From an uncultured Gammaproteobacteria bacterium (GTDB lineage Bacteria > Pseudomonadota > Gammaproteobacteria > Francisellales > Francisellaceae): a stretch of DNA of 64,000 bases. The notes beneath the pieces were generated by a model. The model did not search any database. It saw nothing but the letters and a program-made list of their open reading frames with translations, and was not told where the DNA came from. Numbering within the stretch: position 1 is the first letter of the stretch; every line of letters begins with the position of its first letter. The stretch lies in contig CAJXRW010000001.1 of assembly GCA_913060525.1 (NCBI GenBank), positions 289 to 64,288 of the forward strand, written 5' to 3'. Shown piece after piece: positions 1 through 64,000 of the stretch. The translations under genes and the position numbers were made by a program.

Positions 1-12
1 TGTCAATACAGA

Positions 13-711
13 TTGGCCAAACGGTTAAATTTTGATTCTAAAATCGGTGATCAAACGGTTATCAATCATCAAAATCAATCACCACTATATAATAATAATA
101 ATTATCATTATTATAAAAATAACGACTCTAAGAAAAATCCTGATTTAAGCGTTGTGTCTGGAGCTAGTAGTGATTCATTAAATGAAAAACCAAATAATAT
201 TGAACCGCCAGCAATTGAAAACGATCCTTGGTTAAAAGTCGATTACTCTGATTTAGAACCTGCATTTAAAAAAATGCACATTACTCAATTACGCAAAGTT
301 GAAGACTTGACCCCTGAATTAGTTCAAGAGTCCATTAATCATTTTGTATGGATGTTAAATAATGACGCTGAACGTAAATCTAAATTTAGTCCTGAGAAAA
401 ATCCAATACAAGGTTTAATTGGTTCGCTGAAAAAAGGTAATCCATGGGTAGAGCCAGGTTACATTGATCCAAAAGTTAAAGCCTTTGATGATTTAAATGC
501 ATTTAAACGTAAACGCTTAGAAGAAATACGCAAACGAAAAGAAGAAGCTTTTAATTTGGATTTTGAAATATGGCTGGAAGAAACAGATAGCAAAGTTATT
601 GCTGAAATTGAAAGTAAGCAAGGCGTAAAAGGTAAAACAATGAATGACAGTCGTTACCGAGGAATGATGAAAGACTATTTTAAAAACAATGTTTATCAGG
701 CAGACAAGTAG
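13..711 (+). CDS. hypothetical protein, possibly 5'-truncated by the window edge; ends 11 nt upstream of dnaB
   Basis: Long ORF with TTG at 13. The frame has no stop between nt 1 and 13, so it may start outside the window. Asn/Lys-rich low-complexity N-part and charged helical C-part. No family recognised. Confidence 0.45.
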   Translation: MAKRLNFDSKIGDQTVINHQNQSPLYNNNNYHYYKNNDSKKNPDLSVVSGASSDSLNEKPNNIEPPAIENDPWLKVDYSDLEPAFKKMHITQLRKVEDLTPELVQESINHFVWMLNNDAERKSKFSPEKNPIQGLIGSLKKGNPWVEPGYIDPKVKAFDDLNAFKRKRLEEIRKRKEEAFNLDFEIWLEETDSKVIAEIESKQGVKGKTMNDSRYRGMMKDYFKNNVYQADK

Positions 712-722
712 GGTAGGGCGGT

Positions 723-2078
723 ATGATGAAAAATAGTTTAATCTCGCCTGAATCTGAAAATAGTGTCATTGGTGCATTACTGTTAGATAATGCCAGTTAT
801 GACAAAGTATCTGATTTATTATCAGCGAATGATTTTCATGCCACTTCAAACCAGGTCATTTTTAGAGAAATAACTAAATTTGCCTTAGATGGTGATTCGT
901 TTGATGTCGTCACACTGGAACAATCTTTACGTGATTCTGGTAATATTGATCGGGCAGGGGGGTTAAGTAATCTCGCTAACATTGTTAAGAACACCCCAAC
1001 GTCTGCTAATATTTATTCATATGCAAAAATTGTGCAAAGAAAAGCTAAGCTAAGACGTTTACAACAAGCATTACGAGAATCTAACGAATTACTTTCAACT
1101 AACCAAGATCAAAACAGCGATGAATTATTAGATACCATTGAACAGAAAATACTTGCCATAAAAGATGAATCTACCAATGAACAAAGCGATATTTGTTATG
1201 CCAGCGAGGTTTTATACGATGTTGTCGATCATCTGGATAAGATAACAGAAAATAAAAGCGGTATTACAGGCATTCCAACAGGCTACATTGATCTTGATAA
1301 GAAGTTGTCGGGTATGCACGAGGCTGAGCTGATAATCGTCGCAGGGCGACCCTCTATGGGGAAAACCACCTTTGCTTTGAATATCCTTGAAAATGTATTA
1401 ATGGATACGGATAAGAGTGCTTTATTTTTCAGTTTAGAAATGCCTAAAAAAGACATCATGTTAAAAATCTGTTCTTCGCATTCAAAAGTACATTTTGAGA
1501 AGCTACGAGCCAAAGGCTTAGATGATGATGACTGGTCAAAATTTACAGTATCAATGGCGACGCTAAAAAACTCAAAGTTAGGCATAGTAGACACACCAAG
1601 CTTAACCCCGATGCAAGTGAAACATCGAGCCAGAAAATTTAAGCGTGAGAATCCAGACTTAGGCATAATTGTGGTGGATTATTTACAGTTAATGCGTGTA
1701 CCTGGTTATGAGAATAATCGCACTCAAGAAGTCTCTGAAATATCTCGTTCATTAAAATCATTAGCCAAAGAATTAAATATACCTGTAATTGCTATATCTC
1801 AGTTGAATAGGGCGGTTGATGATCGACGGGATAAGCGACCATTAATGTCAGATTTACGTGAATCTGGGGCAATTGAGCAAGATGCGGATGTGATTATGTT
1901 TGTTTATCGTAATGAGGTATATGAACCACTTAATAACGAATCAAAAGGTAAAGCTGAAGTTATCATTAGTAAGCAACGTAATGGGCCAATTGGTTCAATT
2001 GATTTAGTCTTTAAAGGCGAGATATCACGTTTTGAGAGTATGATGTTAAATCAATATACAAATTTTCTCAAAGATTAA
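723..2078 (+). CDS. dnaB: replicative DNA helicase DnaB (plasmid-borne copy)
   Basis: 451 aa. N-terminal DnaB-type domain (ENSVIGALLLD), Walker A GRPSMGKTTFALN, Walker B-like IIVVDYLQLM, plus SQLNR and RESGAIEQDAD motifs typical of DnaB-family helicases. Confidence 0.93.
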   Translation: MMKNSLISPESENSVIGALLLDNASYDKVSDLLSANDFHATSNQVIFREITKFALDGDSFDVVTLEQSLRDSGNIDRAGGLSNLANIVKNTPTSANIYSYAKIVQRKAKLRRLQQALRESNELLSTNQDQNSDELLDTIEQKILAIKDESTNEQSDICYASEVLYDVVDHLDKITENKSGITGIPTGYIDLDKKLSGMHEAELIIVAGRPSMGKTTFALNILENVLMDTDKSALFFSLEMPKKDIMLKICSSHSKVHFEKLRAKGLDDDDWSKFTVSMATLKNSKLGIVDTPSLTPMQVKHRARKFKRENPDLGIIVVDYLQLMRVPGYENNRTQEVSEISRSLKSLAKELNIPVIAISQLNRAVDDRRDKRPLMSDLRESGAIEQDADVIMFVYRNEVYEPLNNESKGKAEVIISKQRNGPIGSIDLVFKGEISRFESMMLNQYTNFLKD

Positions 2079-2092
2079 CCTAATTAATCAAT

Positions 2093-3289
2093 TTAATTAA
2101 CGTTTCTTTTTTGGTCAGAAAAAAATATAACCACTAAGATGGTTAGTATTAAGAAAAGGTTAAAAAAACTAAATATTATTAATGACTCATCTACTATAAA
2201 TAAACAAAAAATTGTAAGAATTGAACAAGCACCAAATTGCATAGTTGTTAGTATACTGCTTGCTGTACCAATGTTCGATTTAATTTCAGATAAACTGTAA
2301 CTGCAAAAATTGGGAAATAAAAGACCAGTTGATAGTTCAATGATCGACATTGGAATAAGAAAAAATAAATATGAATCGTGTTTGATAATGGTTGCTAGCA
2401 TAAGAAGGGTGATACCTAAAGAAATAAAAATCACACCAAGACGATTTGAATCTCTGACAGTCGCACGCTTTAGTAAAATAAAATTTAAGATTGTTCCAAT
2501 TAGATATGCCGAACCGTAAATTAATTGGATATGACCTATTTCAATATAATTCAAGCTATACAGTTCTTTGTAAATAATTGGGCTGACGATAACATACGAC
2601 ATATATAACCCATAAATAATGCTACTGATATATGCGCCAACTCGAAAAGATTTTACTTTAAAAGTTTCTCGAAATATTTCAATTAAATTTGTATCTGAAG
2701 TTTTTTTATTTTCAATCGTCTCAGGTATGAAAAACAAATAAAGCAAAAATGCTAAAACACCAAGAATGATAATTGCGATAAAGATAAACTTGTAAGATGT
2801 TGCATAAGTAATGTATGCACCAATTACAGGTGAAAAAGTGGGAATACAGGCCCAAGCTAAGGTGGCGACAGTGAATGCCATTGCCAAGAATTTACCTTGA
2901 AATACATCAGTTAATAATGTCATTGCAATAACCGTAGCAAAAGCTGCACAAAATCCAGTTACGAAACGAAAAGCGATAAAAGTATAAATATCAGTCGAAA
3001 AAATAATTAATGTTGTGAACACGCAGTAAATAAATAACAGCACCAGTGTTATGATTTTTCTACCAAATTTATCAGATAAATAACCAACTATAATAGGAGA
3101 TAAAGCCATGCCGAATAAGTATGAGCTTAAAGTCATCTGTATGTAAGAAACATCTATACCCATATCTATAGCCATAAGATTAAAAACAGGCATATACATG
3201 TCGATTGCTGATTCTGATACAACTGCTAATAAACATATAAGTGCAAGAATCAGTGATTTATTAACGTTTTTTGATGAATTTCCCAGCAT
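2093..3289 (-). CDS. MFS transporter, DHA1 (Bcr/CflA-like) efflux protein
   Basis: 398 aa, almost entirely hydrophobic with about 12 helices. MFS motif-A-like loop GYLSDKFGRKIIT after TM2. Confidence 0.8.
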   Translation of the reverse strand: MLGNSSKNVNKSLILALICLLAVVSESAIDMYMPVFNLMAIDMGIDVSYIQMTLSSYLFGMALSPIIVGYLSDKFGRKIITLVLLFIYCVFTTLIIFSTDIYTFIAFRFVTGFCAAFATVIAMTLLTDVFQGKFLAMAFTVATLAWACIPTFSPVIGAYITYATSYKFIFIAIIILGVLAFLLYLFFIPETIENKKTSDTNLIEIFRETFKVKSFRVGAYISSIIYGLYMSYVIVSPIIYKELYSLNYIEIGHIQLIYGSAYLIGTILNFILLKRATVRDSNRLGVIFISLGITLLMLATIIKHDSYLFFLIPMSIIELSTGLLFPNFCSYSLSEIKSNIGTASSILTTMQFGACSILTIFCLFIVDESLIIFSFFNLFLILTILVVIFFSDQKRNVN

Positions 3290-3331
3290 AATTAACTACT
3301 TTTAGAGTAATACAGCATTAATTTTGTATAT

Positions 3332-4162
3332 ATGTCTAAAAATATAGCATTTACTGAAGAGGTTTACCCAACTTATTACCATAGTCTTACAGTTGACCAG
3401 GATTTATATTCAAAGAAAAATAAATACCACGAAATTAGGTTTTTCAGGAATGATGCTTATGGTGTTGTTTATACAAGTGATAATATTGTTCAGACCACTG
3501 AGAAAGATGAATTTGTATACCACGAAATGTCTGCACATGTTTCGATGCAAACTCATGGAAATGTAAAGACGGTATTGATCATCGGTGGTGGCGGTGGTGG
3601 GTGCTTGCGTGAAATATTAAAATACAACTCTGTTGAAAAAGTGGTTGTATGTGAAATTGATCAAGATGTTTATTATGGTTTTCAAACATACCTAGATTAT
3701 TCTGATGGTGCTTTTACTGATAAAAGAACACATTTGTTATTTTCTTGTGGATCTAGCTTTGTAGAGAATTGCACTGATAAATATGATCTAATTATTTGTG
3801 ATGCGCCCGATCCAGTAGGGTGTGGCGCAAGTTTATTTAGTGATGTATTTTATAAAAATTGCAGCAAGCTGCTCAATATTAATGGGATAATAACCGGTCA
3901 GATTGGTGTTCCATTCTTCCAGTTAGATAATGCTGTTCGAGCTAATAATTTTCTTTCTGCTATCTTTAGTAATGTTAAATTTTACAACGCAGCTGTACCT
4001 ATTTTCTGTGGTGGCACGATGCTTTTTTATATGGCATCAAACGAACAGGTTAGTTTGGCAGAGCACACATCAGAGCCACCAGGCTTAAAGTATTTTAATT
4101 CAGAAATATATAGGGCCACTTTTGCCTTGCCTAACTATATTAGAGCAGGGTTAAGTACATGA
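3332..4162 (+). CDS. spermidine synthase (SpeE)-like aminopropyltransferase homologue with atypical cofactor loop
   Basis: 276 aa, collinear by eye with E. coli SpeE. Matches: VQTTEKDEFVYHEM (cf. VQTTERDEFIYHEM), VLIIGGGGGGCLREI glycine loop, CEID, ICDAPDPVG (cf. ISDCTDPIG), FALPNY near the C-terminus. The loop reads GGGGGG instead of GGGDG(G/A). Confidence 0.8.
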   Translation: MSKNIAFTEEVYPTYYHSLTVDQDLYSKKNKYHEIRFFRNDAYGVVYTSDNIVQTTEKDEFVYHEMSAHVSMQTHGNVKTVLIIGGGGGGCLREILKYNSVEKVVVCEIDQDVYYGFQTYLDYSDGAFTDKRTHLLFSCGSSFVENCTDKYDLIICDAPDPVGCGASLFSDVFYKNCSKLLNINGIITGQIGVPFFQLDNAVRANNFLSAIFSNVKFYNAAVPIFCGGTMLFYMASNEQVSLAEHTSEPPGLKYFNSEIYRATFALPNYIRAGLST

Positions 4163-5244
4163 GAAAAATAACCACATTCTTACTTGTATTAGTTATATCT
4201 TCACAATTAATTTACGCTAAACAAGTGGTAAATATGATGGGTTGGACAGGTTATTTGACCTATACACCTGACCTGATTAAAAAGAAACAGGAGATAGAGG
4301 CTGGTTGTAATGTAGAGATAAGTTTCGATAATTATGATTCATATGATCAAATGATAAAAATGGTTGAAGGAAACCAAAAATATGACATTTCAATTGTATC
4401 AGATACTTTTTATGCATCAATCAGCAAGCAACTTACCTATAAAGGGAGTGACTTAGGATTAAAGGCCAGCCAAACTTACAATCCAGTCATTAAAGAACAT
4501 TACCTAAAAAAATACCCTGCTAATGTAGGTATTTTTCAGCTTGCATTATCTGGGTTTGTCTATAACCCAAAATATATTGAAGAAGGAAATATATCATTTC
4601 AGTCAATCATAGAAGTTTCAAAGGAAGAAGATGTTATTTTTTTAGATGATCCAATTGAGATAGCAAATATCATTCAAAATACCTATTATCCCGATGAATC
4701 ATTACCGATTGGTGATAAGCAGATAATTAGGAATATTAACCAGTTCGAAAGTGAAGTAATAGGGAAAAATATATATTTTTCTGATTTGCACACACCGCTT
4801 GATTTTTCAAATAAATTTGCCGCCCATTTTATTTGGTCTGGTGAAGGGTTGTTAATTATTAAGGAAGCTAAAAAAACAAAAGATGAAGATTTGAAATATA
4901 GCTCCACACCAGCGCTTGACTATATATCTATGGATGTGCTTAGTGTTTTAAATGACAAAAAAAGCACTGCTTGTGTTGCTCAAGCTTTGTTATCTAAACT
5001 CTATTTAGACGAAATGGCAAAAAGTTATTATTATTTCAGTCCATATATTGATAGTGTGATTAAAAACGAGGGTGAAGAGTATGAAAAATTACAACAAAAA
5101 TTCATCAAAGTTTTACATCATGCAAGTGAAGGAACATGGCTAGATAATATCGTTGCTACGAATGATGAGCTTGTCTATGGCAGATGGCAAGAAATTAGAG
5201 GCCAAATAAACTATCAAAGACCAACTGATGATAAAAAAGAATAA
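4159..5244 (+). CDS. periplasmic solute-binding protein, PotD/PotF-like (polyamine-binding family)
   Basis: 361 aa with a Sec signal peptide (..SSQLIYA/KQ). Pattern resembles PotD: VNMMGWTGYL (cf. LYFYNWTEYV), NYDSYDQMIKMVEG..YDISIVSDTFY (cf. TYESNETMYAKLK..YDLVVPSTYY), IWSGEG (cf. IWNGSA), MDVLSVLNDKKS (cf. MDSLAIPANAKN). Start overlaps the upstream stop (ATGA). Confidence 0.6.
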   Translation: MRKITTFLLVLVISSQLIYAKQVVNMMGWTGYLTYTPDLIKKKQEIEAGCNVEISFDNYDSYDQMIKMVEGNQKYDISIVSDTFYASISKQLTYKGSDLGLKASQTYNPVIKEHYLKKYPANVGIFQLALSGFVYNPKYIEEGNISFQSIIEVSKEEDVIFLDDPIEIANIIQNTYYPDESLPIGDKQIIRNINQFESEVIGKNIYFSDLHTPLDFSNKFAAHFIWSGEGLLIIKEAKKTKDEDLKYSSTPALDYISMDVLSVLNDKKSTACVAQALLSKLYLDEMAKSYYYFSPYIDSVIKNEGEEYEKLQQKFIKVLHHASEGTWLDNIVATNDELVYGRWQEIRGQINYQRPTDDKKE

Positions 5245-7225
5245 ATTCGTCAATAAAATATATTCGGAGAGTGGGTTAAAATGGGAGTTTTTTTTTACGA
5301 CATTCGTAACTTTCTTCATATATGCGATACTGATCTTTATTGTTCTGTATATTGAGTTTGATAAAAAAATACAAAAGGCGGCAATAAAATCTAGTCATGA
5401 AGAATTAGTCTCAGAAAATATTGCGTTTCAAAGTCAGTTAGCAACAAATATTTCTATGTTTATAAATGATCCGAGATTTCTTGATTATATTAAAGCTGGC
5501 TCAGCGACAAGGTTAAAATATTCCGGCGATGTTACCGAGGTATTCCTTAATTCCATTAAACCATATAAAAACGTAATAGCCGGAGTTGAAATATATCAAA
5601 ATCAAGAGACGGGTATACGTCAGTTTAGCCACCCAAAAAACAAACTTGTTAAAAAAATCCTGGGTACATCTGATTATTACTTCAGTATTCCTTTGTCATA
5701 TATGAATGATCAATATAACCCTAATAGCCAATATGTTGGCTACGTGAATATATATATTAATAAGAATCAATATATTGATTTTCTTGTCCAGCATTATGGT
5801 AGCTTGGAAAAATGTAATGCACCAGAAAGAGAAAAATATGATGAGTGTGTTTCTATTAATGGATTTGGTTCGAAATTTGGCATATTTGAAATAGAGTTAC
5901 ATAAACATTTTTATATACGGTCATTGGTTTCATATCCAGCTGAAACAGAATTGTTATATAAATATTTTTTAACAGGCCTTATTATTTTCATGGTTCTATT
6001 CTTGGTGTTTTATATCTGGCTTGCATCTATGTTGACGAAGCGAGTATTTACGCCATTAAGTAATCTAAAAAAGTTATTAACTAGTAAAGAAATATCAACG
6101 GCTGCGCTTAATAATGGATTAGAAGAAATTACTGTCGCGCATGCTAGCGTTGCTGCTTTAAAGGGAACACTTGAAGATCGTAAGAATGATTTTATTAATT
6201 TTCGAAAGGTTGTGCTAAAACAAGTTTATACAGATATACATGAAGTAAAAAATTATTTCACTTCAGTTATCAGTTTGTCAGAGAACATAACACAAGGAGA
6301 AGGATCTGAGTTGAGGTTAATTAAGTCTGCAGAAAGGAGGGTGTATGATTTACTCAAAAAATATCGCAACTTTAGCTTAAATGAAATAACGCAATTAAGG
6401 GAAAAACCTCAACTTACATCAATTAAACCATTATTTAGGCGTATTGATGATAAAATTCAAGAGTATGTAGTTGGTAGTAAGTTAGTTAATCTAAATTCTA
6501 AAAAAATAGAAATTAATAGTTATATATCCATTCCTGAAAACTACAATAACCATCTGCTTTTAGTATCAAGAAATAATGTTATTACTATGTTAGATATATT
6601 GTATAGTAATGCAGCACAAAGCGATTGTATTGGACTAAAATCCATTACGATCAGTGCTTACATAGATAACTATTGCTTTATATTAAAAGTCACTGATAAC
6701 GGTGTTGGTTTTGATTCGGAGCGCATAGATCAATATTTCGCAGGGCATACATCAAAAGAATTAGGATCTGGTATTGGGTTATCCAGGTGTCAAGAAATCA
6801 TTCAGCCAGCTTCAGGAGAAATAAAACTAGAATCAAATGAGCCAGGTGAGAATGTAACGGTATCAATCGAAATCCCAATTTTAAAGCCAACCTTTTTTGA
6901 TTTATCATTTTTCTTAATTAAAGCATTAAATTTTAATTCAGTAATTATATATACAGATCGAGAAGGATATTATTCTGGTAATGGTAATGGCATTATTTTG
7001 AAAAAAATATTTAATAAGCAAAAAAAATTCAAAAATTACTTATTTACCTATTATTTTGATCTGACAACGTTAGTAATTATTGATTCAGATAAGATTGATT
7101 TATCTTTATTGGAAGAAATCAAAGAGAATAAAAAAATCATTAATGAAAATGTTTATATATTATCGGATAATGAGGATATCCCTCGTGATTTTACAATATT
7201 TAGGAAACGGTACTTTGAAGGGTGA
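5228..7225 (+). CDS. membrane sensor histidine kinase with ~200-aa periplasmic domain and an extra C-terminal degenerate receiver-like region
   Basis: 665 aa with two TM helices flanking a periplasmic segment. Candidate H-box YTDIHEVKNYF, N-box MLDILYSNAAQS, G1 DNGVGFD, G2 GSGIGLSRC. About 110 aa follow the ATPase domain (VIIYTDREG...LVIIDSD). Confidence 0.75.
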   Translation: MIKKNKFVNKIYSESGLKWEFFFTTFVTFFIYAILIFIVLYIEFDKKIQKAAIKSSHEELVSENIAFQSQLATNISMFINDPRFLDYIKAGSATRLKYSGDVTEVFLNSIKPYKNVIAGVEIYQNQETGIRQFSHPKNKLVKKILGTSDYYFSIPLSYMNDQYNPNSQYVGYVNIYINKNQYIDFLVQHYGSLEKCNAPEREKYDECVSINGFGSKFGIFEIELHKHFYIRSLVSYPAETELLYKYFLTGLIIFMVLFLVFYIWLASMLTKRVFTPLSNLKKLLTSKEISTAALNNGLEEITVAHASVAALKGTLEDRKNDFINFRKVVLKQVYTDIHEVKNYFTSVISLSENITQGEGSELRLIKSAERRVYDLLKKYRNFSLNEITQLREKPQLTSIKPLFRRIDDKIQEYVVGSKLVNLNSKKIEINSYISIPENYNNHLLLVSRNNVITMLDILYSNAAQSDCIGLKSITISAYIDNYCFILKVTDNGVGFDSERIDQYFAGHTSKELGSGIGLSRCQEIIQPASGEIKLESNEPGENVTVSIEIPILKPTFFDLSFFLIKALNFNSVIIYTDREGYYSGNGNGIILKKIFNKQKKFKNYLFTYYFDLTTLVIIDSDKIDLSLLEEIKENKKIINENVYILSDNEDIPRDFTIFRKRYFEG

Positions 7226-8073
7226 TTATGAATTTATTTAATAGATCAAAAATTGTTATTCTTGATAATAATCTTGAATATGCAGAATCTTTAGTGGGTA
7301 AGCTAAAATTTGCTTTTCCAGATTGTAGCTTCAAAATATTTACTCGTGCGCGAGATTTATTTGATAGCGCGGCAACATATTTAAATATTTCTGATGTGGT
7401 TGATAGCGTAGAAGATATATATAACAATGTGATAGATGATTATGAACAATATGGTACTCTTCATCAGCAGCTTTTAGATTGTGAGCCAACACTTTTTGTA
7501 CTCGACTTTAATTTGGGTGAAGCAAGCTCACAAAATGGTATTGGTATATCAAGAATGCTTAAAAAGCATAAAGCGAATTCATATACTATTTTACTTACAA
7601 ATTTTGCTAATCATCAAACAGGTTGCGACGCTCAAAACCGAAAGCATATAGATGGATTTGTGGCAAAAGACACTATTCTTGATCAAACAGAGGTAATGCT
7701 GAGTCGAGATGATATATTTCAAGATATTGCTTTTCATATCCAGCACGCTAGGAATAATATTTCCTATGAAAGGATTAATGAATTCAATAACATCCAATCA
7801 AAAGCAAATGCATTAACCAAACGTTTTATTTCTGGATTAAGCATTAAGTCATATTACTATATTGATTCTATTGGATCTTGTTATGCTAAATCAGATGCAC
7901 AGAATTTCATATTTAAGGTACAAGAGCGACAAATATATGAAGAATTGAAAGAAAAATACAACACTGAATGTATTTTATTTAATGCCGAATATTCTGATAT
8001 TGGTAATCATTACTGTTGTGATGTAATTTATAGTAATAACGAGTTTGTTGCTGGTTTTAAGGATATCACATGA
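7222..8073 (+). CDS. receiver-domain (response-regulator-like) protein with unknown C-terminal domain
   Basis: 283 aa. CheY-like layout: KIVILDNN, candidate phospho-acceptor in LFVLDFNLGE, ILLTNFAN (Thr), GFVAKD (Lys). The C-terminal ~130 aa has no recognisable DNA-binding motif. GTG at 7222 overlaps the kinase stop; an alternative ATG lies at 7228. Confidence 0.55.
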   Translation: MIMNLFNRSKIVILDNNLEYAESLVGKLKFAFPDCSFKIFTRARDLFDSAATYLNISDVVDSVEDIYNNVIDDYEQYGTLHQQLLDCEPTLFVLDFNLGEASSQNGIGISRMLKKHKANSYTILLTNFANHQTGCDAQNRKHIDGFVAKDTILDQTEVMLSRDDIFQDIAFHIQHARNNISYERINEFNNIQSKANALTKRFISGLSIKSYYYIDSIGSCYAKSDAQNFIFKVQERQIYEELKEKYNTECILFNAEYSDIGNHYCCDVIYSNNEFVAGFKDIT

Positions 8074-8753
8074 GTCTTTATGAAAATAGTTGGAAGCTTT
8101 ATAAAGCAGCTACAGAAAATTTAGATTTTGATTACAAGTATTATTTAGATTTTAGTCGCCATTACAAAACATTAGACTTGTGTGCTGGTTTTGGGAGAGT
8201 CTCAAATTATCTAGTTGAACATGGTGTTGATGTTACTGCAGTTGAGCTTGAAGACGAATTTATACCTTTCCTAAAACTTAATAAAGATAAAATACAACAT
8301 GCTAATATCCTTGATCTTACAGGTGACAATCAGTTTGATCGAGTTATTTCGCCATACAATAGCTTTTGCTTGTTTACTGGTAGTTCAGTAGATAAATTTT
8401 TTGATATGCTTTCTAAAGTACTTAGACCAGATGGTTTAGCAAGCATCAGCTATTATCACCAAAAGCATTGGTATCACTTAGATGAAGGTGAATGGAATTT
8501 TATTTTAGATGGTGAGGAATTTACTTATACATTCGACTTTTCTAAGGATAAATCAGACTCGTTTTGGTTAGACCGGTTTAAGTTATTATCTTCAGGGGAA
8601 GTGATCGAGCACAAATATCCAATATCAATATACGATGACTTTTCAGAGTTAGACATATATTGTAATAAATATGGTCTAGTCATGACTGAAATCGTGAAGC
8701 ATAATTATACTTTAGAGCCAGGCTGGTACGATATTATAATTAGAAAGATATGA
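8070..8753 (+). CDS. class I SAM-dependent methyltransferase
   Basis: 227 aa. Motif I TLDLCAGFGRVSNYL followed by the acidic loop VTAVELEDE, and post-I/II elements (RVISPYNSF). ATGA overlap with the upstream gene. Confidence 0.7.
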   Translation: MSLYENSWKLYKAATENLDFDYKYYLDFSRHYKTLDLCAGFGRVSNYLVEHGVDVTAVELEDEFIPFLKLNKDKIQHANILDLTGDNQFDRVISPYNSFCLFTGSSVDKFFDMLSKVLRPDGLASISYYHQKHWYHLDEGEWNFILDGEEFTYTFDFSKDKSDSFWLDRFKLLSSGEVIEHKYPISIYDDFSELDIYCNKYGLVMTEIVKHNYTLEPGWYDIIIRKI

Positions 8754-9322
8754 AAACCGTAAAAGATAGAGTTATTTTCGCGCGCAAACAGACGCGTTTA
8801 TCACAAAAGAATTTTTGTAAAACAGATAATCGTAAAGCAAAAATTGGCGAGGCAACTCTAAAGGTGGTTGAGTTAGGTTCAGACCTATCAGATAACATCT
8901 GTAACAAGTTAGTTAATCGCTTAGAAGAGCTTGGATATAAAGTTAGTAAGGAGTGGATTCTTACTGGCGTTGGTGAACTGCCACGTAAAATATCAGATAT
9001 TTATGAACGAACATCAAATGAAGCAATTTCTGAACGATTAGAGTTTATTATCAATTTTGGACAGCTAACTGAAAAAGATTATGTACTTGATTACACACCA
9101 CCAACAGTACAGGCTTGGAGAGCAGGGAAAAGAGGGGGGATCAGTAAGGAATATGCTGATAAGCTCGCAAATATGCTCGCTGAGTCAAAGAGAATTTATT
9201 TTGACTCTAGTTGGTTATTGTATGGAATAGGTGCTGCACCGACAACTAATAAAGATATTTATCTGTCTAATTCTGAGTATGTTTGTGCATGTTCAGACTC
9301 TATTAATAATAAATTACAATAA
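8750..9322 (+). CDS. putative DNA-binding protein with XRE-type helix-turn-helix
   Basis: 190 aa. N-terminal VKDRVIFARKQTRLSQKNFC resembles an XRE HTH. A second HTH-like segment lies near aa 95-130. ATGA overlap with the methyltransferase; last gene of the operon. Confidence 0.5.
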   Translation: MKTVKDRVIFARKQTRLSQKNFCKTDNRKAKIGEATLKVVELGSDLSDNICNKLVNRLEELGYKVSKEWILTGVGELPRKISDIYERTSNEAISERLEFIINFGQLTEKDYVLDYTPPTVQAWRAGKRGGISKEYADKLANMLAESKRIYFDSSWLLYGIGAAPTTNKDIYLSNSEYVCACSDSINNKLQ

Positions 9323-9425
9323 AAATATAATTCATAATTAATTTATATAAACAAGTAACTGCAAACGATTTATGCAATTACAAATCATACTAAATAAAAT
9401 ATATATTTTTTATTTAAGATAATTA

Positions 9426-9453
9426 TTGACACATATAAATCATACTGTAAAAT
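9426..9453 (+). promoter_or_regulatory. candidate sigma70 promoter for the T4SS region (TTGACA - 16 nt - TAAAAT)
   Basis: TTGACA at 9426-9431 and TAAAAT at 9448-9453, in the 160-nt AT-rich gap before the first gene of the transfer cluster. Flanked by AAATCATAC repeats. Confidence 0.4.
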
Positions 9454-9484
9454 AAACATATCTTATAAACGGTATGATTTAAGA

Positions 9485-9691
9485 ATGGCTAAAGCATCAC
9501 TAAGAAAACCCGTTAATGTCGATGAAGACTTGCACTACACACTAAGAAAACTTGTTTTTGATTTAGATGGTGTGTCGATCGGGGATGAAGTCAGCAGGAG
9601 ATTAAGGCAATCATTTATCAAAGATGGAATTGATATATTGTCACCACCAAAAAGCAAAAAAAAAAGTAATTTAATAACGATTAATAGTTAG
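9485..9691 (+). CDS. small putative ribbon-helix-helix (CopG/Arc-like) DNA-binding protein
   Basis: 68 aa. N-terminal KPVNVDEDLHYTLRKLVFDLDGVSIGDEVSRRLRQ fits a beta-strand/helix/helix RHH pattern. First gene after the promoter-like region; basic tail. Confidence 0.4.
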   Translation: MAKASLRKPVNVDEDLHYTLRKLVFDLDGVSIGDEVSRRLRQSFIKDGIDILSPPKSKKKSNLITINS

Positions 9692-9728
9692 CTAGAAATC
9701 CAATATAAAAAATAATGGAGATTAAAAT

Positions 9729-10001
9729 ATGCACATCTCTAGGGGTGAATTATGTCAACAGAAAGGTAAAAAAACCGTAATAAGATTAATGCTATTTATA
9801 ACATTTTTTTTCGGAATAGATAGTTTGGCGTTTTATGCGCCGGCTAATTTTTATCCCAATACTGCGATTAAATTTGGATTGATTTTAGAGGCTATTGAAA
9901 TTGATAAAAAATGTAATGAGTTGTCGCCAGAAGAGTGGACGGAATGTTTAAACCAAAACAATTACGACGAAATAATTAATAAATTACAAAAATTAAAATA
10001 A
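9729..10001 (+). CDS. hypothetical small protein with one hydrophobic segment
   Basis: 90 aa, with GGAG 8 nt upstream of the ATG. Hydrophobic stretch LMLFITFFFGIDSLAF. No family recognised. Confidence 0.45.
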   Translation: MHISRGELCQQKGKKTVIRLMLFITFFFGIDSLAFYAPANFYPNTAIKFGLILEAIEIDKKCNELSPEEWTECLNQNNYDEIINKLQKLK

Positions 10002-10049
10002 ATAAAAAATTAAAGTTTCATCAATAAATAAACAAACAAGGAGAATAAA

Positions 10050-10274
10050 ATGGGATCGAATCCATTACTAACAATCGTACAAAGCATTATTGATTATGTC
10101 CAGGGGCCGACAGGAAAAGCGATTGCGTTAATTGCCATCATTTCGTGCGGCTTAACCCTAATTTTTGGTGGCGACAGAACTAAGACAAAGATAGCTGCAG
10201 CTTCAATAATTGGTGGTGTGGTATTGGTCTTTTCTGCAACTTGGATCGGTGAGCAGTTCCTCGGAATAAGCTAA
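10050..10274 (+). CDS. virB2: T4SS pilin, VirB2/TrbC family
   Basis: 74 aa with a strong RBS (AAGGAG). Two hydrophobic helices are separated by the basic loop GGDRTKTK, which is the VirB2 layout. First gene of a virB-ordered cluster. Confidence 0.75.
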   Translation: MGSNPLLTIVQSIIDYVQGPTGKAIALIAIISCGLTLIFGGDRTKTKIAAASIIGGVVLVFSATWIGEQFLGIS

Positions 10275-10582
10275 TGACTAAGTCAGCAGAAGAAGCACCA
10301 CTCAACTATGCGCCAATTTATGGCGCATTAGTCAGACCAGCATTGTATATGGGTATATCGATTGAATATTATCCAATTGCTTTAATGGTTGTGTGCATTT
10401 TCTATATCGGTTTTAACCCGATATACGGCCTGATTAGCTGCTTGCCTGTTTATCTGTTTGGATATTTTGTATGCAAATATGATCCAGATGGGTTTAGAGT
10501 TTTAATTGCTTATGTTCAGGTTCTATTAGATGAGGGTCGAATCAAAAAAGTTGCTGGTGCAATCACCTACGATCCGTTTTAA
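10274..10582 (+). CDS. virB3: T4SS protein VirB3
   Basis: 102 aa. Start overlaps the virB2 stop (TAATG). LVRPALYMGI followed by two TM helices. Sits between B2 and B4. Confidence 0.75.
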   Translation: MTKSAEEAPLNYAPIYGALVRPALYMGISIEYYPIALMVVCIFYIGFNPIYGLISCLPVYLFGYFVCKYDPDGFRVLIAYVQVLLDEGRIKKVAGAITYDPF

Positions 10583-10628
10583 GTGATCGACAGTTTTATT
10601 AAGTTTATATAAAAATAGAGGGTAGGGT

Positions 10629-13184
10629 ATGTTAGATAAAAATATTATGTTTGTGCGAAAGGCGCAAAAGAAGATCTCACAACGCTTACCAAAAATGCAT
10701 TTTGTCGCACCAAATGTAATTCGTACTAGCGCAAATGTTCTCTTTCAAGTTATTAAAGTGAATGGTGTACACATCAGCACATCATCAACTGACAATATCA
10801 ATGAAAAAGATAACGAATGGCATAGTATTGTCACTTCTTTAGATGATGAATTTCCAATTTGGGCCACAATGATCAGGCGAAAAGTTAGCTCTGATTTTAA
10901 TGTCAGTAACTATAGTGAATTTACACATGAATTTTCAGAAAAATACCGTAATAAATATAAGAATGCACAGCTGTATAGAAATGAGTATTACTTAACTGTT
11001 TACTATACCGGTATGACTGGTCTGGTGAAAAATATCAGCAGTATTTTTTCGAAAAAAAATGACGCAATATTTCAAACTAAGATATCTGAAGCAGTCGGGC
11101 GATTAACTTCAAAAGTAGAAGAAATCGTTACCAGGCTCGGCTCGCAGAAAAAAGATGAAGCTTTTTCAGAAAATTCATCGATTCGTGATGAGGTAACATC
11201 GGATCATTTCAATGCGCGTGTTTTAGATCAAAGAGAATGTGAGACATCAGAGATCATGTCGTTTCTAGGTACATTTGTAAATGGCTTGGAATCGCTCAGC
11301 TATAAATATCCAACTGAGCCAATGTTCGGCTATCGTGATACTCAAATACCTGAGCCTGGGTTTTCAAAATTTCCATACGGCAATATCGGCGAGTTTTTGG
11401 GACAGAATGAGCCGGCTTTTGGTGATAAGCGATATTTTGCTTTTAAGCATACCGATGGTTCGAAAAAAATCGGTAATATCTTGTCAATCAAAAAATATGG
11501 ATCTGGCACAACACCAATTACTTTTCATCAGTTGATGGCTTTAGATTGCGAGTTTATGTACACCGTTTCATTTGCGCCAATGGAAACAAAAAAAGCGGAA
11601 CAAGAAACACGTAAAAAACTAGCAAAAATGAAAAATGCTAAAGACAAGGCCAAGTCACAACAAGCAGCGATTGAAATGCTTGAAGATGATATCGCATCAG
11701 AGCGTGTGTTGCTCGGTAGCTCGCATTGCTCGCTAATGGTGTTAGCAGACAACAAAGAAGAACTAAATAGTCATACTAACCAGGTCATTAAGCTTTATGG
11801 CCAGAATGATTTTCGCGCGTTTCCCGAAGAAATTAACCATATTTCTACATTTTGGGCGCAATTTCCTGGCAACACCAAATACATTAAACGTGAACGTCTA
11901 TTAACATCAGATGTATTTTGCCATTTTTTTCCACTGCATAATTTCCCGACTGGCCACACACATCAGACGCACTTAGGCGAAGGATTGTGTTTAGTTGATA
12001 CTCCGTCCAAAACACCCATGTTCTTCAATTATCATGAACCAGAAAAGGGCGCATCTAAAAACGATAAATGTCCAGGATCAGGTGTCTTGGTAGGTGGTAA
12101 TAAATCAGGTAAAACTACGTTGCTCTTGGCGATGGATGCTTTAGCTGAAAAATATAATCAAAAGACTTACTTTTTTGATCGAGATGGCGGTGGCGCAATA
12201 TACATGTGGGCCACAGGTAATAAGTATTATGAATTTGATCAAGATAACATTAGAAATATTAATCTTAATGTCTTTTCATTACCAGATACGCGCGTCAATC
12301 GTGCTTTCATCGCGAATTGGTTATGCGGTATTTCGAGGGATGAAGACGAAAGTAGTGTTCCTTCTGATGTTAAAGAATTATTCACTGAAGTAGTGAATTA
12401 TGCTTATACGCTTGATTTAGAACAACGTTCATTATCCAATGTATTAAATTCGTATGTTGGGCCAGATTTTAAACGCTGGTCAAACTTGCGTTTATGGCTG
12501 AGAGGTGATGACTATCGAGATGATGGCGCATTCGCTGAATATTTTGATAATGATATTGATGAGTTAGATTTCGATTCGCAAATGAAAATTGGCTTTGACA
12601 TGACACACGTTCTTGGTAAAGGCGATATGCGTTTAGGATCAGCATTATTATCATATAATTTCCATCGAATTTTGACGCAAAAAAGAGAGCCAGGGCAACC
12701 AATTTGTATCATCCTTGATGAGGGTTGGTTTATGTTGCGAGACCCTTGGATTGCTAACATGCTTGAAGAATTAATCCCAACAATCCGTAAAGAAAACATT
12801 TATATCATTGTGGCCACTCAGTCACCTGAGACCGTCTTAGCATCACCTGTTGCAGATCAGTTTTTAGCAAATATTGCATTTTCTATTTTCTTCGCTAATT
12901 CAAAAGCAGATTCCAAAGTCTATGAAAAATATAATATTGATGTTGCTGAGTTTCAAACAATTAAAACTACGCCTAGGGCAAAACGCCACTTTATTTTTAA
13001 GCAAGGGCATGAATCAGCTGTTTGTAAATTGGATCTTTCAGGCTTTAACCGTGAGTTGGCGGTGCTTTCAACTAATACGGATTCGAAAGAAGTTGCTAGG
13101 CGAATCCGCAAAAAGCACGGTCTTAATCCAAAACCAGAATTATGGTTAGAATCATTCTATGAAGAATTAGGGGTATCGAAATGA
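10629..13184 (+). CDS. virB4: T4SS ATPase VirB4
   Basis: 851 aa. Walker A GGNKSGKTTLL and Walker B CIILDEGW. Size and synteny fit. Confidence 0.93.
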   Translation: MLDKNIMFVRKAQKKISQRLPKMHFVAPNVIRTSANVLFQVIKVNGVHISTSSTDNINEKDNEWHSIVTSLDDEFPIWATMIRRKVSSDFNVSNYSEFTHEFSEKYRNKYKNAQLYRNEYYLTVYYTGMTGLVKNISSIFSKKNDAIFQTKISEAVGRLTSKVEEIVTRLGSQKKDEAFSENSSIRDEVTSDHFNARVLDQRECETSEIMSFLGTFVNGLESLSYKYPTEPMFGYRDTQIPEPGFSKFPYGNIGEFLGQNEPAFGDKRYFAFKHTDGSKKIGNILSIKKYGSGTTPITFHQLMALDCEFMYTVSFAPMETKKAEQETRKKLAKMKNAKDKAKSQQAAIEMLEDDIASERVLLGSSHCSLMVLADNKEELNSHTNQVIKLYGQNDFRAFPEEINHISTFWAQFPGNTKYIKRERLLTSDVFCHFFPLHNFPTGHTHQTHLGEGLCLVDTPSKTPMFFNYHEPEKGASKNDKCPGSGVLVGGNKSGKTTLLLAMDALAEKYNQKTYFFDRDGGGAIYMWATGNKYYEFDQDNIRNINLNVFSLPDTRVNRAFIANWLCGISRDEDESSVPSDVKELFTEVVNYAYTLDLEQRSLSNVLNSYVGPDFKRWSNLRLWLRGDDYRDDGAFAEYFDNDIDELDFDSQMKIGFDMTHVLGKGDMRLGSALLSYNFHRILTQKREPGQPICIILDEGWFMLRDPWIANMLEELIPTIRKENIYIIVATQSPETVLASPVADQFLANIAFSIFFANSKADSKVYEKYNIDVAEFQTIKTTPRAKRHFIFKQGHESAVCKLDLSGFNRELAVLSTNTDSKEVARRIRKKHGLNPKPELWLESFYEELGVSK

Positions 13185-13912
13185 AAAAGAAATTAATTGC
13201 TTTGGCTTTAGTTGGAGCTATATCTATTTCAAATACTTCTCAGGCGCAATGGGCGGTATCAGATGGTGGTGTCACTGCAAACGGCATCATCCAAATCACT
13301 TATGCAATTCAACAAATGATGCAGTTGAAAGAACAATATGAAGAAATTATGCAACAGGTGCAACTTGCACAAAATCAAGTTGAAAAAGCCCAAACTCAGA
13401 TCGAAAATATCACCGGCAGCTATGGTATGGGTCTACTAGGGAATTCTGCTTCTGATCTGCTGGATCGCCAATGGATGGGCAACGATTGGGAGCAAACGCT
13501 AAAAGGTATATCAGGTGGCAATAACCAGCGTTATCAAGAACTACGCAATGCGTATATTGAGCAACACCAAACAGTTGATGCTAGCGAGTTTCGACGTATG
13601 CGTAGTGAAGAAGCCACCAGCGTCTATAAAGAGAAAGCCGAGACAAATCAGGCCGTCGCTGCTGTCGCTGAACAGCAATATGCCAAAGTAAATGACTATA
13701 TAGATAAGTTACACGAGCTTGGTAATTCGATCGAAAGTCCTACCAATGAGAACACCAAATCAGCCACTGATTTAAATACCAGAATGGTTCAGGAATTGGG
13801 TTACATCATGTCGGAAATGCTTCGGATGCAATCAACAGCCATGAGGCTGCAAACGGCTACCCAAGCACAAAATATTCAAGCACAAAGTTCACAAGCTAAA
13901 TTTTTTAATTAA
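13181..13912 (+). CDS. virB5: T4SS minor pilus subunit VirB5-like
   Basis: 243 aa with a signal peptide and predicted cleavage NTSQA/QWAV. Gln/Glu-rich helical protein. ATGA overlap with virB4; synteny fits. Confidence 0.65.
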   Translation: MKKKLIALALVGAISISNTSQAQWAVSDGGVTANGIIQITYAIQQMMQLKEQYEEIMQQVQLAQNQVEKAQTQIENITGSYGMGLLGNSASDLLDRQWMGNDWEQTLKGISGGNNQRYQELRNAYIEQHQTVDASEFRRMRSEEATSVYKEKAETNQAVAAVAEQQYAKVNDYIDKLHELGNSIESPTNENTKSATDLNTRMVQELGYIMSEMLRMQSTAMRLQTATQAQNIQAQSSQAKFFN

Positions 13913-13923
13913 GGAGTAATTGA

Positions 13924-14076
13924 ATGAAAAAAATAAAATGGTTAGTGATGGTCATATTATCAGGTCTATTTTTTACGCTAGCAGGGTGTGCACATCAAGA
14001 TCTGAAAACACCTTGTCCAGACTTTGGGGAAGACTGTAATCAAGTGCCAATAAATTCATGGAATTATCAAAAATAA
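13924..14076 (+). CDS. small lipoprotein, VirB7-like (not in the supplied ORF track)
   Basis: My translation gives MKKIKWLVMVILSGLFFTLAGCAHQDLKTPCPDFGEDCNQVPINSWNYQK (50 aa). Lipobox LAGC, and AAGGAG 7 nt upstream of the ATG. Size and position in the virB cluster fit VirB7. Confidence 0.55.
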   Translation: MKKIKWLVMVILSGLFFTLAGCAHQDLKTPCPDFGEDCNQVPINSWNYQK

Positions 14077-14092
14077 AAATTAAGGCGAGATA

Positions 14093-14686
14093 ATGAAATT
14101 ACATCGACTATTAGGGTTAACCTTATTTTCAAGCTGTATCGCACTTACTGGATGTGGTAATGAGCAAAATAAAGGGCAGCATGAACAAAAAGTAACTGAA
14201 GCAAAAGCATCTGACCCGATCACTAAAGGATCAAAAGTTAATATACAGCATATTGATCAGAAGCCTAACGAAGCAGTTGTTTCTAAGTTAACACAAATGA
14301 AATACAAACAAATTAATGGATTTCTTGTCGCTGCTCATGCGTATAAGAATATGGGCGTTAATTATTATGAATGTTCAAAAATTGAAGCTGAAAAAGACAC
14401 CATGAATGAGTGGGATAAAATGATTGCTTCCCAAAAAACTTCGACTTGTCAGCCGCTGATGGAAGCCGGTATCGCATATCTGAAATCACAAGGTTATAAC
14501 GTTACGCTCGCAGATATATCCGATTCACGGGTAGTGACACATTTTAGGGATGTCACAAACCAGGCTTATCACAACAGAATGGCAGCCAAAAAAGCTTATT
14601 ATGACCAAATTATTAGAGCAAAAACACCAGAAGAAAAACAAAGAATACAAGCAGAATACGACCAAGTTATTAACGAAAATAGTTAA
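14093..14686 (+). CDS. lipoprotein of unknown function (candidate entry-exclusion protein by position)
   Basis: 197 aa with lipobox LTGC after a signal peptide. Lies between virB5 and virB6, where pKM101-type clusters carry eex. No sequence family recognised. Confidence 0.5.
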   Translation: MKLHRLLGLTLFSSCIALTGCGNEQNKGQHEQKVTEAKASDPITKGSKVNIQHIDQKPNEAVVSKLTQMKYKQINGFLVAAHAYKNMGVNYYECSKIEAEKDTMNEWDKMIASQKTSTCQPLMEAGIAYLKSQGYNVTLADISDSRVVTHFRDVTNQAYHNRMAAKKAYYDQIIRAKTPEEKQRIQAEYDQVINENS

Positions 14687-14694
14687 GAGATGTT

Positions 14695-15753
14695 ATGTCT
14701 AGTCCAGTAGAATTTATCGCAGATTTTTTCTCAAATTTTGAGGCAATTCTTGATACCTTTGTTTATAACGGCTATCAGGCATTAGCCGATTTGCTTATGC
14801 CGGTTGTTGGCTCAGTTGTCTTATTGGCAGTGATCTTCTTAGGTTATCGTACCATGTATGGCTTTGGCAAAATGACAGTTAAAGAATACATTAAATTTGT
14901 GGTATTAGTCGGTGTTATTTATACATTTTTCTTCCAGTGGGGAAATTTCTCGTACTATGTAGTTAATTTTTTCTATTACTTAATTGATCTAGCTGCATCA
15001 GCCTTGATGCAAGTTTCACCTTCACAAATCTCTGGGGCATCAACATTAAATGAAGCGATGCAAAATAGTTTGAGTTTGATTGACTATGTTGGGAGAGGGA
15101 TCTTTGCTGAAGCAGGATGGAGTAATCTGGCTTATTTTTTCTACGGTGCAATCGTTTATTTAACTGGCGTAATAATGATTGCCGCAATTATGCTCGAAAT
15201 TGTATTGGCTAAAATGATTATGGCCATTACTTTTGTTTTGATCCCATTGATTGCGCCGTGTTTATTGTTTGAAAAAACAAAACAAATTTTTGATCGTTGG
15301 TTGGGAACATTGGTCGCTTTTTCTTTACTAATTATTATGATTTCTGCAGTAATGGGGTTATTTTTAACGCTCGTCTATAACTTATTACCTGTTATAAATA
15401 TTTCTCAAGATATCCCTGCTGATTTTTATGACGGCTTGGCGCAAAGAATTACACCGTTATTTATCGTCATGATCATCTGTATTTTTCTCACATTCAAAAT
15501 TCACCAAGTAGCGATGAATATTGGCGGTGGCATTTCGCCTGGATCAGCCAGCGGTATGGCTGCGGCTGGTGCTGGTGCAGTGGTTGGCTATATGGGTATG
15601 TCTAAAGCAATGACAGCAATGGGCTTGAGAGGTGTTGGTCGTGTTGCTGGTGGCACAAGAAGTTTAGCTGGGATGAATGGGCAGGCCGCTTCAGGTGTTG
15701 GCTCACAAGCAGGTCGAGCAGCACAAAGCCAAGTAAATAAAATTCGTTCTTAA
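14695..15753 (+). CDS. virB6: T4SS inner-membrane protein VirB6/TrbL family
   Basis: 352 aa with at least 6 TM helices and a Gly/Ala-rich C-terminal tail. Synteny fits. Confidence 0.75.
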   Translation: MSSPVEFIADFFSNFEAILDTFVYNGYQALADLLMPVVGSVVLLAVIFLGYRTMYGFGKMTVKEYIKFVVLVGVIYTFFFQWGNFSYYVVNFFYYLIDLAASALMQVSPSQISGASTLNEAMQNSLSLIDYVGRGIFAEAGWSNLAYFFYGAIVYLTGVIMIAAIMLEIVLAKMIMAITFVLIPLIAPCLLFEKTKQIFDRWLGTLVAFSLLIIMISAVMGLFLTLVYNLLPVINISQDIPADFYDGLAQRITPLFIVMIICIFLTFKIHQVAMNIGGGISPGSASGMAAAGAGAVVGYMGMSKAMTAMGLRGVGRVAGGTRSLAGMNGQAASGVGSQAGRAAQSQVNKIRS

Positions 15754-15764
15754 TAGGAGTAAAC

Positions 15765-16553
15765 ATGTTCAAGAAAAATAACAAACAAGGTGATCAAGTA
15801 AAGCAAGCTAAAGTTGCTAAGACTAAACCTGAAAAGGCAAAACCATTCAAAACCAGGTTAGAAGAATATTACAAGTTCTCGAATGCCTGGGGTGCAGATA
15901 TTCTTGATTCAATGGTGACACAAAAAAATCGTTATAAGCGTTTATTTATCGGCACACTTGGATTTGCTTTCTTGCTGCTATTAACAATTATGATGATGAT
16001 GCCCTTGCGCGAAATTGTACCAGTTGGAATTTACACAGATAAGAACGGTAACACTTATGTAAACACACATGATTTCCAGCACAAATTTACGCATACGAAG
16101 CAAGAAATCAGAGGCGAAATATTTCGCTATATCAAAATGTTTGAGGGTTATGAAGCTGGTAGCTTCAGAATGTCTACAAATTATGTACAGGCAATGTCAG
16201 CACCTAATATTTTTGCCAAATATGCTAAACAAATTGGCGAACAAAATAGCTATGTTGATCACCTTGGAAAAGATGGCTACAGAAAAGTTACGGTTGAATC
16301 AATTAATTTCCTAAATTCAGAGAAAGCGCGTGGCGTAATCGACCCAAAAAATACAGCCATTGTAACCTATACCGTAACAACCGGTATGTATGGCCAGAAG
16401 CCAAATGACCCATTGAAATTCCGCGCATTAATCAATTGGGAATATGAAGGTTTACCCAAATCGAGAGAAGAACAATTCTTAAACTACGACGGATTTACCG
16501 TAACCGGTTTAGATGTCACACCAGTAAACTATGATGGAGCTAAGCAAAAATGA
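15765..16553 (+). CDS. virB8: T4SS protein VirB8
   Basis: 262 aa. Basic N-terminus, a single TM (LFIGTLGFAFLLLLTIMMMM), then a ~170-aa periplasmic domain. Synteny fits. Confidence 0.75.
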   Translation: MFKKNNKQGDQVKQAKVAKTKPEKAKPFKTRLEEYYKFSNAWGADILDSMVTQKNRYKRLFIGTLGFAFLLLLTIMMMMPLREIVPVGIYTDKNGNTYVNTHDFQHKFTHTKQEIRGEIFRYIKMFEGYEAGSFRMSTNYVQAMSAPNIFAKYAKQIGEQNSYVDHLGKDGYRKVTVESINFLNSEKARGVIDPKNTAIVTYTVTTGMYGQKPNDPLKFRALINWEYEGLPKSREEQFLNYDGFTVTGLDVTPVNYDGAKQK

Positions 16554-17356
16554 AAAAATCAATCAAATTAAGTGCAATTTCAACGTTAATGGCAATATCA
16601 ATATTTGCTGTTGCAGAGAATAAACCCATTGAATTGGCCACAACGCCTTACATTTCCAATGTGGCTTATGAACAAAGTAATGTTGTACCCATCACAGGTA
16701 CACCAATGACAACCACTAATATTATCTTTGGTAAGGATGAAACGGTTGTGGGTGCATCGACAGGAGATTTGACATCTTGGGAAGTGTCGCAAGCAGATAT
16801 TCCGAATATTTTATTTGTGAAGCCAACTCGCGTGGGATCGAACACAAACTTAACGGTTTATACAAATAAACACCGTTATTTCTTTCATATTATGTCGAAA
16901 GATCCAAAGGACAGCACACCTACTTACGCCGTCATTTTTGAGTATCCACAAGAAGAAATGGCCAAGATCAATGCCAAGCAAAAATGGTTGAAAGGGCAGA
17001 ATGATGCAAATCTAAGCAAGCCGATGCAACCCAAAGATTATAACTATGATTATACCTTTAATGGCAGTCGTTCAATCATGCCGGTTAATGTTTTCGATGA
17101 TGGTACATTCACTTATTTTACCTTTCTGCCTAATACACCACAGCCGGCAATATTTGCCGTAGATAATGCCGAGGGCAATGAAACAGTCGTTAATATCCGT
17201 CGTTTATCTAATTTTACTACCCCAATGGGTGAGAGGGGTAATGTCGTAAAAGTTTTACGTGTTGCGCCCCAATTCACTTTAAGATTGGGAAAAAACAAAG
17301 TGGCCAGTATCTTTAACAAGCCATCAATCGCCAAGATTGAAGCAACTGACTCGTAG
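16550..17356 (+). CDS. virB9: T4SS outer-membrane core protein VirB9
   Basis: 268 aa with a signal peptide and beta-rich sequence containing YNYDYTFNG. ATGA overlap with virB8. Confidence 0.75.
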   Translation: MKKSIKLSAISTLMAISIFAVAENKPIELATTPYISNVAYEQSNVVPITGTPMTTTNIIFGKDETVVGASTGDLTSWEVSQADIPNILFVKPTRVGSNTNLTVYTNKHRYFFHIMSKDPKDSTPTYAVIFEYPQEEMAKINAKQKWLKGQNDANLSKPMQPKDYNYDYTFNGSRSIMPVNVFDDGTFTYFTFLPNTPQPAIFAVDNAEGNETVVNIRRLSNFTTPMGERGNVVKVLRVAPQFTLRLGKNKVASIFNKPSIAKIEATDS

Positions 17357-17365
17357 GAGAAGGCA

Positions 17366-18553
17366 ATGTCTGATAAGAGCAAACAAGATGATCTTCAAGA
17401 TGAAAAAGATGACATTCTGGATTCATCCGAGGAAGATGTATCAGCATCAGTAGGCAATAAAAAATCTGAACCAGGACAGCAAAAGAAAAAAATCGTTATG
17501 GCTGTAGCCTTGGTTATTGGTGTTGTGATTGTTGCACAAGTTATGTTTTCAGGTGGTAATAATAAAAGAGGTGATGATAAGCCAGAAAGAGAAAGCGTGG
17601 TACAAGATGATACAGATGTTAGTGGGATATTAAGTAATGTTGAGAGAAAACTAAACACTAAAGATAAGCCTGTTATTCAGCAGGCATCAGAACAAAAACC
17701 AGAACAAAAACCAGAACAAAAACAAAAAGAAGAAATGGCACAACTGTTTGATGACAGAGCTGCCAAACAAGCTGCAGCTGAGCGTAAAATGCGTATGAAT
17801 GCACCAAGTACGGTTGGTATCAAGCATAATAGATTGCCTGATGAGCAGCGTTCACATATGCGTGATATTAAGCAAGCCGAAAGTGGCATCGCTGGTGATA
17901 CGCCATATTCTGATTTCACAGAAAATCAACCAGTTAATGTGACAGTCGCTAAAGCCACTAAAATGCCACACCCTTGTTGGACAGTAGCCAAAGGCGAGTT
18001 TTTATGGGGCGCATTATCCGTTGCTATCAGAACGGATACACCAGGTATGATTGAGGCTTACTTGGCTTTACCAGCATATTCCTATAAATGTGATAATGTC
18101 CTGATGCCAGCCGGTACACGTTTGACTGGCCAGTTTAGTGTTAAATCTGGAAACGGAATGGCCACAGAAGTGATTTATGCGGTTTGGAATGAGGCAACAT
18201 TACCAGATGGTACGCGAGTTACACTTAATTCAGGTATTACCGATGGCTTGGGTCGATCTGGTATTGCGGCCAGTGATGTGGATCGTCATTTTTGGCAGAT
18301 GTTTGGTACATCAGCGTTGTTATCAATTATTGGTGCTACCGCATCGAATGTTGGCACACAATCTTTCTATCCAACGGCACAATCGCAATATCAAGCTGGC
18401 ATAACACAGTCTTTTGCAGATACATCGCAAAAAGTCTTGGATCGTAACAGTAACATCAACCCAACTTTGTATTTAGACCAGGGAACAGAAATGAATGTAT
18501 TTCTAAATCGTGACCTAGATTTTTACGGCGTTTATCACGGTGGGGGAGCGTAA
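17366..18553 (+). CDS. virB10: T4SS core protein VirB10 (TrbI family)
   Basis: 395 aa. Acidic N-terminus, a TM helix, a Pro/Gln/Lys-rich linker (EQKPEQKPEQKQKEE) and a conserved TrbI-type C-terminal domain (GLGRSGIAASDVDRHF). Confidence 0.85.
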   Translation: MSDKSKQDDLQDEKDDILDSSEEDVSASVGNKKSEPGQQKKKIVMAVALVIGVVIVAQVMFSGGNNKRGDDKPERESVVQDDTDVSGILSNVERKLNTKDKPVIQQASEQKPEQKPEQKQKEEMAQLFDDRAAKQAAAERKMRMNAPSTVGIKHNRLPDEQRSHMRDIKQAESGIAGDTPYSDFTENQPVNVTVAKATKMPHPCWTVAKGEFLWGALSVAIRTDTPGMIEAYLALPAYSYKCDNVLMPAGTRLTGQFSVKSGNGMATEVIYAVWNEATLPDGTRVTLNSGITDGLGRSGIAASDVDRHFWQMFGTSALLSIIGATASNVGTQSFYPTAQSQYQAGITQSFADTSQKVLDRNSNINPTLYLDQGTEMNVFLNRDLDFYGVYHGGGA

Positions 18554-18555
18554 CG

Positions 18556-19623
18556 ATGACAGTACAGGCACTTAGGAGTGTAACAATGGCAGATGGCGTA
18601 CAATATATTGATTTCACCAAAGCTGGGCAAGGTGCAGTCCTAAAACCATTGCGTGAACATTTAACCGATCCGTTGGTATCTGAAATTCTCATTAATCAGC
18701 CTGGCCAAGTATATATTGAAAAACACGGCGAGTTTACTGAACATAAAATACCGGAAGTGACTAACCGTATGCTGGTGGATTTATTTAGAACGGTTATGGT
18801 TCATAATAAGCAGTCTAACAAGAACTTGTTTTATGGTTCGTTAGAAGACGGATCAAGGATTACCTTGGTTGCACCACCTGTTTCAATTTATCCTACTGTT
18901 TCAATTAGGCGTAAAGTGGTACGTTTAATGACATTGAATGATTACCACAATCAGAAGTTTTTTAATCAAATTCAAACGCTATCCAATTTAGATGATGAAT
19001 TATCTTTGTTAGAACCAAAAGACTTAAAGTTAATCGAGCTATATCAATCTGGCAATCAAGAATATTTTATCCAAGAGGCGATTAAAGCGAAAAAAAACAT
19101 TGTCATTTCAGGTGGTACATCTTCAGGTAAGACCACATTTTTAAATGCATGTCTGCAGGAGATCCCATCAGACGAACGTATTATCAGTATTGAAGACACG
19201 CGCGAGCTAGAAGTCACTCAAGATAACTATGTTTCATTAAAAACCACCTCAGAGAAAGATGGGGGTGAAGAACTAAAAATGCAGGATCTAGTTAAAGCGT
19301 GTTTACGTTTAAGACCAGACCGAATTGTGATGGGTGAGATACGTGGTCAAGAGATCATTGATTTCATTACGGCTTGTTCAACCGGTCATGATGGTTCTAT
19401 TACTACGATTCACGCTAATAATCCTATTCATGCATTCCAGCGTATGGCTGGAATGTACAAGCAATCAGGTGGTGTAATGACAGACGAAGACATTATGAGA
19501 GAGTTGAAATCAGTTATTGATGTCGTGATTCAAATTGGTAAAACACCACAGGGCCGTAAAGCCAGGGCCATTTATTATAAATATGCCGATGTAGATTTAA
19601 GGAAAGTTGAGCATGTTGCGTAA
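18556..19623 (+). CDS. virB11: T4SS ATPase VirB11
   Basis: 355 aa. Walker A ISGGTSSGKTTFLNA, RPDRIVMGEIRG, and His-box region TGHDGSITTIHAN. Confidence 0.93.
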   Translation: MTVQALRSVTMADGVQYIDFTKAGQGAVLKPLREHLTDPLVSEILINQPGQVYIEKHGEFTEHKIPEVTNRMLVDLFRTVMVHNKQSNKNLFYGSLEDGSRITLVAPPVSIYPTVSIRRKVVRLMTLNDYHNQKFFNQIQTLSNLDDELSLLEPKDLKLIELYQSGNQEYFIQEAIKAKKNIVISGGTSSGKTTFLNACLQEIPSDERIISIEDTRELEVTQDNYVSLKTTSEKDGGEELKMQDLVKACLRLRPDRIVMGEIRGQEIIDFITACSTGHDGSITTIHANNPIHAFQRMAGMYKQSGGVMTDEDIMRELKSVIDVVIQIGKTPQGRKARAIYYKYADVDLRKVEHVA

Positions 19624-20062
19624 CTTAATTGGCTTTATCTGCGTTTTGATGCTTGACCAGGCGTATGCTATAGATCAACACATTTTAGGGCCAGCCACTT
19701 ATCAGAATTTACCCCAAAACGAATTAATGGAGTTGGCCAATGACCCAACGTTTCAACAAGAAATGATGTTAAGGGCTAACTTCATTCAATTGGATCAACA
19801 ATATCAATCATGTCAGCAAGCCAAAATGCCAGTGATTCCATTTAGTTATACGCTTAATAATTCAGAAACCAAAATGATACTGCAGGGAGAGTGCGTTTAC
19901 TTTAAACGCAAAGAAATGGATTACTTGTCTTATATGGTTTGCTATAACCCAAAATCTGCGGAATGTGTGCGTAAGTTGAATGGCATTCTACCTAGCATTA
20001 TTGATTACAATCAGCGTGTTCTTCAAGGTCAACCAGCCAAACAATCGACGATCAATTTGTAA
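19607..20062 (+). CDS. secreted hypothetical protein
   Basis: 151 aa with a signal-peptide-like N-terminus (..MLDQAYA/ID) and several Cys. Overlaps the virB11 end. TTG at 19607 or ATG at 19613. Confidence 0.5.
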   Translation: MSMLRNLIGFICVLMLDQAYAIDQHILGPATYQNLPQNELMELANDPTFQQEMMLRANFIQLDQQYQSCQQAKMPVIPFSYTLNNSETKMILQGECVYFKRKEMDYLSYMVCYNPKSAECVRKLNGILPSIIDYNQRVLQGQPAKQSTINL

Positions 20063-20072
20063 GGACAATTAA

Positions 20073-20366
20073 ATGTTAAAGCGAATATTTTTAATCAGTA
20101 TTTTAGTTGTCGCTACAAATTCGTATGCCATTATTCCTGTCACTATACCACCTACAGTCGCACAAACCCAACGTAAAGTTAACTGCATTTTAACTATAAT
20201 AAAAGCTATTGAACAGTCTGAATCAGAAGCTGAGAAGTTCTGCAAATCACTTGAATCAAATAACAATGCGTATAAACAATGCTTTGATAACAAATATTCA
20301 GAGCTATATAAATTAAAAATTACGGCTTTAAAACAAGACAGCACATTTGATCAGTGTCAGAGTTAA
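20073..20366 (+). CDS. secreted hypothetical protein
   Basis: 97 aa with a signal peptide (..VATNSYA/II) and 4 Cys. The antisense ORF 20069-20344 is considered spurious. Confidence 0.5.
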   Translation: MLKRIFLISILVVATNSYAIIPVTIPPTVAQTQRKVNCILTIIKAIEQSESEAEKFCKSLESNNNAYKQCFDNKYSELYKLKITALKQDSTFDQCQS

Positions 20367-20386
20367 ATTAATTCAGGACGGCAACA

Positions 20387-22576
20387 ATGAGTATCATCAA
20401 AAATATTAAAGCGGTATATACAGAAACACCTTGGTGGATATGGGTTGTGATTCTGTTATCAGCGCTATTGATTTGTGAAGCTTTGGTTTATGTGGCCACA
20501 ATTGAATTAAACCTACCGTATTACCCTTTTCCATATTCATATGTTGAGCTAATTGCGATAATTCGTGCAGGGGCAGGGTGGGCGATATTCGTTCCTTTTA
20601 TATTAATTTTATGCTTAATTATAGGTGGCGTATTAACTTTTCAAAGAAGCAAGATCGGGCATGTCCTACTCGTCTTTCCAATCGGGATATTAATAGGATC
20701 TGTTCTAGGTAATTTAATGTTTACCATCTTTGGTGATGCGGCTTTATCATTGTCACCGTTTTATGTATTTCACATGTACCATGCTTATGGCCAGGATGGT
20801 TATCTGCTTGCTTGTTATGCTTCAGGTTTTCTATTTGGACTAGGTATTGTTTATAGCTATTTAATTAAGAATGTTTGGTTGAGTGCGTATAATGTTCATG
20901 GTGAGTCTAGGTTTGCTACCTTGTTTGATTTATTTCTTTGGAAAATGCTCTGGCAGGGTAAAGAGGGGATATTTTTAGGGCGTTATTTCGGACTTAAAAT
21001 ATTTTCACGCGGATTTGAACATTTAGCGATATTTGTACCATCTGGTGGCGGTAAGTCTTCCACCATTGCTATTCCAAACATTATGCTATGGAAAGGCTCA
21101 TCGATTAACAATGATATGAGTCATGAGTTATATGAGTCCACAGCGAAATATTTGCGTCAACAAAAAGGCGCAAAAGTATTTTGTTTCTCTCCATCAATAC
21201 GCAAAACCCATCGCTGGAACTTATTTGAATATGCAATAACGCTACCTGATGCAGAGCGGTATAGTGAACTTCAGCGCGTATGCGAATACATTATACCCGC
21301 ACCTAAAGAAAGTGGCGCAAAAGGCCAAGAATGGGCCAAATATGCCAGACGTGTTATTACTGGTTTAACGGCATATTTAATTCATGAAAATGGTTATGTC
21401 ACTTTGGGGGATTTAGCCGAACTTGTCTGCAGAGGTGACTTTGAGAATTTTATCAGAAAAGAAGCCAGACGGATTGGGGAAGTTGTACCACAGTTTGGCG
21501 TTAATCTGAATGCGTATTTTAGTATTGTAGCCGAAGAAACTCGAAGTGGGATCAAATTTAACGTTGACGCTTACTTAGACTTGTTTTTAGACCCGATTGT
21601 TCGGGCAGCTACTTCAGCTAGTGATTTCCGTTTAAGTGATTTACGCAAAGATAATATCCATGTTTTTGTCGGTATTCCTGATTCTGAACAGTCACGTTTA
21701 GCACCCTTGCTTACTATGTTTTGGGAAGAGGTTGGCGCAACCTTTATGCGTAAAAAATATGATGAAAAAACGGATCAGCCTATCTTTTTGAATGTCGATG
21801 AAAAAGGGAATATGAATCGATTGGATAAGCTACGTAAAAATGTGAACGCATTTAGAAAATATGGAGTCAGAGTGGCATGGTATTTTCAATATAAAGATCA
21901 AGCCGGTGATAACTATTCTGAAAAAGAAATGAAAGCATTTACAAACAGTAAAACCAAACTGATTTATACGCAATCTGATCCAGCTGACGCGGAATGGGCA
22001 TCAAAGCTTTTTGGCCAACGAACCAAACGCTATTTTACCCGGACACGCAAAACATTATTTGGCTCAGGTGGTTATTCTGAACAAGTTGCTAAAAAGCCAC
22101 TGATTTCAGCGGATCAAATTAGCCGGTTAGATGATGGATCTGCACTGATTTCAATTGATGGTAAATATGGCGTTAAAGGCAAGAAAGCACCTTATTATAA
22201 AGATTCAAGTTTCAAACATCTTAGAAGCTATAAAACAGTATTCGAATCAGATAGATCAATCCCAACCCAAGAGCCTATGATGCCAAAGGTATTTCATGCT
22301 GATGGTGGAGCTGCAGAGCTAGATGATATGTGCGAAGAGGCGATTGCGAGACGCGAAAAAGCAAAACAAGAATCTAAATCAGAAATTGCCACCACCATTA
22401 AACAATTGTTATCAGATGTTCAGCAGTCCAAAAAAACAGATAAGGCAAATGAAGATCAAGAAGTTGCTGCGCCAGGTGAGGATAAACCCATAACAGGATC
22501 TGCAGATGAAAAAGATAGCAAAACAGATACAGAGCCAAAACCAGCTAGCGAACCAACCAAAGAAGAAGATATGTAA
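20387..22576 (+). CDS. virD4: type IV coupling protein VirD4/TraG family
   Basis: 729 aa. N-terminal TM helices, Walker A FVPSGGGKSSTIAIPN, Walker B-like IFLNVDEKGN, and an acidic C-terminal tail. Confidence 0.9.
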   Translation: MSIIKNIKAVYTETPWWIWVVILLSALLICEALVYVATIELNLPYYPFPYSYVELIAIIRAGAGWAIFVPFILILCLIIGGVLTFQRSKIGHVLLVFPIGILIGSVLGNLMFTIFGDAALSLSPFYVFHMYHAYGQDGYLLACYASGFLFGLGIVYSYLIKNVWLSAYNVHGESRFATLFDLFLWKMLWQGKEGIFLGRYFGLKIFSRGFEHLAIFVPSGGGKSSTIAIPNIMLWKGSSINNDMSHELYESTAKYLRQQKGAKVFCFSPSIRKTHRWNLFEYAITLPDAERYSELQRVCEYIIPAPKESGAKGQEWAKYARRVITGLTAYLIHENGYVTLGDLAELVCRGDFENFIRKEARRIGEVVPQFGVNLNAYFSIVAEETRSGIKFNVDAYLDLFLDPIVRAATSASDFRLSDLRKDNIHVFVGIPDSEQSRLAPLLTMFWEEVGATFMRKKYDEKTDQPIFLNVDEKGNMNRLDKLRKNVNAFRKYGVRVAWYFQYKDQAGDNYSEKEMKAFTNSKTKLIYTQSDPADAEWASKLFGQRTKRYFTRTRKTLFGSGGYSEQVAKKPLISADQISRLDDGSALISIDGKYGVKGKKAPYYKDSSFKHLRSYKTVFESDRSIPTQEPMMPKVFHADGGAAELDDMCEEAIARREKAKQESKSEIATTIKQLLSDVQQSKKTDKANEDQEVAAPGEDKPITGSADEKDSKTDTEPKPASEPTKEEDM

Positions 22577-24528
22577 TGCAATATACTGATGAGCAGCAAG
22601 CGGTAATTGAACACAAAGAAGGCCATGCGATTGCTAAAGCAGTGGCTGGTTCAGGTAAAACTGCCGTGATGGTGGGGCGCATTATTCATTTGCTTAAACT
22701 GGGCGTTGATCCTAAGAAAATATTAGTATTAATGTTTAATAACACAGCCAGAAATGATTTTTATCGCCGCTTAAAAAAAGAGATGGTCTTACAGAAAGTT
22801 GATCATGTTTCTGATCGCATCCCTGAAGTTAGAACGATCTCAAGTTTAGCGCTCAGAACGATCGAGCTACTTCAAGACAGTGAAGTTCTACCAGTTTATG
22901 ACATCATGTTTGATGATGCTAAAATTCAAAATCGCCTGGTGCGCGATGCCTTAAGGAAATCACAAGTTGAACCTTCAGCGGCAAATGTTGATTACTTGAA
23001 AGCGATTATCAGTTGGATCAAATCGCGTTGCGATGATGAAATTAATTACCACGGTGAAACCAATTGTGAAGAAGTGGTCATGTTTCTGAATTTTGAAAAA
23101 ATCAGACATGAACAAAAATTACGTTTCTTTGATGATTGGGCCTATGACACCGTTAACTTAATTAAAGAAGATCCAGAAATTATTTACGATGTTTTATCTT
23201 CAAGATATCAGCACATTATCATTGATGAGTTCCAGGACGTGAATAATGCTCAAATGCAGATCATTGATGTGTATATCAACCCTAAAACATCATTAATGGT
23301 GGTCGGAGATCCACAGCAATCTATCTATGGTTTTAGGGGGAGTGATCCTAGAATTATGCTTGAATACTTCCCTGATAAGTATAAGCCAACCAGTTATAAT
23401 CTATCAAAAACATTCAGGTTTGGGCCGCGTTCATCAAAAGCGGCCAATAATCTCATTTCGTATAATCAATTGCGTTTTGATTTAGATTGTCACTCTGCAG
23501 CTGGTACACCAGACACAAAAATATTCACACTCGATCAAGATGAATATCGGCCAGCTGAGTTAATTAAACACTATTGTCCAGACGATGATTATCAATCTAT
23601 TGCAGTGTTATGTCGTGAAAAATGGCATTGGCTGCAGACAGAAATTGAATGTTTAAAACATGGCATTCCATATTATTTGCCATCCAAAGAATCACCATCA
23701 TTTCTAGCACAACCGGCGGTGAAATCATTATTAGGGTATTTACGATTAGCTGATGAAGCTGAATTGTTTAAAAAATTGCCTGATAGTGAGCGTTTTAGTG
23801 TTATGGCCAGTATGATAGGTATTCCATCTTTATCCATTTTGTTGGCCTGTAAAAAACAAATCATAGATAGACTTAAGGATAATCCAGACAGTTATAATAT
23901 CTTTCCTGATACAGCTGAAATGTTAATGAACAGCCAGCTGGACAATGAGCAAGTAAAGAAACAACTTTATGCCCTAGAAAGACGTGAGACTGTATTTGAT
24001 ATGAGTCTTGGGCTAAATGGTGATAAAGGTAATGCCGTTAGAGCTTTAAAAGCAATTAGTAGTCCGAAAAGATTAAACTATGTTCGTTATTTTGAGTCTA
24101 CTGCAGTTAGAGTTAAAGATGCAGATTATCGTACCTTGATGATCAACGGCTTAATTGAGTTAGCTGAACATGTGCAAGATCAGTACCCAACGATTAACGG
24201 CTTTCTTGGTTATCTGGATCAACTACATGAGAATTATCAAAATCGCACCATAGAAGATCGTCAGACTTGCCTAACTATTATCACAATGCATCAGTCAAAA
24301 GGTCTGCAGTATGATCATATTATTATTCCTGAACTCCATGCAGAAACGATGCCAGCACAAAATGAAAAGGGTGTTGATGATATAGAAGGGGAGCGTAGGC
24401 TATTTTATGTGGCGATAACCAGGGCGCGTAAAACTTTACATTTAGTTCAAGGGAATGATCCATCTGTGTTTATTAATGAATGCTTTGAAAAGTGTGTAAA
24501 CCAGGAACAAGAGGAAGACACTGAATGA
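22576..24528 (+). CDS. UvrD/Rep-family superfamily-1 DNA helicase
   Basis: 650 aa. Motifs AVAGSGKTAVMV (I), IIIDEFQDVN (II), VVGDPQQSIYGFRG (III), TMHQSKGLQYDHIII (V) and RRLFYVAITRARKTL (VI). Start overlaps the virD4 stop (TAATG). Confidence 0.9.
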   Translation: MQYTDEQQAVIEHKEGHAIAKAVAGSGKTAVMVGRIIHLLKLGVDPKKILVLMFNNTARNDFYRRLKKEMVLQKVDHVSDRIPEVRTISSLALRTIELLQDSEVLPVYDIMFDDAKIQNRLVRDALRKSQVEPSAANVDYLKAIISWIKSRCDDEINYHGETNCEEVVMFLNFEKIRHEQKLRFFDDWAYDTVNLIKEDPEIIYDVLSSRYQHIIIDEFQDVNNAQMQIIDVYINPKTSLMVVGDPQQSIYGFRGSDPRIMLEYFPDKYKPTSYNLSKTFRFGPRSSKAANNLISYNQLRFDLDCHSAAGTPDTKIFTLDQDEYRPAELIKHYCPDDDYQSIAVLCREKWHWLQTEIECLKHGIPYYLPSKESPSFLAQPAVKSLLGYLRLADEAELFKKLPDSERFSVMASMIGIPSLSILLACKKQIIDRLKDNPDSYNIFPDTAEMLMNSQLDNEQVKKQLYALERRETVFDMSLGLNGDKGNAVRALKAISSPKRLNYVRYFESTAVRVKDADYRTLMINGLIELAEHVQDQYPTINGFLGYLDQLHENYQNRTIEDRQTCLTIITMHQSKGLQYDHIIIPELHAETMPAQNEKGVDDIEGERRLFYVAITRARKTLHLVQGNDPSVFINECFEKCVNQEQEEDTE

Positions 24529-25352
24529 AAAAGTTAAAGCAGCTTTTATGTGCAGCTGGATTAGGTTTTTCTTTTTCGTTATCAGCACACCAGCTTGACA
24601 CATTAAGCCAGCTTTCAGTTAAAGACTTCACTGACTATCAGATATCTGAAATAAGCTACCAAGTGACCGATGAAGTTGACATGTTGAGCCGTTCATTTGT
24701 TGAGGGGATGGCCAGTCGTGATGGGGTGGTTTACGTCAGTTCTGGTGGCTTCGGTTATTCATATATAACAGCTTACGCCTTAGACCAAAGTAAAAGTTTA
24801 TATACCTATTTTTTAGGCTCTAATGCATTCGGTGAAGGGATTACATTTTACCATAACCATCTTTATCAGATGAATTATCATAGCCAAGCAGTAGATGTAT
24901 ATGATTATGCCTTGCAGAAAAAGCAAACCATTACCTTTCCAATAGAGGGATGGGGGTTAACCCACAATAGCCATAGCTTTATATCCACGGATGGATCTAA
25001 CCAGGTTTATTTTATTTCCCCTGAAACGCACAAGATAACCAAGTCTATTAAGTTGTTTTTTCCTGGTACACAGCGTCAAATTTCACATTTAAATGACCTG
25101 ACTTATGTTAATGGCCAGTTGTACATTAACATTTTTGGCACAAGCTTGATTCTAGTTATTGATGCACAAGATGGAGAGATTAAAGGACTGCTCAATTTAG
25201 AAACGTTGAGCAAGCAACAAGGAAATTTGCCACCAAATTGCACCATGAATGGCATTACTTATGTCAAAGATAAGAATGTTTTTGTTATCGGTGGGAAATG
25301 CTGGAAAAAAAGATATGTCATTTCAATTAATCAACAAGGAGACAATAAATGA
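24525..25352 (+). CDS. secreted glutaminyl-peptide cyclotransferase (beta-propeller, plant/bacterial type)
   Basis: 275 aa with a signal peptide. The pattern FGEGITFYHNHLYQMNY, EGWGLTHN, STDGSNQVYFISPET, LNDLTYVNGQLYINIF and VIDAQDGEIKGLLNL matches the Glu_cyclase_2 family layout as I remember it. ATGA overlap with the helicase. Confidence 0.72.
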   Translation: MKKLKQLLCAAGLGFSFSLSAHQLDTLSQLSVKDFTDYQISEISYQVTDEVDMLSRSFVEGMASRDGVVYVSSGGFGYSYITAYALDQSKSLYTYFLGSNAFGEGITFYHNHLYQMNYHSQAVDVYDYALQKKQTITFPIEGWGLTHNSHSFISTDGSNQVYFISPETHKITKSIKLFFPGTQRQISHLNDLTYVNGQLYINIFGTSLILVIDAQDGEIKGLLNLETLSKQQGNLPPNCTMNGITYVKDKNVFVIGGKCWKKRYVISINQQGDNK

Positions 25353-25747
25353 AGAAAATAACTATAGCCAAGCTATCAGCAATAACGCTATCCGTAGCGA
25401 TATTAGGTGGGTGTGCTACTTACTATGATTTAATCACACCAGATGTAGAGCCTTACAGTGTAAACGTTACTGGCCAAACTTATAATTCTATTGAACCAGG
25501 TACAGTAAAATTAGTCTACGCATCACAACCGAACCCTGATGCACCATGTAAAAAATATAATATGATCGGGCAAATCAAAGTCTTGTCTGCAGACAAGCTT
25601 GGCCATCAAATATCAGCTGCACAAATGGCCATGTACTTCCAGCAAGCTGCAGCAAAATATGGTGCGGATGCGGTTATCAATATTACACCAGGTGGTGGCG
25701 GTTTTAGCTCAAATGAAACCGGTTACGCTATTAAGTGTCAAAATTGA
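25349..25747 (+). CDS. lipoprotein, unknown function
   Basis: 132 aa with lipobox LGGC. ATGA overlap with the upstream gene. The C-terminal AAKYGADAVINI resembles small stress/biofilm periplasmic proteins, but no firm family call is made. Confidence 0.55.
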   Translation: MKKITIAKLSAITLSVAILGGCATYYDLITPDVEPYSVNVTGQTYNSIEPGTVKLVYASQPNPDAPCKKYNMIGQIKVLSADKLGHQISAAQMAMYFQQAAAKYGADAVINITPGGGGFSSNETGYAIKCQN

Positions 25748-25759
25748 TAAGGAATACAG

Positions 25760-26467
25760 ATGAGAAATAAATTATTATCCAGTGTTCTTTTTTTATTAGT
25801 TAGCAATATATTTGCTGCTGATATCGTAGCACCTGACCCAAAGATCCTGACAGGTGATGATTTAGCTTCTACAGCTTTATGGAGAGGATTGCATCACAAT
25901 AATGATTCTTTGAGAAAATCGATGAATGATAATATCAAGGCTTATGCTGCTGCATATATCCCTGAAATTTATAGTAAGAGCAATCAGAACGAAGTTAGGC
26001 TTTCACAGTACACAGGAGATATTATTAACGTAATAGCTGATCAAGTTAATGCGGTACAAGATAGTAACCAAATTTTTATTATCGAAAAAGAAATTTCAGT
26101 CGGTGAATACAATCTTAACACTGGTACGTTTAGCGCAACTGTTCCATTAGTTATTTATCTTCCAACCAATTATGCACTTACCAGTTTAGTGCATACTCTT
26201 GATATAAAGTATCAAAATAAAATTACTTTAAAATTAGACGGCCAAGAGGATGATGATAACAAATACCTCAAGAAAAATTTACGCATGCCTAAATCAGAAG
26301 CATTAAAGTATATTGATAAATACCCCAATAGAACTATATGCGTTGAGTACATTGTAAAAGATATTCAGGTTAATGAGCCAGAACGAAAAGGTATTTTCGG
26401 CGCAACTGATTTTATCTTTGCTGCGGACATAATTAATTACAGTTTTACCAGAGGGCCTTGCGCCTAA
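25760..26467 (+). CDS. secreted hypothetical protein
   Basis: 235 aa with a signal peptide (..VSNIFA/AD). Last gene of the + strand run that begins at the T4SS. Confidence 0.5.
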   Translation: MRNKLLSSVLFLLVSNIFAADIVAPDPKILTGDDLASTALWRGLHHNNDSLRKSMNDNIKAYAAAYIPEIYSKSNQNEVRLSQYTGDIINVIADQVNAVQDSNQIFIIEKEISVGEYNLNTGTFSATVPLVIYLPTNYALTSLVHTLDIKYQNKITLKLDGQEDDDNKYLKKNLRMPKSEALKYIDKYPNRTICVEYIVKDIQVNEPERKGIFGATDFIFAADIINYSFTRGPCA

Positions 26468-26571
26468 ATTTCAAAAAAATGAATTATACAATTCAAATTT
26501 ATAACTAGATTTTATGCTTTGCTGCTGTATCGTAAAGACATAGATTAAAATATAACCAAGGGGTAACCATA

Positions 26572-26673
26572 ATGAAAATTAAAAACAAACTAATTATGAC
26601 TGGTCTTTTATCTGCAGTATCAATGTCTTTATTTGGGGCGATGCTCCTGAACTCCCACCACGATGCAATCTGA
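26572..26673 (+). pseudogene. 33-codon signal-peptide-like ORF that runs into transposon-end sequence (probable gene fragment)
   Basis: My translation gives MKIKNKLIMTGLLSAVSMSLFGAMLLNSHHDAI, with RBS AAGGGG upstream. From about 26646 the sequence belongs to the repeated Tn3-type end module. Confidence 0.35.
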
Positions 26674-26725
26674 CTATTTTATACTCATCATATTGCTGAT
26701 TTGTCCAAAATCTTTAGTTTGGCCC
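26646..26725 (-). repeat. Tn3-family transposon end module, right-type: terminal IR 26691-26725 plus subterminal repeat 26646-26675
   Basis: The reverse complement of 26691-26725 is GGGCCAAACTAAAGATTTTGGACAAATCAGCAATA. This matches the IR next to tnpA at 41761-41795 (GGGTTAAACTAAAGATTGTGGACAAATCGGCAAAA). The subterminal CCTGAACTCCCACCACGATGCAATCTGA is repeated, inverted, at 29971-29998 and 30381-30407. Confidence 0.8.
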
Positions 26726-26806
26726 AACTTTATATCCATTACTATCCTGTTCAAAATAATGCCATGACCCTTTTTTACCAGAATCCCGGCCCTGGTTTAA
26801 GTAACG

Positions 26807-27553
26807 TTAATTTTCAAAAATACTATAATTTTCTACATTCCAATAGTTTCCAATTTTATGAATCTGTCCTTGAACTGTTACACCTTCAATTTCGTAATGG
26901 ATTTTAAAGTTGATGTTATCATTAGTGGCATCCCATGTTTCGATATCAAGAACAGGTAAACCGTTAATATGTGCATTGGGATCTAAAAATTCTACTGGTT
27001 GATTGTATTTATTAACTGTTATATTGGTACCAAGATTTGCATTACTTTTAATTTTAAGTGGTTTGCGACCTGGTGTCTCAGGATGTAGGTAATATTGTAA
27101 TTGAGGATTATCAATGATTAATTTTATTACCACTCCTGTGTTATTTACGGCCTGAGCATGATGGTTTTTTGAGAACGGGTATGATCTAACAACATATCTT
27201 TCAACTTTCCTCGTACCCTGACCTATTATAAACGCAATTAAATACCTTTTATCATTATTTACCAAGGTGTAAGTAGGGAAAGAATCATAATTATAATAAG
27301 CATTAGGAGGGCCTAAGTATCCCTTTATCTCGCTGCTAGTCATTGAATAAATATCATTTGAGGTAACAAAAGAATATACCATTTCCGCACGTTCTTGGTT
27401 ATCAGCTGCAGCCCACCTTTCAACACTAAAAGATTCTGATCCAAATGATCTAAGCATGGTTTCATGCCAGGTATAAAACATAAAAAAAGTCGTAGATACA
27501 ATAATTAATGCAGCAAAAAAAATGATGGTTCTATTTTTCACGTATTGGCTCAA
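26807..27553 (-). CDS. membrane-anchored hypothetical protein (candidate immunity or accessory protein of the Hcp island)
   Basis: 248 aa with an N-terminal TM anchor (IIFFAALIIVSTTFFMF) followed by a soluble domain. TTG start 2 nt after the upstream stop. Confidence 0.5.
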   Translation of the reverse strand: MSQYVKNRTIIFFAALIIVSTTFFMFYTWHETMLRSFGSESFSVERWAAADNQERAEMVYSFVTSNDIYSMTSSEIKGYLGPPNAYYNYDSFPTYTLVNNDKRYLIAFIIGQGTRKVERYVVRSYPFSKNHHAQAVNNTGVVIKLIIDNPQLQYYLHPETPGRKPLKIKSNANLGTNITVNKYNQPVEFLDPNAHINGLPVLDIETWDATNDNINFKIHYEIEGVTVQGQIHKIGNYWNVENYSIFEN

Positions 27554-27555
27554 AA

Positions 27556-27939
27556 CTAGGCATGATCTTGATCTAGGCTCACATTATTTTCATTCTTTCT
27601 GGCTTTCTTTCTATAAAAGAAATAGGCAAGTATTAAAGGGGAAATTGGAAATAATGATATTACCATCACATAAATACTGAAATCAAAAATAATGCTTATA
27701 GACTGAGGGTAAGTAACGTAATACAGATGATAATACATATCAATATTAAAAATAATCTCGATCAATAACCAAGAGAAAAACATTTTCATTATGTTAGGTT
27801 TGAATGTAAATGAGAATATTAACAAAACAATATAGGCCCAAAAATATATGTATTCTGCACCTTCCAAAGTTTTCACTAAATATGAAGGGATAAGAAATAT
27901 CAAAGTATAAAATAGTGCATATATAAATGAAAATATCAT
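27556..27939 (-). CDS. small polytopic membrane protein (candidate immunity protein)
   Basis: 127 aa with about 4 TM helices. Start overlaps the stop of the DUF2778-like gene (4-nt overlap). Confidence 0.5.
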   Translation of the reverse strand: MIFSFIYALFYTLIFLIPSYLVKTLEGAEYIYFWAYIVLLIFSFTFKPNIMKMFFSWLLIEIIFNIDMYYHLYYVTYPQSISIIFDFSIYVMVISLFPISPLILAYFFYRKKARKNENNVSLDQDHA

Positions 27940-28379
27940 GGTTTTACCACCACCAATATTGGAGACTTCTGTTTGGCAATCATGTCAACTAAGCTGTTTG
28001 TAAGTCCATCCCCCCATAATCCGCCTCCAACATCGATACAGCCTGCAGATCCTGGAATACCGCCCCCATGTAGGAAAAAATTATTACGGCCAAATGTTTT
28101 GGTTTGTATTCTTGGGTGTAGCCGAATCCTAAAGTCACCCCAATCTGCTAGATGGAATACTGTTCTTGCAATATCATACAACGGATTTGGATCACTCAGC
28201 TCATGTGGATAAATATAATATTCACCAACTGGTAAAGGCCCTTCAAATGACTTTTTTTGGCAAGCTAAAGAGGGGTTATTTTTACATGAGCCTCTTCCTG
28301 ATGTGGCAAATAGTAATAAATCAAGTCCACCATCAGATGCAATTAATCGGCCTGTTTTAATATTAAAAACAATCTTCAT
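27936..28379 (-). CDS. DUF2778 / Tlde1-like L,D-transpeptidase-fold protein (candidate T6SS peptidoglycan-targeting effector)
   Basis: 147 aa with no signal peptide. FATSGRGSCKNNP...GPLPVGEYYIYP...FFLHGGGIPGSAGCIDVGGG carries the YkuD-like H-x(n)-S-x-G-C-I catalytic signature in the compact DUF2778 arrangement. Confidence 0.6.
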   Translation of the reverse strand: MKIVFNIKTGRLIASDGGLDLLLFATSGRGSCKNNPSLACQKKSFEGPLPVGEYYIYPHELSDPNPLYDIARTVFHLADWGDFRIRLHPRIQTKTFGRNNFFLHGGGIPGSAGCIDVGGGLWGDGLTNSLVDMIAKQKSPILVVVKP

Positions 28380-28394
28380 ACTGTACCCATTATT

Positions 28395-29114
28395 TTATTT
28401 CTTATAGGAAATAAATTCATTTTGAATATCCTTATATAGCTGATTCACCCATATTGGTTGTGATGAATTGACTTTTAATCGCTTCACTCTTGGATCATCA
28501 GGCGCAATAATGACTTTAATATTTTTAACACCAATCTTATTTGTTAGTACAAATAGTTCTTCTATCGCTTCATCACCCATCGCCAGACAGCCAACCGACA
28601 TATCTTTACCATGAATCATAATATTAGAACCTGGTGCACCATCTCTGCCATCTTCTTTAGCATGTTGCATATCAAATTTATTTGGGTAGTTAAGCTTCAT
28701 AGATAAATGGAATGCGCTATTTGGATTAAGCCATTCTATTTTATAGATCCCTTCTGGCACTTGATTATCGCCCTCTCGCAATTTTGGCCCTGACTCACCA
28801 CTAGCAGCTAAAACATCATAGGTTTTAATATAGGTGACCTGGTTATTTTCTTCTGCCCATAATTCAAGGGTTTTTTCTTGTTTAGTGGCCAACAATATAA
28901 TCTTTTCTGGTGGGTAATGCACTCTTGCTTTATTAAACGCTGGAATCAGTCGTTTTAGTGCTTCTTTTTGATACTGCTTTACTGCTTGTTCTGTTGTGCG
29001 CGTACCGACAATTTTAAGGTAATAAGGAAACCAAATGCCACGACCGTATTTGTAAAATACACCAGTTAAAATAACTGCAACTACAATAATAATGACGAAA
29101 AATAATTTATTCAT
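28395..29114 (-). CDS. membrane-anchored L,D-transpeptidase-fold protein, YafK-like
   Basis: 239 aa with an N-terminal TM. PEGIYKIEWLNPNSAFHLSMKLNYPNKFD...GSNIMIHGKDMSVGCLAMGDEAIEELF matches the YkuD/YafK pattern (IHG...S.GC). Confidence 0.7.
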   Translation of the reverse strand: MNKLFFVIIIVVAVILTGVFYKYGRGIWFPYYLKIVGTRTTEQAVKQYQKEALKRLIPAFNKARVHYPPEKIILLATKQEKTLELWAEENNQVTYIKTYDVLAASGESGPKLREGDNQVPEGIYKIEWLNPNSAFHLSMKLNYPNKFDMQHAKEDGRDGAPGSNIMIHGKDMSVGCLAMGDEAIEELFVLTNKIGVKNIKVIIAPDDPRVKRLKVNSSQPIWVNQLYKDIQNEFISYKK

Positions 29115-29139
29115 TATTGCCTATTAACCTTTACAATCG

Positions 29140-29664
29140 TTAGCCAGCATTTGTTGTATTAACATTACCTGTTACATTCGATAAGTTACACTCATGTTGG
29201 TATTGTTGAAATTTTAAAGACAAATGAATTGTCCCCATTCCTTTTGTAGCGTTTTCTCTTTGATCGCCTTGATTAGTGCTCATTCTTACAATGATTCCAT
29301 TCGTAAAAAGGCTTTTAGAAGTTACTCTGCCTTTACCTGTAGAGCCAACTCGATCAATTTGGATTAACTCTAATTCTTCGATGGTATCTTTATTATTCAT
29401 AACATTAAAAGCTAACGCTTTTACACTATGGTACATTGGCAAATCAAACCAAACTGATGTATCTAATGCTGCGTGTGAATGATCCGCACCACCAAAATTA
29501 CTATTATGAGGTTGTATAAAATCGATGCCCCAGTCATACACTAGGGAATGATCTTCACTTGCTGGAGAAGATGTAAAACTATTCCGACCAGCAACTTGTT
29601 CTGATCCAGCATTTTGAGTGATAACGCCTTGGTGCTTAGATTTTATTTTCATGTAAATTGGCAT
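29140..29664 (-). CDS. hcp: Hcp-like T6SS tube/chaperone protein (orphan)
   Basis: 174 aa. MPIYMKIKSKHQGVITQNAG..SEDHSLVYDWGIDFIQP..IEELELIQIDR..LFTNGIIVRM..IHLSLKFQQYQHE is collinear with the enterobacterial Hcp1-family sequence I recall (MPTPCYISIEGQTQGLITAGA..HEDEMLVQQFDHVVTVP..). No other T6SS core genes are in the window. Confidence 0.6.
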   Translation of the reverse strand: MPIYMKIKSKHQGVITQNAGSEQVAGRNSFTSSPASEDHSLVYDWGIDFIQPHNSNFGGADHSHAALDTSVWFDLPMYHSVKALAFNVMNNKDTIEELELIQIDRVGSTGKGRVTSKSLFTNGIIVRMSTNQGDQRENATKGMGTIHLSLKFQQYQHECNLSNVTGNVNTTNAG

Positions 29665-29920
29665 AAAAACCCTTAATTTATAATATTTTGGTATTGTTGT
29701 TATTTTATACTATATTTTCTTAGCTAGAAACCTAGTCTGCACTAACCATAATTAATCACATTCATCCAATGTTTGTGAAACAGTAATTTTAATGTGAAAG
29801 CTCTAAAGCCCTTTTATTATATGGTTCAGAAGGCAACAAAAAGTCGCTTGCTGTCTATTTACTAACGTATTCCTACTAGACACCTAGAGCGGAAGCTAGG
29901 CAAGCTAGTTGCTGCCAGAT

Positions 29921-30000
29921 CTAAACCGTAAATTTTACCACGAATGGGGTCGCTACCCCGTGATATGCAGTCAGATTGCATCGTGGCGAGAGTTCCGGAA
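29921..30000 (+). repeat. diverged Tn3-family end module (left-type)
   Basis: TCTAAACCGTAAATTTTACCACGAATGG...TCAGATTGCATCGTGGCGAGAGTTCCGGAA. It has the same spacing (48-49 nt) between the TAAAC core and the TCAGATTGCAT subterminal repeat as the 30329 copy. The terminal part is only weakly similar. Confidence 0.5.
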
Positions 30001-30328
30001 CACATGACCTAGAATGGCCAATAAAACTACCAGAGACCCCTAAAGACTACACAAGTCATCTTTGGCAGAAAAAAAAGGGTATCAGACAATATAATTCCAT
30101 TTAGACATTAATTTTGAAGAAACCGCACCAAATAACCAGGATATTGGTTGGACCTCCATAATGGTTAGTAGTTGAATATGATAATTATTATATAACAATA
30201 CAAAAAATATATAATTTCAGCTAGCTCCTATCAATAAACACCTATTAATCATATCCCATATCATTAAAAATGCTGGTTATTAAACTTGTACTTGAGTAGA
30301 GCTAGCTTTCAAAAACACTATAATTTTC

Positions 30329-30407
30329 GGTTAAACTAAATATTTTGGACAAATCAGCAAAATATTGTGCGATATATATTCAGATTGCATTGTGGTGTGA
30401 GTTCCAG
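30329..30407 (+). repeat. Tn3-family transposon end module, left-type: IR 30329-30364 plus subterminal repeat 30381-30407
   Basis: GGTTAAACTAAATATTTTGGACAAATCAGCAAAATA followed by CAGATTGCATTGTGGTGTGAGTTCCAG. This is an inverted copy of 26646-26725, with roughly 85% identity by eye. Confidence 0.8.
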
Positions 30408-30493
30408 ATCACTGACCAATATTGATGAAATATTTGCACTAGCTATTAATACCTTGATAAACTTGGCTTGTTTAAAAATTAACTAAGTAAATA

Positions 30494-31444
30494 ATGGTAG
30501 CACAACGCAAACCCTGGATATGCATAAAGGATCAAATAAAAATATTGCAAAATAGAGGGATGAGCATCACTGATCCAGATAAAGCGGAGCGATATCTTAG
30601 AAATATTAACTACTATCGTCTAAGTGGTTACTGGCATGCCTTTAGAAAATCAGAAAATCGCGTATTCAGTGAGCAATTTGTAGATGGTACATGTTTTTCA
30701 AATATTGTTGATTTATATTATTTTGATAAAAGATTACGCCTAACATTACTGGATGCTATTGAAAGAATTGAAATTGCTATCCGCACTAACCTTTGTCACT
30801 TGCTTGGTGAGTATGATCCCATTGCTCATTTAGATACCAAATATTTAAACAGTGTGTATGCTAACCAAATACTTAAATCGGGTAAGACAAGATACCAAGA
30901 ATGGCAACAGAACCATACGAAACAAATTAATAGAAGAAAAACACGATCTACATTTATCCAGCATAATATTAAAAAATATGGTGATGAACTTTCAGTATGG
31001 GTAGCCTGTGAAGCTTGGGATTTTGGTTTGTTATCGCATATGTTTAAGATGTTAAAACCAGAAGATAAAACCAAGATTTCCTTAAGTTATAATATTGCAA
31101 GTGGTGTGGTTCTTGAAAGTTGGATACATACAATTAATGATATTCGTAATATTTGTTCTCACCATGACAGGCTATGGAATAACAAAATGAAAATTCGGCC
31201 TAAATATCATCCACTATTATCGCATTTACATCAATTTAAAGATAATCATGATGAATTTAATTTTTATTTATCAAGAGTATTTACAGTGATCATCATTATA
31301 AATGAATTTATCAAAGCAATTAATCCTACATCAAAATGGGTAGCCAGGATAAATAGTTTAATTAATGATTTTCCAAGCCATGATAATGGTAGGGTTAACT
31401 TAATTGAAATGGGTGTGCCTGATAATTGGCAGGAATACATTTAG
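30494..31444 (+). CDS. Abi_2 family abortive-infection protein (AbiD/AbiF-like)
   Basis: 316 aa. N-terminal QIKILQNRGMSI..AERYLRNINYYRLSGYWHAFR and downstream IRNICSHHDRLWN are the hallmark motifs of the Abi-like (Abi_2) family. Confidence 0.8.
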   Translation: MVAQRKPWICIKDQIKILQNRGMSITDPDKAERYLRNINYYRLSGYWHAFRKSENRVFSEQFVDGTCFSNIVDLYYFDKRLRLTLLDAIERIEIAIRTNLCHLLGEYDPIAHLDTKYLNSVYANQILKSGKTRYQEWQQNHTKQINRRKTRSTFIQHNIKKYGDELSVWVACEAWDFGLLSHMFKMLKPEDKTKISLSYNIASGVVLESWIHTINDIRNICSHHDRLWNNKMKIRPKYHPLLSHLHQFKDNHDEFNFYLSRVFTVIIIINEFIKAINPTSKWVARINSLINDFPSHDNGRVNLIEMGVPDNWQEYI

Positions 31445-31595
31445 AATAAAGGCCCCTACTCTATCAAAGATAGACAGGGGGCGTATCACCGATAAATGTA
31501 GCCAAATATTGCTATATTGTAAACTACTTATTATTAAATAAAGTAAAATATGTTGAAAAAATTTAACCTGAATATTTACGATAAAATGCATATTT

Positions 31596-31848
31596 GGCTC
31601 ACAGTAAAGATTGTGGACAAATCGGCAATATATCGATCAATACTCGATTGTCAGCAGGAAATAAAAGTAAACTCATCCTAATTAATCTCAATTAAACAAC
31701 GTAAGTACTGGAAATATTAGGATTAGTGACCGCATAACTAATTATGGATATTTGAGCCATCAGGAAGTCAAATATTAAAGATACCACTTCTTTAGTTATA
31801 TTTTGAAACACATTCTGACTATTTGTCCACGATTCTTAGTTCTAGGCC
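31596..31848. mobile_element. miniature Tn3-derived element (TIME-like, ~253 bp, non-coding)
   Basis: The left IR at 31596-31630 (GGCTCACAGTAAAGATTGTGGACAAATCGGCAATA) is type A. The right IR at 31811-31848 (reverse complement GGCCTAGAACTAAGAATCGTGGACAAATAGTCAGAATG) is type B. These are the same two IR types that bound the tnpI-tnpA transposon, in the opposite order. Confidence 0.7.
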
Positions 31849-31899
31849 AAATTTGAGATACTTGAAACGTGATTCAAACAAATTATAAATAGGGTTAAT

Positions 31900-32103
31900 A
31901 TGAGCAGGTTTAATAGCAATCAATATGAAGATGGTACATATAAAAGTATTCAAATTGATACACAAGATTCAACTCATAAAAAAATTAATGCTAGATGATC
32001 AGTCGTGCAATTAAGGAAATTGAACTCTAGGCCAAGAAAAATTCTAAATTTTTTGACGCCGCAGAAATTCCATGTCAAGATAAAATTACGTTTGCTAGTT
32101 TAA
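31900..32103 (+). pseudogene. IS30-family transposase C-terminal remnant with in-frame TGA
   Basis: My translation gives MSRFNSNQYEDGTYKSIQIDTQDSTHKKINAR*SVVQLRKLNSRPRKILNFLTPQKFHVKIKLRLLV. LNSRPRK.L.F.TP..F is the conserved C-terminal signature of IS30-family transposases. No upstream DDE region is present. Confidence 0.5.
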
Positions 32104-32157
32104 TCCGCCAAACTACTCATAAACATGAATCATTTTTCCTAGAACAAAGGTTTTAAT

Positions 32158-32718
32158 TTGGACATTCAAAAAGAAAAAATACATACTAGAAATATAATTG
32201 CAGATGGGTTTCGTCGAAATGATGGCCTATATGAGTTAGAAGCCAGTATATCGGACTGTAAGCATTACGAATTTCATAATGACTATATTGGTAAAGTTAA
32301 ACCTGGGCAATTTTTCCATAATATGAAAATTCAAATGGTATTAGATGCGTCACTAACCATTATTGATATAAAAGCAGAAACATTGGCTTCGCCTTTCGAA
32401 ATGTGTCCAAAAATTACTTCAAATTATAAAAAATTAAAAGGTATAAAAATTGATTTTGGATGGCCAAGAAGTGTAAGAAATATTGTTGGCAAGACAAAAG
32501 GATGTACTCATATAACAGAGTTATTACTCTATATAGGAACAGTAGCAATACAAACAATTTATGGAGATAAACAAAATCATGTCAGCAAAAAAAGTAAATT
32601 TGGTAAAGGATTAATCAACTCTTGTCATGCATGGGCTGAAAGCTCGCCAGTGACTAAAAAATATTTTCCTGAATACTGGCTTGCAGCAAGCACTGAGGAT
32701 AAATCAGCGAACTCCTAA
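32158..32718 (+). CDS. DUF2889-like protein
   Basis: 186 aa with a TTG start. RRNDGLYELEASISD...FHNMKIQMVLD...CPKITSNYKKLKGIKI...GKTKGCTHITELL matches my recollection of DUF2889 (GC-T-H-L-x-E-L core). Function unknown. Confidence 0.45.
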   Translation: MDIQKEKIHTRNIIADGFRRNDGLYELEASISDCKHYEFHNDYIGKVKPGQFFHNMKIQMVLDASLTIIDIKAETLASPFEMCPKITSNYKKLKGIKIDFGWPRSVRNIVGKTKGCTHITELLLYIGTVAIQTIYGDKQNHVSKKSKFGKGLINSCHAWAESSPVTKKYFPEYWLAASTEDKSANS

Positions 32719-32770
32719 CATATTGACATCAATTCGTTAAAGTTGTTGCATTTCTTTCCGACTAGTTACT

Positions 32771-33205
32771 TTAAATAATCGATAAAATATTACTACGAAT
32801 TTTTAACAAACTATCTACCAATATTTCATAATCCTTTCGATTAATACCATCAATGGCTTCTTCTAAAACTTCGTTTCCCAAGCTACGCAAGACACCTAAT
32901 AATGGTTTAACTCTATTTGTTAAATAAATGAGCTTTACACGTCTATCAGCTGGATCATTACGTCGTTCAACCCAATTGTTCTTTACTAATCGATCAATCA
33001 TTCTTGTCATAGAAATAGGTTGAACATCTAGGAGATTAGTTAAATCAGTTTGACGAATACCATTATGGTGTTTTAAATGAAGCAAGACAAGCCATTGCGC
33101 TCTCGTTAAACCTAATTCACTGGCTTTGCTGTCAAATTTTTTACGCAACAAGCGTGTAATATCCTGTATAATGAATCCTAAGCTTTCTTCATTGTCTTCA
33201 GACAT
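32771..33205 (-). CDS. MarR-family transcriptional regulator (EmrR-like)
   Basis: 144 aa with a winged HTH: LTRAQWLVLLHLKHHNGIRQTDLTNLLDVQPISMTRMIDRLVKNNWVERRNDPADRRVKLIYLT. Divergent from the efflux operon. Confidence 0.88.
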   Translation of the reverse strand: MSEDNEESLGFIIQDITRLLRKKFDSKASELGLTRAQWLVLLHLKHHNGIRQTDLTNLLDVQPISMTRMIDRLVKNNWVERRNDPADRRVKLIYLTNRVKPLLGVLRSLGNEVLEEAIDGINRKDYEILVDSLLKIRSNILSII

Positions 33206-33422
33206 ACTTTCTCTATTTATTGTGTTTTTGGTTACGCTTATTAAATTTAAGTATACTGAATCATATACTGAATAACGATAGTTACTGGAATTTCACCTTT
33301 AATCATCTTATCTCCAGATATTAATATTAAAAACAAACTGGTAGCCTTGACAGTTCATATCAAATGTTACTAAATTGACTTAAATATATTATAAGCATGG
33401 CTTAATATAAGCAAAGGCAATA

Positions 33423-34949
33423 ATGACTAGCATATCCGAAAAATCATTTTGGTCACAACCACGAACTCTTGTTGCCTATGCGTTAAGCTTATTAGCATTA
33501 GCTGAAATTGTAGATTTAACGATTGTAGCAGTTGCTGTTCCTCAGATTATGGGGTCAATTGGCGCTGATATTGACAGTATCGCCTTGGTTACAACAAGCT
33601 ATATAGTTGCTGCTGCCGTCTGTATTTTATTGTCAGGTCTAGTGATTCGGAAATTTGGTATGCGAAAAGTTACCATTATTTCTGCTATTGTATTTTGTGT
33701 TTCATCCATCCTCTGCGGGACATCTACTTCGCTATTTGAGATGGTATTATTTAGGATCATTCAAGGCATTGGTGGGGCATTTCTCCCCGCAATTGCTCAA
33801 GCCTATATTGCACAAAAATTTAAAAATAAAGAACAACAAATCATGATGACTATTTTTAGCTTGATCGTGGTCATGGGTCCAATAATTGGACCCATACTCG
33901 GCGGCGCACTATGTGAAAACATGACGTGGCGCTGGATCTTTTATGTAAATGTTCCAATTTGTATTATTGCGTTATTAATCATCTGGGTTTGGATGGAAAA
34001 AGATCATGTAAAAGACACTAAGATTGATTATATAAGTTTCTTATTGATGGCGTTTGGTATCGGTCTTTTAGAATATGTTATCGATGAAGGAAACAGTGAC
34101 AATTGGTTCGAATCTTTTTCTATTATTATTACCTTCTTCAGCTCACTAATCTTATTAGGCTTTTTTATTTGGCGAGGAATATTGGGGCAATCTATTGTTA
34201 AACTTTCATTGTTTAAGAATTATAATTTTGTCTTATCCTGTTTTACCATGTTTGTTTTTATCACATTCGCAACAGGCTCTTTGGCTTACTTTCCAACAAT
34301 GTTACAACAAAGCTATAATTATCCTGTAGATTTAGCTGGTTATATTACAGCACCTAGAGGAATAACTGCTATCTGTACAGCATTGATTATGCCAAGAATT
34401 ATCCCACTTATTGGGGCAAGAATGGTCATTTTTTTTGGCATGATTCTTTTTTCGGCTGGATGTTTTTTACTATCAAGTTATGGACCTGCTGTTAGTAAAG
34501 GGTTGGTCATATTTTCCATGATTTTACAAGGTATTGGTATGATGTCATTTTTTGCACCCATTATGAGTATTGCTTATGTAGGTATTGCAGATGAAGATAG
34601 CAGCGATGCTTCTGGCATCTTCAATTTTTTTAGAAATTTTGGAAGCTCGGTAGGAACTTCATTAGCAGCCACCATCATCTCACATCAATCACAAGTTAAT
34701 TATCATGGTCTAGGTGGTCACATCTCTCCGTATGCTAGAGGGTTTGAATGGTGGTCGCAGGATCTATCTGGCTTTTCAGATCAACATATAATCGCCATAG
34801 CTAATCAAGAACTCATCAAACAATCATCATTTATTAGCTACCTTGATTCATACCATCTTTTTGCCATTGGCATGCTCTGTATACTGTGGGTTCCCTTATT
34901 AATGAAAAGATCAAAGAAAAAAGCAACCACCACCCCTAAACATCATTAA
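33423..34949 (+). CDS. MFS DHA2-family (EmrB/QacA-type, 14-TM) efflux permease
   Basis: 508 aa with about 14 hydrophobic helices. Motif-A-like GLVIRKFGMRKV and motif-C-like GPIIGPILGG. Followed by a membrane-fusion protein and an OMF. Confidence 0.88.
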   Translation: MTSISEKSFWSQPRTLVAYALSLLALAEIVDLTIVAVAVPQIMGSIGADIDSIALVTTSYIVAAAVCILLSGLVIRKFGMRKVTIISAIVFCVSSILCGTSTSLFEMVLFRIIQGIGGAFLPAIAQAYIAQKFKNKEQQIMMTIFSLIVVMGPIIGPILGGALCENMTWRWIFYVNVPICIIALLIIWVWMEKDHVKDTKIDYISFLLMAFGIGLLEYVIDEGNSDNWFESFSIIITFFSSLILLGFFIWRGILGQSIVKLSLFKNYNFVLSCFTMFVFITFATGSLAYFPTMLQQSYNYPVDLAGYITAPRGITAICTALIMPRIIPLIGARMVIFFGMILFSAGCFLLSSYGPAVSKGLVIFSMILQGIGMMSFFAPIMSIAYVGIADEDSSDASGIFNFFRNFGSSVGTSLAATIISHQSQVNYHGLGGHISPYARGFEWWSQDLSGFSDQHIIAIANQELIKQSSFISYLDSYHLFAIGMLCILWVPLLMKRSKKKATTTPKHH

Positions 34950-34970
34950 TGATTGAGACAAGGACAAGAA

Positions 34971-35945
34971 ATGAAAATAAATAAAAAATTTATCATTGGG
35001 TTTACCATCGTAATAGTGGTGGCTAGCAGTATCTTTGGGTACTACATTTACACTTCGCTTTTTCCTGAAACGGATGATGCCTATATAAACGCTCACACTA
35101 TTGATATTGCCCCAAGAATAGAAGGTTTTATCAAAAGCATTAATGTTGAAAATAACCAGTATGTCCATGAAGGTGATTTATTATTAGAAATTGATCCAGC
35201 CGACTATCAGTTACAACTGGCCGAAGCAAAACAAAATTACTTGATTGCTAAACAAAAGTTGAATAATGCCGCACAACAAATTACAACCGCAGAAACAAAT
35301 GTTCGAAAGACTACCTCTGATTACGAATTTGCGCAGCAAATGGCTGAACGGTATCAACACTTATTTGAAAACAAAGCAGGATCTATGCAAGACATGCAGA
35401 AATATGACAATCAAAAAGACACAGCATTTGAAGCGTTAGAGCAAGCGAAGATTTCACTTGAGAATAGCAATACCCAATATCAAATTGCTCAATCTGAAAT
35501 TGAAATAGCCAAAACTAAAATAGATAATTCTAAACTGAATTTATCTTATACTAAAATTTATGCTGCAGTTGATGGCTTTATTGGTAACCTAAATTTACAA
35601 CGTGGACAACTTGTATCAGCTGGACAGAAACTTTTTGTCTTAGTTGATGACCATAAGTGGTGGGTGGATGTCAATTTGAAAGAGACACAACTTAGTCGTA
35701 TTAAACCAGGTCAGCCCGCTAAAATTGAATTGGATATGTATTCTCATACCTTCCACGGCACAGTAGAAAGTATCAGCCCTGCAAGCGGTACAAGCTTTTC
35801 TCTATTACCCGCTCAAAATGCTTCAGGGAACTGGGTCAAGGTTACACAACGATTCACCGTAAGAGTAAAGGTGGAAGATGATCCTAAATACCCACTCCGA
35901 ATCGGTGCCAGTGCTGTTGTTTCCATCAATACATTAGACAGTTAA
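34971..35945 (+). CDS. HlyD/EmrA-family membrane fusion protein
   Basis: The ORF is open from a TTG at 34953, but the ATG at 34971 has AAGGA upstream. Single N-terminal TM, long coiled-coil (QLQLAEAKQNY...), lipoyl/beta-barrel segments (VEGDLLLEIDP, YAAVDGFIGNLNLQRGQ). Confidence 0.85.
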   Translation: MKINKKFIIGFTIVIVVASSIFGYYIYTSLFPETDDAYINAHTIDIAPRIEGFIKSINVENNQYVHEGDLLLEIDPADYQLQLAEAKQNYLIAKQKLNNAAQQITTAETNVRKTTSDYEFAQQMAERYQHLFENKAGSMQDMQKYDNQKDTAFEALEQAKISLENSNTQYQIAQSEIEIAKTKIDNSKLNLSYTKIYAAVDGFIGNLNLQRGQLVSAGQKLFVLVDDHKWWVDVNLKETQLSRIKPGQPAKIELDMYSHTFHGTVESISPASGTSFSLLPAQNASGNWVKVTQRFTVRVKVEDDPKYPLRIGASAVVSINTLDS

Positions 35946-35957
35946 TAGGGATAGATC

Positions 35958-37463
35958 ATGGGTAAAATTCACCTATTACAAATTATCAATAAAAAAATAT
36001 TATACCTATCCATTAGCTTCATTCCGTTTATCACTGGTTGCGGCCTCTTTGGTCCAGAGTACAAAAAACCAGGAATTGACTCGCCAACTGCCTGGAATAG
36101 TCACAGCAGGCAAACAGAAACGACTCAAACCTATATGCCAGACTTTGCTTGGTGGGAACAATTTAATGATCCTCAGTTAAATAAGCTAATTACAGACGCC
36201 TTGGAGAATAATAATAATATTCAAATCGCTATAGGTAATATTCTTCAGGCTAAGGCATCTTTACGTAAAGTAAATTATTCTTGGCTACCTACTGCCAATG
36301 TAAATGGTTTAGTTAGCGTTGGACAGGTTTTTGGCACTAATTTCACCAACAAAAGTGGTAACCCTCAATTAAATAGTTTAGGTCAAAATAGCTCGCAAGG
36401 TTTCTATAGTTACGGTGGTGGCTTTATGCCAAGCTATTCTGTCAACATTATGAAACAATTAAAATCTGGTGATATTGCGAAGCTTAATGTTTCATTACAA
36501 GAGCAAGCAAAAAATGCTGTTCGGCTAACCATTATTGGTCAGGTTGCTGGTAGTTATTTTGAACTTTTGGGTACACAAAAACAACTTAAGTTACAAGAGC
36601 AAACTATTAAAGATGCTGAAACATTAAAAAAATATGCCCTAGTCCAATATGAAGCAGGAAAAGTATCTGAACTGAATATCATTGGACTAGAACAATTTAT
36701 TGCCACATTAAAAGAACAAATACCTAATCTTAAGCAGAATATTACGCAATATCAAAATACATTACGTTTATTAACCAATCATAATCCAGGGAAAATAATT
36801 ACGCACAATCATTTTGATCAGATTGAAACTGACCAAATCATTCCAATAAACCTACCCTCAGAAATTTTAAAGGCTCGCCCTGATATCGCGGTTTCAGAAC
36901 ATCAATTACAAATTAGTAATACCAAAATAGGTTTGGCAACCTCCTCATATTTTCCTTCTATTTCTTTAACAGGTTTATTAGGTGGTGCATCAACTCAATT
37001 AACCAATTTATTCTCTATGGGTATGGGTGTATGGATGGCAGGTTTACAAGCAGGCATGCCAGTATTTGATATGACCATTTCAGCAGAAAGGGATGAAGCC
37101 AAAGCCGAATATTACTCTAATTATTACCGCTACATTGAAACAGTCCGAAATGCTTTTATGGAAACAGATAATGCCTTATCTCAAAATAAAAATATTAATA
37201 TGAGTTATCTTCAGCAAAAACAGGCATTATTAAAAGCAAATCAGCAGCTTCAACTCGCTGAGATGCAATATGAATATGGTGCAATAAGCTATAATGACGC
37301 ATTAGCTTTCAAATTAAATGCGGATTACATGACGGTTAATTTGAACAAATCGAAAATGAATCAAATGGACAGTATTGTTAATTTATATCTAGTCTTTGGT
37401 GGTGGTTATAATATTAATAATTCCGATATACCAAAACAGTTTGGTGATGACCATGATATATAA
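35958..37463 (+). CDS. outer-membrane factor lipoprotein (NodT/TolC family)
   Basis: 501 aa with lipobox ITGC. PEYKKP...WW..FNDPQLNKLI start typical of NodT-family OMFs, and two repeated coiled halves. Confidence 0.88.
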   Translation: MGKIHLLQIINKKILYLSISFIPFITGCGLFGPEYKKPGIDSPTAWNSHSRQTETTQTYMPDFAWWEQFNDPQLNKLITDALENNNNIQIAIGNILQAKASLRKVNYSWLPTANVNGLVSVGQVFGTNFTNKSGNPQLNSLGQNSSQGFYSYGGGFMPSYSVNIMKQLKSGDIAKLNVSLQEQAKNAVRLTIIGQVAGSYFELLGTQKQLKLQEQTIKDAETLKKYALVQYEAGKVSELNIIGLEQFIATLKEQIPNLKQNITQYQNTLRLLTNHNPGKIITHNHFDQIETDQIIPINLPSEILKARPDIAVSEHQLQISNTKIGLATSSYFPSISLTGLLGGASTQLTNLFSMGMGVWMAGLQAGMPVFDMTISAERDEAKAEYYSNYYRYIETVRNAFMETDNALSQNKNINMSYLQQKQALLKANQQLQLAEMQYEYGAISYNDALAFKLNADYMTVNLNKSKMNQMDSIVNLYLVFGGGYNINNSDIPKQFGDDHDI

Positions 37464-37465
37464 AA

Positions 37466-37496
37466 AATATTAAGGCTGGTCTTATATCTTAATATT
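37466..37496 (+). terminator. weak AT-rich hairpin after the efflux operon
   Basis: AATATTAAG (37466-37474) pairs with CTTAATATT (37488-37496) around a 13-nt loop, 3 nt after the OMF stop. There is no strong T-tract. Confidence 0.3.
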
Positions 37497-37801
37497 TATG
37501 GCAAGTTAACTGTATGTTGGCATAAAATCATACTAGATTTTAAAAGGTTAATCAGTTATTGACCTTTTGTTTCTAAGTTAGATGGGTAAATCATGGTCTA
37601 GAACTAAGGGTTGTTGGCAAATAGACAGAATGGTTATCAAAATATAACCATAACTGACTGAACTCCTTAAATTTAATAGCAAAATCTATGAAATAGGATG
37701 CGTCCATAATCAATATTATGCGATTAGAAAATTGTATTTTCTATACTTATTATATTAAAAGAGCTACATTATCTAATATAAATGTGATCGTATAATAATT
37801 T

Positions 37802-38677
37802 ATGGCTAAAAACTACTTAATTGAGCGTTACGTTGAGCACCTGACTTCTCAGGATAAATCACAGTCCACGATTATAAGCTATCGTTCAGATTTGTATTTA
37901 TTTGCAAAGTGGTTTGAACAAGTCAACCATGAGGAATTGAAAGCACATACCATTACACCAACAGACTTAAGAGCCTATAAACAGTATTTAATTGATTACC
38001 CATTTAAGCCCATGACCATTAATCGCAAAATATCAGTCATTAATTTATTTGTCATTTGGTTATTAGATACAGATCGAATCAAATCACGTATTCCACTACC
38101 TAAGTTAGTTAAGCTAACCCAAACTGCTCCTAAGTGGCTGGATAAAAATCAACAACACTTTATGCTACGTCATTTAGAAAAACATGGTAATGAGCGAGAC
38201 CTAGCTATCGTTAGACTTCTATTAAATACTGGCTTGCGTGTTAATGAGCTAATTTCTTTGCAATGGAGCGATGTATCACTATCAACAAAAAAAGGAATGA
38301 TTCACATCCGTTACAGTAAAGCAGCCCGCTATCGAGATATACCGCTAAATAAGGATGCTCGATTTGCTTTAACTGCATTAGGGTATAGCTCTAAATCTAA
38401 ATCATCTGAACCAATTTTTGAAGGTCAAAAAGCCAGGCTTGATGTACGAGGTGTTCAATTGTTATTAAAGCGTCGATTCAAGCATACTGACTTAGACTTT
38501 ATTTCACCCCATATATTACGCCATACATTTTGTAAAAACTTAATGAATGCAGGTGTAAGTTTAGAGAAAGTCGCTTTATTAGCAGGTCATGAAAGTCTTG
38601 ATACTACTAAAGTTTATTGTCAACCTTCATTTAATGATCTAACCGAATCAGTTGAGCGAATTGGAGAGCAAGAGTAA
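37802..38677 (+). CDS. tnpI: tyrosine recombinase, TnpI-like cointegrate resolvase
   Basis: 291 aa. N-terminal SAM-like core-binding domain, then catalytic R (TGLRVNEL), HILRHTF, GHESLDTTKVY. Stop abuts the tnpA start (TAAATG). Confidence 0.85.
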   Translation: MAKNYLIERYVEHLTSQDKSQSTIISYRSDLYLFAKWFEQVNHEELKAHTITPTDLRAYKQYLIDYPFKPMTINRKISVINLFVIWLLDTDRIKSRIPLPKLVKLTQTAPKWLDKNQQHFMLRHLEKHGNERDLAIVRLLLNTGLRVNELISLQWSDVSLSTKKGMIHIRYSKAARYRDIPLNKDARFALTALGYSSKSKSSEPIFEGQKARLDVRGVQLLLKRRFKHTDLDFISPHILRHTFCKNLMNAGVSLEKVALLAGHESLDTTKVYCQPSFNDLTESVERIGEQE

Positions 38678-41600
38678 ATGAGCCAATTTCATATTTTACA
38701 TTACCACGAAATCGAGAAATTTAAACAACCACCACGCTTCTCCAAAGATGAACGTATGAAAGTCTTTGTTCTCGATCTTCAGATTAATAATCTGCTAAAA
38801 GGTCTAAAACGATCTGATGAAAATAAAGTAGGTTTTTTATTGCAACTGGGGTATTACAAGACCACAAACAAGTTCTTTAGAGCTGAATATTTTAAGTCGG
38901 CTGATATTTATTATGTTAGCCAATTACTCAATGTAAATGTTAGTCCAAAATCAATGAAATTGAATTATAAAGACAGGACGCGTACTGAACATACCAAGAA
39001 GGTATTAGATTGTTTAGGGCATGAACCTTATTTACATTATGAGGACTTAATTGAAGAGAATGTGGTTGAGATGGTGGAAAAGCAACAGCATCCAAAACAA
39101 ATTATGTTCTCGATTATTGATTTATTACGAGAAAAAAGAATATCAATACCCAGTTATGATTATTTTTGTAAAGTATTAACGGATCATTTCAGGGACTTTG
39201 AAAAGTCATTATTAGATAAGCTGGAAAGTTTATTATCAGGACAACAATGCCAAGCATTTGATGACTTGTTAGATGAAGGTAAACCATTTGAACATTCTTT
39301 ACTAACAAAACTCAAAACAATTAATCAATCGGTTCAGCCTGTGAATATCAAAGTATCAATTCAGTATTTTTTGATTCTTAAACGACTTTACCAAGAACTC
39401 AAAGATGTTATTGATCAATTGGGCATTTCAACAGAAGCCATTAACTTTTATGCTGGTTGGGTTAAAAAGGCGCAAACCAGAACACAAATACAAGAAATCA
39501 TGAATGAGAACAGACAGCGCTTGTATTTGTTATCATTCATTATTTTCCAGCACCGTCACTATGAAGATACGCTGCTGGATATACATCAGAAATGTGTTGG
39601 TCAGTATATTAAACAGATTGAAAAGGAAGTTGACCAAACAAAACTACAAGATGCGGATGAAAAAGATAGTTTAGGCGAATCAGTTATAAATGGTTATCAA
39701 TCTAAAGCGGAAACCATTAAGAATGCACGCCAGGTCATCCATGAGCCATCTATCGAAAATGATAAGAAAATTGATATCCTAAAATTTATTATTCCTGAGA
39801 CCCAAACAAAACAAGAAACAGAATCAGATCAAGCAGTTGAACAACTTCAAGAAGAATTATCAGATGCAATTAAACAAGCCAAACGCTTTAATATAATGCT
39901 TGCAAATGCAAGCAAATTACATCAGCGAGTAGCTGATATTGTCAAACACTTAAGCTTTACCTCAAATGATCCTGTATTAGAAAAAGCCATTGTTTATTAC
40001 CAAACACAAAGTAAAGTTACAAAAAATGCGCCAACTGATCATCTGAGTAAAGAGGAGTATGAGGCAGTATTCAATAATGGTAAATTTGAAATACAGCTTT
40101 ATAAAAGTATTTTATTTACCCATATTTATGAGGGGATTAGATCAGGATCAATAAGCTTAATTCATTCCTACAAATATTTACCTATCGAAAGTTATATGTT
40201 AGATGAGGAAAATTGGCATTTGCATCGTGATCATATCCTGCAACGGTTAGGATTAGAGAAATTTGCGGATATAGAGGCATTACTAACCAAATTAAAGCAA
40301 CAACTTGATCCTACTTACCTTAGAGTGAATGAAAATATTCTCAAACGAGAAAATAATTATGTTCGATTTACCAATGGTAAAGGAAAATTCATTATTAATA
40401 CCCCGCCAATTGAAAAGCCAGATTATCAAGGTTTAGCTAAGCTATTTAGCGAGCATGAGAATATTCCAATTCTTAATATTATTAGACGTATGGATCTCTA
40501 CACTAATATCTCATCCTCTTTTCGTCACTATAAAGTTAGAAATAATCTGATAAAACCCTCGAGGGAGATTTTCTATGCAGGTTTATTTGCATTAGCAAGC
40601 AATATGGGAGCCTACCAATTATCCAATACATCCATAGGGATTAATTATGATAAATTAGCCCATGCCATTACTTGGTACTTCACCTTGGATAATCTATATG
40701 AAATTAATGAAATGATATTAGATTTCATGCAAAAACTAGAGGTAACCAATCTATTTAAGAAAGAGAAAAATTTACTTCACTCATCAAGCGATGCGAAAAA
40801 ACGCATTGTTACTGCTGAATCATTAAATGCTAATTATTCATATAAATATTTTGGTCAAGGCAAAGGTTCAAACGTCTATATGTTTGTTGATGAACGAGGC
40901 TTCTTTTTTTATTCCAATGTCTTTAGTAGTGCTGAAAGAGACGCGGCTTATGTTATAGATGGTCTCATGCACAGCAATAGTATCAAGGTTGACATACATT
41001 CAACCGATACCCATGGTTACAGTGAAATGGTGTTTGCTTTAAGCCACCTACTGGGTATTACATTTGCACCACGGATAGCTAATATACAAGAGCAGGTATT
41101 ATCTTATTTTGATTATCCTGAAAGTCTTCTGGAAAATACCAATTTTCGAATCATACCAACACACCCAATCAATCTAAGCTCTATAAAAAAGCATTGGGAA
41201 TTGATATTAAGACTATTAGCTAGCATCAAAACAAAGAACTTCAAAGCTTCTACAATTTTGAAGCGTTTATCAACTTATACTAAGCAACACGCTTTGCAGC
41301 AAGCTATAAAAGAATTTGGAAAGATAATTAAGTCTATTTTTATTCTTGAATATATTGATAACGTTACCTTGCGCCAAGATATAGAAAAGCAACTCAACAA
41401 GGGCGAGCTAGCTAACCGTTTCTCAGGGGTTGTTTCATTTGCAAATAACCAAGAAATTACTCAAGTACATCGAGAAGACCAAGAAATATCAGCCATGTGT
41501 AAGCTCATAGTACAAAACATGATTATCGCCTGGAACTATATTGAATTGACCAAAATAATTATGCGATCACAATCAAAAGAAGAAAGAGATAAATTAATTA

Positions 41601-41731
41601 AAAATATAAAGGAACTATCTATTATCTCATGGCAGCATATCAATATGTTTGGGCTATATGACTTCAGCTCACTTGAAGCTGGAAATGACTCGGAATTTGA
41701 TCTTGATCAGATATTGGCTTTTCAGGCATAA
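38678..41731 (+). CDS. tnpA: Tn3-family DDE transposase
   Basis: 1017 aa. Hallmark C-terminal catalytic region DIHSTDTHGYSEMVFALSHLLGITFAPRI, and a size typical of TnpA(Tn3). Confidence 0.93.
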   Translation: MSQFHILHYHEIEKFKQPPRFSKDERMKVFVLDLQINNLLKGLKRSDENKVGFLLQLGYYKTTNKFFRAEYFKSADIYYVSQLLNVNVSPKSMKLNYKDRTRTEHTKKVLDCLGHEPYLHYEDLIEENVVEMVEKQQHPKQIMFSIIDLLREKRISIPSYDYFCKVLTDHFRDFEKSLLDKLESLLSGQQCQAFDDLLDEGKPFEHSLLTKLKTINQSVQPVNIKVSIQYFLILKRLYQELKDVIDQLGISTEAINFYAGWVKKAQTRTQIQEIMNENRQRLYLLSFIIFQHRHYEDTLLDIHQKCVGQYIKQIEKEVDQTKLQDADEKDSLGESVINGYQSKAETIKNARQVIHEPSIENDKKIDILKFIIPETQTKQETESDQAVEQLQEELSDAIKQAKRFNIMLANASKLHQRVADIVKHLSFTSNDPVLEKAIVYYQTQSKVTKNAPTDHLSKEEYEAVFNNGKFEIQLYKSILFTHIYEGIRSGSISLIHSYKYLPIESYMLDEENWHLHRDHILQRLGLEKFADIEALLTKLKQQLDPTYLRVNENILKRENNYVRFTNGKGKFIINTPPIEKPDYQGLAKLFSEHENIPILNIIRRMDLYTNISSSFRHYKVRNNLIKPSREIFYAGLFALASNMGAYQLSNTSIGINYDKLAHAITWYFTLDNLYEINEMILDFMQKLEVTNLFKKEKNLLHSSSDAKKRIVTAESLNANYSYKYFGQGKGSNVYMFVDERGFFFYSNVFSSAERDAAYVIDGLMHSNSIKVDIHSTDTHGYSEMVFALSHLLGITFAPRIANIQEQVLSYFDYPESLLENTNFRIIPTHPINLSSIKKHWELILRLLASIKTKNFKASTILKRLSTYTKQHALQQAIKEFGKIIKSIFILEYIDNVTLRQDIEKQLNKGELANRFSGVVSFANNQEITQVHREDQEISAMCKLIVQNMIIAWNYIELTKIIMRSQSKEERDKLIKNIKELSIISWQHINMFGLYDFSSLEAGNDSEFDLDQILAFQA

Positions 41732-41826
41732 TTTAAACTATGATTAAATATAGAACAACATTTTGCCGATTTGTCCACAATCTTTAGTTTAACCCATATT
41801 TAGTCGTAATTTCCCACCAGTATAAT

Positions 41827-42513
41827 TTATCGTTTATGTCGGAATTTGGTTTTATATTTCTCTAGGTGTGTGGCTTGTGGTGATACCTTATCATATGCTT
41901 TTGATGCAAAATGATTTTGCTCCAAGTCTGCAGTTATTTTTGATGTTCCTGGTACTAAATTCTGAGAGATTAGTCTTTCCATAGGCTTATAGTTAACATG
42001 GTGTGTACCGGCGATACTCGCTTGAATATAAGCTTGTTTACTCATATTTCTCCATTGAATATTATAACCATACTGCTTGGCCAGTGATGTAATAAATAGT
42101 CGGTTTGCACGCCCATTGCCCTCTCTGAATGGATGGGCCGCATTAATCTCATTAAAATATTCAGATAATTTATGACTCAGATCACCACGATTCAATTCAT
42201 GTAAATTTTCCTGGTTCAACCTTTTAAATAGCTTGCTAAGCTCTGGCTCTATTCGGTGCGGCATGGCAAATAAGGTACTACCTTTTGATATATCAATGCT
42301 GCGAACTGATCCAGCCCACGGATAGATGTCACCAAATAAATGCTTGTGGATCTGCTTCAGGTGATCTAAATCAAACTTACCTTTAGGTGCTGGCTGTATA
42401 TAACGTTTACTTACAACTTTCTTTTCTAATTCAGCTAACTGTTTAGTATTTTTTATATTGAGAGAATTGATAAGGGTTTGAGTACCAGGATAAAGATAAG
42501 GATCTTGCGCCAA
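41827..42513 (-). CDS. fic: Fic-family (Fido) protein, E. coli Fic-like AMPylase toxin
   Basis: 228 aa. N-terminal DPYLYPGT as in E. coli Fic, and active-site motif HPFREGNGRANR (HPFx[D/E]GNGRxxR). Strongly basic C-terminal tail EKYKTKFRHKR. Confidence 0.9.
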   Translation of the reverse strand: MAQDPYLYPGTQTLINSLNIKNTKQLAELEKKVVSKRYIQPAPKGKFDLDHLKQIHKHLFGDIYPWAGSVRSIDISKGSTLFAMPHRIEPELSKLFKRLNQENLHELNRGDLSHKLSEYFNEINAAHPFREGNGRANRLFITSLAKQYGYNIQWRNMSKQAYIQASIAGTHHVNYKPMERLISQNLVPGTSKITADLEQNHFASKAYDKVSPQATHLEKYKTKFRHKR

Positions 42514-42516
42514 AAA

Positions 42517-42723
42517 TTAAGCCACTTGTTTCGCTTGTTGGAGATCTGCAGCAATTGCATCGTCTATTGAGCAACCATCATTTTCTAAATCGGCCAACTC
42601 ATCAATGTCAGATTGTGTGATAGTAACATTCTCTAAAAAATTAGCCGCAAGTGCTTCAATACTTTCTTCACTCAAATGGCGAATAGTTAAGTTTTGTTGC
42701 TGGCAATATTCAATAAAAGACAT
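42517..42723 (-). CDS. putative Fic antitoxin (small acidic protein, YhfG/VbhA-like by position)
   Basis: 68 aa from the ATG at 42723 (AGGAAA RBS); the ORF track extends to a TTG at 42765. Acidic protein whose stop lies 3 nt before the fic start. I could not find a clean [S/T]xxxE[G/N] inhibitory motif (closest is AANFLEN). Confidence 0.55.
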   Translation of the reverse strand: MSFIEYCQQQNLTIRHLSEESIEALAANFLENVTITQSDIDELADLENDGCSIDDAIAADLQQAKQVA

Positions 42724-42798
42724 CTGGCTTTCCTGTTGCGATTTATAGATATAATTATACCACAAAACACCCTCAAATGCAGCAAGACAAGGTTTTTG

Positions 42799-45700
42799 TT
42801 AGCGTGACCGGCCTTTATTTTTCTTCGGTGCGCCAGGTGTGTATTTAGGTTTTTTCTCAAGCTCGGCTAAGTAATTTTCAAGGTCTTTATATGCCTGGCT
42901 ATTCTCAATTCTTTGGGCCATTTCTTGGCGAGTTAATTTCGGTTTAACTTCTGCAGCTGGCTGCTCGGCCATACGCTTAGCATAACGGCCATAATCAAGC
43001 TCAACCCTATCTAAGACTTTCATATCTTTAGCAAAAGCTTTCGCTTTAGGATCTTGCATAACGATATAGGCATACTCCTGGCCCTTTTCCATGAATGTCT
43101 TTCTGGTTTCCGCATCGATGCGCCCTATCTCTGTATTTTTAAAGCCAAGTAAAGCGCGGCGTTCTGCACGTAAGTAATTACGCACCTTTTTCAAAGGTGT
43201 ATGATCTAATTGCTTAATTTGGCCAATCTTGGTGATTTGATCCAGACGGTGTTTCCAGTTCTTATCGTACTCAGGAATAGCAACGCCCAAGTCTTTTCGT
43301 AGCCCATCCACCCCTTTCACTTGCAAGATATCATTCCAATCTGTTTTTTGTTTGTTGGCCAACATTTGTGGTGTTTTAATAATGGGTTGCAAACCAGCAT
43401 CCTTTAAGGCTTTGATCGCCTTATTAAAGGCCACCTCAGACTTAGCATTTTTACCATCGTTGTCTTTTAATATGATGAGCTCTTTTGGCTGGTGTGCTTT
43501 CAGTGCTTCAGCTGAATTTGATAAGTTTGATACAGATAATGACGTTAAGACCGTTGATTTTGGATCTGCTAAACCAGCACTTGCGCCTGTTTCACCACCC
43601 TCGGCAACATAGACTCGGCCATTTGTGCCATTCTGGATAACACCCAAATTGCCTTTTAAATGCCCTTTAGTAACTTTAGGGTTATCCATGAAACTGACTT
43701 TATCATAAGTCTTACTGTCCAGGTAAGTACGTTGAATAGCCGTAATATCATGATTTTTATCTTTTATGGCCAAGACCATTGCCGGTAATTTATTGGTGCG
43801 TTCTATACGCTGGCCAGCTTCGTTATAATCCACCCATTTCGTACCCACTGGCCAGTAACGCATCTCCATGTTATCAGCTGTATGGATGTTTCTATTCTCC
43901 CATAAATAACGCTCAGCTACGGTATCAGCAATCGGTTTTGTACCCATCCAAATAGATTGAGCCGCTTCAATCTTATTGCGGATTTCCTGGGCCGCTCTTG
44001 CTTTGCGTTTGTTATCTGCTTCAGGATCAGTTTTAAATACAAATTTGCTCTCAGTTGTTTTTGCTTCAGCTTCACTTAAACCGGCTAAATGTGCGCCTTG
44101 TTCAAGTGCTTCAACATAGGATGAGCCAGGTAGACGATGGCGTATTGCTTCAATAGGATCTCCCCCTTTTTCTTCTGAGAAGCTAAACCACATGCCTTGT
44201 TTAGCGCCCTGCAGTGTCACCACCAGGCCATTTTCCCATCGCATTTCTCTTGAGCTTTGTTTTTTAGGCTCACCAAATATCTGCGGATAGACATGTTCGG
44301 CTTGCTGGATCAATCGATCACGGATTTTGTTATGATCCCATTGCTGGATCTGGCGTTCTTCAACTTGTGGTTGAGTCGTAGCCTGGTTCACTTCAGGTTT
44401 AACCACTTGCTGCATTTGTAGTTGACGTGTTTTGGCCAATGCATTTTCAAATTGTTCCGCATGCTTGACTAGTTTTGAGTGTTGTATAGACTCAAAATTA
44501 AGATACGGCTTATATGTTTCACTTGAAGCCAAAATACTAGCAGCAAGGACATTACGTTGCCTTGATAACGCAAAAGCCTTTTGCTTATCAGCCTGATTCT
44601 GCTTCACGCTTACCCACTCAGCTGCAGCTTGACGACTTAACGCTTGATAATCTTTAACACGTTGATATAAGCCACGTTCATCATCAGATAAACTTAGCTC
44701 AAATACCTCACGGCGATATGCTTGTGCATTCATATAAAAGGATTTGCCATCAATATCTAGGTGTTGTACGCCTTGGTAAATTGCACCTTTAGCATATTGA
44801 TCTTGAATACTAGCGGCCCATTCATTTTTGGTAAATCCGGTTTTCTCCTGGTACTGTTTCAAATCATCAATAACCTCATAAGATTGCGACTGTTTATGAA
44901 TACGTTGCCAATCAAATTTTTCCACTTGATCGCTAACAAAAACATAGTTTGATCTATCTTCAGATAAGTATTGCGACAGATTAAATGCGGCGGCATTACG
45001 CGCCATCGTGTGCTTATACGCCGTGTCTTTTAGTTCTGCAGATACGCTTTGACCTGATTTTTCTTTCATACGAATAGCCGCCCATGCTTGGGCCGCTTCA
45101 CGCGATGTTAAATCATAATCTACAGCAGCATCAAACACACCACGCTTTTCCTCTGGCAATTTGCTTGCCTGCAGCTGATAGCCATAACGCTTACCTTGCA
45201 GCCAAATTTTAGCCGAGTCACATTCATACATCTTAATGTAAAAAGCATGCTTACCGTAACGCTGAATAATTTGATAGGCAGCTGCACCATCTTTTTCACC
45301 ACCATCAGCATACTGTTTCACTCGGTCTTGCGCTTCAAGACGTTCTTCATGCAGGGCAACGTGGCGATTAAAGCGATCCATTTTTAGACCTGGGAATGTT
45401 TCATCGATTTTCTCCGGATTAGCGCGATACCATTGTTCCAATAATGGATAACTGTTATTAACGTCATAGGCTAACTCATGGCGTTCGGCCATCAGCTTAA
45501 ACATATCACTTCTTTGTGACTTAAACTCTTCAGTCATGTGTTCATCGGTCAGCTGTGCCTTATCAGATAAACCATGCTGTTTTCTTAACGCTTTTTCTAA
45601 TGCCTGTACTTCGGCATATTGCTGAGCCGCTTTACGACACACGGATTGATAATCTTGAACCGCATCGAACATTTCAACTTGTCCAGCTGGAAGATTAGCA

Positions 45701-48700
45701 CGGATGTATCGAATTGCTTCGGGTCTGGCTGTCGTGGCCACCCCTCTCCATAACATACCCTCATCACGCGCAATGCCAGCATACCCTTTAAAATCTTGAT
45801 TAAGTTTAAAGGCAATTTGTTCACGTTCTCGCTCTGGTGTATCAGGATGAATGTAAGCACGAATATCTAATCTGCGCTGATATCGCTCTGCTTGTTTTTC
45901 AATATTGGTCACAACTCTTTCATAAGCAGCTGCATACGGATATTGCACAGATAAAACAGTCTGGTAGGCTTCTTTGTCTTGATAGATTTGATAGGCAATT
46001 TCTTCAGACTGTTTGAAGTATTGGTTAGCTATCAACTGATATTTTTGTAAATGCTTTGGTAAATTATCTTTGTTCTGTCCATCTGATTCTTGCCCAAAAT
46101 GCTCAGATTTAGATTTATCTAAATAACGCCAGGCATCTTTGTAATTAGATGTAAACTTCTCTACCACTGCTAGTCGTTGACGATAGCCTTCAATGTGTTG
46201 CTTCTTCGCAAATGTGACATGTTGAGCATTATATACATTGACTGACTTCCACAAATCACGCGATGAAACAAAGCGACTATAATCATTGCTAGAGCTGATT
46301 TCAGTGGCGAGTTGGCGTTTAACATATGGGTTGGTTGCCTGTTCAAATTTTCTGACCGTTGCTTCATGAATGAATGACTCTGCCCACGTTTTTAATTGGT
46401 CAGAGTCGATGCGATTATAGCGCAACGCATGGTCGTAATCATGACCATCTGTATAAAGATGGTATGCGGCTTCATTACGTTGATAAAACGCATCTTCAAT
46501 TGGCTTGTAAGCAACTTTTGCTTCATCATTTTCATACCATTTATCACCGTACTGCTTCTTGAATGCAAGATACTTTTCATTAACTGAGCCATGTAGATCA
46601 GCGAAGTCAGCTACTTTTTTGGCTTGTAAATTAATACGCTGTTGCTCAATTGCTTTGTACTGGAAAGCTGTTTTAGCCTGGTCAGCTTGATACTGCGTGT
46701 AATTAAATAAATAGTTCCAGGTGTCCTTAACCTTGGTGCTAACACCTTTGATTTTTTGGGCAGCATGTTGTGCAAGTAACTCTGGATCTTCGCCACGTCT
46801 AATAGCAAACTGCATCGGATAGTCCAGCACACTGTCACGTAAACTGACGCTGGCCAATCCACGTTTAAGTTGGTGAATATCATTAAATGATTCCTGGTTA
46901 GCATAAATGTGCAAATTGTCACGATGACGCGATAAGGCGACATAGGTTAAGTGACGATCCCAACCATGACCTGACAAGTAGGCAAGCGTATTATTAACGG
47001 TAACGCCTTGTGATTTATGAACGGTTAGCGCATAACCATAATCGAAGTTTGAATATAAGTTACGATCAAAAATAACCTGTTGGCCACCATCCAGTGTCGC
47101 CTTAATGATACCATCTTCGATTTCATTAATAGTTGCTAATTGACCATTTTTAACATTTAATTCACGGCTGTTTTTCAAGAAAACGATACGCTCACCTGGT
47201 GCAAATTCTTTAGTAACTGATTTGCCAGAAATAGTGACTTGGTGTGCAGTTGATTCACCTAAATTAGCATTTTCAGATAAATAATGTCGTGCGTGTTGAT
47301 TCAGTTGATCGACATCTGATTGCTGGTGAGCAAGAATAATGGTCTGTGATAAATCATTCTGATATTGTACCCATTGAGAAAATAGCTGTTTATTAATTTC
47401 ATCTTTACCCGATAGCACAAGACGATTTTTCTGAATATAAAAATCTACTGCATCACCTACCTTACCTTGAGATAAGCCACGTATAACTTTTCGTTCATCC
47501 GCGTTACGTTGGCGGCGAATAACATCAAGCATAGCGAAACCGCAACGCTCTAGTATCGCTCTAAATGGTGAGCCTTTTTCTACTGGTTGTAATTGTTCAG
47601 GATCACCAGCTAAGACAAGTTTATAGTTAAACTGACGTGACATATTCATCAACTGATACATGTCATTTAAACCAATCATACCAGCTTCATCAACTACCAA
47701 TACCGAGCCATGATTAGGTAAATAATTAAGTTTAGATCCACCCTGCTTATACAAGTATAATAGTGTCGCTAAGGTCTTAGATTCGATACCAGCTTCTTGT
47801 TCAAGTCCAGCTGCAGCCTTACCAGAAATAGCCGTACCATAAACCTGATAACCTAACTCACTATATAAGGCATTTACTGATTTCAGTGTGTATGTTTTTC
47901 CTGTACCAGCAAGACCAACTAGCGCAGAAATATTTCCAGAATGAGCAATATGTTGTAGCGCGTCTGCTTGCTCATCTTTCAAGGTATAGCGTTCAGAGAT
48001 AGCCTTAATGTATCTTTTATGAATAACAAAGTCACGTTGGCCATGCATCGATGCGGCAATATCACCGATACTATTTTCTTTCTCGTAGTTTGCTTTAGTG
48101 GTATAGCGAATGCGACCAGATTCTCCATAACCAAGCTGTATAATTTGATTAGAATTAAGTACCGCACGTAACACATCATGATAGTCATTTTCATTTTCTG
48201 AATAAGCGGTTTGTTTAAATACAAGCTTGGTAATATCACGTTCATCAAACACAGCATAGTTGTTTTCTAGCGTTTGAATAATTAAATCAGGTTGATCAAA
48301 TACAGCTTCTGCATTCGCAGTTTTGATCTGCTCATTGTATTCAGACACATCATAAAATTGACTATTTTCTCGTACTCGACCCTCATGAACAGTAGGAATA
48401 ATATTAATTGGATCTACCTTTAAATCAATATTATTATTTTCAAAATAAGCATTCTGAAAGGTTTCCCATTTACGATTTAACTGATCAGGTACAGCAAAGT
48501 TTCCATATGTACTAGCCAGCACTTGTGGAGCCATATTGCGTTCTTTTTTGCGTGAGAATTCTACACCATGAAGCTGGCGCATCGTAATCATAACATGTGC
48601 GTGTGGATTACCATCATCTTTATTATGAATGCAAACATCAGCAGCAACACCAAAAGCATCAACATAGTTTTCCTTTATAAACTGATTAACCAAATCAACT

Positions 48701-49038
48701 TGACTGTTATGGCTTAGTTCTTTTGGTAATGCAATTTTGAGTTCCATTGCAAGCTGTGCGCTGTCACGTCTGTTATGGCTATTTTCGATATGCTCAACAG
48801 CATTCCAAATGGATTCTCTATTATGATATGGATGTGATTCTTTGGTGTATTTATCGTTATAGGCAGTATCTGGCAATAGAATATTTTTATAAACGCAATC
48901 GCCTTTATTTGAGTAATCAAACGTTTCTCCAGTGCGTTCGCAATGAAGTTTTTCATTTGCTCTGTAAGCAGCTGCACTTAGCGCATTGTGACCGCCGCTT
49001 CGCGAAATGAACCGCGCGTTTATATATTGTATTGCCAT
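42799..49038 (-). CDS. traA: multidomain conjugative relaxase: MobA/MobL (MOBQ, TraA-Ti-like) relaxase + RecD-like SF1 helicase + long helical repeat region + Toprim primase domain
   Basis: The ORF is open to a TTG at 49077, but MAIQYINARFISRSGGHNALSAAAYRA (ATG 49038) is the canonical MobA/MobL N-terminus. His triad IHNKDDGNPHAHVMIT. Helicase motifs GLAGTGKTY, VVDEAGMI and TVHKSQGVT. Primase-like WENGLVVTLQGAKQGMWFSFSEEKGGDPI (about 44160-44260). Toprim residues VYVAEGGETG (about 43580) and ILKDNDGKN (about 43450). Basic C-terminus KKNKGRSR. Confidence 0.9.
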   Translation of the reverse strand: MAIQYINARFISRSGGHNALSAAAYRANEKLHCERTGETFDYSNKGDCVYKNILLPDTAYNDKYTKESHPYHNRESIWNAVEHIENSHNRRDSAQLAMELKIALPKELSHNSQVDLVNQFIKENYVDAFGVAADVCIHNKDDGNPHAHVMITMRQLHGVEFSRKKERNMAPQVLASTYGNFAVPDQLNRKWETFQNAYFENNNIDLKVDPINIIPTVHEGRVRENSQFYDVSEYNEQIKTANAEAVFDQPDLIIQTLENNYAVFDERDITKLVFKQTAYSENENDYHDVLRAVLNSNQIIQLGYGESGRIRYTTKANYEKENSIGDIAASMHGQRDFVIHKRYIKAISERYTLKDEQADALQHIAHSGNISALVGLAGTGKTYTLKSVNALYSELGYQVYGTAISGKAAAGLEQEAGIESKTLATLLYLYKQGGSKLNYLPNHGSVLVVDEAGMIGLNDMYQLMNMSRQFNYKLVLAGDPEQLQPVEKGSPFRAILERCGFAMLDVIRRQRNADERKVIRGLSQGKVGDAVDFYIQKNRLVLSGKDEINKQLFSQWVQYQNDLSQTIILAHQQSDVDQLNQHARHYLSENANLGESTAHQVTISGKSVTKEFAPGERIVFLKNSRELNVKNGQLATINEIEDGIIKATLDGGQQVIFDRNLYSNFDYGYALTVHKSQGVTVNNTLAYLSGHGWDRHLTYVALSRHRDNLHIYANQESFNDIHQLKRGLASVSLRDSVLDYPMQFAIRRGEDPELLAQHAAQKIKGVSTKVKDTWNYLFNYTQYQADQAKTAFQYKAIEQQRINLQAKKVADFADLHGSVNEKYLAFKKQYGDKWYENDEAKVAYKPIEDAFYQRNEAAYHLYTDGHDYDHALRYNRIDSDQLKTWAESFIHEATVRKFEQATNPYVKRQLATEISSSNDYSRFVSSRDLWKSVNVYNAQHVTFAKKQHIEGYRQRLAVVEKFTSNYKDAWRYLDKSKSEHFGQESDGQNKDNLPKHLQKYQLIANQYFKQSEEIAYQIYQDKEAYQTVLSVQYPYAAAYERVVTNIEKQAERYQRRLDIRAYIHPDTPEREREQIAFKLNQDFKGYAGIARDEGMLWRGVATTARPEAIRYIRANLPAGQVEMFDAVQDYQSVCRKAAQQYAEVQALEKALRKQHGLSDKAQLTDEHMTEEFKSQRSDMFKLMAERHELAYDVNNSYPLLEQWYRANPEKIDETFPGLKMDRFNRHVALHEERLEAQDRVKQYADGGEKDGAAAYQIIQRYGKHAFYIKMYECDSAKIWLQGKRYGYQLQASKLPEEKRGVFDAAVDYDLTSREAAQAWAAIRMKEKSGQSVSAELKDTAYKHTMARNAAAFNLSQYLSEDRSNYVFVSDQVEKFDWQRIHKQSQSYEVIDDLKQYQEKTGFTKNEWAASIQDQYAKGAIYQGVQHLDIDGKSFYMNAQAYRREVFELSLSDDERGLYQRVKDYQALSRQAAAEWVSVKQNQADKQKAFALSRQRNVLAASILASSETYKPYLNFESIQHSKLVKHAEQFENALAKTRQLQMQQVVKPEVNQATTQPQVEERQIQQWDHNKIRDRLIQQAEHVYPQIFGEPKKQSSREMRWENGLVVTLQGAKQGMWFSFSEEKGGDPIEAIRHRLPGSSYVEALEQGAHLAGLSEAEAKTTESKFVFKTDPEADNKRKARAAQEIRNKIEAAQSIWMGTKPIADTVAERYLWENRNIHTADNMEMRYWPVGTKWVDYNEAGQRIERTNKLPAMVLAIKDKNHDITAIQRTYLDSKTYDKVSFMDNPKVTKGHLKGNLGVIQNGTNGRVYVAEGGETGASAGLADPKSTVLTSLSVSNLSNSAEALKAHQPKELIILKDNDGKNAKSEVAFNKAIKALKDAGLQPIIKTPQMLANKQKTDWNDILQVKGVDGLRKDLGVAIPEYDKNWKHRLDQITKIGQIKQLDHTPLKKVRNYLRAERRALLGFKNTEIGRIDAETRKTFMEKGQEYAYIVMQDPKAKAFAKDMKVLDRVELDYGRYAKRMAEQPAAEVKPKLTRQEMAQRIENSQAYKDLENYLAELEKKPKYTPGAPKKNKGRSR

Positions 49039-49077
49039 AACGATATTAATTATAAGCAATAGCTTTGACGTAGTCAA

Positions 49078-49189
49078 TGCATATTGCGCCTTTAGAAAAG
49101 GCGCTTGATTATTTTACTTCGATAATAGTAGATCGTAATATATGCATATGCTATAATATATCTAGGTTTTACTATTTGTTTAAAATGCT
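49078..49189. promoter_or_regulatory. candidate oriT / divergent promoter region
   Basis: Perfect inverted repeat GCGCCTTT-AGA-AAAGGCGC at 49086-49104. The + strand context CATATTGCGCCTTT resembles the MOBQ nick-region core (..TGCGCCCT) of RSF1010/Ti-type oriTs as I recall it. Lies between the relaxase gene and the accessory genes. Confidence 0.4.
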
Positions 49190-49738
49190 ATGGATAGTTT
49201 GGAAAAATTAAAGAAATTAGAATTTCGCCTTTTTCAACTTAACAATCGCATCAAGTCTACTAAGCAAAATCATCGTTTTAATGATACAAAAATTAAACGA
49301 TCATTTGGTAAGGTGTTCATTATTGCTGGTGCTGGTAACTATTTAGATATTGAAAATATGCTTGACCATGAAGTTATTCAACTGGGCGCATTAGTGGTTG
49401 CAACTAAATGTCATGAAATGAGAATGGCTGCTGTATTAGGCGCGCTTTTTTTGGCCTGTTCAAATTGCAAAGAAAAGGAATATTTCAACGAATGTGAAAA
49501 ATTAGGGTCTGAATTTCATGAAGGTAATAAAAAATTATCTTATCCATTTACTATTTTAATGGGTATCAGTATACAAGCTAGAAAATTATTAGACTCGATT
49601 GGTCAGTTTGAACGATTAACAACTTTAGGCGATCAGCTTTTTACTGATCATAAATTGAAAAAAATGCGTAGATATCAAATGTATTTGTCCAAAAAAAATG
49701 ATAAATTATCCTTGAGTGATTTAACTAAAAACACATAA
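49190..49738 (+). CDS. relaxosome accessory protein, TraD(Ti)-like N-terminus
   Basis: 182 aa. NDTKIKRSFGKVFIIAGAGNYL....VIQLGALVVA resembles the Ti-plasmid TraD pattern (..TREKIELGGLIVKAGL....LLLGALIDA) from memory. Divergent from the relaxase gene across the putative oriT. Confidence 0.35.
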   Translation: MDSLEKLKKLEFRLFQLNNRIKSTKQNHRFNDTKIKRSFGKVFIIAGAGNYLDIENMLDHEVIQLGALVVATKCHEMRMAAVLGALFLACSNCKEKEYFNECEKLGSEFHEGNKKLSYPFTILMGISIQARKLLDSIGQFERLTTLGDQLFTDHKLKKMRRYQMYLSKKNDKLSLSDLTKNT

Positions 49739-49747
49739 GGATAAAAC

Positions 49748-50026
49748 ATGTCTGATACAAAAAAACTCCAACAGCTTTTAGAGCAAAAGAATAAACTTGA
49801 AGAGCAAATCAAAGAAGCCACACAAAAAAGACTTAATGACGTTGCGACAATATTAGAAAAACATGGCTTACATCGATGGGCCAATAATGCACTTAATAAT
49901 TTATTCAAGCATGCGGCTAACCAGGGAGAAAATGAATATAAAAAAGCACCATCTAAAAAACCAGTAGAACAAAATACACAACAATCTATCGATAACCAGC
50001 AAGTTGATTACCAACAAAATGGTTAG
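49748..50026 (+). CDS. relaxosome accessory protein, TraC(Ti)-like coiled-coil protein
   Basis: 92 aa. KKLQQLLEQKNKLEEQIKEATQKRLNDVATILEKHGL resembles the Ti TraC pattern (..IARLQEQLKQAE..RIGRIALKAGL) from memory. Confidence 0.35.
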   Translation: MSDTKKLQQLLEQKNKLEEQIKEATQKRLNDVATILEKHGLHRWANNALNNLFKHAANQGENEYKKAPSKKPVEQNTQQSIDNQQVDYQQNG

Positions 50027-50050
50027 TCGTAAATTATAGGAGTAGCGCAA

Positions 50051-50674
50051 ATGAGCACCGACACAATTGAAGCAAATCCGAATCATGTTTCTGATTATGA
50101 TATTCAAGCACTAAAAGATAAACTAACCAATCTACAACGTGCGAAAGAACATCAGAAATTAACCAGTGAAATAAATGATATTGTTTACAAACAAAATATT
50201 CATGCTGGAAACTCTACCATGAATGTTGGTGATACTGACCAGATTCTTGCTTCTAATTATAATGAAAATAGAGGATTTGTCACCAGGGCATTTGATCGTT
50301 TTATTGCGATGCTCTCCCCTGCTCCCATGAGTGGATATATTATCTCATTAGTAATAATCCTATCTGTATATAGTGCCTTTCATTCTCATCTATTTAATTC
50401 TATAGGTGGTCATGATATTTCAAAATACATGCCATATTTTGGATATACTGCATTAATATCGGCAGCGATAATTGTTTTTAGATCGAGCGCGAGAGGTTTG
50501 TTTTTAGCTATGCTGACATTCCTATTTGGATTAATCGGTGCGCTCTCTACAGAATCGGGCCAAACATTTTTAAGCTTTGAACATGTTGTCTTTCAAATCG
50601 CATTAGCTATAGGCGGATTAAGTCTACTAAGAGGGGCATTGAATATAGATGCGCCAAGAAATAACGCCCAATAA
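50051..50674 (+). CDS. hypothetical membrane protein
   Basis: 207 aa. Soluble coiled N-terminal half and 3-4 TM helices in the C-terminal half. Confidence 0.5.
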   Translation: MSTDTIEANPNHVSDYDIQALKDKLTNLQRAKEHQKLTSEINDIVYKQNIHAGNSTMNVGDTDQILASNYNENRGFVTRAFDRFIAMLSPAPMSGYIISLVIILSVYSAFHSHLFNSIGGHDISKYMPYFGYTALISAAIIVFRSSARGLFLAMLTFLFGLIGALSTESGQTFLSFEHVVFQIALAIGGLSLLRGALNIDAPRNNAQ

Positions 50675-50870
50675 TATATGATTATCTTTCCCGGTATCTA
50701 GTGGATTTTTAGCTGCGCTAAACCGCAGAATAAAATCGGGATAGTTTTAATTTAGTTACTTAGTTAACTGATATATTTAAATGTAATTTCATTAAAAGTA
50801 TCACGATTTTATTTCCGCTAATCCCACATACTCATTAGAATTTAGCATCAAAGATGCAATAACAAGCTGC

Positions 50871-50900
50871 GCCACTTCCCTTATTTTATTTGGGAGTGGC
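50871..50900. terminator. GC-rich hairpin between convergent genes (possible bidirectional terminator)
   Basis: GCCACTTCCC-TTATTTTATT-TGGGAGTGGC forms a stem with one bulge, followed on the + strand by TTCGCGTTTTT. Lies 19 nt beyond the stop of the minus-strand gene 50919-51410. Confidence 0.35.
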
Positions 50901-50918
50901 TTCGCGTTTTTATAGCTT

Positions 50919-51410
50919 TTAGAAAAATGAAAATGCGTATAATATTTGCGATTTTAATAGATGAATAAATATTCCGACTACTAAGATTATAGCAAACGGA
51001 ATAACCAGCCTTATATCGAAAACATAAGGTGAGTATTCTCTTGATTTTTTAATTGTTTGTAAAAAGATTGAGATCAAACCACCAACTCCAATGCCAAAAA
51101 TAATCGATTCAAATATTCCAAATTTTAACATGCTCCATGCATTCTCAAGCAATTTTACATTTTCTTTTTCTTCGTCAGTTGGAAAATAAATATATTTAAT
51201 TTTTAGATCGAAATTGTATATGTAAACCGATCTATCATATGTAAACAAAGCAAAAATTAATATAATTGATATGATACTAAATAATACAATTTTTACATTA
51301 GATATCGCCTTCTCCTCTCTATGATGTTCTCTATTAAGAGAGATTTTAACAGCTGAATACATGCAGTACCCTGCTACTAATAAAATGATTAAATATGCCA
51401 ATAAAATCAT
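50919..51410 (-). CDS. hypothetical polytopic membrane protein
   Basis: 163 aa with 4 hydrophobic helices. No family recognised. Confidence 0.5.
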   Translation of the reverse strand: MILLAYLIILLVAGYCMYSAVKISLNREHHREEKAISNVKIVLFSIISIILIFALFTYDRSVYIYNFDLKIKYIYFPTDEEKENVKLLENAWSMLKFGIFESIIFGIGVGGLISIFLQTIKKSREYSPYVFDIRLVIPFAIILVVGIFIHLLKSQILYAFSFF

Positions 51411-51553
51411 GCCACTTCTCCATGTGTTGTTAATTTTTTTGTTATAATTTTTACGTCATCTTAGCTTAAATAAAAACTTCATATAACCGCTACAAAAAAT
51501 ATTTTAACTTTTTTAAATGAGCCGCATAAGCCGCTAAAACAAATTATTTTTTA

Positions 51554-52099
51554 TTAATAGCGTATGTTGTTTTTATTATAGCTTTGCATTGGTAACTGAA
51601 TTTTGAAAGCATCTATCTTGTTCTCTTTTAAAAATCTAATCGCATGATCTATTGAATTGAAATTGATTGAAAGGCCGTATGTTTTCTCAACATCATCACT
51701 GTATTCACCTTCATATGTTTTTAAAAAAATGTTTGTATGCAAAATATCAATTCTAAAACGCTTTTTATTAATGATAGATTTGAACTCATCAATATTAATA
51801 CTAATTATTCCTGTGTTGTCGATAGGCTTGAAAATAACATTAGGCTCTAAACCTAAAAATAAACTGATCTCAGCAATACTATTTAGTGTTAAATTGGCAC
51901 TTCCATTCAGAATAGAACTCAATTTATTAGGTGATATCCCCATTTCACGGCATGTCTCATTAAACCCTAGTTTGTTCATCTCCATGTGCTTTTGTAAATG
52001 ACAAGCAATGCGATTTTGCATTGACCTAACATATTCATTTATTTGTCCTGCATGGCCCTCTGAGCCAAATTCATTAGTCTTTATTTTCTTATCAGACAT
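51554..52099 (-). CDS. XRE-family HTH transcriptional regulator (candidate repressor of the repeated cassettes)
   Basis: 181 aa. HTH LGFNETCREMGISPNKLSSILNGSANLTLNSIAEISLFLGLEP. Downstream of, and co-oriented with, the first cassette-driven gene. Confidence 0.7.
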   Translation of the reverse strand: MSDKKIKTNEFGSEGHAGQINEYVRSMQNRIACHLQKHMEMNKLGFNETCREMGISPNKLSSILNGSANLTLNSIAEISLFLGLEPNVIFKPIDNTGIISINIDEFKSIINKKRFRIDILHTNIFLKTYEGEYSDDVEKTYGLSINFNSIDHAIRFLKENKIDAFKIQLPMQSYNKNNIRY

Positions 52100-52178
52100 G
52101 TTAGAAACTCCAATATTTTAATTTAATTTTATTCACACCTTTTAAAGAAACACTGACACCATGAATTACAACATGAGT

Positions 52179-52604
52179 TTATTCTGGCGTATATTCATAC
52201 GGCCGATCCCATCGGCCAATATTAATATCGACATAATAAGCAACGTTATAATAATCTGTCATAGGGTCACTCTCATTATAATAATCCACGCTAAATAATA
52301 TCTGTCTGGCCAGCATTAAAAATGCCTTACACTTGCCAGTAAAATCTTCTTCGATTGTATTTTTACACACATCAATATAACCGTTCTTAACTAGATTATG
52401 CTGTCTGCATTCTTCCCTATGCTTATTTTGCTCTGCTAAAGATTTATTATAGTCATTAATAAAATCAAGCTGGCCAGACCGCACATTCAAAACAATTGTT
52501 GTATGCTGGCGAATCGCTAACGTACACTTAACACCATATTTTTGTGAAAGTGCTTTGATTTTTGGGGCAATGATTTTTTTATCTTCTTGAGTAAAGCTTG
52601 GCAT
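52179..52604 (-). CDS. hypothetical protein (leading-region type), driven by cassette 1
   Basis: 141 aa. The ORF starts 7 nt after the cassette SD (AACGGAG). No confident family call. Confidence 0.55.
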   Translation of the reverse strand: MPSFTQEDKKIIAPKIKALSQKYGVKCTLAIRQHTTIVLNVRSGQLDFINDYNKSLAEQNKHREECRQHNLVKNGYIDVCKNTIEEDFTGKCKAFLMLARQILFSVDYYNESDPMTDYYNVAYYVDINIGRWDRPYEYTPE

Positions 52605-52715
52605 ATTTCGATCTCCGTTTAAGGTTTAAACAACAGGTCGGCCATTCCGTTCCTGTTACCTATATTTTAACATATCTAAGTAACTACTACAATATATTGT
52701 AGTAGTATTTTAGCG
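52605..52715 (-). promoter_or_regulatory. repeated promoter/operator/5'-UTR cassette, copy 1
   Basis: Read on the minus strand: 24-bp palindrome ACTACTACAATATATTGTAGTAGT (52683-52706) containing a -35 TTGTAG, a 17-nt spacer, a -10 TAAAAT, hairpin ACAGG-AACGGAATGGCCGA-CCTGT (52633-52656), SD AACGGAG, then ATG. Confidence 0.75.
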
Positions 52716-53024
52716 CTATTTTTTGCCTTTAAAAGTGCCGTTCAATGATAATGTTTTGGCGTGATGCTCAAATAAACCCGAATATATTTCATCACTGTTT
52801 TTGATGTTTCTAACGATAATTAACTTAAACTCTTTTAACGTGCTCTCTTTGGTGCATGCAAAATCAGCCAGGTCAAAATAAACCTTTTTGGCCTGTAGTC
52901 CAGCAACCTTTCTGACAACCCTTTCAAAAAGAGAAATTAACTCGCGTTTCTCTTTACTGGTACAATTAACGCTATCAATTTTATCAATGGTTAACTTTTC
53001 GTATTGTTTACTCATTACAACCAC
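52716..53024 (-). CDS. hypothetical protein
   Basis: 102 aa, second gene of the cassette-2 transcription unit (3-nt gap after the upstream gene). Confidence 0.5.
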   Translation of the reverse strand: MVVMSKQYEKLTIDKIDSVNCTSKEKRELISLFERVVRKVAGLQAKKVYFDLADFACTKESTLKEFKLIIVRNIKNSDEIYSGLFEHHAKTLSLNGTFKGKK

Positions 53025-53027
53025 CTA

Positions 53028-53285
53028 TCAAGCTATTTTTTTGATTTCAGAAAATGAGGATGCTGGCCAGTAGCCTGGGTAAACTTCCAATAAATCAAAG
53101 GCGTTATACTGATGTTTAAAGCCCTCTCTTAATCTATTCATTGCTGACATAGGGTCACAAAAAGTTAATGTCACTTTAGAGCCTTTAAGCTCAACCTTAC
53201 TAACACATAGCAGCGGTTCAAACTCGCCAACAGTGATAGCATCGCCTGGCTTAATTGATGAAACTTTTATTATCTTGAAAGACAT
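53028..53285 (-). CDS. hypothetical small protein, driven by cassette 2
   Basis: 85 aa. Starts 7 nt after the cassette SD. Confidence 0.5.
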   Translation of the reverse strand: MSFKIIKVSSIKPGDAITVGEFEPLLCVSKVELKGSKVTLTFCDPMSAMNRLREGFKHQYNAFDLLEVYPGYWPASSFSEIKKIA

Positions 53286-53412
53286 ATTCTGATCTCCGTT
53301 TAAGGTTAAAAAAATACAGGTCGGACTATTCCGTTCCTGTAATAATATTTTAGCATAAATAGCTAAACACTACAATATATTGTAGTGGTAAATGTTATCT
53401 TTATAGGGTACA
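53286..53412 (-). promoter_or_regulatory. repeated promoter/operator/5'-UTR cassette, copy 2
   Basis: Palindrome CACTACAATATATTGTAGTG (53368-53387), -35 TTGTAG, 17-nt spacer, -10 TAAAAT, hairpin ACAGG..CCTGT (53316-53340), SD AACGGAG. Confidence 0.75.
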
Positions 53413-54258
53413 TTAGACTTTTATTTTCTCTAGTGCTTCAAGCGCGCACCGTGTAGAGAATTTTGCATTTCCTGTTAGCTTGCGAACCCAAGCTTCGCTA
53501 TAGCGTGAAAATTTAAAAGCGTGACTGCTGAGTATTTTTCTTGCTTCTTCCGATGGGATTTCATCAAAAATAAATTTGATTCTCATTTCTTCACCATCAA
53601 AAACCACTTTAAAACCATCTTTTTGAATCTCTGAATCTTCTTGTTTTGCATTTGCTAACGACTCTAAACGCTTTTCTAATCTTCTTATTTCAACCGTACT
53701 AGGCGCATAAGGCTTTAGTCTGCCGTATGGCGCAAAAGCATAAAAGCCAGCGCGTTGGATTAATTCTTTTGCAGCATCCTCATGAGTCTCGCTTAAAGCC
53801 TTTGCTGCCTGTTTAAAAGCTTCTTTTTCATCTTGTAGCTTCTTGAAAGCCTGGGTATAGTGTTTTTTATATAATCTATTTACTTCTTTCATATGCTCAT
53901 TGTTAGCTTTTAAACTATCAATTTTAGTTTGAATCTTCTGGGCTGCTTCTGGGTCAAAAGATGATATGCCACCTGTGCCAACTGCTGCCGCTTTGCGCTC
54001 GTAATGGTCGGCTTTATCATCTAATTTAAAAGACTTCTCAAATGTGTTACTAACTTTTTTTAAATGGCTTCTGTGGCGGCTTTCTGAATGATGACCTACT
54101 AGAATCGGCTGGCCGAATGGAATAACACCCGATAATTTTCTTGCTTCACTGTAAGTCGCTTGCGATTCTTTTCTAACTGCTTTGGCTTTTTCTGCTAGAC
54201 GTTCTTTCTTAGCTGCGATACGTGCTTCATATTCATTCATATTTTGATCTCCGTTCAA
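53413..54258 (-). CDS. DUF3560-like protein, driven by cassette 3
   Basis: 281 aa. Coiled N-terminus followed by IPFGQPILVGHHSESRHRSHLKK, the signature I associate with DUF3560, a family common on conjugative plasmids. Confidence 0.55.
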   Translation of the reverse strand: MNGDQNMNEYEARIAAKKERLAEKAKAVRKESQATYSEARKLSGVIPFGQPILVGHHSESRHRSHLKKVSNTFEKSFKLDDKADHYERKAAAVGTGGISSFDPEAAQKIQTKIDSLKANNEHMKEVNRLYKKHYTQAFKKLQDEKEAFKQAAKALSETHEDAAKELIQRAGFYAFAPYGRLKPYAPSTVEIRRLEKRLESLANAKQEDSEIQKDGFKVVFDGEEMRIKFIFDEIPSEEARKILSSHAFKFSRYSEAWVRKLTGNAKFSTRCALEALEKIKV

Positions 54259-54365
54259 GGTTAAAGTAACAGGTCGGCCATTCCGTTCCTGTAATATTAT
54301 TATAACAAAATTAGCACATCACTACAATATATTGTAGTGTTAAATGTTATCTTTTTATAGTAACA
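54259..54365 (-). promoter_or_regulatory. repeated promoter/operator/5'-UTR cassette, copy 3
   Basis: Palindrome CACTACAATATATTGTAGTG (54320-54339), -35 TTGTAG, 17-nt spacer, -10 TATAAT, hairpin ACAGG..CCTGT (54269-54292), SD AACGGAG. Confidence 0.75.
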
Positions 54366-54695
54366 CTATATAGCTTGCTTTTTCTTTGTTGCGATCATCA
54401 TATTTTTAATAATTGTGTTATATAAATCACCGCCTTTAATTTGATTAATCAGATGCTTTTCAGGTTGGTTATACAGATCATGTAAATATGATACTTCTAT
54501 ATTATCCAGGTTATTTCTTTTCAGGTCATAACACACGGTATAACAGCTATACTTACTTTCTATAAGTATAACACCTTGATAGTTTGGATGATGACATTCA
54601 AAAGTTATCGCACTTTTATCATTAGTTAAATAAAGCATGAAATGCTTATTTTTATTGATCTGGCAGCATAATTCGAATAAGTTTATTTTATTCAT
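54366..54695 (-). CDS. hypothetical protein
   Basis: 109 aa, second gene of the cassette-4 unit. Confidence 0.5.
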   Translation of the reverse strand: MNKINLFELCCQINKNKHFMLYLTNDKSAITFECHHPNYQGVILIESKYSCYTVCYDLKRNNLDNIEVSYLHDLYNQPEKHLINQIKGGDLYNTIIKNMMIATKKKQAI

Positions 54696-54706
54696 TTCGA
54701 TAGCCC

Positions 54707-54925
54707 TTACTTATGATCAGGATTATTTAATTCTCTTATATCATTTATGAGCCTATTTACTCGCTTGTGCAATTGTTTGTATTTCCTAATTGTGTTTTTA
54801 CTCATACTCTGGATTTCTGCTTTCTCAATCGCGTTCTTCAGATCAGAATAAACAAACATAGAACCTTGTTCAGCCTTGATTAAATCCACTGATAAATTAC
54901 TGGCCTGGTTTGCATTCATAGACAT
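54707..54925 (-). CDS. hypothetical small protein, driven by cassette 4
   Basis: 72 aa, helical, with a basic C-terminal half (KYKQLHKRVNRLIN). Confidence 0.5.
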   Translation of the reverse strand: MSMNANQASNLSVDLIKAEQGSMFVYSDLKNAIEKAEIQSMSKNTIRKYKQLHKRVNRLINDIRELNNPDHK

Positions 54926-55050
54926 AATAAATAACTCCGTTTTAGGTTGAAAAACAAGTCGGATAATTCCGTTCTTGTTGATAAGTATTATAACAAAATT
55001 AGCGCAACACTACAATATATTGTAGTGTTATATGTTATCTTTTTAGGATA
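54926..55050 (-). promoter_or_regulatory. repeated promoter/operator/5'-UTR cassette, copy 4
   Basis: Palindrome CACTACAATATATTGTAGTG (55008-55027), -35 TTGTAG, 17-nt spacer, -10 TATAAT. The hairpin stem is changed to ACAAG..CTTGT (54954-54978), which is a compensatory pair change. SD AAACGGAG. Confidence 0.75.
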
Positions 55051-55146
55051 ACTTTTAACTATATTTCATTGCTTTTATGATGTTATCTTTATATAATAAC
55101 ATCAGCTAAGATATTTAGCTGTTAACCTACAACGGAGCTTTAGAAT

Positions 55147-56319
55147 ATGTCACGAGTCGATACAAATATCAAAATTATTAGGTTCATTCAATCCAATGTT
55201 AATTTAAAAGAATATTCTGGTTTTGGTGGATTACACAAAATCATGACTAAAGATCAACACCAGGAGCTAAAGAACATTTTAGGCCCTGATGTATATAAAA
55301 ATGTAATGGCCAGCTGTAAGACTGCCTATTACACACATAAAGATATTATCAGTTTTATTTATCAGTCTTTAGTAAAAATGGGTTTTACTGGTGGCAAGCT
55401 ACTAGAGCCAGCCTGCGGACACGGTGCTTTTATCTTTAATATGCCAAGCAACTTAATCGAAAACTGTATTATCCACGCAGTTGAATTGGATAGATTAAGC
55501 GCAAGAATTACAAAAGCAATTTGCCCTTATGCTAAAATACTAAATCACGGTTTTGAAGCCACTAAATTTAAAGCTAATACTTTTGATGCAATAGTCGGTA
55601 ATCCCCCATATGGTAGCCAGACATTAATTGATAGCCAATTTTCAGATATAAACGGTATGGCCCTGCATCATTTTTTCACGGCTAAAAGTGTGCATCTTTT
55701 GAAAGATAAAGGTGTTATGGCGTTCGTATTACCTCAATACTGCTTTGATAATCTACATGATCACCCTCGTCATATTATGGCGCAGCATGGCTCATTAATT
55801 GCTGCTTTTAGATTACCAGACAACATGTTTGATAATGCAAAAGTAACAATCGATATTGTTTTTTATACCAAACAAAAACTTAACAATATTGCATTTACAG
55901 AAGTTAAAAACATTCAAGTTAAAGGCCATAAATTAAGAATGAATGAATATTACGTTAATCATCCTGAAAACATCCTGGGGGAGCTTGATACTTGCAATAT
56001 GTACGGCCAACGTATCGGCTTAACTGTAAAATCAAGTGATGATAAAGAAACCATTTTTAAGCAGCTGTCACAAAAAATTGATGGTCTGCCTGTATGTATC
56101 GACAACAAGAAAAATACAACTGATTTTGATGTGTTCGCAAGCATTGACCAGGCGTTAGAAAAGCTTAAACAAAAACAAGCAACGCAAAATGAATTACAAG
56201 CCAAACTAACCGATTTTGAAATCGAAAAAATTATTTTCTTAAAACAGGCCCTACTTGAACAAGAAAAAAGCTTTAGAGAGCTACAAAATCAAATCAAAAC
56301 AACCATTAATCAAATTTAA
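55147..56319 (+). CDS. orphan N6-adenine DNA methyltransferase (gamma-type, Eco57I/TaqI-like N6_Mtase)
   Basis: 390 aa. Motif I LLEPACGHGAFIF precedes motif IV IVGNPPYG. Coiled-coil C-terminus. No adjacent restriction endonuclease recognised. Confidence 0.8.
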   Translation: MSRVDTNIKIIRFIQSNVNLKEYSGFGGLHKIMTKDQHQELKNILGPDVYKNVMASCKTAYYTHKDIISFIYQSLVKMGFTGGKLLEPACGHGAFIFNMPSNLIENCIIHAVELDRLSARITKAICPYAKILNHGFEATKFKANTFDAIVGNPPYGSQTLIDSQFSDINGMALHHFFTAKSVHLLKDKGVMAFVLPQYCFDNLHDHPRHIMAQHGSLIAAFRLPDNMFDNAKVTIDIVFYTKQKLNNIAFTEVKNIQVKGHKLRMNEYYVNHPENILGELDTCNMYGQRIGLTVKSSDDKETIFKQLSQKIDGLPVCIDNKKNTTDFDVFASIDQALEKLKQKQATQNELQAKLTDFEIEKIIFLKQALLEQEKSFRELQNQIKTTINQI

Positions 56320-56334
56320 TTAGGAGATGGAAAC

Positions 56335-57243
56335 ATGTTAAGCAAAATTATATTTAATCGACCTGCTCTAAACAATCGCCCTGGCAATGCATCCAGGAGA
56401 GCAATTCGGCTCAAAAATGATAACAATAAAACCATTCAAGTCGGTGATTTACACTTGGATTACAACCGCGCTAAAGATAATAAAAATCTATTTGATAAAT
56501 TATCTGCAGATGGAATTATTCAGTGCCGTGAGTTCTTCAATGTTTATAATCAAACTCGCAGATGCATGCCAAGTGCCAGCAATGCCACTTTCAACGCGCA
56601 AACGATTTACTGGGATGAAAATTTCGCCCATCTTCTTTACGAGGTGGCTGAACTGGCCCAATGCAATGGGATTGATTTTTTACCCAAAGAGGTCATGTTT
56701 GAGTCTTTACTTTCCAAGCTTCAGCAACTTGAAAAGAAATTAGACTTGAGCGAGATATACAAAAAATATGATTTTAATTCCACATATAAAAGGCCGCTCT
56801 TACCCATCAGCTTTGACCAAAAAAAGGCCCTGCTGCAGTCATTTTTGGCGCTCGATGAGGATAAAGATCATTTGATAATGTTATTTAATGATCATATTCA
56901 TGATCAATTTAACATGGGTAAAACCTTTACATATAACATGCTGGAAGAAATCATACGCCAAGGAAGCGATTCAAGTGAATACAGGGGGTTAAAATCGTAT
57001 GTTTTAAGTGCTTGTATTGATGTTATGGATAGCTACGGTGTAAACGCTTGTGAAGAACATTCTCCAGGTATGATTTTTTACTACTGGTACAATGTTCGAC
57101 TTGAGAAGTTTAATGGCCATCAAGCTGTTAAGCGCTTTGTTGCCGAATTTGAGCCAGCCGAGGAATATATGGATCAAGTCTATTTGGCTCTAACAGACAT
57201 TATTAGTAAGCCTATACTGCCAAATCACGTTTTTTTGAAATAG
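56335..57243 (+). CDS. hypothetical protein
   Basis: 302 aa. The long ORF starts 15 nt after the methyltransferase stop, with RBS AGGAGA upstream. No family recognised. Confidence 0.5.
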   Translation: MLSKIIFNRPALNNRPGNASRRAIRLKNDNNKTIQVGDLHLDYNRAKDNKNLFDKLSADGIIQCREFFNVYNQTRRCMPSASNATFNAQTIYWDENFAHLLYEVAELAQCNGIDFLPKEVMFESLLSKLQQLEKKLDLSEIYKKYDFNSTYKRPLLPISFDQKKALLQSFLALDEDKDHLIMLFNDHIHDQFNMGKTFTYNMLEEIIRQGSDSSEYRGLKSYVLSACIDVMDSYGVNACEEHSPGMIFYYWYNVRLEKFNGHQAVKRFVAEFEPAEEYMDQVYLALTDIISKPILPNHVFLK

Positions 57244-57351
57244 AGCCAATGCAACATAAAACCCTGATTGGTTAATACTTAATCTATTGTACATTTTATT
57301 AATTTTAGTCTATAAATAAAGTAGCTTAACTAAAAATCTCAAGGTAATTAA

Positions 57352-57645
57352 ATGTCTGATTCTCTTTCTAAAACTGACTTGGTTAATTGTTTAGTTGAAA
57401 ACTGCAAAGCTTATAGCTCCAAAACAGATGCTAAAAAAGCAATTGATGCGGTGCTTGGCTGTATAGAGAAAAACTTATCGGAAGGTAAAGACATTAATAT
57501 CATTGGTTTTGGGAAATGGGAGCTTAGAAATAGAAAATCAAGACAGGGCCGGAATCCCCAAACTGGACAAGTGGTACAAATAGCAGCATCAAAGACTATT
57601 GGGTTCAAACCGTCATCTAACATCAAGAAACTAATTAATAGCTAA
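57352..57645 (+). CDS. hup: HU/IHF-family nucleoid-associated DNA-binding protein
   Basis: 97 aa. LSKTDLVNCLVE..., IIGFGKWELRNRKSRQGRNPQTGQVVQIAASKTIGFKPS matches the HU beta-arm motif (GFG.F....R..R.GRNP.TG..I.I). Confidence 0.9.
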   Translation: MSDSLSKTDLVNCLVENCKAYSSKTDAKKAIDAVLGCIEKNLSEGKDINIIGFGKWELRNRKSRQGRNPQTGQVVQIAASKTIGFKPSSNIKKLINS

Positions 57646-57718
57646 TCTGATTTTCACAAAAAAACACTACCTATATCTATATCGAATCCCAAATAAACTA
57701 GCTTTTCATTGTCATTAT

Positions 57719-58204
57719 TTGTTCAGACAGTGTAAACAAAGTGCTAACATACTGGCCAAGGTAATGCAAACATTCTGCAAACAATGTACTGTGCTGTTAA
57801 ATACATCCGAGACGGTAAGCTCACCCAAAGTTTTTTTTACAAATCAAAAATCTCAACTACCGATCAAGTTACGAAATGGCATGGTTTATATGCCCTGGGG
57901 AAGATATAAAGGTGAGCCTGGTGGTTTGCCTTTATGCCCTATCATCCCTAAGTACATTATCAATAAAGGTTTATATGATGGGTATTTTCCAAAGCCTGTG
58001 AAAGTGCTTGTGGCTGAATATGGAATAATGGTTAATCGTAGATATGATTGGGTGACCCTGTTTCATCAATCTTGCTTAATGGGTCTTGTTCTGAAAGATG
58101 AATATCTCGATTATAGGGCCTATTTAGTTGGTGAGCGCTACAACTACCGCAATGCATCCATGTTAATGCCAATAAGCTTTTATGATATAAATGCTGCAGA
58201 TTAA
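57719..58204 (+). CDS. hypothetical protein
   Basis: 161 aa from a TTG, or 146 aa from the ATG at 57764. N-terminal CKQC pair. No family recognised. Confidence 0.4.
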   Translation: MFRQCKQSANILAKVMQTFCKQCTVLLNTSETVSSPKVFFTNQKSQLPIKLRNGMVYMPWGRYKGEPGGLPLCPIIPKYIINKGLYDGYFPKPVKVLVAEYGIMVNRRYDWVTLFHQSCLMGLVLKDEYLDYRAYLVGERYNYRNASMLMPISFYDINAAD

Positions 58205-58218
58205 TATCTATTATTTGC

Positions 58219-59148
58219 TTATAAATTATTTAGATTAAATTCGATTTGCTCCTCGTCTGGTAATGAGTAAATCACTGTTGTATCAATAGAACTATGGCCC
58301 ATCAATCCCTGCAGGCTGACAATATCATGATTGCTTGTTGAGTAATAGTTTTTACCAAAGGTGTGGCGCAAGGTGTGTGGTGATATATTTAATCGATCAA
58401 TTTTTGAGCGTGTGGCTAAATTATTCACCATTTTTTGAATGGATCTAACTGATAGTCGCTGCTTGCGCTCAGATAAAAAAAGTGGATCTGCTTCGTTAAA
58501 ACAATCTGGTGCATATTTCTCTCTATAAACCATGTAATCATCTAAGATTTTTCTGAGGCGGCCACTTAGTATTACTTCACGTTCTTTGTTACCTTTGCCA
58601 TGAATAATTAATTTGCCAGACCTTGCATTGACTAGCACATCACCCACATTGAGATCAACCACCTCCCCTACTCTTAGGCCAGCATTTAGCATTAAATATA
58701 AAATAGTGGTGTTGCGATCTTTAATGGTTCGCTTTGTGTCTGCAGCTAACTGTAAGATTAAGTTAATTTCACGCTGAACCATTCCTTTTGGGGCAGTCAC
58801 TGGCTTTTGTCGTTTCAATAACTTTATATTCCTACTAAGATCATTTTTAATTAGGCCCATATCGAATAACCAACCCATAAAATGACGAATCACATGTAAG
58901 TGACGATTAATGGTTGTGACGCGCATTTTCAAACGGTGATACAAATCATCTTTAAATAACTTAATATGGGACTCATTCACCTTGAATAAATCCACCTCTA
59001 AAAACGCAATTAGCTTCCGAATACTGGCCAGATAATTTTTAATGGTGTTTTTTGAATAGTCAGATTGATACAAATACATTTGATACCGATCAATTAAATC
59101 CGCATAATGATTTTTATCCACAACTGGAAAACTTAATAAATCACTCAT
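58219..59148 (-). CDS. tyrosine recombinase XerC/XerD family (candidate plasmid multimer resolvase)
   Basis: 309 aa. Core-binding domain plus catalytic residues AGLRVGEV, HTLRHTFGKNY and MGHSSIDTTVIY. Confidence 0.88.
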   Translation of the reverse strand: MSDLLSFPVVDKNHYADLIDRYQMYLYQSDYSKNTIKNYLASIRKLIAFLEVDLFKVNESHIKLFKDDLYHRLKMRVTTINRHLHVIRHFMGWLFDMGLIKNDLSRNIKLLKRQKPVTAPKGMVQREINLILQLAADTKRTIKDRNTTILYLMLNAGLRVGEVVDLNVGDVLVNARSGKLIIHGKGNKEREVILSGRLRKILDDYMVYREKYAPDCFNEADPLFLSERKQRLSVRSIQKMVNNLATRSKIDRLNISPHTLRHTFGKNYYSTSNHDIVSLQGLMGHSSIDTTVIYSLPDEEQIEFNLNNL

Positions 59149-59249
59149 AATTGTTTATACGCCATGTAGGTATAGCCACTAATTTCTGACATTTAATTGT
59201 AACTGACATTTAACTTTGGCCTGTTTCTGACATTTAAGAATGGCACGAT

Positions 59250-60767
59250 TTATATGCAACTTTCTATGAGGTTCTGGATAATCTCTTCTGCTTTTTTAAA
59301 AGCTGACTCTTTATCAACTTTTATCTCAACTCCTATGATTTTCTCAACAACTTCAACAAGGTTTTCAGCGTGTATATTTAATTCAATAGCCCCAGAGACA
59401 TTTTCATCATTATCTTTACAATACACTATTCCTCTAAAGTATTCAGGCTCCCCTCCATGCCGCCACTGGTCACACTTATAGGTCAATATTCTTGCCGGCT
59501 CAAATGGTTTTATTGGTTTCCAATAAAATTGGTTTGCATCTCTATTATTATCTGTATGCCGAATTGGATATATTGGTGGTATTGTATTTATTTCTAGAGC
59601 TTTGAGCCCCATATTCATAGACACTCTATCTTGTAGGGTTTTCATTAAAATTGTAGAACCTAGCATTTGTGTGGCTTGAACAGTCCATTTTCCTTGTGGT
59701 GGTTTTGGTGGACTGGGCAATATAGGTAATTCAATATCCGTATTCCCACTTTCTGTATTTTCTTCAGGCATTATCAATAAATCACCTTTAGCAATTATAT
59801 TTACCAAAACATCTTTCCCTGGATAAGTACCTATATTTCTAACGTCGAAACAAAACTCGAGGCCAAAAGTATTCTTATTTAAATTATTGTCTAGGTTAGC
59901 TAGTATTGTTTTACAACCTTCTATCCATTCTGGATATTCTTCCTGTTTATATTTTTGGATTTTATCTTCTGGTGCTGAATGATAAACTTTTCCTGCATGT
60001 AGGATATTTCTATATGCAGATCCAATAATTCTTTTTTCAAGAACATTTTTCTCCCTATCAAAATCTGATTCCATAGGAAAGTGAATTTTTAACCTATTGA
60101 TCAAGTCATTAATTTCATCAGTGGATAGTGGTAAATACTCCACATGCTGATGAACTATTTTTGCAATTTCATTTTTATTTTTATCGATGCATACGATAGA
60201 TGGTTTAAGCTTAGTGTCTTTAAGCTTGTTAATTTCTTTGAGAAGTTTATTATTCTCTTTTTCAAGCTCTGAAGATTCAGGTTCTAATAACCATTCATCA
60301 GGGATTTGGTCAAATTTCACATCAACAGTCTTAGCTGATACCATTGGTCCAGTATCATTAGTAAGGATTCTAATTTCGCTTTCTGGGAAATCATTTTTGT
60401 ACGAACAAATTGTGCCAATAATTTGATCATCTTTTTCGTTATAGTCCAGCATACCTGCCTGACTTGGGTCAGGCCTATATTTTGGTAAAAGCATTAACTT
60501 AACCAATTGGCTATCATTTTTTATTATTTTATCACCATTAATAATAATATCTTTTATATCAGCAGATGTTGATTTTGCTCGTTTTTGAATTCTTCCTCGA
60601 GCTGAATCTTTTAATGTATCTATTTCTCTCTGTACAGCTCTACATATTATCAAATTTATTTCTGAAAAATCTGACCATTGTGACCAATCAAGTTGCGTCA
60701 AAGACTTACATTGTATAAATATATTTGTATCTACAAACAAATATATGGAACCCTTACTCATTACCAT
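59250..60767 (-). CDS. PIN-like-domain protein with large unknown C-terminal region
   Basis: 505 aa. N-terminal IYLFVDTNIFIQC ... QREIDTLK ... ILTNDTGPM gives the acidic residue pattern of PIN/PIN-like nucleases. Then a coiled-coil, followed by ~300 aa with no recognised domain. Confidence 0.55.
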   Translation of the reverse strand: MVMSKGSIYLFVDTNIFIQCKSLTQLDWSQWSDFSEINLIICRAVQREIDTLKDSARGRIQKRAKSTSADIKDIIINGDKIIKNDSQLVKLMLLPKYRPDPSQAGMLDYNEKDDQIIGTICSYKNDFPESEIRILTNDTGPMVSAKTVDVKFDQIPDEWLLEPESSELEKENNKLLKEINKLKDTKLKPSIVCIDKNKNEIAKIVHQHVEYLPLSTDEINDLINRLKIHFPMESDFDREKNVLEKRIIGSAYRNILHAGKVYHSAPEDKIQKYKQEEYPEWIEGCKTILANLDNNLNKNTFGLEFCFDVRNIGTYPGKDVLVNIIAKGDLLIMPEENTESGNTDIELPILPSPPKPPQGKWTVQATQMLGSTILMKTLQDRVSMNMGLKALEINTIPPIYPIRHTDNNRDANQFYWKPIKPFEPARILTYKCDQWRHGGEPEYFRGIVYCKDNDENVSGAIELNIHAENLVEVVEKIIGVEIKVDKESAFKKAEEIIQNLIESCI

Positions 60768-61300
60768 TTCCTTGTAAATTCATCCACTACATGCTCATCT
60801 GTAAAATTAAGGTATATAGATGTAGTTGTTAGCCTATCGTGACCTAGTATTTTTTGTACTGTTGCTAATGATATGCCTTTTTGTAAAGCGAGCGTTGCAA
60901 AAGTATGTCTTAATATATGTGGTGTAATGGTTTGAGATATTTGAGCTTTGTTTGCAACATTTTTAACAATCTTTTGTACTTGTCTAGCACCAACTGGCCA
61001 TTTATCATGAATAGCAAAATAATGTTCAAGAAGTGTTTGAACTCTTTTTGACATGGGGACAACTCGTTTCTTAGTCTTCTTGCCATGTGGTCCACCTTTA
61101 CCATTTACTCTAATGGATTTTTGTTGCCACATAATATTTTGTGGTGTGAGACTACATAATTCTGAAACTCTTAGTCCTGTATCAACCAAAGTCCAAATAA
61201 TTAATTTTTCCTGGGCAGTTTCACAAACCTGACATATCTTATCTGCTTCTTCTGCTCTAAGAGGCTCTCTAATAAATTGATAAGCCATTTTTAATACCAC
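60761..61300 (-). CDS. short tyrosine recombinase (catalytic domain only)
   Basis: 179 aa. TGLRVSELCSL, HILRHTFATLAL, LGHDRLTTTSIY. Lacks the usual N-terminal core-binding domain. Its 3' end overlaps the PIN-like gene by 7 nt. Confidence 0.8.
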   Translation of the reverse strand: MVLKMAYQFIREPLRAEEADKICQVCETAQEKLIIWTLVDTGLRVSELCSLTPQNIMWQQKSIRVNGKGGPHGKKTKKRVVPMSKRVQTLLEHYFAIHDKWPVGARQVQKIVKNVANKAQISQTITPHILRHTFATLALQKGISLATVQKILGHDRLTTTSIYLNFTDEHVVDEFTRKW

Positions 61301-61306
61301 CTTGCA

Positions 61307-61482
61307 ATAAGTTCGCTTTGTACTAAATTTAACGATAATAGTTCGCTTTACATGGATTTAACCATGATCATCAAAAACAGTCTACCAAATACCATTTTTA
61401 CTGACATGTTGGGCAATCATGTTTTTATTTATGAGAGCAATCAAATTTATGGTAGTTCGCAATATTATGCGGAAGGCGAACT
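61307..61482. promoter_or_regulatory. candidate recombination (res-like) site / divergent promoter region with four TAGTTCGC motifs
   Basis: Direct copies AAGTTCGCTTTG (61309-61320) and TAGTTCGCTTTA (61339-61350) are spaced 30 bp apart. An inverted pair AGTTCGC (61454-61460) / GCGAACT (61476-61482) is separated by 15 bp. Lies between the recombinase and transposase genes. Confidence 0.4.
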
Positions 61483-61500
61483 TGGAAATAGATTTTTAGA

Positions 61501-62934
61501 ATGGCTATAAAATCAGCATTAGAAAAATATGCTATCATAAAACCCTATCTTGATGATGTATCCTCAATTGTATCGATAAGCAAAAATAATGGGATATCAT
61601 TAAGGACATTAAATCGCTGGATCAATGGATATCGAAATAATGGACTAGATGGTATCGTACCAAAAAACAACCTCCCCAGGAAAAAGAAAATAGATGAAGA
61701 AGTAAAACAGTTAATCCAAGGGCTTTGGCTAAAAGGGGAATGCAAATCAATAGCCTCTCTCCATAGGCAACTGAAAAATTATTGTGAGATTAAAAAAATT
61801 AATCTTCCAAGTTACTCCGTAACAAGAGATATCGTTAAACAAATACCAAAACCATTAAAATATTTAGCTTCTGAAGGCACTAAAAAATATCAGGAAAAAT
61901 ATGACATCATTTATATTAGAGAAGCTGAAAGATCAAACCATATCTGGCAAGCTGACCATACAATGTTGGATATTATTATAACAGGTCCAAAAGGAAAGCT
62001 AATTAGGCCGTGGCTGACTGTTATTCAGGATGATTTTAGTAGAGGAGTTCCTGGTTATTACCTAAGTATTTCCGCACCAAGCTCACAAAATACTGCTTTA
62101 GCACTTAAGCAAGCAATATGGCGCAAATCTGAATCTAACTGGATTATTTTCGGAATACCTGAAATTTTATATACCGATCATGGCTGCGATTTTACCTCTT
62201 CGCATATTGAAGAGGCATGTGCCGCACTCAAAATTCAGCTCATTTATTCAACTGTTGGAAAGCCCCAAGGACGAGGTAAGATTGAGAGGCTCTTTTTAAC
62301 CATTAATCAGAAAGTGTTATGTGATCTTAAAGGTTATACAAAAACAAAGAAGAAAAATAAAAATCAAAAAACCATGACATTTGAAGAGTTAGATTTAAGG
62401 TTGAAGCATTTTTTCTTAAATGAATATAACAATGTTGAACACTCTGTAACGAAAGAAATACCAAATGAAAAATGGCGTTCAGAATCTTTTATCCCCAATA
62501 TTACAAGTTCACTTGAGGAGCTAGACATACTTCTTCTGATGGCTAATAAACCAAGATTAGTGCAAAGAGATGGAATAAGTTTCATGGGCTTTCGTTATAT
62601 GAACATTACTCTTTGTGGATATGTTGGTGAAAGCGTCATCATAAAATATGATCCAAGAGACTTAGCTGAAATCAGGGTTTACCACAATAATAAGTATATT
62701 TGTACCGCTGTTTCCCAAGACCTTGAATCGCATCAAATTAGCGCACAAGACATTATTAAGGCTAGAAATAAAAAACGTAAAGAATTAAATAAACTCATAA
62801 AGTCTAAGACTTCAATTATTGACAGTATTACCAAGCCTAGAAATACGATTGATAATTCCATCTCTATTGAAATAAAAGAAAGCGCTTGTACTGAAAAAAC
62901 AAAAATAAAGCTAAAAAAATATGAAAATGAATAG
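61501..62934 (+). CDS. DDE transposase, TniA / Tn552 p480 / TnsB-like (rve integrase core)
   Basis: 477 aa. N-terminal HTH (ISLRTLNRWINGYR) and a DDE triad context: IWQADHTMLD, ILYTDHGCDF, GRGKIERLF. Confidence 0.88.
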   Translation: MAIKSALEKYAIIKPYLDDVSSIVSISKNNGISLRTLNRWINGYRNNGLDGIVPKNNLPRKKKIDEEVKQLIQGLWLKGECKSIASLHRQLKNYCEIKKINLPSYSVTRDIVKQIPKPLKYLASEGTKKYQEKYDIIYIREAERSNHIWQADHTMLDIIITGPKGKLIRPWLTVIQDDFSRGVPGYYLSISAPSSQNTALALKQAIWRKSESNWIIFGIPEILYTDHGCDFTSSHIEEACAALKIQLIYSTVGKPQGRGKIERLFLTINQKVLCDLKGYTKTKKKNKNQKTMTFEELDLRLKHFFLNEYNNVEHSVTKEIPNEKWRSESFIPNITSSLEELDILLLMANKPRLVQRDGISFMGFRYMNITLCGYVGESVIIKYDPRDLAEIRVYHNNKYICTAVSQDLESHQISAQDIIKARNKKRKELNKLIKSKTSIIDSITKPRNTIDNSISIEIKESACTEKTKIKLKKYENE

Positions 62935-63787
62935 TAGCAATGAGTTTCTTGTAACCAAAGAGCACAAAAGATTTGTCGAGTTTTGTAACGCTTGTTACGA
63001 ATATGAATATATTGGCATTTGCCATGGTTATCCAGGTATAGGTAAAACCATGTCTGCCACTAAATATTCGAGACAAGATGAGATATCTGAAATCAAAATA
63101 ATAGGTGGGTCAGCTGAAGATAACCTACATGTACCCAGTGATCTTGCGGATGTTAAAACCACCTTGTTTACACCTACTCCAGGTAAAACAGTGACTTCCA
63201 ATTTTAACTTATTATCTACTAATATAATACGAACAAATCGTGTCATTATTAGTGCTAGAGAAAAAATTAATCCAATTGTAAACCCTCCTAATTGCCCATT
63301 GTTTGAGATTCGTGAATCTGCTGAGATTATTCACCCACAAAATGAATGTTGTGAAATAATAATTGTTGATGAAGCTGAGCGTTTGACTTATGCAGGTGTC
63401 GAGATGGTTAGAGATTTTTATGACCGTGATCAGATGGTAAAAGCAATCATCTTTATCGGGATGCCTGGACTTGAAAAACGAATGTCCAGATACCCACAGC
63501 TTTATTCCAGAGTTGGTTTTGTACATGAATATAAGGCAATGTCTAAAGATGAAATGATTTTTATTCTTGAGCGCTATTGGCAAAACTTAGACTCAAAGCT
63601 AAATCTAGACGATTTTGCAGATCACGAAGCTATGACGGAAGTGATTAAAATCGTGAATGGTAATTTCAGGTTACTGAATAGACTTTTCACTCAAATATCA
63701 AGGATAATGAAATTAAATAACCTATCGCATATCACCAAAGAAGTGATTGAGGCATCAAGAGAATGTTTATTAATTGGGACTAATTAA
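62921..63787 (+). CDS. AAA+ transposition ATPase, TniB / Tn552 p271-like
   Basis: 288 aa. Walker A GYPGIGKTMSA and Walker B IIIVDEAERL. Overlaps the transposase gene by 14 nt. Confidence 0.85.
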   Translation: MKMNSSNEFLVTKEHKRFVEFCNACYEYEYIGICHGYPGIGKTMSATKYSRQDEISEIKIIGGSAEDNLHVPSDLADVKTTLFTPTPGKTVTSNFNLLSTNIIRTNRVIISAREKINPIVNPPNCPLFEIRESAEIIHPQNECCEIIIVDEAERLTYAGVEMVRDFYDRDQMVKAIIFIGMPGLEKRMSRYPQLYSRVGFVHEYKAMSKDEMIFILERYWQNLDSKLNLDDFADHEAMTEVIKIVNGNFRLLNRLFTQISRIMKLNNLSHITKEVIEASRECLLIGTN

Positions 63788-63911
63788 TCGTGCCATTCTT
63801 AAATGTCAGAAACAGGACAAAATTAAATGTCAGTTACACTTAATTAAATCAAAATCAATGATAACTTTTATTATTTTTTTACATTTAGTTAAATCAAATT
63901 AGTTGCCTTAC

Positions 63912-63953
63912 AAAATTATAAATTTAAAATTTATAATTTAAGATTTATAATAA
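63912..63953. repeat. three tandem imperfect 14-bp AT-rich repeats
   Basis: AAAATTATAAATTT / AAAATTTATAATTT / AAGATTTATAATAA, just outside the right end of the TniAB element, at the window edge. Confidence 0.4.
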
Positions 63954-64000
63954 ATATGTATTTAATTATATTTAACATATTTATCGCTTTTATGCGGTAT

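Follow-up and report, generated by a model that had tools for sequence, protein, structure and literature searches.

A predicted amine-sensing two-component module beside the conjugation genes of a plasmid from an uncultured gammaproteobacterium

Organization of the locus

The window, a 64,000-nucleotide stretch of plasmid DNA from an uncultured gammaproteobacterium, contained seven genes immediately upstream of a T4SS operon. The features of the locus were as follows.

2093-3289, minus strand: MFS transporter, Bcr/CflA-like (Pfam MFS_1, NCBIfam TIGR00710)
3290-3331: 42-nt spacer separating the divergent MFS and SpeE-like genes
3332-4162, plus strand: SpeE-fold aminopropyltransferase homolog (NCBIfam PRK00811)
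4159-5244, plus strand: periplasmic PotD/PotF-family solute-binding protein (profile A7 against PDB)
5228-7225, plus strand: sensor histidine kinase (HATPase_c, H-box motifs)
7228-8073 (GTG alternative at 7222), plus strand: predicted LqsR-type response regulator (receiver residues, profile, Foldseek)
8070-8753, plus strand: class I SAM-dependent methyltransferase, "MT227" family (Methyltransf_25, Methyltransf_11)
8750-9322, plus strand: predicted tandem CI/XRE-type helix-turn-helix (HTH) protein (phrog_4, phrog_8, own HMM, alignment A11)
9380-9481: candidate T4SS operator/promoter region (promoter-like site and 13-nt repeats)
9485-9691, plus strand: 68-aa protein, first gene past the promoter (conserved in L004 and L006)
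9729-26467, plus strand: downstream conjugation region (T4SS gene content)

The preliminary description had placed the seven open reading frames at exactly these coordinates, and its functional guesses for all seven survived testing, with refinements for the PotD-like, receiver, HTH and SpeE proteins. Pfam matches for the PotD-like, receiver and HTH proteins were absent or below threshold, and these three were confirmed by deeper analysis alone. The junction sequences contained the reported ATGA overlaps at 4159, 8070 and 8750 and the 17-nt overlap at 5228. A GTGA overlap at 7222 had also been proposed, but this is probably not the true start of the receiver gene. The ATG at 7228 is favored: it was the start in the gene callers and in all homologs, giving a protein that opens with MN, a GAAGG Shine-Dalgarno-like motif precedes it by about 8 nt, and it lies just 2 nt past the kinase stop codon. 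The divergent 42-nt gap was also as first reported; it is too short for two separate promoters, and its length is kept in two other plasmid versions of the locus (42 nt in L004 and 44 nt in L006).

A PotD-like protein encoded with a histidine kinase

Pfam gave no match for the protein encoded at 4159-5244. The original PotD-like assignment was nevertheless right, as a deep family profile (A7) matched only solved polyamine-binding proteins, which made up all 22 PDB matches with E ≤ 0.034, the best being 4eqb (E = 7.8e-17). The PotD contacts W34, Y37, S83, D168, E171 and W229 were retained, and E36 and Y85 were changed to G and T. The protein has a Sec signal peptide (aa 6-24) and no lipobox. 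A TM scan of the kinase placed TM1 at aa 19-48, a periplasmic domain of about 190 aa, and TM2 at aa 240-274, followed by an H-box containing H338 and a catalytic domain (HATPase_c) at aa 440-555. Its invariant motifs were DIHEVKNY in the H-box and N461, DNGVGFD and GSGIGL in the N, G1 and G2 boxes. A further 110 aa or so at the C-terminus had no recognized fold, and analysis did not support a receiver domain there.

The wider family comprised 157 clusters, and about 41 loci were surveyed. The binding-protein gene was followed immediately by the kinase gene, usually with an overlap, in 32 of the 39 informative loci, and the two were within 3 kb of each other in 36 of the 39. Homology to the PotD family would also fit an orphan uptake protein that serves a chromosomal PotABC-type transporter and lies beside the kinase gene by coincidence, and unlinked pairs are documented: some adjacent sbp and kinase genes in P. 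aeruginosa were shown not to interact (PMC11113362). Such a transport remnant is very improbable here. The binding-protein and kinase genes keep their start/stop overlap from 83% down to about 25% identity, across phyla-level distances; no ABC permease or ATPase gene adjoined the binding-protein gene in any gene table of the loci examined; an invariant Cys pair and the E36 to G change set the binding-protein family apart; and in Spirobacillus a single kinase is preceded by five tandem binding-protein paralogs. A two-component system that detects an amine through its binding protein is a well supported prediction. PotF-family and PotF-like proteins also bind GABA and 5-aminovalerate (PMC11113362).

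Regulator, HTH protein and methyltransferase

The product of the gene at 7228 had been called a receiver, and a receiver domain is present, with invariant D13, D93, T124 and K147, but its likeness to LqsR was overlooked. The family profile matched 6sy9 in PDB at 7e-90, and 6sy9 (L. pneumophila LqsR) was also the top Foldseek match (1.1e-9) of an AF2 model with a pLDDT of 75, which was built from an LqsR-rich alignment and had a TM-score to 6sy9 of just 0.39. The window regulator's own sequence link to LqsR was weak, with E = 0.0046 against a leave-out profile, collinear across profile positions 11-245 of 324; the L007 homolog matched at 2.6e-9. The LqsR-like family is centered on Legionella and Tatlockia. 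On the profile and model matches, the protein is predicted to be an LqsR-type response regulator whose C-terminal domain is of a non-DNA-binding kind. An LqsR-like regulator was encoded within 10 kb in 23 of the 41 loci, and in approximately 17 of these 23 an HTH regulator was adjacent or nearby.

The last gene of the module had been described simply as HTH; the DNA-binding-type fold stood, and its CI-like nature had been missed. The protein has two repeats (aa ~5-78 and ~95-165), each closed by W(I/L)LxGxGxxP in alignment A11, and it matched phrog_4 "transcriptional repressor" (2.5e-4) and phrog_8 (0.018) in PHROG. Its HMM matched proteins at L030, L032 and L047 (2e-9 to 4e-6) that Pfam identifies as HTH_19/HTH_3 with Peptidase_S24; no S24 peptidase domain was found in the window protein, which is predicted to be a tandem CI/XRE-type domain protein. 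The methyltransferase matched Methyltransf_25 and Methyltransf_11, both at about 4e-9, and was 40% identical to its chromosomal counterpart in L007. Its homologs adjoined a binding-protein or kinase gene in 10 of the 41 loci, and it is a recurrent member of the module.

A divergent SpeE-like enzyme and an MFS exporter

The SpeE-like enzyme scored 271 bits against PRK00811, above the cutoff of 260, and kept the catalytic and diamine-side Asp residues (D157 and D160). It has GGGGGG where GGGDGG is expected, while the reference structures 3o4f (E. coli), 1inl (T. maritima) and 2hte (P. falciparum) all had GGGDG in the alignment. The Asp of this motif selects decarboxylated SAM (PMC3725402). G88 was invariant across the three plasmid lineages that carry the module, and because the dcSAM-selecting Asp is missing in all three, the enzyme is probably not a plain spermidine synthase of the housekeeping kind. 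No SpeD or other polyamine genes were found on the plasmid, a result that counts against the mechanism favored below. The MFS protein (MFS_1, 2.7e-40; TIGR00710, 193 bits, slightly below the cutoff of 201) is predicted to be a Bcr/CflA-like, DHA1-type efflux transporter. It was 97% identical in L004 and 70% identical in L006, and its gene was confined to the three plasmid versions of the module.

The ligand, an amine or polyamine, may come from a eukaryotic host or from the community around the cell instead of being self-made. The SpeE-like enzyme, methyltransferase and MFS would then modify or remove an imported or ambient compound or tune sensitivity, with or without transfer as the output. 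Relatives of the module are mostly from Legionellales, Coxiellaceae, and predatory or intracellular lineages, and in many loci the core module is without any synthase. The variable neighbor enzymes (ABM monooxygenase, GNAT, isochorismatase, cyclase, SnoaL, class-III aminotransferase) resemble modifying or degrading enzymes more than one dedicated synthase, and NspS-MbaA provides a precedent for sensing of environmental polyamines (PMC8050422). However, the plasmid versions specifically acquired an exporter-type MFS and a biosynthetic-fold enzyme, kept at 70% identity across lineages, and a small-molecule enzyme is nearly always beside the sensor, like autoinducer synthase/receptor pairs. An exogenous cue is considered unlikely.

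The T4SS promoter region and downstream genes

Between the HTH gene and virB2 were a promoter-like site at 9426-9453 (TTGACA-16-TAAAAT, 11 of 12 matches), the 68-aa open reading frame at 9485, and a 90-aa open reading frame at 9729. A 13-nt inverted repeat, TAAATCATACTGT (9436-9448) and ACGGTATGATTTA (9469-9481), brackets the promoter-like site, and a third copy, in direct orientation, was located at 9380-9392. The repeat 9-mer occurred seven times (1.8 expected), three of them in the 9380-9481 region; the 13-mer was not enriched plasmid-wide. This promoter/operator repeat was conserved in L004 and absent from L006, the absence counting against the transfer-control reading. The region is a candidate operator of the T4SS operon, and the repeat could belong to the 68-aa protein, which is ribbon-helix-helix-like as judged by eye alone and had no match in Pfam or PHROG. 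The 68-aa protein was 99% identical in L004 and 55% identical in L006, was not in L007, and its gene accompanies the module onto the G-type T4SS plasmid. Because the T4SS promoter comes with a small gene and a local inverted-repeat operator of its own, the HTH protein is not the sole candidate regulator. The stretch from 9322 to 9485 yielded no terminator prediction, and transcripts of the module operon may therefore also run on into the T4SS genes. These begin at 10050 and encode VirB2, B3, B4, B5, B6, B8, B9, B10, B11 and VirD4; the 9729-26467 region also encodes a 90-aa membrane protein, a UvrD-like helicase and a glutaminyl cyclase. VirB4 identity to any PLSDB plasmid was at most 29%.

Conservation and genomic context

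Conservation as a block had been set as a test in the preliminary description, and all seven genes together with the 68-aa gene were found on three plasmid lineages, with DnaB/ParA, TrfA and Rep3/ParB replicons, adjoining two different classes of T4SS, which supports the proposal that the set forms a coherent signaling module. A five-gene core (binding protein, kinase, regulator, methyltransferase, HTH) was also found on chromosomes, without SpeE, MFS or T4SS. Approximately 34 of the 41 family members were not beside a T4SS, which marks the core module as a sensor of general use and not as a switch dedicated to conjugation. The wider family thus does not bear out the proposed self-contained autocrine circuit, a description that fits the plasmid version at most.

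Where the module does adjoin a T4SS, it abuts the promoter-proximal end of the operon: VirB-type in the window and L004, and G-type in L006. Related modules abut this end of F-type operons (L018, probably L037) and Trb-type operons (L033 and L049, divergent from trbB). The VirB-, Trb-, G- and F-type juxtapositions are four independent cases, and the chance probability of all four being at the operon head was just ~0.06, a value counted against the transfer-control reading. The link of the module to conjugation gains comparative support from these arrangements.

The module could instead be cargo unrelated to transfer, an accessory unit for amine sensing and homeostasis that acts on its own operon and on the divergent MFS pump, the pump exporting or detoxifying an amine made by the SpeE-like enzyme and methyltransferase. 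Its place beside the T4SS would then be no more than the site where cargo usually sits, between the replication and transfer regions. This would fit the chromosomal core modules without T4SS (L007, L010, L012, L016, L017 and others), the T4SS operon's own promoter, local operator and small first gene, and the divergent arrangement across 42 nt, which is typical of locally autoregulated pump systems. Yet in the three plasmids the upstream flank varies (DnaB, a 362-aa gene, Rep3) and the downstream flank is always the 68-aa gene and transfer genes; distant relatives independently head Trb- and F-type operons; and the HTH gene and trbB of L033 point away from each other around a 288-nt spacer, as is classic for a regulator and its target. 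A cargo sensor is a serious but somewhat doubtful explanation.

Comparison with known systems

In sensing, the module resembles NspS-MbaA of Vibrio cholerae, also found in Sinorhizobium, in which a PotD-like protein senses (nor)spermidine or spermine (PMC8050422). Both have a transporter-less PotD-like periplasmic protein encoded beside a membrane receptor with a periplasmic domain, through which it signals in NspS-MbaA and would signal here. A 2021 review's table contained no polyamine-type binding protein with a histidine kinase partner; the partner of NspS is a GGDEF-EAL c-di-GMP enzyme with biofilm rather than T4SS output, whereas here a histidine kinase is paired with an LqsR-type regulator. 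Pfam SBP_bac_8 recognizes NspS but not the window binding-protein family.

In LuxP-LuxQ, TorT-TorS and ChvE-VirA, a periplasmic binding protein is the co-receptor of a two-TM histidine kinase, and in Agrobacterium virA adjoins the virB operon on the Ti plasmid, where the VirA/ChvE/VirG system switches on the T4SS. The preliminary description overlooked this earlier example of a kinase that is assisted by a binding protein and encoded next to a virB operon. These binding proteins are of the sugar, AI-2 or TMAO type rather than PotD type, and VirG and TorR bind DNA while LuxO acts via a phosphorelay. The regulator shares its architecture with LqsR of the Legionella Lqs system (LqsA-LqsR-LqsS/LqsT), 6sy9 being its top profile and structural match, but at 281 aa (~340 in LqsR) it is very divergent, and the window has no CqsS/LqsS-type six-TM kinase or CqsA/LqsA-type synthase; sensing would instead rely on a PotD-like protein together with a two-TM kinase.

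Conjugation is under quorum-sensing control by TraI/TraR on the Ti plasmid and by Rap-Phr in pLS20 and ICEBs1. If the autocrine reading is right, the module resembles these in that a mobile element carries the genes to make, export and sense a signal next to those for transfer, but it has no LuxI/LuxR or Rap/Phr homologs, and the putative signal would be chemically an amine, not an acyl-homoserine lactone or peptide. HTH plus Peptidase_S24 is the architecture of the repressors that hold ICE transfer genes off (the CI/SetR/ImmR type, found in ICEs and prophages), and in most relatives the HTH protein beside the LqsR-like protein carries Peptidase_S24, whereas its counterpart in the window has a second HTH repeat and lacks S24. 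No description of such a repressor paired with a response regulator was found in the literature searched. The module, carried by a conjugative plasmid, is previously undescribed.

Proposed mechanism

The reading favored here, with middling confidence, is that a binding-protein-dependent two-component module senses an extracytoplasmic polyamine-like amine and most likely sets expression of the conjugation operon behind it. The secreted PotD-like protein, having no transporter partner, would bind in the periplasm a ligand suggested by homology and retained acidic and aromatic contacts, and would dock on the periplasmic domain of the kinase, modulating autophosphorylation of H338. Phosphate would then pass to D93 of the LqsR-type regulator. 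With no DNA-binding domain of its own, the regulator may act through the CI/XRE-type HTH protein, a speculative step suggested by the observed gene pairing. Also speculatively, the HTH protein, the 68-aa protein or both would act where the inverted-repeat operator overlies the strong promoter (9426-9453) of virB2-virB11.

The plasmid module appears to have gained the MFS exporter and the SpeE-fold enzyme without the dcSAM-selecting Asp. This enzyme, the methyltransferase and the MFS could together synthesize and export a non-canonical amine derived from SAM, closing an autocrine circuit; autocrine signaling by the module is speculative, and its control of DNA transfer is plausible. Relatives of the module stand before four kinds of DNA-transfer machinery, and it may therefore let bacteria decide the timing of transfer.

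Organization of the locus

The window comprised nearly all of a metagenomic contig of about 65.8 kb that appeared to be circular; in L002, the last genes of the window were followed by ParA, by a 310-aa gene, and by DnaB. Seven genes upstream of the virB-like operon were considered as a module.

Genes of the module, with window coordinates and strand
2093-3289, minus: MFS transporter, Bcr/CflA-like, DHA1-type
3332-4162, plus: SpeE-like enzyme (NCBIfam PRK00811)
4159-5244, plus: binding protein (PotD/PotF profile similarity)
5228-7225, plus: sensor histidine kinase (HATPase_c, two TM helices)
7228-8073, plus: LqsR-type response regulator (receiver residues, 6sy9 match)
8070-8753, plus: class I SAM methyltransferase
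8750-9322, plus: tandem CI/XRE-type HTH protein (two repeats)

All of the ORF positions in a preliminary description of this module were exactly as it had given them, and the junction sequences bore out the ATGA overlaps that it reported at 4159, 8070, and 8750, the 17-nt overlap at 5228, and the 42 nt separating the MFS gene from the SpeE-like gene, which are divergent. One start codon was revised. The fifth gene, encoding the regulator, had been assigned a GTG start at 7222, but the ATG at 7228 is the most likely start. A GAAGG motif precedes this ATG by 8 nt, and the gene callers and all homologs use this start (protein beginning MN).

The binding protein

The binding protein had a Sec signal peptide (aa 6-24) and no Pfam, NCBIfam, or direct PDB match. 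SBP_bac_8 was touched by merely two of the 68 sequences in the family alignment (A7, E = 0.11), and PDB searches with a single sequence or a four-sequence alignment of the binding protein, the HTH protein, or the regulator gave sub-significant matches only. An AF2 model of the binding protein from the four-sequence alignment had a pLDDT of 44 and was set aside. A word-indexed search of 5.8 billion proteins found four clusters only; when the search was made exhaustively with a profile, the family came to 157 cluster representatives. In PLSDB there was no homolog of the binding protein and no DNA match to the locus.

The window protein was linked to members of A7 with an E value of about 1e-51, and the best PDB match of the A7 profile was PotD of S. 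pneumoniae (4eqb, 7.8e-17, query positions 25-327). Further matches included 4gl0 (5.7e-16), 2v84, 7xjm, E. coli PotD (1pot, 2.3e-6), PotF, and SpuD/E, and all 22 matches with E ≤ 0.034 were polyamine-binding proteins. Similarity to the PotD/PotF family extended over most of the length of the protein. Nine of the spermidine contacts of PotD were mappable with hmmalign, and six of these were kept across the family: W34, Y37, S83, D168, E171, and W229 (with the PotD reference sequence checked at all 13 positions). The T35 contact was likewise retained in the window protein, and two contacts were altered, E36 to G and Y85 to T. The C-lobe contacts W255, D257, Y293, and Q327 fell outside the mapping; in the alignment of A7 with PDB, D257 seemingly corresponded to the nearly invariant D259. 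PotF-type proteins can also bind GABA or 5-aminovalerate (PMC11113362).

Only C50, C272, and W343 (window numbering) were fully invariant across the 68 family members. The two cysteines suggest a putative family-specific disulfide that is absent from PotD.

The kinase and the response regulator

Two TM helices of the kinase (aa 19-48 and 240-274) enclosed a periplasmic domain of about 190 aa, and the invariant motifs included H338 in DIHEVKNY, N461, G1 (DNGVGFD), and G2 (GSGIGL). The receiver residues of the regulator (D13, D93, T124, and K147) were also invariant. The catalytic residues of kinase and receiver are complete, as would be expected of a competent pair. No GGDEF or EAL domain was found in the locus, and the kinase is a HATPase_c histidine kinase. 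A PLSDB search with the kinase returned generic catalytic domains only. A (pseudo)receiver in the C-terminal 110 aa or so of the kinase was considered and dropped, with an hhalign probability of 9% and no HMM matches to hybrid kinases.

In the module a secreted binding protein is encoded beside a two-TM kinase, and the gene tables contain no ABC importer genes; this is the arrangement of a binding-protein-dependent two-component sensor. Neighboring genes for a solute-binding protein and a kinase do not always encode interacting proteins (PMC11113362).

The profile of the 40-member regulator family matched LqsR of Legionella pneumophila (PDB 6sy9) over its full length with an E value of 7e-90. 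The same structure was the top and sole full-length Foldseek match (1.1e-9) of the AF2 model of the regulator (pLDDT 75), and hhalign of the regulator against Legionella-type regulators gave E values of 1.4e-5 and 7.8e-5. When sequences of the window type were left out of the profile, the window regulator was recovered weakly, with E = 0.0046, and its homolog in L007, a chromosomal-looking five-gene core, with 2.6e-9, and window-type regulators aligned collinearly across both domains. The assignment of the window regulator itself to the LqsR type is made with moderate confidence. LqsR is without a DNA-binding domain and is not known to have a direct target.

The HTH protein and the methyltransferase

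The HTH protein had two repeats, each terminating in W(I/L)LxGxGxxP, and matched PHROG repressor families weakly. An HMM of this protein found proteins in three of the other loci (L030, L032, and L047; 2e-9 to 4e-6) that Pfam reads as HTH_19/HTH_3 plus Peptidase_S24. The HTH protein is thus a tandem CI/XRE-type regulator without an S24 domain. No homology was detectable between the HTH protein and methyltransferase of the window and those of L012, a wider-family locus, and both families were found at other loci; hhalign between the two HTH families was weak (E = 0.0047, probability 7%).

The SpeE-like enzyme

The SpeE-like protein passed the curated NCBIfam model PRK00811 (271.4 bits, cutoff 260), scored slightly below the cutoff of TIGR00417 (243.6 against 249.6 bits), and aligned to E. 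coli SpeE (3o4f) with an E value of 2.4e-59. The cofactor motif differed. It is GGGGGG (aa 85-90), compared to GGGDG in the solved enzymes of E. coli, T. maritima, and P. falciparum, and the glycine at the Asp position (G88) was invariant among the plasmid versions of all three lineages, whose identities go as low as 70%. This Asp forms a salt bridge with the amino group of dcSAM and is thought to repel the carboxylate of SAM (PMC3725402). The mutation D103I abolished spermidine synthase activity and produced a weak SAM-dependent putrescine N-methyltransferase activity, and D101I in the T. maritima enzyme lowered kcat about 2000-fold (PMC3725402). A plain spermidine synthase is therefore an unlikely reading of a protein in which the dcSAM-selecting Asp is replaced by Gly. 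No SpeD was found on the plasmid. The loss of the Asp in three lineages suggests that the enzyme may have switched its co-substrate or its reaction. If the model proposed for the module is right, the variant is a candidate for the bacterial equivalent of what happened in plants, where a spermidine synthase became an N-methyltransferase, or, alternatively, for a new aminocarboxypropyl transferase.

Conservation of the module and its wider family

Two other plasmid versions of the module contained all seven genes followed by a gene for a 68-aa protein. L004/L005 had a TrfA/ParA backbone, the same VirB-type T4SS, and protein identities of 83-99%. L006 had a Rep3/ParB backbone, identities of 39-77%, and downstream transfer genes (DUF2859, DtrJ-like, RAQPRD, and DUF2895) that we take to be of the ICE/G type. 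The upstream flank was unlike in each plasmid lineage, and the downstream flank always consisted of the 68-aa gene and transfer genes. L007 comprised the five-gene core alone (29-41% identity), with SpeE, MFS, and T4SS absent and a divergent class-III aminotransferase upstream of the core. A 60-aa ORF after the L007 module was considered as a homolog of the 68-aa protein and found unconvincing; the HMM match was an artefact, as the ORF was in the training alignment.

Contexts of the wider family were taken from a protein collection and from 33 GTDB loci found by a scan of genome contigs with the A10 profile, about 41 loci after de-duplication, and were scored with HMMs from alignments made in this analysis. 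The sources included Legionellales, Coxiellaceae, Thiotrichales, a 'Francisella' MAG, Shewanella surugensis, Reinekea, Fluviispira/Spirobacillus, and Bdellovibrionia, among others. The kinase gene directly followed the binding-protein gene in 32 of the 39 informative loci and was at most 3 kb away in 36 of them. An LqsR-like regulator was encoded within 10 kb in 23 of the 41 loci, and about 17 of those 23 had a CI/XRE-type HTH regulator beside or near it. Methyltransferases of the same family as that of the module (MT227) were found beside the sensor genes in 10 of the 41 loci. The SpeE-like gene and the Bcr-type MFS were confined to the three plasmid lineages; elsewhere there were substitute small-molecule enzymes, namely an ABM monooxygenase, GNAT, isochorismatase, cyclase, SnoaL fusion, or aminotransferase.

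Variant forms of the binding protein were also present. A second binding-protein domain was fused to a SnoaL-like domain in L012 (9077-10654), and in a Spirobacillus locus (L014, 3939-8981) five tandem binding-protein paralogs preceded a single kinase.

The module was flanked by T4SS genes of the VirB type in the window and in L004, of the G type in L006, of the F type in L018, and of the Trb type in L033 and L049. In L033 and L049 the HTH gene was divergent from trbB at a distance of 288 nt, as verified with Pfam for L033. In L018 the T4SS came after LvrA/B-sized genes and a CsrA gene, and L037 was alike up to the end of its contig. The juxtapositions amount to four independent cases, and in each of them the module lies at the operon's promoter-proximal end. 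T4SS adjacency was seen at about 15% of the loci, compared to the few per cent that we roughly guess for a random gene.

The intervening genes in L018 (12315-14768) and L037 (11574-14104) encoded proteins of about 290 aa and of 124-155 aa and a CsrA homolog, and lay between a binding-protein/hybrid-kinase pair and F-type tra genes. They resemble the lvrABC/CsrA regulatory cassette of Legionella ICEs.

The intergenic region and the transfer genes

The HTH gene was followed by a 162-nt spacer, in which lay the region's best promoter-like site (TTGACA-16-TAAAAT, 9426-9453). This site was flanked on both sides by a 13-nt inverted repeat, a candidate operator, of which a third copy, in direct orientation, was present 55 nt upstream. 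Downstream were the 68-aa gene, a 90-aa membrane-protein gene, virB2-virB11, virD4, and more transfer genes. The stretch from the HTH gene to the promoter showed no terminator-like site, and read-through could therefore occur. The 13-nt repeat was kept in L004 and not in L006. It was not enriched plasmid-wide and had no copy in the gap between the MFS and SpeE-like genes, and thus gave no evidence of a regulon. A ribbon-helix-helix assignment of the 68-aa protein was without profile support.

Immediately upstream of the promoter-like site was a 42-nt, AT-only, near-perfect palindrome (9383-9424) with 21-nt arms, 81% complementary and loopless, possibly a site of the bent-DNA or IHF type or else a weak terminator. 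Another two exact copies of AAATCATAC were found in inverted orientation 120 nt apart (56948-56956 and 57068-57076) in a 302-aa ORF (56335-57243) that adjoins a DNA methylase gene, and one more copy was found at 37525, in the gap preceding an integrase gene.

The VirB4 protein (10629-13184) was at most 29% identical to VirB4 of any of the 72,556 PLSDB plasmids; the lineage of this transfer system is without a sequenced cultured representative within PLSDB. At the tail of the transfer region, a glutaminyl cyclase gene (Glu_cyclase_2, 24525-25352), an unusual T4SS companion, was translationally coupled to a UvrD-like helicase gene. Elsewhere on the plasmid, 33423-41731 encoded a tripartite efflux system (a 14-TM-type MFS, an HlyD-like adaptor, and an outer-membrane factor), after which came genes for a tyrosine recombinase and a Tn3-family transposase; the stretch is likely a transposon-borne cargo block. 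A 2092-aa fusion of MobA/MobL relaxase, TraI-like helicase, DUF7146, and Toprim primase was encoded on the minus strand (42799-49077), flanked by Fic and TraD-like genes, in a segment with a G+C content of 0.40-0.42, compared to about 0.31-0.35 for the greater part of the plasmid when the T4SS block is excluded.

Comparison with known systems and possible function

Several known systems come close to the module. NspS-MbaA uses the same type of receptor, but its transducer is a GGDEF-EAL protein whereas the partner in the module is a histidine kinase. LuxPQ, TorTS, and ChvE-VirA, the last of which controls a virB operon, share the logic of the module and differ in the classes of binding protein and regulator. 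The Lqs system shares the type of regulator, but not the kinase or the synthase: with its two TM helices and large periplasmic domain, the module kinase is unlike the multi-TM kinases of the CqsS/LqsS type, and the window locus has no autoinducer synthase of the aminotransferase class (CqsA/LqsA-type, PLP-dependent). The control of conjugation by TraI/TraR or Rap-Phr would have a logic in common with the module only if its circuit were autocrine, and the window proteins that were scanned contained no LuxI/LuxR or Rap/Phr Pfam families. A 2021 review of binding proteins in signaling contains no pair of a polyamine-type binding protein and a histidine kinase, and no system with the composition of the module was described in the literature found on 6SY9, on LqsR and polyamines, on PotD with a histidine kinase and conjugative plasmids, or on LqsR and ICEs.

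A well-supported and quite probable reading is that the locus encodes a two-component module that depends on a binding protein and responds to an amine-type ligand, its regulator being LqsR-like and its HTH partner of the CI type. That the module would control the adjacent transfer operon is a tentative proposal, which we consider plausible but somewhat short of probable. An autocrine role of the plasmid version is speculative and rather doubtful; in such a role, the variant SpeE-like enzyme and the methyltransferase would make a SAM-derived non-canonical amine, and the MFS would export it.

Finally, the plasmid could encode a complete quorum-sensing-like circuit for gene transfer with a new signal chemistry, which we regard as unlikely. 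In such a circuit, the SpeE-fold enzyme without the dcSAM-selecting Asp would use SAM directly, and together with the methyltransferase it would make a methylated or aminocarboxypropylated amine that the MFS pump would export. The PotD-like receptor and its kinase would sense this amine, and the LqsR-type regulator would relay the signal via the CI-like repressor gating the T4SS operon. If so, the circuit would reveal the output mechanism of LqsR-type regulators, which has long been unknown.

If the main model, that of an amine-sensing module controlling transfer, is right, further consequences follow. The recurrent pairing of LqsR-like regulators with CI-like HTH/S24 repressors provides a concrete candidate partner for LqsR. 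No earlier polyamine-type binding protein would have been shown to act through a histidine kinase, and the protein would represent a family of considerable size, with 157 clusters at 50% identity, that is invisible to curated domain libraries. The control of gene transfer in Legionellales-like and Coxiellaceae bacteria is poorly understood, and the model would point to environmental or self-made amines as a cue for conjugation in these bacteria and in related ones of aquatic or intracellular habit, with four classes of T4SS involved.

Follow-up and report, generated by a model that had tools for sequence, protein, structure and literature searches.

A conjugative-plasmid orphan Hcp module with a Tlde1-family gene, a candidate immunity gene and a YafK-like gene, probably from a Francisellaceae-type host

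What does a gene for a type VI secretion system (T6SS) tube protein do on a plasmid, next to genes for two proteins of the L,D-transpeptidase fold and two membrane proteins? The question is raised by five genes in the 64,000-nt stretch of DNA analysed here (the window), which a first-pass annotation had read as an Hcp-dependent cell-wall toxin cassette that would arm the chromosomal T6SS of its host. We found all five genes where that annotation had placed them (26807-29664), co-oriented and tightly packed on the minus strand (Table 1). The intergenic gaps, counted from hcp, are 25, 15, -4 and 2 nt, the negative value being an ATGA overlap between the start of the 127-aa gene and the preceding stop codon, as had been reported. 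The 248-aa ORF is called as 244 aa by the gene callers on identical contigs, and the whole cassette is present at 99.8-100% identity on four further metagenome contigs. By hydropathy analysis, the 239-aa and 248-aa proteins each have a single N-terminal transmembrane (TM) segment (residues 3-21 and 9-27, respectively), in agreement with their earlier description as TM-anchored. The 127-aa protein has several hydrophobic segments, and the 147-aa and 174-aa proteins have no TM segment. Both motifs quoted previously are present, the 239-aa protein containing IMIHGKDMSVGCL and the 147-aa protein FFLHGGGIPGSAGCI. Pfam scans of 55 ORFs, which cover nearly every non-nested ORF of 100 aa or more, detected no other T6SS component in the window, which bears out the previous observation. 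Since it has no core genes of its own, the cassette would need a T6SS from elsewhere.

Table 1. Positions of the cassette genes and of their flanking features in the window
Feature	Position	Strand	Description
Left flanking arm, Tn3-type terminal inverted repeat	26631..26734	-	tip 26725, interior leftward
248-aa protein gene	26807..27553	-	TTG start; one N-terminal TM helix, predicted periplasmic domain
Candidate immunity gene	27556..27939	-	127 aa, multi-pass membrane protein
Tlde1/DUF2778-family effector gene	27936..28379	-	147 aa, 16.0 kDa, leaderless
YkuD-fold YafK/DpaA-subfamily gene	28395..29114	-	239 aa, membrane-anchored, periplasmic
Hcp/TssD tube protein gene, orphan	29140..29664	-	174 aa, 19 kDa
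Non-coding leader 5' of hcp	29665..30318	-	654 bp, presumed promoter region
Right flanking arm, Tn3-type terminal inverted repeat	30319..30422	+	tip 30329, interior rightward, toward Abi_2

The identity of the 174-aa protein was addressed by profile and structure searches. A Pfam search gave no match at E<=1, including to the Hcp model PF05638, which touched just one of the 39 members of the family (E=0.019), and TIGR03344 aligned over the full length with a score of 26.6 bits, below its cutoff of 58.9. A profile of the family, searched against the PDB, matched V. cholerae Hcp (5mxn) end to end with E=2.3e-7. The AF2 model, built from the 39-sequence alignment, had a pLDDT of 87.6 and a pTM of 0.81 (five close sequences alone gave a pLDDT of 46.6), and shows the beta-barrel of the Hcp fold, for which a length of about 160-175 residues is expected. 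With this model, Foldseek returned 6a2v as the top PDB match (E=6e-12; TM 0.77-0.80 for the best matches), and nearly all of the 50 matches listed were T6SS Hcp structures or Hcp1-containing constructs. The relatives of the protein occupy T6SS clusters. One, in F. endociliophora (CP009574), adjoins genes for PP2C (PppA), Fha, TssJ, TssK, TssL and TssM, which is the tssD slot, and another, in L031, is flanked by TssB/C/F/G on one side and TssJ/K/L on the other. The tube protein encoded by the F. endociliophora cluster, LO80_01655, is a member of this Hcp clade, at 46% identity, and is annotated as hypothetical. A homolog is also carried by a 4-kb plasmid of F. philomiragia GA01-2794, and the genes of other Hcps of the family are followed by phospholipase-like or lysozyme-like genes with small partners. 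A word-index profile search returned only eight proteins, a scan of a genome collection with an alignment of close Hcp sequences yielded no locus, and no mention of the family turned up in a literature search covering Francisella, Hcp and plasmids. Taken together, these results indicate that the 174-aa protein is a genuine TssD/Hcp of a divergent clade that lies beyond the Pfam model. The earlier label, Hcp-like, thus stands on fold, family profile and T6SS-cluster relatives, although the curated Pfam and TIGR03344 thresholds are missed. As an Hcp, the protein would be expected to form hexameric rings and to be secreted by a T6SS.

The 147-aa protein had been described as leaderless and DUF2778-like. 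In accordance with this, it passed the threshold of the Pfam model Tlde1_dom (PF10908; 40.5 bits against a cutoff of 30.1, residues 25-116) and lacks a hydrophobic leader. The catalytic residues H104 and C114 are kept, the latter within the motif S-A-G-C; they are invariant among four homologs and align with H121 and C131 of Tlde1a, with the same 10-residue offset from His to Cys. A cysteine pair, C32 and C40, is conserved as well. In a PDB search with the four-sequence profile, the top matches were the Tlde1a structures 7uo8/7uma, over the catalytic region and at a marginal E of 0.022; a single-sequence PDB search returned only chance matches to YEATS domains. Scans of metagenomes with two Tlde1 alignments gave, respectively, nothing and a lone partial match in a 926-aa protein, which was rejected as irrelevant. 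The equivalent of Tlde1a His129 is Ala in all four homologs (S-A-G-C, as compared with the [S/T]-H-G-C family motif). Because the His129Ala mutant of Tlde1a is known to show reduced carboxypeptidase and crosslinking activity, the activity profile of the 147-aa protein may differ from that of Tlde1a. The protein is a small single domain without a leader, has an Hcp gene in its operon and adjoins a gene for a TM protein, all of which are features of an effector. We therefore assign it to the Tlde1/DUF2778 family as a putative effector, which would have L,D-carboxypeptidase/transpeptidase activity and be toxic in the periplasm.

Comparison with related loci helped to recognize the partner of this effector. 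A second, divergent module (L014/L015) has kept the Hcp, YkuD, Tlde1 and 127-aa genes, that is, four of the five, the exception being the 248-aa gene, and differs in gene order and orientation. Identities between the cassette and this module are 75% for YkuD, 54% for Tlde1, 35% for Hcp and about 26% for the 127-aa protein. Despite its low identity, the 127-aa gene of L014 retains the position, the size and the 4-nt overlap. In a third context, a P. damselae plasmid, only a Tlde1 gene (46% identity) and an overlapping gene for a small 87-aa 3-TM protein are present. A gene for a TM protein therefore lies downstream of, and overlaps, the Tlde1 gene in three contexts. The 127-aa protein itself has no Pfam or NCBIfam match. 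Since the pair of toxin and membrane protein recurs in three distant contexts and the partner diverges fastest, as expected for an immunity protein, synteny points to the 127-aa membrane protein as the best candidate for immunity. One subfamily of Tlde1 is reported to have immunity proteins of the TM type (10.1101/2020.02.18.954545).

An alternative is that the 248-aa membrane-anchored periplasmic protein, rather than the 127-aa protein, provides the cognate immunity, or protects against a lost or foreign effector. A periplasmic domain is typical of most immunity proteins against peptidoglycan-targeting effectors, and the gene shares the operon, following the 127-aa gene by 2 nt. However, the gene occurs in L001-L005 (99.6% identity) but neither in L014/L015 nor in the P. 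damselae context, whereas a small TM protein is encoded after the toxin in every case. The 248-aa protein also gave no match in Pfam, NCBIfam or PDB. We consider this alternative unlikely, and regard the 248-aa protein as lineage-specific cargo outside the conserved core.

The 239-aa protein had been described as a TM-anchored protein of the YafK/YkuD type, with which both its N-terminal TM segment and the database searches agree. The Pfam YkuD model scored 35.6 bits (cutoff 23.4), the catalytic motif H168...S173-V-G-C176 is intact, and E. coli DpaA (8ikr) was matched in the PDB with E=1e-18 and the HG...SxGC residues aligned. Like DpaA/LdtF/YafK of E. coli (8IKR, PMC10653827), the protein has a YkuD fold, is apparently periplasmic and is of similar size; unlike it, the protein has an N-terminal TM anchor that looks uncleaved, is encoded by a plasmid within a toxin operon, and reaches only 90.4 bits with the NCBIfam model LdtF_DpaA_YafK (NF040599), for which the equivalog cutoff is 365. 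Judged from these scores, it should be called YafK-like and not DpaA. Homologs number 4978 at E<=1e-10, and thousands of housekeeping ones are 50-60% identical to it. Because the nearest relatives elsewhere are single chromosomal copies in housekeeping contexts, the plasmid copies appear to be extra, recruited paralogs.

Two roles in immunity have to be weighed for this second protein of the L,D-transpeptidase fold. The first-pass annotation had proposed a decoy-type immunity factor, which would bind or titrate the toxin, and the shared fold and the adjacent genes are consistent with this. Binding-type immunity proteins, however, co-diverge with their toxins, whereas here YkuD is conserved at 75%, the toxin at 54% and the TM protein at about 26%. 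Furthermore, the protein has kept its catalytic residues and the slow evolution of a housekeeping paralog and is absent from the third Tlde1 context, and the immunity slot is already taken by a dedicated, translationally coupled TM partner. A decoy function is thus highly improbable.

The other role, also raised by that annotation, is enzymatic repair: the YkuD protein would hydrolyse aberrant mDAP-linked products of Tlde1 in the periplasm of the producer, as an accessory immunity that does not depend on binding the toxin. The gene accompanies Tlde1 and Hcp in two related plasmid modules despite rearrangement, the enzyme with its intact His and Cys faces the periplasm, a conservation of 75% fits better with an enzyme whose substrate does not vary than with a protein that binds the toxin, and the plasmid copies are additional to the housekeeping ones. 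The closest solved relative, DpaA, hydrolyses the Lpp-mDAP bond, which is a product of L,D-transpeptidation (PMC10653827). On the other hand, the two modules are not independent, as their plasmids have an integrase in common as well (78% nucleotide identity), and the P. damselae context has Tlde1 without a YkuD homolog. The rescue logic is also incomplete, since the hydrolysis of mDAP-X yields tripeptides, as does the carboxypeptidase activity of Tlde1 itself, and we found no experimental precedent for such a repair. We regard this role as a tentative possibility. The closest parallel known to us is Tri1, an enzymatic immunity protein that reverses the ADP-ribosylation caused by the effector Tre1. 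The wider proposal, that the YafK/DpaA-like amidase represents a novel type of immunity or repair factor, which would act enzymatically and independently of the toxin to erase the L,D-transpeptidation damage of Tlde1-type effectors, and that the module reveals an uncharacterised antibacterial T6SSi arsenal in Francisellaceae, appears doubtful to us at present.

The earlier description of the surrounding DNA as a conjugative element was confirmed: the window belongs to a plasmid of about 66 kb that encodes VirB3/4/6/8/9/10/11, VirD4 and a MobA-type relaxase-primase. The location of the cassette between outward-facing transposon ends had further been taken to suggest horizontal trafficking. The ends are real and of Tn3 type. 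The left arm comprises a subterminal repeat, which overlaps the 3' end of a 33-aa ORF, with an inverted repeat (I1) and a direct repeat (D2), and its terminal inverted repeat (IR) core has two mismatches to the transposon IR; the right arm comprises a subterminal repeat with I1, I2 and D1, and three mismatches in the IR core. An extra copy of the subterminal repeat lies inside the 654-bp leader (29962-30003). Both IR tips face the cassette, which is therefore not contained in any complete transposon. The sequences flanking the IRs differ (AACTTT and ATTTTC), no target-site duplication was found at the flanks of the cassette, and no partner IR left of the cassette occurs within the window. For these reasons, the possibility that the cassette is cargo of a Tn3 transposon was rejected. 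The cassette may still derive from a cointegrate or a composite transposon, though it has neither a target duplication nor an outer partner IR. The neighbouring transposon at 31596-41795, by comparison, has all the characteristics of a Tn3 element, including a duplicated ATATTT and, in L001, an empty site. The vehicle of the cassette is hence the plasmid and not a transposon. No convincing ORF was found in the leader, and a non-coding RNA in the leader and its GC-richer patch was rejected, the fold being unremarkable (z = -0.84). The leader gave no Rfam match at the gathering score or at E<=1 and contains no tRNA, and scans for promoters and terminators remained at background level.

Megablast searches of PLSDB with the cassette and with 25 kb of flank gave no nucleotide match. 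The plasmid DnaB has its best PLSDB match in a Cysteiniphilum plasmid, and the chromosome that encodes the Hcp 72% identical to ours, on a contig that stops 171 bp past the gene, has an S1 protein 96% identical to that of a Francisellaceae single amplified genome. These relationships suggest that the plasmid host is an uncultured bacterium of the Francisellaceae type. To our knowledge, Francisellaceae are known only for the anti-eukaryotic FPI system.

We consider it probable that the cassette represents an orphan (auxiliary) T6SS module that belongs to the backbone cargo of the conjugative plasmid, and in which a Tlde1 toxin loaded into Hcp is paired with the 127-aa immunity protein. According to this model, the operon would encode a specialised Hcp/TssD paralog and a small leaderless toxin of the Tlde1 family, putatively a peptidoglycan L,D-carboxypeptidase/transpeptidase. 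Once loaded into the Hcp ring, the toxin would be fired by a canonical, compatible T6SS encoded elsewhere in the host. Its site of action would be the periplasm of the target cell, where a disulfide could arise between the conserved cysteines. The cognate immunity protein would be the 127-aa multi-pass inner-membrane protein, whose gene is translationally coupled to that of the toxin. The YafK/DpaA-like YkuD protein would be a captured paralog of a housekeeping periplasmic amidase and an accessory enzymatic factor at most, as the toxin/immunity pair could be explained without any need for it. Of the earlier interpretation, the Hcp fold, the Tlde1 family, the immunity candidate and the lack of core genes are retained. 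The evidence gathered here covers the gene structure, the assignments of fold and family, the shared synteny, the pattern of divergence and the core-gene status of relatives of this Hcp, whereas the loading into Hcp, the toxicity, the immunity assignment and a compatible T6SS in the host are what we infer.

One possible objection is that the cassette is silent cargo, because its usual hosts lack a compatible T6SSi, or that the toxin is delivered otherwise, for example by the T4SS of the plasmid. Classical Francisella indeed use the FPI system, whose tube is IglC and not Hcp, and DUF2778 genes are sometimes found near T4SS genes, which are here 4 kb from the cassette. However, all ORFs are intact and 99.8-100% conserved over five contigs, T4SS export has no use for a dedicated Hcp, and some Francisellaceae do have canonical T6SSs built with Hcps of this clade. 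Nor does the toxin have an extra C-terminal domain as a T4SS signal, its 147 aa corresponding to about the Tlde1 domain alone. We therefore think it improbable that the cassette is silent or served by the T4SS, and prefer the orphan T6SS module.

The first-pass annotation knew of no description of the arrangement, which is, however, not new in principle. DUF2778 effectors encoded beside orphan Hcp genes, as well as immunity proteins containing TM helices, were already reported in the first study of Tlde1 (10.1101/2020.02.18.954545), and orphan Hcp islands on conjugative plasmids have been surveyed (PMC13098142). The cassette resembles Tlde1/Tldi1 (Tae5-7/Tai5-7; Sibinelli-Sousa et al. 2020; Lorente Cobo et al. 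2022, PMC9638812) in that its DUF2778 protein consists of a single domain in the range of about 16-19 kDa, lacks a leader and has a catalytic His and Cys, and in the bicistron with a fast-evolving immunity gene, which often adjoins an orphan Hcp and in one subfamily is of the TM type. It differs in that the toxin is only distantly related to Tlde1a, as reflected in the PDB search, and has Ala in place of the second catalytic-pocket His, H129; in that the immunity gene is downstream and overlapping, whereas that of Salmonella is upstream; and in its occurrence in Francisellaceae with a YafK-like gene embedded in the operon. With the orphan Hcp islands it shares an hcp-only composition, adjacent effector and immunity genes, the lack of core T6SS genes, a conjugative plasmid and nearby signatures of mobile elements. 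In contrast to those islands, its Hcp clade escapes PF05638, so that HMM-based surveys would probably miss it, and no nucleotide match to its plasmid was found in PLSDB. For F. endociliophora FSC1006 and F. philomiragia GA01-2794, additional E. coli-like T6SS clusters have been mentioned in a single 'data not shown' remark (PMC7431613). The cluster-encoded tube LO80_01655 falls into the Hcp clade of the cassette; the genes of these T6SSi clusters are chromosomal core genes, whereas the gene in the window is a plasmid paralog without them. The module is thus of a known kind, Tlde1 with an orphan Hcp in an island on a conjugative plasmid, though from an unusual lineage and extended by a YkuD gene.

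These findings suggest that marine and environmental relatives of Francisella trade T6SS ammunition on plasmids, in the form of a tube paralog, a cell-wall toxin and an immunity gene, in a family on which nearly all other work concerns the atypical, host-directed FPI secretion system. The Hcp clade is missed by standard Hcp models and by annotation, being labelled 'hypothetical' even within T6SS clusters, so that this lineage is probably underrepresented in surveys of T6SSs and orphan islands. That an additional enzyme of the YafK/DpaA type repeatedly occurs beside a toxin of the L,D-transpeptidase fold provides a testable lead on enzymatic protection against cell-wall effectors; if the repair reading were true, it would point to an uncharacterised antibacterial T6SSi arsenal in Francisellaceae.

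The first-pass annotation had described five co-oriented, tightly packed minus-strand genes, and we found the corresponding ORFs with spacings of 25, 15, -4 and 2 nt, encoding, in order, a 174-aa Hcp, a 239-aa YkuD protein, a 147-aa Tlde1-family toxin candidate, a 127-aa membrane protein and a 248-aa protein. The 127-aa ORF begins within the end of the 147-aa ORF, start and stop codons overlapping as ATGA. Simple hydropathy analysis of the five proteins assigned a single N-terminal TM helix each to the 239-aa and 248-aa proteins, several hydrophobic segments to the 127-aa protein, and no TM helix to the 174-aa and 147-aa proteins. The same cassette was present in four further metagenome contigs, with 99.8-100% identity; JGI 3300036355, SRR12363488 and ERZ23500212 are the plasmid's source samples. 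Two of the contigs compared (L001 and L004) ceased to match the window at 26165, within a DUF4852 gene, and L002, L003 and L005 ran on at 100% identity, so that at least two plasmid variants have the cassette in common.

The window is a conjugative plasmid, with genes for DnaB, VirB3, VirB4, VirB6, VirB8, VirB9, VirB10, VirB11, the coupling protein VirD4, a UvrD-type helicase and a MobA-type relaxase (2092 aa) that also has helicase and primase domains. Database records place its proteins on a contig of 65.8 kb, so the window covers almost the whole replicon; a PLSDB nucleotide search returned no match for the plasmid. As claimed earlier, other T6SS core genes were missing from the window, with no VgrG, PAAR, TssA-M or ClpV found by Pfam among 55 ORFs. 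The window also carries the accessory genes listed in the table.

Coordinates of the features (window positions unless a locus is named)
Feature	Position	Description
Co-oriented block	3332-9322	Spermidine synthase, 361-aa unknown, 665-aa HATPase_c, 283-aa unknown, methyltransferase, 190-aa unknown; possibly a small operon for biosynthesis or defence
33-aa ORF	26573-26671	MKIKNKLIMTGLLSAVSMSLFGAMLLNSHHDAI
Repeats of its 3' end	29962-30003; 30371-30412	
IR tips flanking the cassette	26725; 30329	
Five-gene cassette	26807-29664	Minus strand
Abi_2 gene	30494-31444	Abortive-infection-like
Composite transposon	31596-41795	10.2 kb, Tn3-family
Mini-element	31596-31848	254 bp, IR-bounded
Transposon cargo	32158-37463	DUF2889, MarR, MFS-HlyD-OEP efflux pump
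Minimal transposon	37594-41795	TnpI-TnpA, within the composite
Fic/DOC gene	41827-42513	
Mobile and defence-type genes	55147-63787	Comprising the next four rows
Methylase	55147-56319	Eco57I-type N6
Tyrosine recombinases	58219-59148; 60761-61300	
PIN-domain protein	59250-60767	505 aa
TniA/TniB-like pair	61501-63787	Mu-transposase C-terminal domain + AAA_22
Divergent module	L014 6312-8510	JGI 3300036355 Ga0401695_00680
P0006 gene	L024 10001-10525	LO80_01655 (CP009574)
T6SSi core abutting T4SS	L031 5432-20528	48-kb contig
Tlde1-domain gene	L033 6812-7707	P. damselae plasmid NZ_CP090491

Pfam gave no match for the 174-aa protein, and its full-length alignment with TIGR03344 scored 26.6 bits, under the 58.9 cutoff. 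Only 42 relatives emerged when 1.84 billion representative proteins were searched exhaustively with a profile, and a profile from 39 of these matched V. cholerae Hcp at full length (E=2.3e-7), as well as Hcp3 and another TssD. AlphaFold, supplied with the 39-sequence alignment, gave a pLDDT of 87.6, and nearly all of the 50 matches listed by Foldseek against the PDB were T6SS Hcp structures (top TM 0.77-0.80). One relative (P0006, 46% identical), from Francisella endociliophora FSC1006, is encoded immediately upstream of PP2C, Fha, TssJ, TssK, TssL and TssM, and is annotated as 'hypothetical' despite this location; another (P0007, 30% identical) is flanked by TssB/C/F/G and TssJ/K/L. These genomic contexts settle the identity of the 174-aa protein as Hcp, which had been proposed from the sequence and on which family profile, predicted structure and T6SS-cluster relatives agree, although standard models miss it.

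F. endociliophora FSC1006 and F. philomiragia GA01-2794 are known to possess, in addition to FPI, the atypical Francisella secretion system, two further T6SS clusters that are E. coli-like (PMC7431613), and we found a homolog of the 174-aa Hcp on a 4-kb plasmid of the latter strain. Downstream of Hcps of this clade lie phospholipase-like genes (L012), a lysozyme/SLT-like gene with a signal-peptide protein (L009) or, on F. philomiragia plasmids, helical membrane proteins, which is the usual arrangement of Hcp-linked effector/immunity cassettes. On two such plasmids of 4-5 kb (L007/L008), the orphan Hcp copy adjoins mutually similar helical membrane proteins of ~205-220 aa, which may be toxins; the clade Hcps there and in L024 carry the annotation 'hypothetical protein'. 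In L031, a T6SSi (canonical T6SS) core with TssB/C/F/G, an Hcp-like gene and TssJ/K/L directly abuts a VirB-type T4SS (TrbC, VirB3, VirB4, VirB8, VirB9, VirB10, VirB11).

The DUF2778-like character ascribed to the 147-aa protein was borne out by Pfam Tlde1_dom (40.5 bits, above the 30.1 threshold), and its leaderless nature by hydropathy (16.0 kDa, no leader). Invariant in an alignment with three homologs were G47-P-x-P-x-G-x-Y54 (G47, P50, G52, Y54), W80-G-D, H104-G-G and G110-S-A-G-C114-I-D. The top PDB match of this four-sequence profile was the characterised effector Tlde1a (7UO8/7UMA), with W80, H104 and C114 aligned to its W90, H121 and C131. Tlde1a is an L,D-carboxypeptidase and D-amino-acid-exchanging L,D-transpeptidase with periplasmic toxicity (PMC9638812; 10.1101/2020.02.18.954545), and its catalytic pocket consists of H121, H129 and C131 (PMC9638812). 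In contrast to Tlde1a, the window toxin and all its aligned homologs have Ala at the H129 position. Since Tlde1a H129A retains exchange activity and loses much crosslinking and some carboxypeptidase activity (PMC9638812), the S-A-G-C subgroup may have an altered activity profile. A conserved Cys pair (C32/C40 in the window toxin, C33/C41 in the L014 toxin) is consistent with action in the oxidising periplasm, and the size of the protein fits the established model in which small effectors are carried within Hcp rings (cited in 10.1101/2020.02.18.954545). The Tlde1-domain gene of the Photobacterium damselae plasmid (L033) encodes a 46% identical protein sharing the S-A-G-C motif; its annotated 65-aa N-terminal extension may reflect a mis-called start, and no Hcp was found near it. 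This plasmid, which also has terminase and ParM, may be a phage-plasmid.

A second, divergent Hcp/YkuD/Tlde1/127-aa module was found on ParA/ParB plasmid-like contigs (L014/L015) from the two samples that also yielded the window-type plasmid, so that both versions are apparently carried by a single community, or a single host. The window and L014 versions are 75% identical in YkuD, 54% in the toxin, 35% in Hcp and ~26% in the 127-aa membrane protein. Immunity proteins of Tlde1 are known to diverge faster than the effectors, and in one subfamily, Tai7, they are TM proteins (10.1101/2020.02.18.954545). In three contexts, namely the window, L014/L015 and the P. damselae plasmid, the toxin stop is overlapped by the start of a small polytopic membrane protein, which on the P. 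damselae plasmid is an 87-aa 3-TM protein. This overlap, the fastest divergence and the Tai7 precedent make the 127-aa protein the best candidate for the immunity protein. The 248-aa protein had no family match and no homolog in the L014/L015 or P. damselae contexts.

The 239-aa protein proved to be YafK/YkuD-type and TM-anchored as first described, scoring above the Pfam YkuD threshold and matching E. coli DpaA (8IKR, E=1e-18), and it fell far under the cutoff of the NCBIfam equivalog model. It had 4978 homologs at E<=1e-10, many of them 50-60% identical and on Mb-scale contigs. The closest ones beyond the two modules neighbour hemE, queG, tsaE, amiC and mutL; neither Tlde1 nor Hcp lies near them. 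Judging by these widespread homologs and housekeeping neighbourhoods, a paralog of a periplasmic housekeeping amidase was recruited here. The decoy-type immunity role suggested previously is disfavoured by how slowly the protein diverges and by its intact active site. The presence of YkuD in both plasmid modules, although gene order differs, hints at a link in function, for instance that the enzyme repairs L,D-transpeptidation products; however, the two plasmids have other DNA in common, including an integrase (78% nucleotide identity), and the P. damselae Tlde1 context is without YkuD, and we regard such a link as rather unlikely.

Six copies of a Tn3-type terminal inverted repeat (IR) were found in the window. 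The composite transposon is missing from L001, whose empty site reads GCATATTTAGTCG, and ATATTT is duplicated at both window junctions, showing a bona fide insertion. In the ancestral backbone (L001), the Abi_2 and Fic/DOC genes are neighbours, and in the window the insertion has come between them. The cassette sits between two further IRs, each of which reaches ~104 nt through a subterminal repeat that the two have in common. We considered the cassette as transposon cargo and rejected this, because both tips are directed toward it, the flanking sequences differ and no partner IR end was present to its left in the window. Thus, the first-pass geometry of outward-facing transposon ends was correct, but the cassette lies outside any complete transposon; its demonstrated vehicle is the conjugative plasmid. 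These flanking IRs were absent from all other compared loci. The 3' end of a 33-aa ORF occurs three times in this region, twice directly inside a Tn3-type IR, and from the other two copies a similar peptide end, ...NS(H/R)H(D/N)AI*, would be read on the minus strand.

The locus belongs to the published orphan-Hcp/Tlde1 kind of module: DUF2778/Tlde1 effectors beside orphan Hcp, bicistronic and sometimes with TM-type immunity, have been described (10.1101/2020.02.18.954545), as has the enrichment of orphan Hcp islands on conjugative plasmids (PMC13098142). The plasmid host is probably an uncultured Francisellaceae, as suggested by the housekeeping neighbourhood of a 72% identical Hcp (P0005), where an S1 protein is 96% identical to that of a Francisellaceae single-cell genome, by the top PLSDB match of the plasmid DnaB, a Cysteiniphilum plasmid, and by the GC content of ~35%. 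The novelty is modest but genuine: an S-A-G-C Tlde1 subgroup, a YafK-like gene embedded in a toxin operon, a Francisellaceae-associated Hcp clade unrecognised by Pfam and genome annotation, and evidence that members of this family, which is known for FPI, trade antibacterial T6SSi effectors.

What the first reader, a model, noticed from the sequence alone, without database searches (positions are those of the whole stretch)
31590..41801. 10.2-kb composite Tn3-family transposon carrying a tripartite efflux system, bracketed by matching IRs and an ATATTT direct repeat
Seen: a type-A IR at 31596 (inside to the right) and a type-A IR at 41795 (inside to the left) share a 24-nt identical core (TAAAGATTGTGGACAAATCGGCAA). 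The six bases outside each end are identical: ATATTT at 31590-31595 and at 41796-41801. Between them lie a 253-bp miniature element, an IS30 remnant, a DUF2889 gene, marR-emrB-emrA-OMF and a complete tnpI-tnpA transposon. In contrast, the 4.2-kb core transposon (37595-41795) has no matching flanks (AATCAT vs ATATTT). Established: Tn3-family elements make 5-bp target duplications. The 6-bp match is compatible with a 5-bp duplication if the IR tip is ambiguous by 1 nt. Inference: the whole 10.2-kb unit, not just the core transposon, was the entity that inserted here next to the fic/relaxase genes. A miniature end element has therefore recruited an efflux operon into a mobile unit.
Basis: partly seen in the sequence, partly recalled or inferred. 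Interest (0 to 1): 0.6.

Follow-up and report, generated by a model that had tools for sequence, protein, structure and literature searches.

The report
Efflux-pump transposon caught before and after
A 10,200-base Tn3-family transposon carrying a three-part drug-efflux pump inserted as one piece into a conjugative plasmid of an uncultured Francisella relative; the same plasmid without it and a second plasmid with it were both found, so the claim holds, but it is a well-known kind of element.

Summary

- **Ends.** IR-C starts at 31596 and IR-F ends at 41795. They share the stated 24-nt core and are flanked by ATATTT on both sides.
- **Empty site.** Two independent metagenome contigs carry the same plasmid backbone with Abi joined directly to Fic across a single ATATTT: a 56-kb JGI contig and a Logan contig.
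- **Second site.** The identical-length unit (10,200 bp, 13 substitutions) sits in a different conjugative plasmid that has a TrwC relaxase. It ends at exactly the same IR tips.
- **Duplication length.** It is most likely a true 6 bp, not 5 bp plus an ambiguous tip. Two relatives also have perfect 6-bp repeats: AACTAC in a family member, and AATGAC in Caedibacter pKAP298.
- **Contents.** A 253-bp miniature element, a weak IS30-like remnant, DUF2889, marR, emrB, emrA, an outer-membrane factor, then tnpI-tnpA.

How the composite arose is unresolved. The inner ends D and E occur nowhere else, and neither the 4.2-kb core nor the miniature was seen on its own.

The architecture parallels Tn1721/Tn1722 and TIME-COMPs, so this is a new member of a known kind. 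The efflux substrate is unknown.

The parts
31590..31595 (.). Left copy of the 6-bp target-site duplication ATATTT
   Evidence: present once in empty-site contigs L032 and L026, twice in the window.
31596..31633 (+). IR-C, outer left terminal inverted repeat of the 10.2-kb unit
   Evidence: 32 of 38 identical to IR-F, with a 24-nt identical core. Homology with the second plasmid (L027) starts at this tip.
31596..31848 (+). 253-bp TIME-like miniature element (IR-C ... IR-D), with no transposase ORF
   Evidence: its ends resemble F (51 nt, 80%) and E (55 nt, 82%). No other copy in the MAG or in 68 genomes of the order.
31811..31848 (-). IR-D, inner end of the miniature element
   Evidence: 31 of 38 identical to IR-E. 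It has one extra base near the tip relative to F-type IRs.
31999..32103 (+). Possible remnant of the C-terminus of an IS30-family transposase
   Evidence: One search gives the frame. One search found no NCBIfam hit. One search gave only non-significant tblastn hits, two of them inside annotated IS30 transposases. Weak support.
32158..32718 (+). DUF2889 protein gene (cargo)
   Evidence: PF11136, E 3.6e-35.
32771..33205 (-). marR-family regulator, divergent from the pump genes
   Evidence: PF01047, E 1.1e-17.
33423..34949 (+). emrB-type DHA2 MFS efflux permease
   Evidence: TIGR00711, 322 bits (cut-off 230).
34953..35945 (+). emrA/HlyD-type periplasmic adaptor
   Evidence: HlyD_D23, E 2e-23. TIGR00998 scored 263 bits, below its cut-off of 391. 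TIGR01730 scored 121 bits, above its cut-off of 95.
35958..37463 (+). Outer-membrane efflux factor (NodT/TolC type)
   Evidence: TIGR01845, 241 bits (cut-off 210); PF02321 twice.
37595..37632 (+). IR-E, inner left end of the 4.2-kb tnpI-tnpA core
   Evidence: the nearly invariant TGGACAAAT reads TTGGCAAAT here, so this is the most divergent end of the family.
37712..37800 (+). Putative internal resolution site and tnpI promoter region
   Evidence: inverted motifs TTATGCGAT and ATCGTATAA are conserved in the G029 and TARA relatives. Inference only.
37802..38677 (+). tnpI, tyrosine recombinase (cointegrate resolution)
   Evidence: Phage_integrase, E 8.5e-31. Identical in both plasmid contexts.
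38678..41731 (+). tnpA, Tn3-family DDE transposase (1017 aa)
   Evidence: NF033527, 583 bits. Best solved structure is Tn4430 TnpA (7qd4), E 4e-60.
41758..41795 (-). IR-F, outer right terminal inverted repeat
   Evidence: Homology with L027, L028 and L031 runs up to this tip.
41796..41801 (.). Right copy of the 6-bp target-site duplication ATATTT

Best explanation
Window 31596-41795 is one 10,200-bp Tn3-family transposon. Its transposase TnpA acted on the outermost inverted repeats, C at the left and F at the right. It copied the whole segment into the 176-bp spacer between the convergent Abi and Fic genes of a conjugative plasmid of about 56 kb, duplicating the 6-bp target ATATTT.

By analogy with other Tn3-family elements, the move would go through a plasmid-plasmid cointegrate. 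The co-encoded tyrosine recombinase TnpI would resolve this at a site just upstream of tnpI. That step is inferred, not shown.

The cargo is a DUF2889 gene and a MarR-regulated EmrB-EmrA-OMF tripartite MFS efflux pump of unknown substrate.

The unit is nested. It holds a complete 4.2-kb tnpI-tnpA element (ends E and F) at the right and a 253-bp miniature element (ends C and D) at the left, much as Tn1721 holds Tn1722.
For: Shown:
1. Empty site with a single ATATTT in two independent assemblies of the same backbone. L032 matches window 26165-31595 at 99.85% and 41795-49650 at 98.05%. L026 matches likewise.
2. The same unit, exactly 10,200 bp with 13 substitutions, lies in a different conjugative plasmid. 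Homology breaks at the same IR tips, in two samples.
3. The right junction was assembled identically in three further datasets, L023, L024 and L025.
4. All seven genes are intact in both copies. TnpA and TnpI are identical between them.
5. TnpA meets the NCBIfam Tn3 equivalog cut-off.
6. Perfect 6-bp repeats flank related elements: AACTAC (G029; TnpA 62% identical) and AATGAC (Caedibacter pKAP298; 43%).
7. A chance 6 of 6 match has probability 0.0005.
Against: - At the second site the flanks are ACTATT and AATATT, only 5 of 6. That insertion therefore lacks a clean duplication, and no empty site for it was found.
- Transposition itself, the cointegrate and the TnpI site are inferred from family knowledge.
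- All data are metagenome assemblies.
Confidence: 0.93

Rival explanations
1. Same mobility, different origin. C is the transposon's original left IR and the efflux genes are ordinary passenger genes acquired between IRL and tnpI. D and E are internal relics of another related element. On this reading the unit is not a composite assembled from a free miniature element plus a free 4.2-kb transposon.
For: - In all four complete relatives the two IRs are near-identical and F-type.
- In three of them (G029, L050, L051) passenger genes sit between IRL and tnpI.
- The C/F pair (32 of 38) is far more alike than the E/F pair.
- E has the most degenerate core of the family.
- D/E-type ends occur nowhere else in 68 genomes of the order.
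- Neither the core nor the miniature was ever seen alone.
Against: - D and E face away from the cargo. Two relic ends in that arrangement need more events than two simple insertions flanking an operon.
- The miniature and the core carry the same pairing of end types (one F-type, one D/E-type), as expected if one derives from a relative of the other.
Confidence: 0.3
2. The two junctions arose independently. The core transposon and the miniature element inserted separately into a plasmid that already carried the efflux genes, and the ATATTT match is chance in AT-rich DNA.
For: - The window holds at least seven related IRs, so several end pairings could be tried.
- Matches of 5 out of 6 do occur by chance here: ATATTT against AAATTT at the miniature's own flanks. 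P(>=5 of 6) = 0.0075.
Against: - The empty-site contigs join 31595 directly to 41796 with one ATATTT and none of the cargo.
- The identical 10,200-bp segment is bounded by the same tips in another plasmid.
Confidence: 0.01
3. The plasmids without the unit lost it by precise excision or deletion between the 6-bp repeats. On this reading they do not represent the never-occupied state.
For: Direction cannot be read from two states alone. The backbones differ by 0.15% on the left and 1.95% on the right, so they are not immediate ancestor and descendant.
Against: - Tn3-family elements transpose replicatively, and precise loss over 6 bp of homology is very rare (established knowledge).
- Even if true, the unit must first have inserted as one piece to be flanked by the duplication.
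Confidence: 0.04
4. Assembly artefact. The unit belongs only to the second plasmid and was mis-joined into the window contig.
For: Both plasmids co-occur in two samples. The genome is a fragmented MAG of 448 contigs.
Against: - A mis-join would not create a perfect target duplication at the exact IR tips.
- The Fic/IR-F/tnpA junction is identical in three other assemblies.
- The contig closes on itself with a 40-bp overlap at 65,548 bp.
Confidence: 0.02

Closest known systems
Tn1721 / Tn1722 (Tn21 subgroup of the Tn3 family)
   Same: - Nested design: a complete smaller transposon with tnpA sits at one end.
- An extra IR further out turns the intervening efflux genes into part of a larger transposon sharing one end. 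In Tn1721 those genes are tetR-tetA, also an MFS pump with a divergent regulator.
- About 10-11 kb in length.
   Different: - The extra end here belongs to a 253-bp miniature with two IRs, not to a duplicated truncated tnpA end.
- Resolution is by a tyrosine recombinase (TnpI), not a serine resolvase (TnpR) acting at res.
- The duplication is 6 bp, not 5 bp.
- The cargo is a tripartite pump.
- Independent movement of the small element is not shown here.
- The Tn1721 details come from memory plus PMC13367494.
[quoted passage not shown] 2014, PMC4133298; Gomi and Yano 2026, PMC13367494)
   Same: - A short element without a transposase but with Tn3-type IRs supplies an outer end, so adjacent genes are mobilised.
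- AT-rich duplications of 5 or 6 bp.
- Plasmid-borne, with resistance-type cargo.
   Different: - Only one end is a miniature. The other is an autonomous transposon, so the unit supplies its own transposase and resolution system instead of needing them in trans.
- The miniature has no other copies.
Tn4430 / Tn5401 (TnpI-type Tn3-family transposons of Bacillus thuringiensis)
   Same: - The tnpI-tnpA order, with the resolution site upstream of tnpI.
- The TnpA of Tn4430 is the best solved-structure match (7qd4, E 4e-60).
   Different: - Distant in sequence.
- Gram-negative host.
- 6-bp rather than 5-bp duplication.
- Unlike left and right ends in the core.
TnpI-type Tn3 elements of Legionella plasmids and Caedibacter taeniospiralis pKAP298
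   Same: - These are the closest annotated relatives (TnpA 43-46% identical).
- Same tnpI-tnpA module, with passenger genes beside it.
- The pKAP298 element has a perfect 6-bp repeat.
   Different: - Different cargo.
- The L. pneumophila copy has a 5-bp repeat, ACATT.
- None has the four-IR nested layout.
EmrAB-TolC of Escherichia coli (tripartite MFS efflux)
   Same: A DHA2 permease, an EmrA-type adaptor, an outer-membrane factor and a MarR-type regulator (EmrR is of the MarR family).
   Different: - The OMF is encoded in the operon.
- The nearest non-identical EmrB relatives are only 63% identical. Named ones are chromosomal Francisella and Allofrancisella proteins at 53-56%.
- The substrate is unknown.

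Membership tests
Tn3-family transposon | Large (~1000 aa) DDE transposase with a DUF4158 N-terminus and a DDE_Tnp_Tn3 domain | tested here: met
   (PF01526, E 1.2e-106, full length; PF13700). (NF033527, 583 bits, above its cut-off of 500).
Tn3-family transposon | Terminal inverted repeats of about 38 bp starting with G-rich tips | tested here: met
   C and F share 32 of 38 positions. Tips read GGC.../GGG.... The TGGACAAAT core is nearly invariant across 14 ends.
Tn3-family transposon | Short target-site duplication (5 bp, sometimes 6 bp) demonstrated against an empty site | tested here: met
   a single ATATTT in the empty site, two copies in the window. The literature allows 6 bp (PMC4133298, PMC13367494).
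Tn3-family transposon | Cointegrate-resolution module (recombinase plus its site) | tested here: inconclusive
   The TnpI tyrosine recombinase is present. Its site is only inferred from conserved inverted motifs.
Tn3-family transposon | Replicative transposition through a cointegrate | not testable with these tools
   Needs a mating-out assay.
TIME (Tn3-derived inverted-repeat miniature element), for 31596-31848 | 50-500 bp, no transposase, ends like those of a Tn3-family transposon | tested here: met
   253 bp. C resembles F and D resembles E.
TIME (Tn3-derived inverted-repeat miniature element), for 31596-31848 | Evidence of its own mobility (own duplication or several copies) | tested here: not met
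   Flanks are ATATTT and AAATTT, and the left one belongs to the big unit's target. No other copy in the MAG or in 68 genomes of the order.
TIME-COMP | Bounded at both ends by TIME copies, with transposase supplied in trans | tested here: not met
   The right end is a complete tnpI-tnpA transposon.
Tn1721-like nested transposon | A smaller autonomous transposon shares one end with a larger one that adds cargo and an extra IR | tested here: met
   for the layout. for movement of the large form.
Tn1721-like nested transposon | The small element also transposes on its own | tested here: not met
   No solitary E-F copy was found. Its flanks AATCAT and ATATTT differ.
EmrAB-OMF tripartite MFS efflux system | DHA2 14-TMS permease, membrane-fusion adaptor and outer-membrane factor, all adjacent | tested here: met
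   TIGR00711 and TIGR01845 score above their cut-offs. The adaptor passes TIGR01730 but not the EmrA-specific model.
EmrAB-OMF tripartite MFS efflux system | Export of defined drugs or toxic compounds | not testable with these tools
   Needs MIC or transport assays.

The most novel reading that the evidence does not exclude
The TnpI-type Tn3 clade found in Francisellaceae and Caedibacter may regularly cut its target with a 6-bp stagger, preferring A-N4-T sites, rather than the canonical 5 bp of Tn3 and Tn4430. That would give a natural variant for asking what sets the strand-transfer spacing in the Tn3 transpososome.

A linked possibility is that end E is so degenerate that the 4.2-kb core can no longer move alone. 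The efflux-carrying 10.2-kb form would then be the obligate mobile unit.
Probability: 0.5. Interest if true: 0.45.

Novelty: new member of a known kind. Interest (0 to 1): 0.4.

Why it matters
- **A natural before-and-after record.** It shows a Tn3-family element moving a complete tripartite efflux operon between two conjugative plasmid backbones. The bacteria are uncultured Francisella relatives, a lineage whose mobile elements are little described.
- **Annotation value.** It gives exact ends, target and duplication length for a previously undescribed transposon, which helps annotate related Legionella, Caedibacter and Francisellaceae plasmids.
- **A mechanistic hint.** This clade appears to make 6-bp duplications, which could be tested against the solved Tn4430 transpososome.
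- **Limits.** It does not reveal a new mechanism, and it says nothing yet about what the pump exports.

Tried and rejected
- **PLSDB megablast** of the whole region: no match.
- **DNA search of 60 relatives:** only about 67%-identical chromosomal emrB-emrA-OMF homologues and one 66% tnpI-tnpA copy. No empty site.
- **IR-core pattern scans** of metagenome contigs and genome contigs. These gave only two TARA relatives, two unrelated hits and one solo IR. No new insertion sites of the unit.
- **Empty site for the second plasmid:** exact-protein look-ups of its flanking genes returned only occupied contigs.
- **D/E-type IR search** in 68 genomes: only the two in this unit.
- **Solo F-type IRs in relatives** (G018, G015, G027, G006): single ends at contig edges, so useless for duplication length.
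- **IS30 remnant:** no significant support.
- **Rfam** on the window: no hit.
- **Promoter and terminator scan:** no more sites than in shuffles.
- **Rejected: a 5-bp duplication with a shifted IR tip.** It needs unequal ends and the same coincidental A in every case.
Full report
**1. What is in the sequence**

The left end starts at 31596 (GGCTCACAGTAAAGATTGTGGACAAATCGGCAA). The right end, read inward from 41795, is GGGTTAAACTAAAGATTGTGGACAAATCGGCAA. The 24-nt core is exact at 31605-31628 (+) and 41763-41786 (-), against none expected in shuffles. ATATTT lies directly outside both tips, and the repeat is exactly 6 bp because the next base out differs on each side.

Two inner ends of a second sequence type face away from the cargo:
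- D ends at 31848.
- E starts at 37595.
- D and E share 31 of 38 positions and carry one extra base near the tip compared with F-type ends.

This defines a 253-bp miniature element (31596-31848) and a 4,201-bp tnpI-tnpA core (37595-41795).

| Coordinates | Strand | Gene or feature |
|---|---|---|
| 30494-31444 | + | Abi_2 (outside, left) |
| 32158-32718 | + | DUF2889 |
| 32771-33205 | - | MarR regulator |
| 33423-34949 | + | DHA2 MFS EmrB-type permease (TIGR00711, 322 bits) |
| 34953-35945 | + | HlyD/EmrA-type adaptor |
| 35958-37463 | + | NodT-type outer-membrane factor (TIGR01845, 241 bits) |
| 37802-38677 | + | TnpI tyrosine recombinase |
| 38678-41731 | + | Tn3 transposase (NF033527, 583 bits) |
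| 41827-42513 | - | Fic (outside, right) |

The 'IS30 remnant' (31999-32103) rests on a recalled C-terminal motif and on non-significant hits.

**2. Was the match more than chance?**

The window holds further ends of the same family at 26725 (-), 30328 (+) and about 29920 (+). Several end pairings could therefore have been tried. Two random 6-mers of this window are identical with probability 0.0005, and match at 5 or more of 6 positions with probability 0.0075. Statistics alone would be suggestive. The comparative evidence below is decisive.

**3. The empty site**

An exact-protein look-up of Fic and Abi found the same plasmid backbone without the unit.
- L032 is from a 56,478-bp JGI contig (3300036355, Ga0401695_00081). 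It matches window 26165-31595 at 99.85%, then continues directly into 41795-49650 at 98.05%.
- L026 (Logan SRR12363488) shows the same join.
- Both read ...GATAAAATGC ATATTT AGTCGTAATTTCCC..., with one ATATTT.

The insertion lies in the 176-bp spacer between the convergent Abi and Fic genes, so it disrupts no gene. Ends A and B are present in the empty plasmid, so they predate this event.

The occupied right junction is assembled identically in three other datasets: ERZ1743499, ERZ27299633 and SRR3933381.

**4. The same unit elsewhere**

A look-up of TnpA found the unit in a different conjugative plasmid. That plasmid has a TrwC relaxase, a coupling protein and a DUF6685 neighbour. It was seen in the same JGI sample (65,302-bp contig; L027, L029, L031) and in SRR12363488 (L028, L030).
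- No other homology between the two backbones was detected.
- The copy is exactly 10,200 bp and differs by 13 substitutions.
- All seven genes are intact, and TnpA and TnpI are identical.

In two samples, then, the second plasmid carries the unit while the window-type plasmid is empty. In the window's genome and three other datasets the window-type plasmid is occupied. This is what a transposition between co-resident plasmids would leave, but the direction and the donor are not shown.

The flanks at the second site are ACTATT and AATATT (5 of 6). No empty version of that site was found.

**5. Length of the duplication**

With symmetric tips, a 5-bp reading fails: TATTT against ATATT. A survey of related elements in the 6-bp register gave the following.

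| Element | TnpA identity | Left / right flank | Match |
|---|---|---|---|
| Window unit, this site | 100% | ATATTT / ATATTT | 6 of 6 |
| Window unit, second plasmid (L027) | 100% | ACTATT / AATATT | 5 of 6 |
| G029, same-family genome | 62% | AACTAC / AACTAC | 6 of 6 |
| L051 | 58% | AATATT / ATCATT | 4 of 6 |
| L050 | 56% | ATACCT / ATACTT | 5 of 6 |
| Caedibacter taeniospiralis pKAP298 | 43% | AATGAC / AATGAC | 6 of 6 |
| Legionella pneumophila plasmid | 45% | ACATT / ACATT | 5 bp |
| Three other Legionella plasmid copies | about 45% | none | - |

Every 6-bp repeat starts with A, and most end with T.

Published work records 5-bp or sometimes 6-bp AT-rich repeats for Tn3-derived miniature elements and their composites (PMC4133298, PMC13367494). 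The 6-bp repeat is therefore real and in keeping with the family. It may be typical of this clade.

**6. Likely mechanism**

Shown:
- The ends and the duplication.
- The unit's presence at two sites.
- The intact transposition genes.

Inferred from the Tn3 family:
- TnpA pairs C and F and performs copy-in transposition, giving a cointegrate.
- TnpI resolves the cointegrate at a site upstream of its gene. Candidate binding motifs are the inverted TTATGCGAT (37715-37723) and ATCGTATAA (37788-37796). Both are conserved in the G029 and TARA relatives.

The cargo would give the recipient plasmid a MarR-controlled EmrAB-OMF pump. Its nearest non-identical EmrB relatives are only 63% identical, and the named ones are chromosomal Francisella and Allofrancisella proteins at 53-56%. 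Chromosomal homologues in relatives are about 67% identical in DNA. The source of the operon is therefore an unsampled member of the same broad lineage.

**7. Origin of the nested structure (unresolved)**

The outer pair then moved everything.

*Reading B.* C is the original left IR, the operon is a passenger, and D and E are relics.

Points for B:
- Relatives have two F-type IRs.
- Three of them carry passengers between IRL and tnpI.
- E is the most degenerate end.
- D/E-type ends and solitary copies were found nowhere else.

Point for A: it needs fewer events. Both readings give the same mobile unit.

**8. Comparison with known elements, and verdict**

- **Tn1721/Tn1722:** same nested logic, also with efflux cargo.
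- **TIME-COMPs:** same use of a miniature end, but here only one end is a miniature and the unit is autonomous.
- **Tn4430-type elements:** same tnpI-tnpA module.
- **Closest annotated relatives:** Legionella plasmids and Caedibacter pKAP298.

The host contig is a 65,548-bp, probably circular, conjugative plasmid in a 33-36% GC MAG. An earlier scan note calls the host an uncultured Francisella relative. This agrees with the named relatives seen here.

This is a new member of a known kind, of moderate interest.

Noticed in passing
window 26640-26725 (-), 30328-30412 (+), about 29918-30003 (+): Three more ends of the same IR family. A and B share an 86-nt end (79% identical) that includes a subterminal CAGATTGCATYGTGG..GAGTTCC block. 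They face outward around the 3.6-kb island at 26807-29664. Both are present in the empty-site plasmid L032, so they predate the 10.2-kb insertion. No matching flanks were seen.
   Followed up: partly
window 33031-37272 compared with L027: Twelve of the 13 substitutions between the two copies of the unit fall in marR..OMF (4.2 kb), and only one in the other 6 kb. Four change amino acids: EmrB L342F and A501E, EmrA L36F, OMF E439Q. This could reflect gene conversion with another allele or selection on the pump.
   Followed up: partly
window 26165-31595 and 41795-49650 compared with L032: The backbone left of the insertion is 99.85% identical to the empty plasmid, but the right side (Fic, relaxase) is only 98.05% identical, with 153 mismatches. 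L026 is 97.25% identical on that side. The backbone looks mosaic.
   Followed up: no
L032 1-126 (left of window 26165): The empty-site plasmid diverges from the window left of 26165. Its sequence there matches MAG contigs C2 and C3 at 85-93%, which suggests a repeated element at a rearrangement point.
   Followed up: no
G000 C1 ends (just outside window 1 and 64000): Contig C1 is 65,548 bp and its ends overlap by 40 bp within 33-bp tandem repeats (GAGATATCAAACGGTAATCAAACGGTTAACAAA). These look like iterons, and the overlap fits a closed circular plasmid.
   Followed up: partly
L039 (G029:C119), L057 (NC_005915), L050, L051: Related tnpI-tnpA transposons carry other passengers between IRL and tnpI, for example a GDSL lipase and an IS630 insertion. 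Where their duplications are clean they are 6 bp and start with A.
   Followed up: yes
L055 (Legionella lytica pLlyPCM2298_1), L056 (L. fallonii plasmid II): The Legionella relatives of this transposon sit beside a MarR/PhzF gene set and a CzcA-type RND metal-efflux cluster. Whether these lie inside the transposon ends was checked only roughly.
   Followed up: partly
window 32009-32085; G001:C57:15468-15546: A 77-bp stretch of the putative IS30 remnant is 90% identical to an intergenic stretch in a same-genus genome. This suggests a decayed IS shared in the lineage.
   Followed up: partly
G000 C114, C291, C3: The MAG holds three other Tn3-family transposase genes that are only 23-27% identical to this one. 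An F-like IR fragment lies at C3:13647-13676.
   Followed up: no
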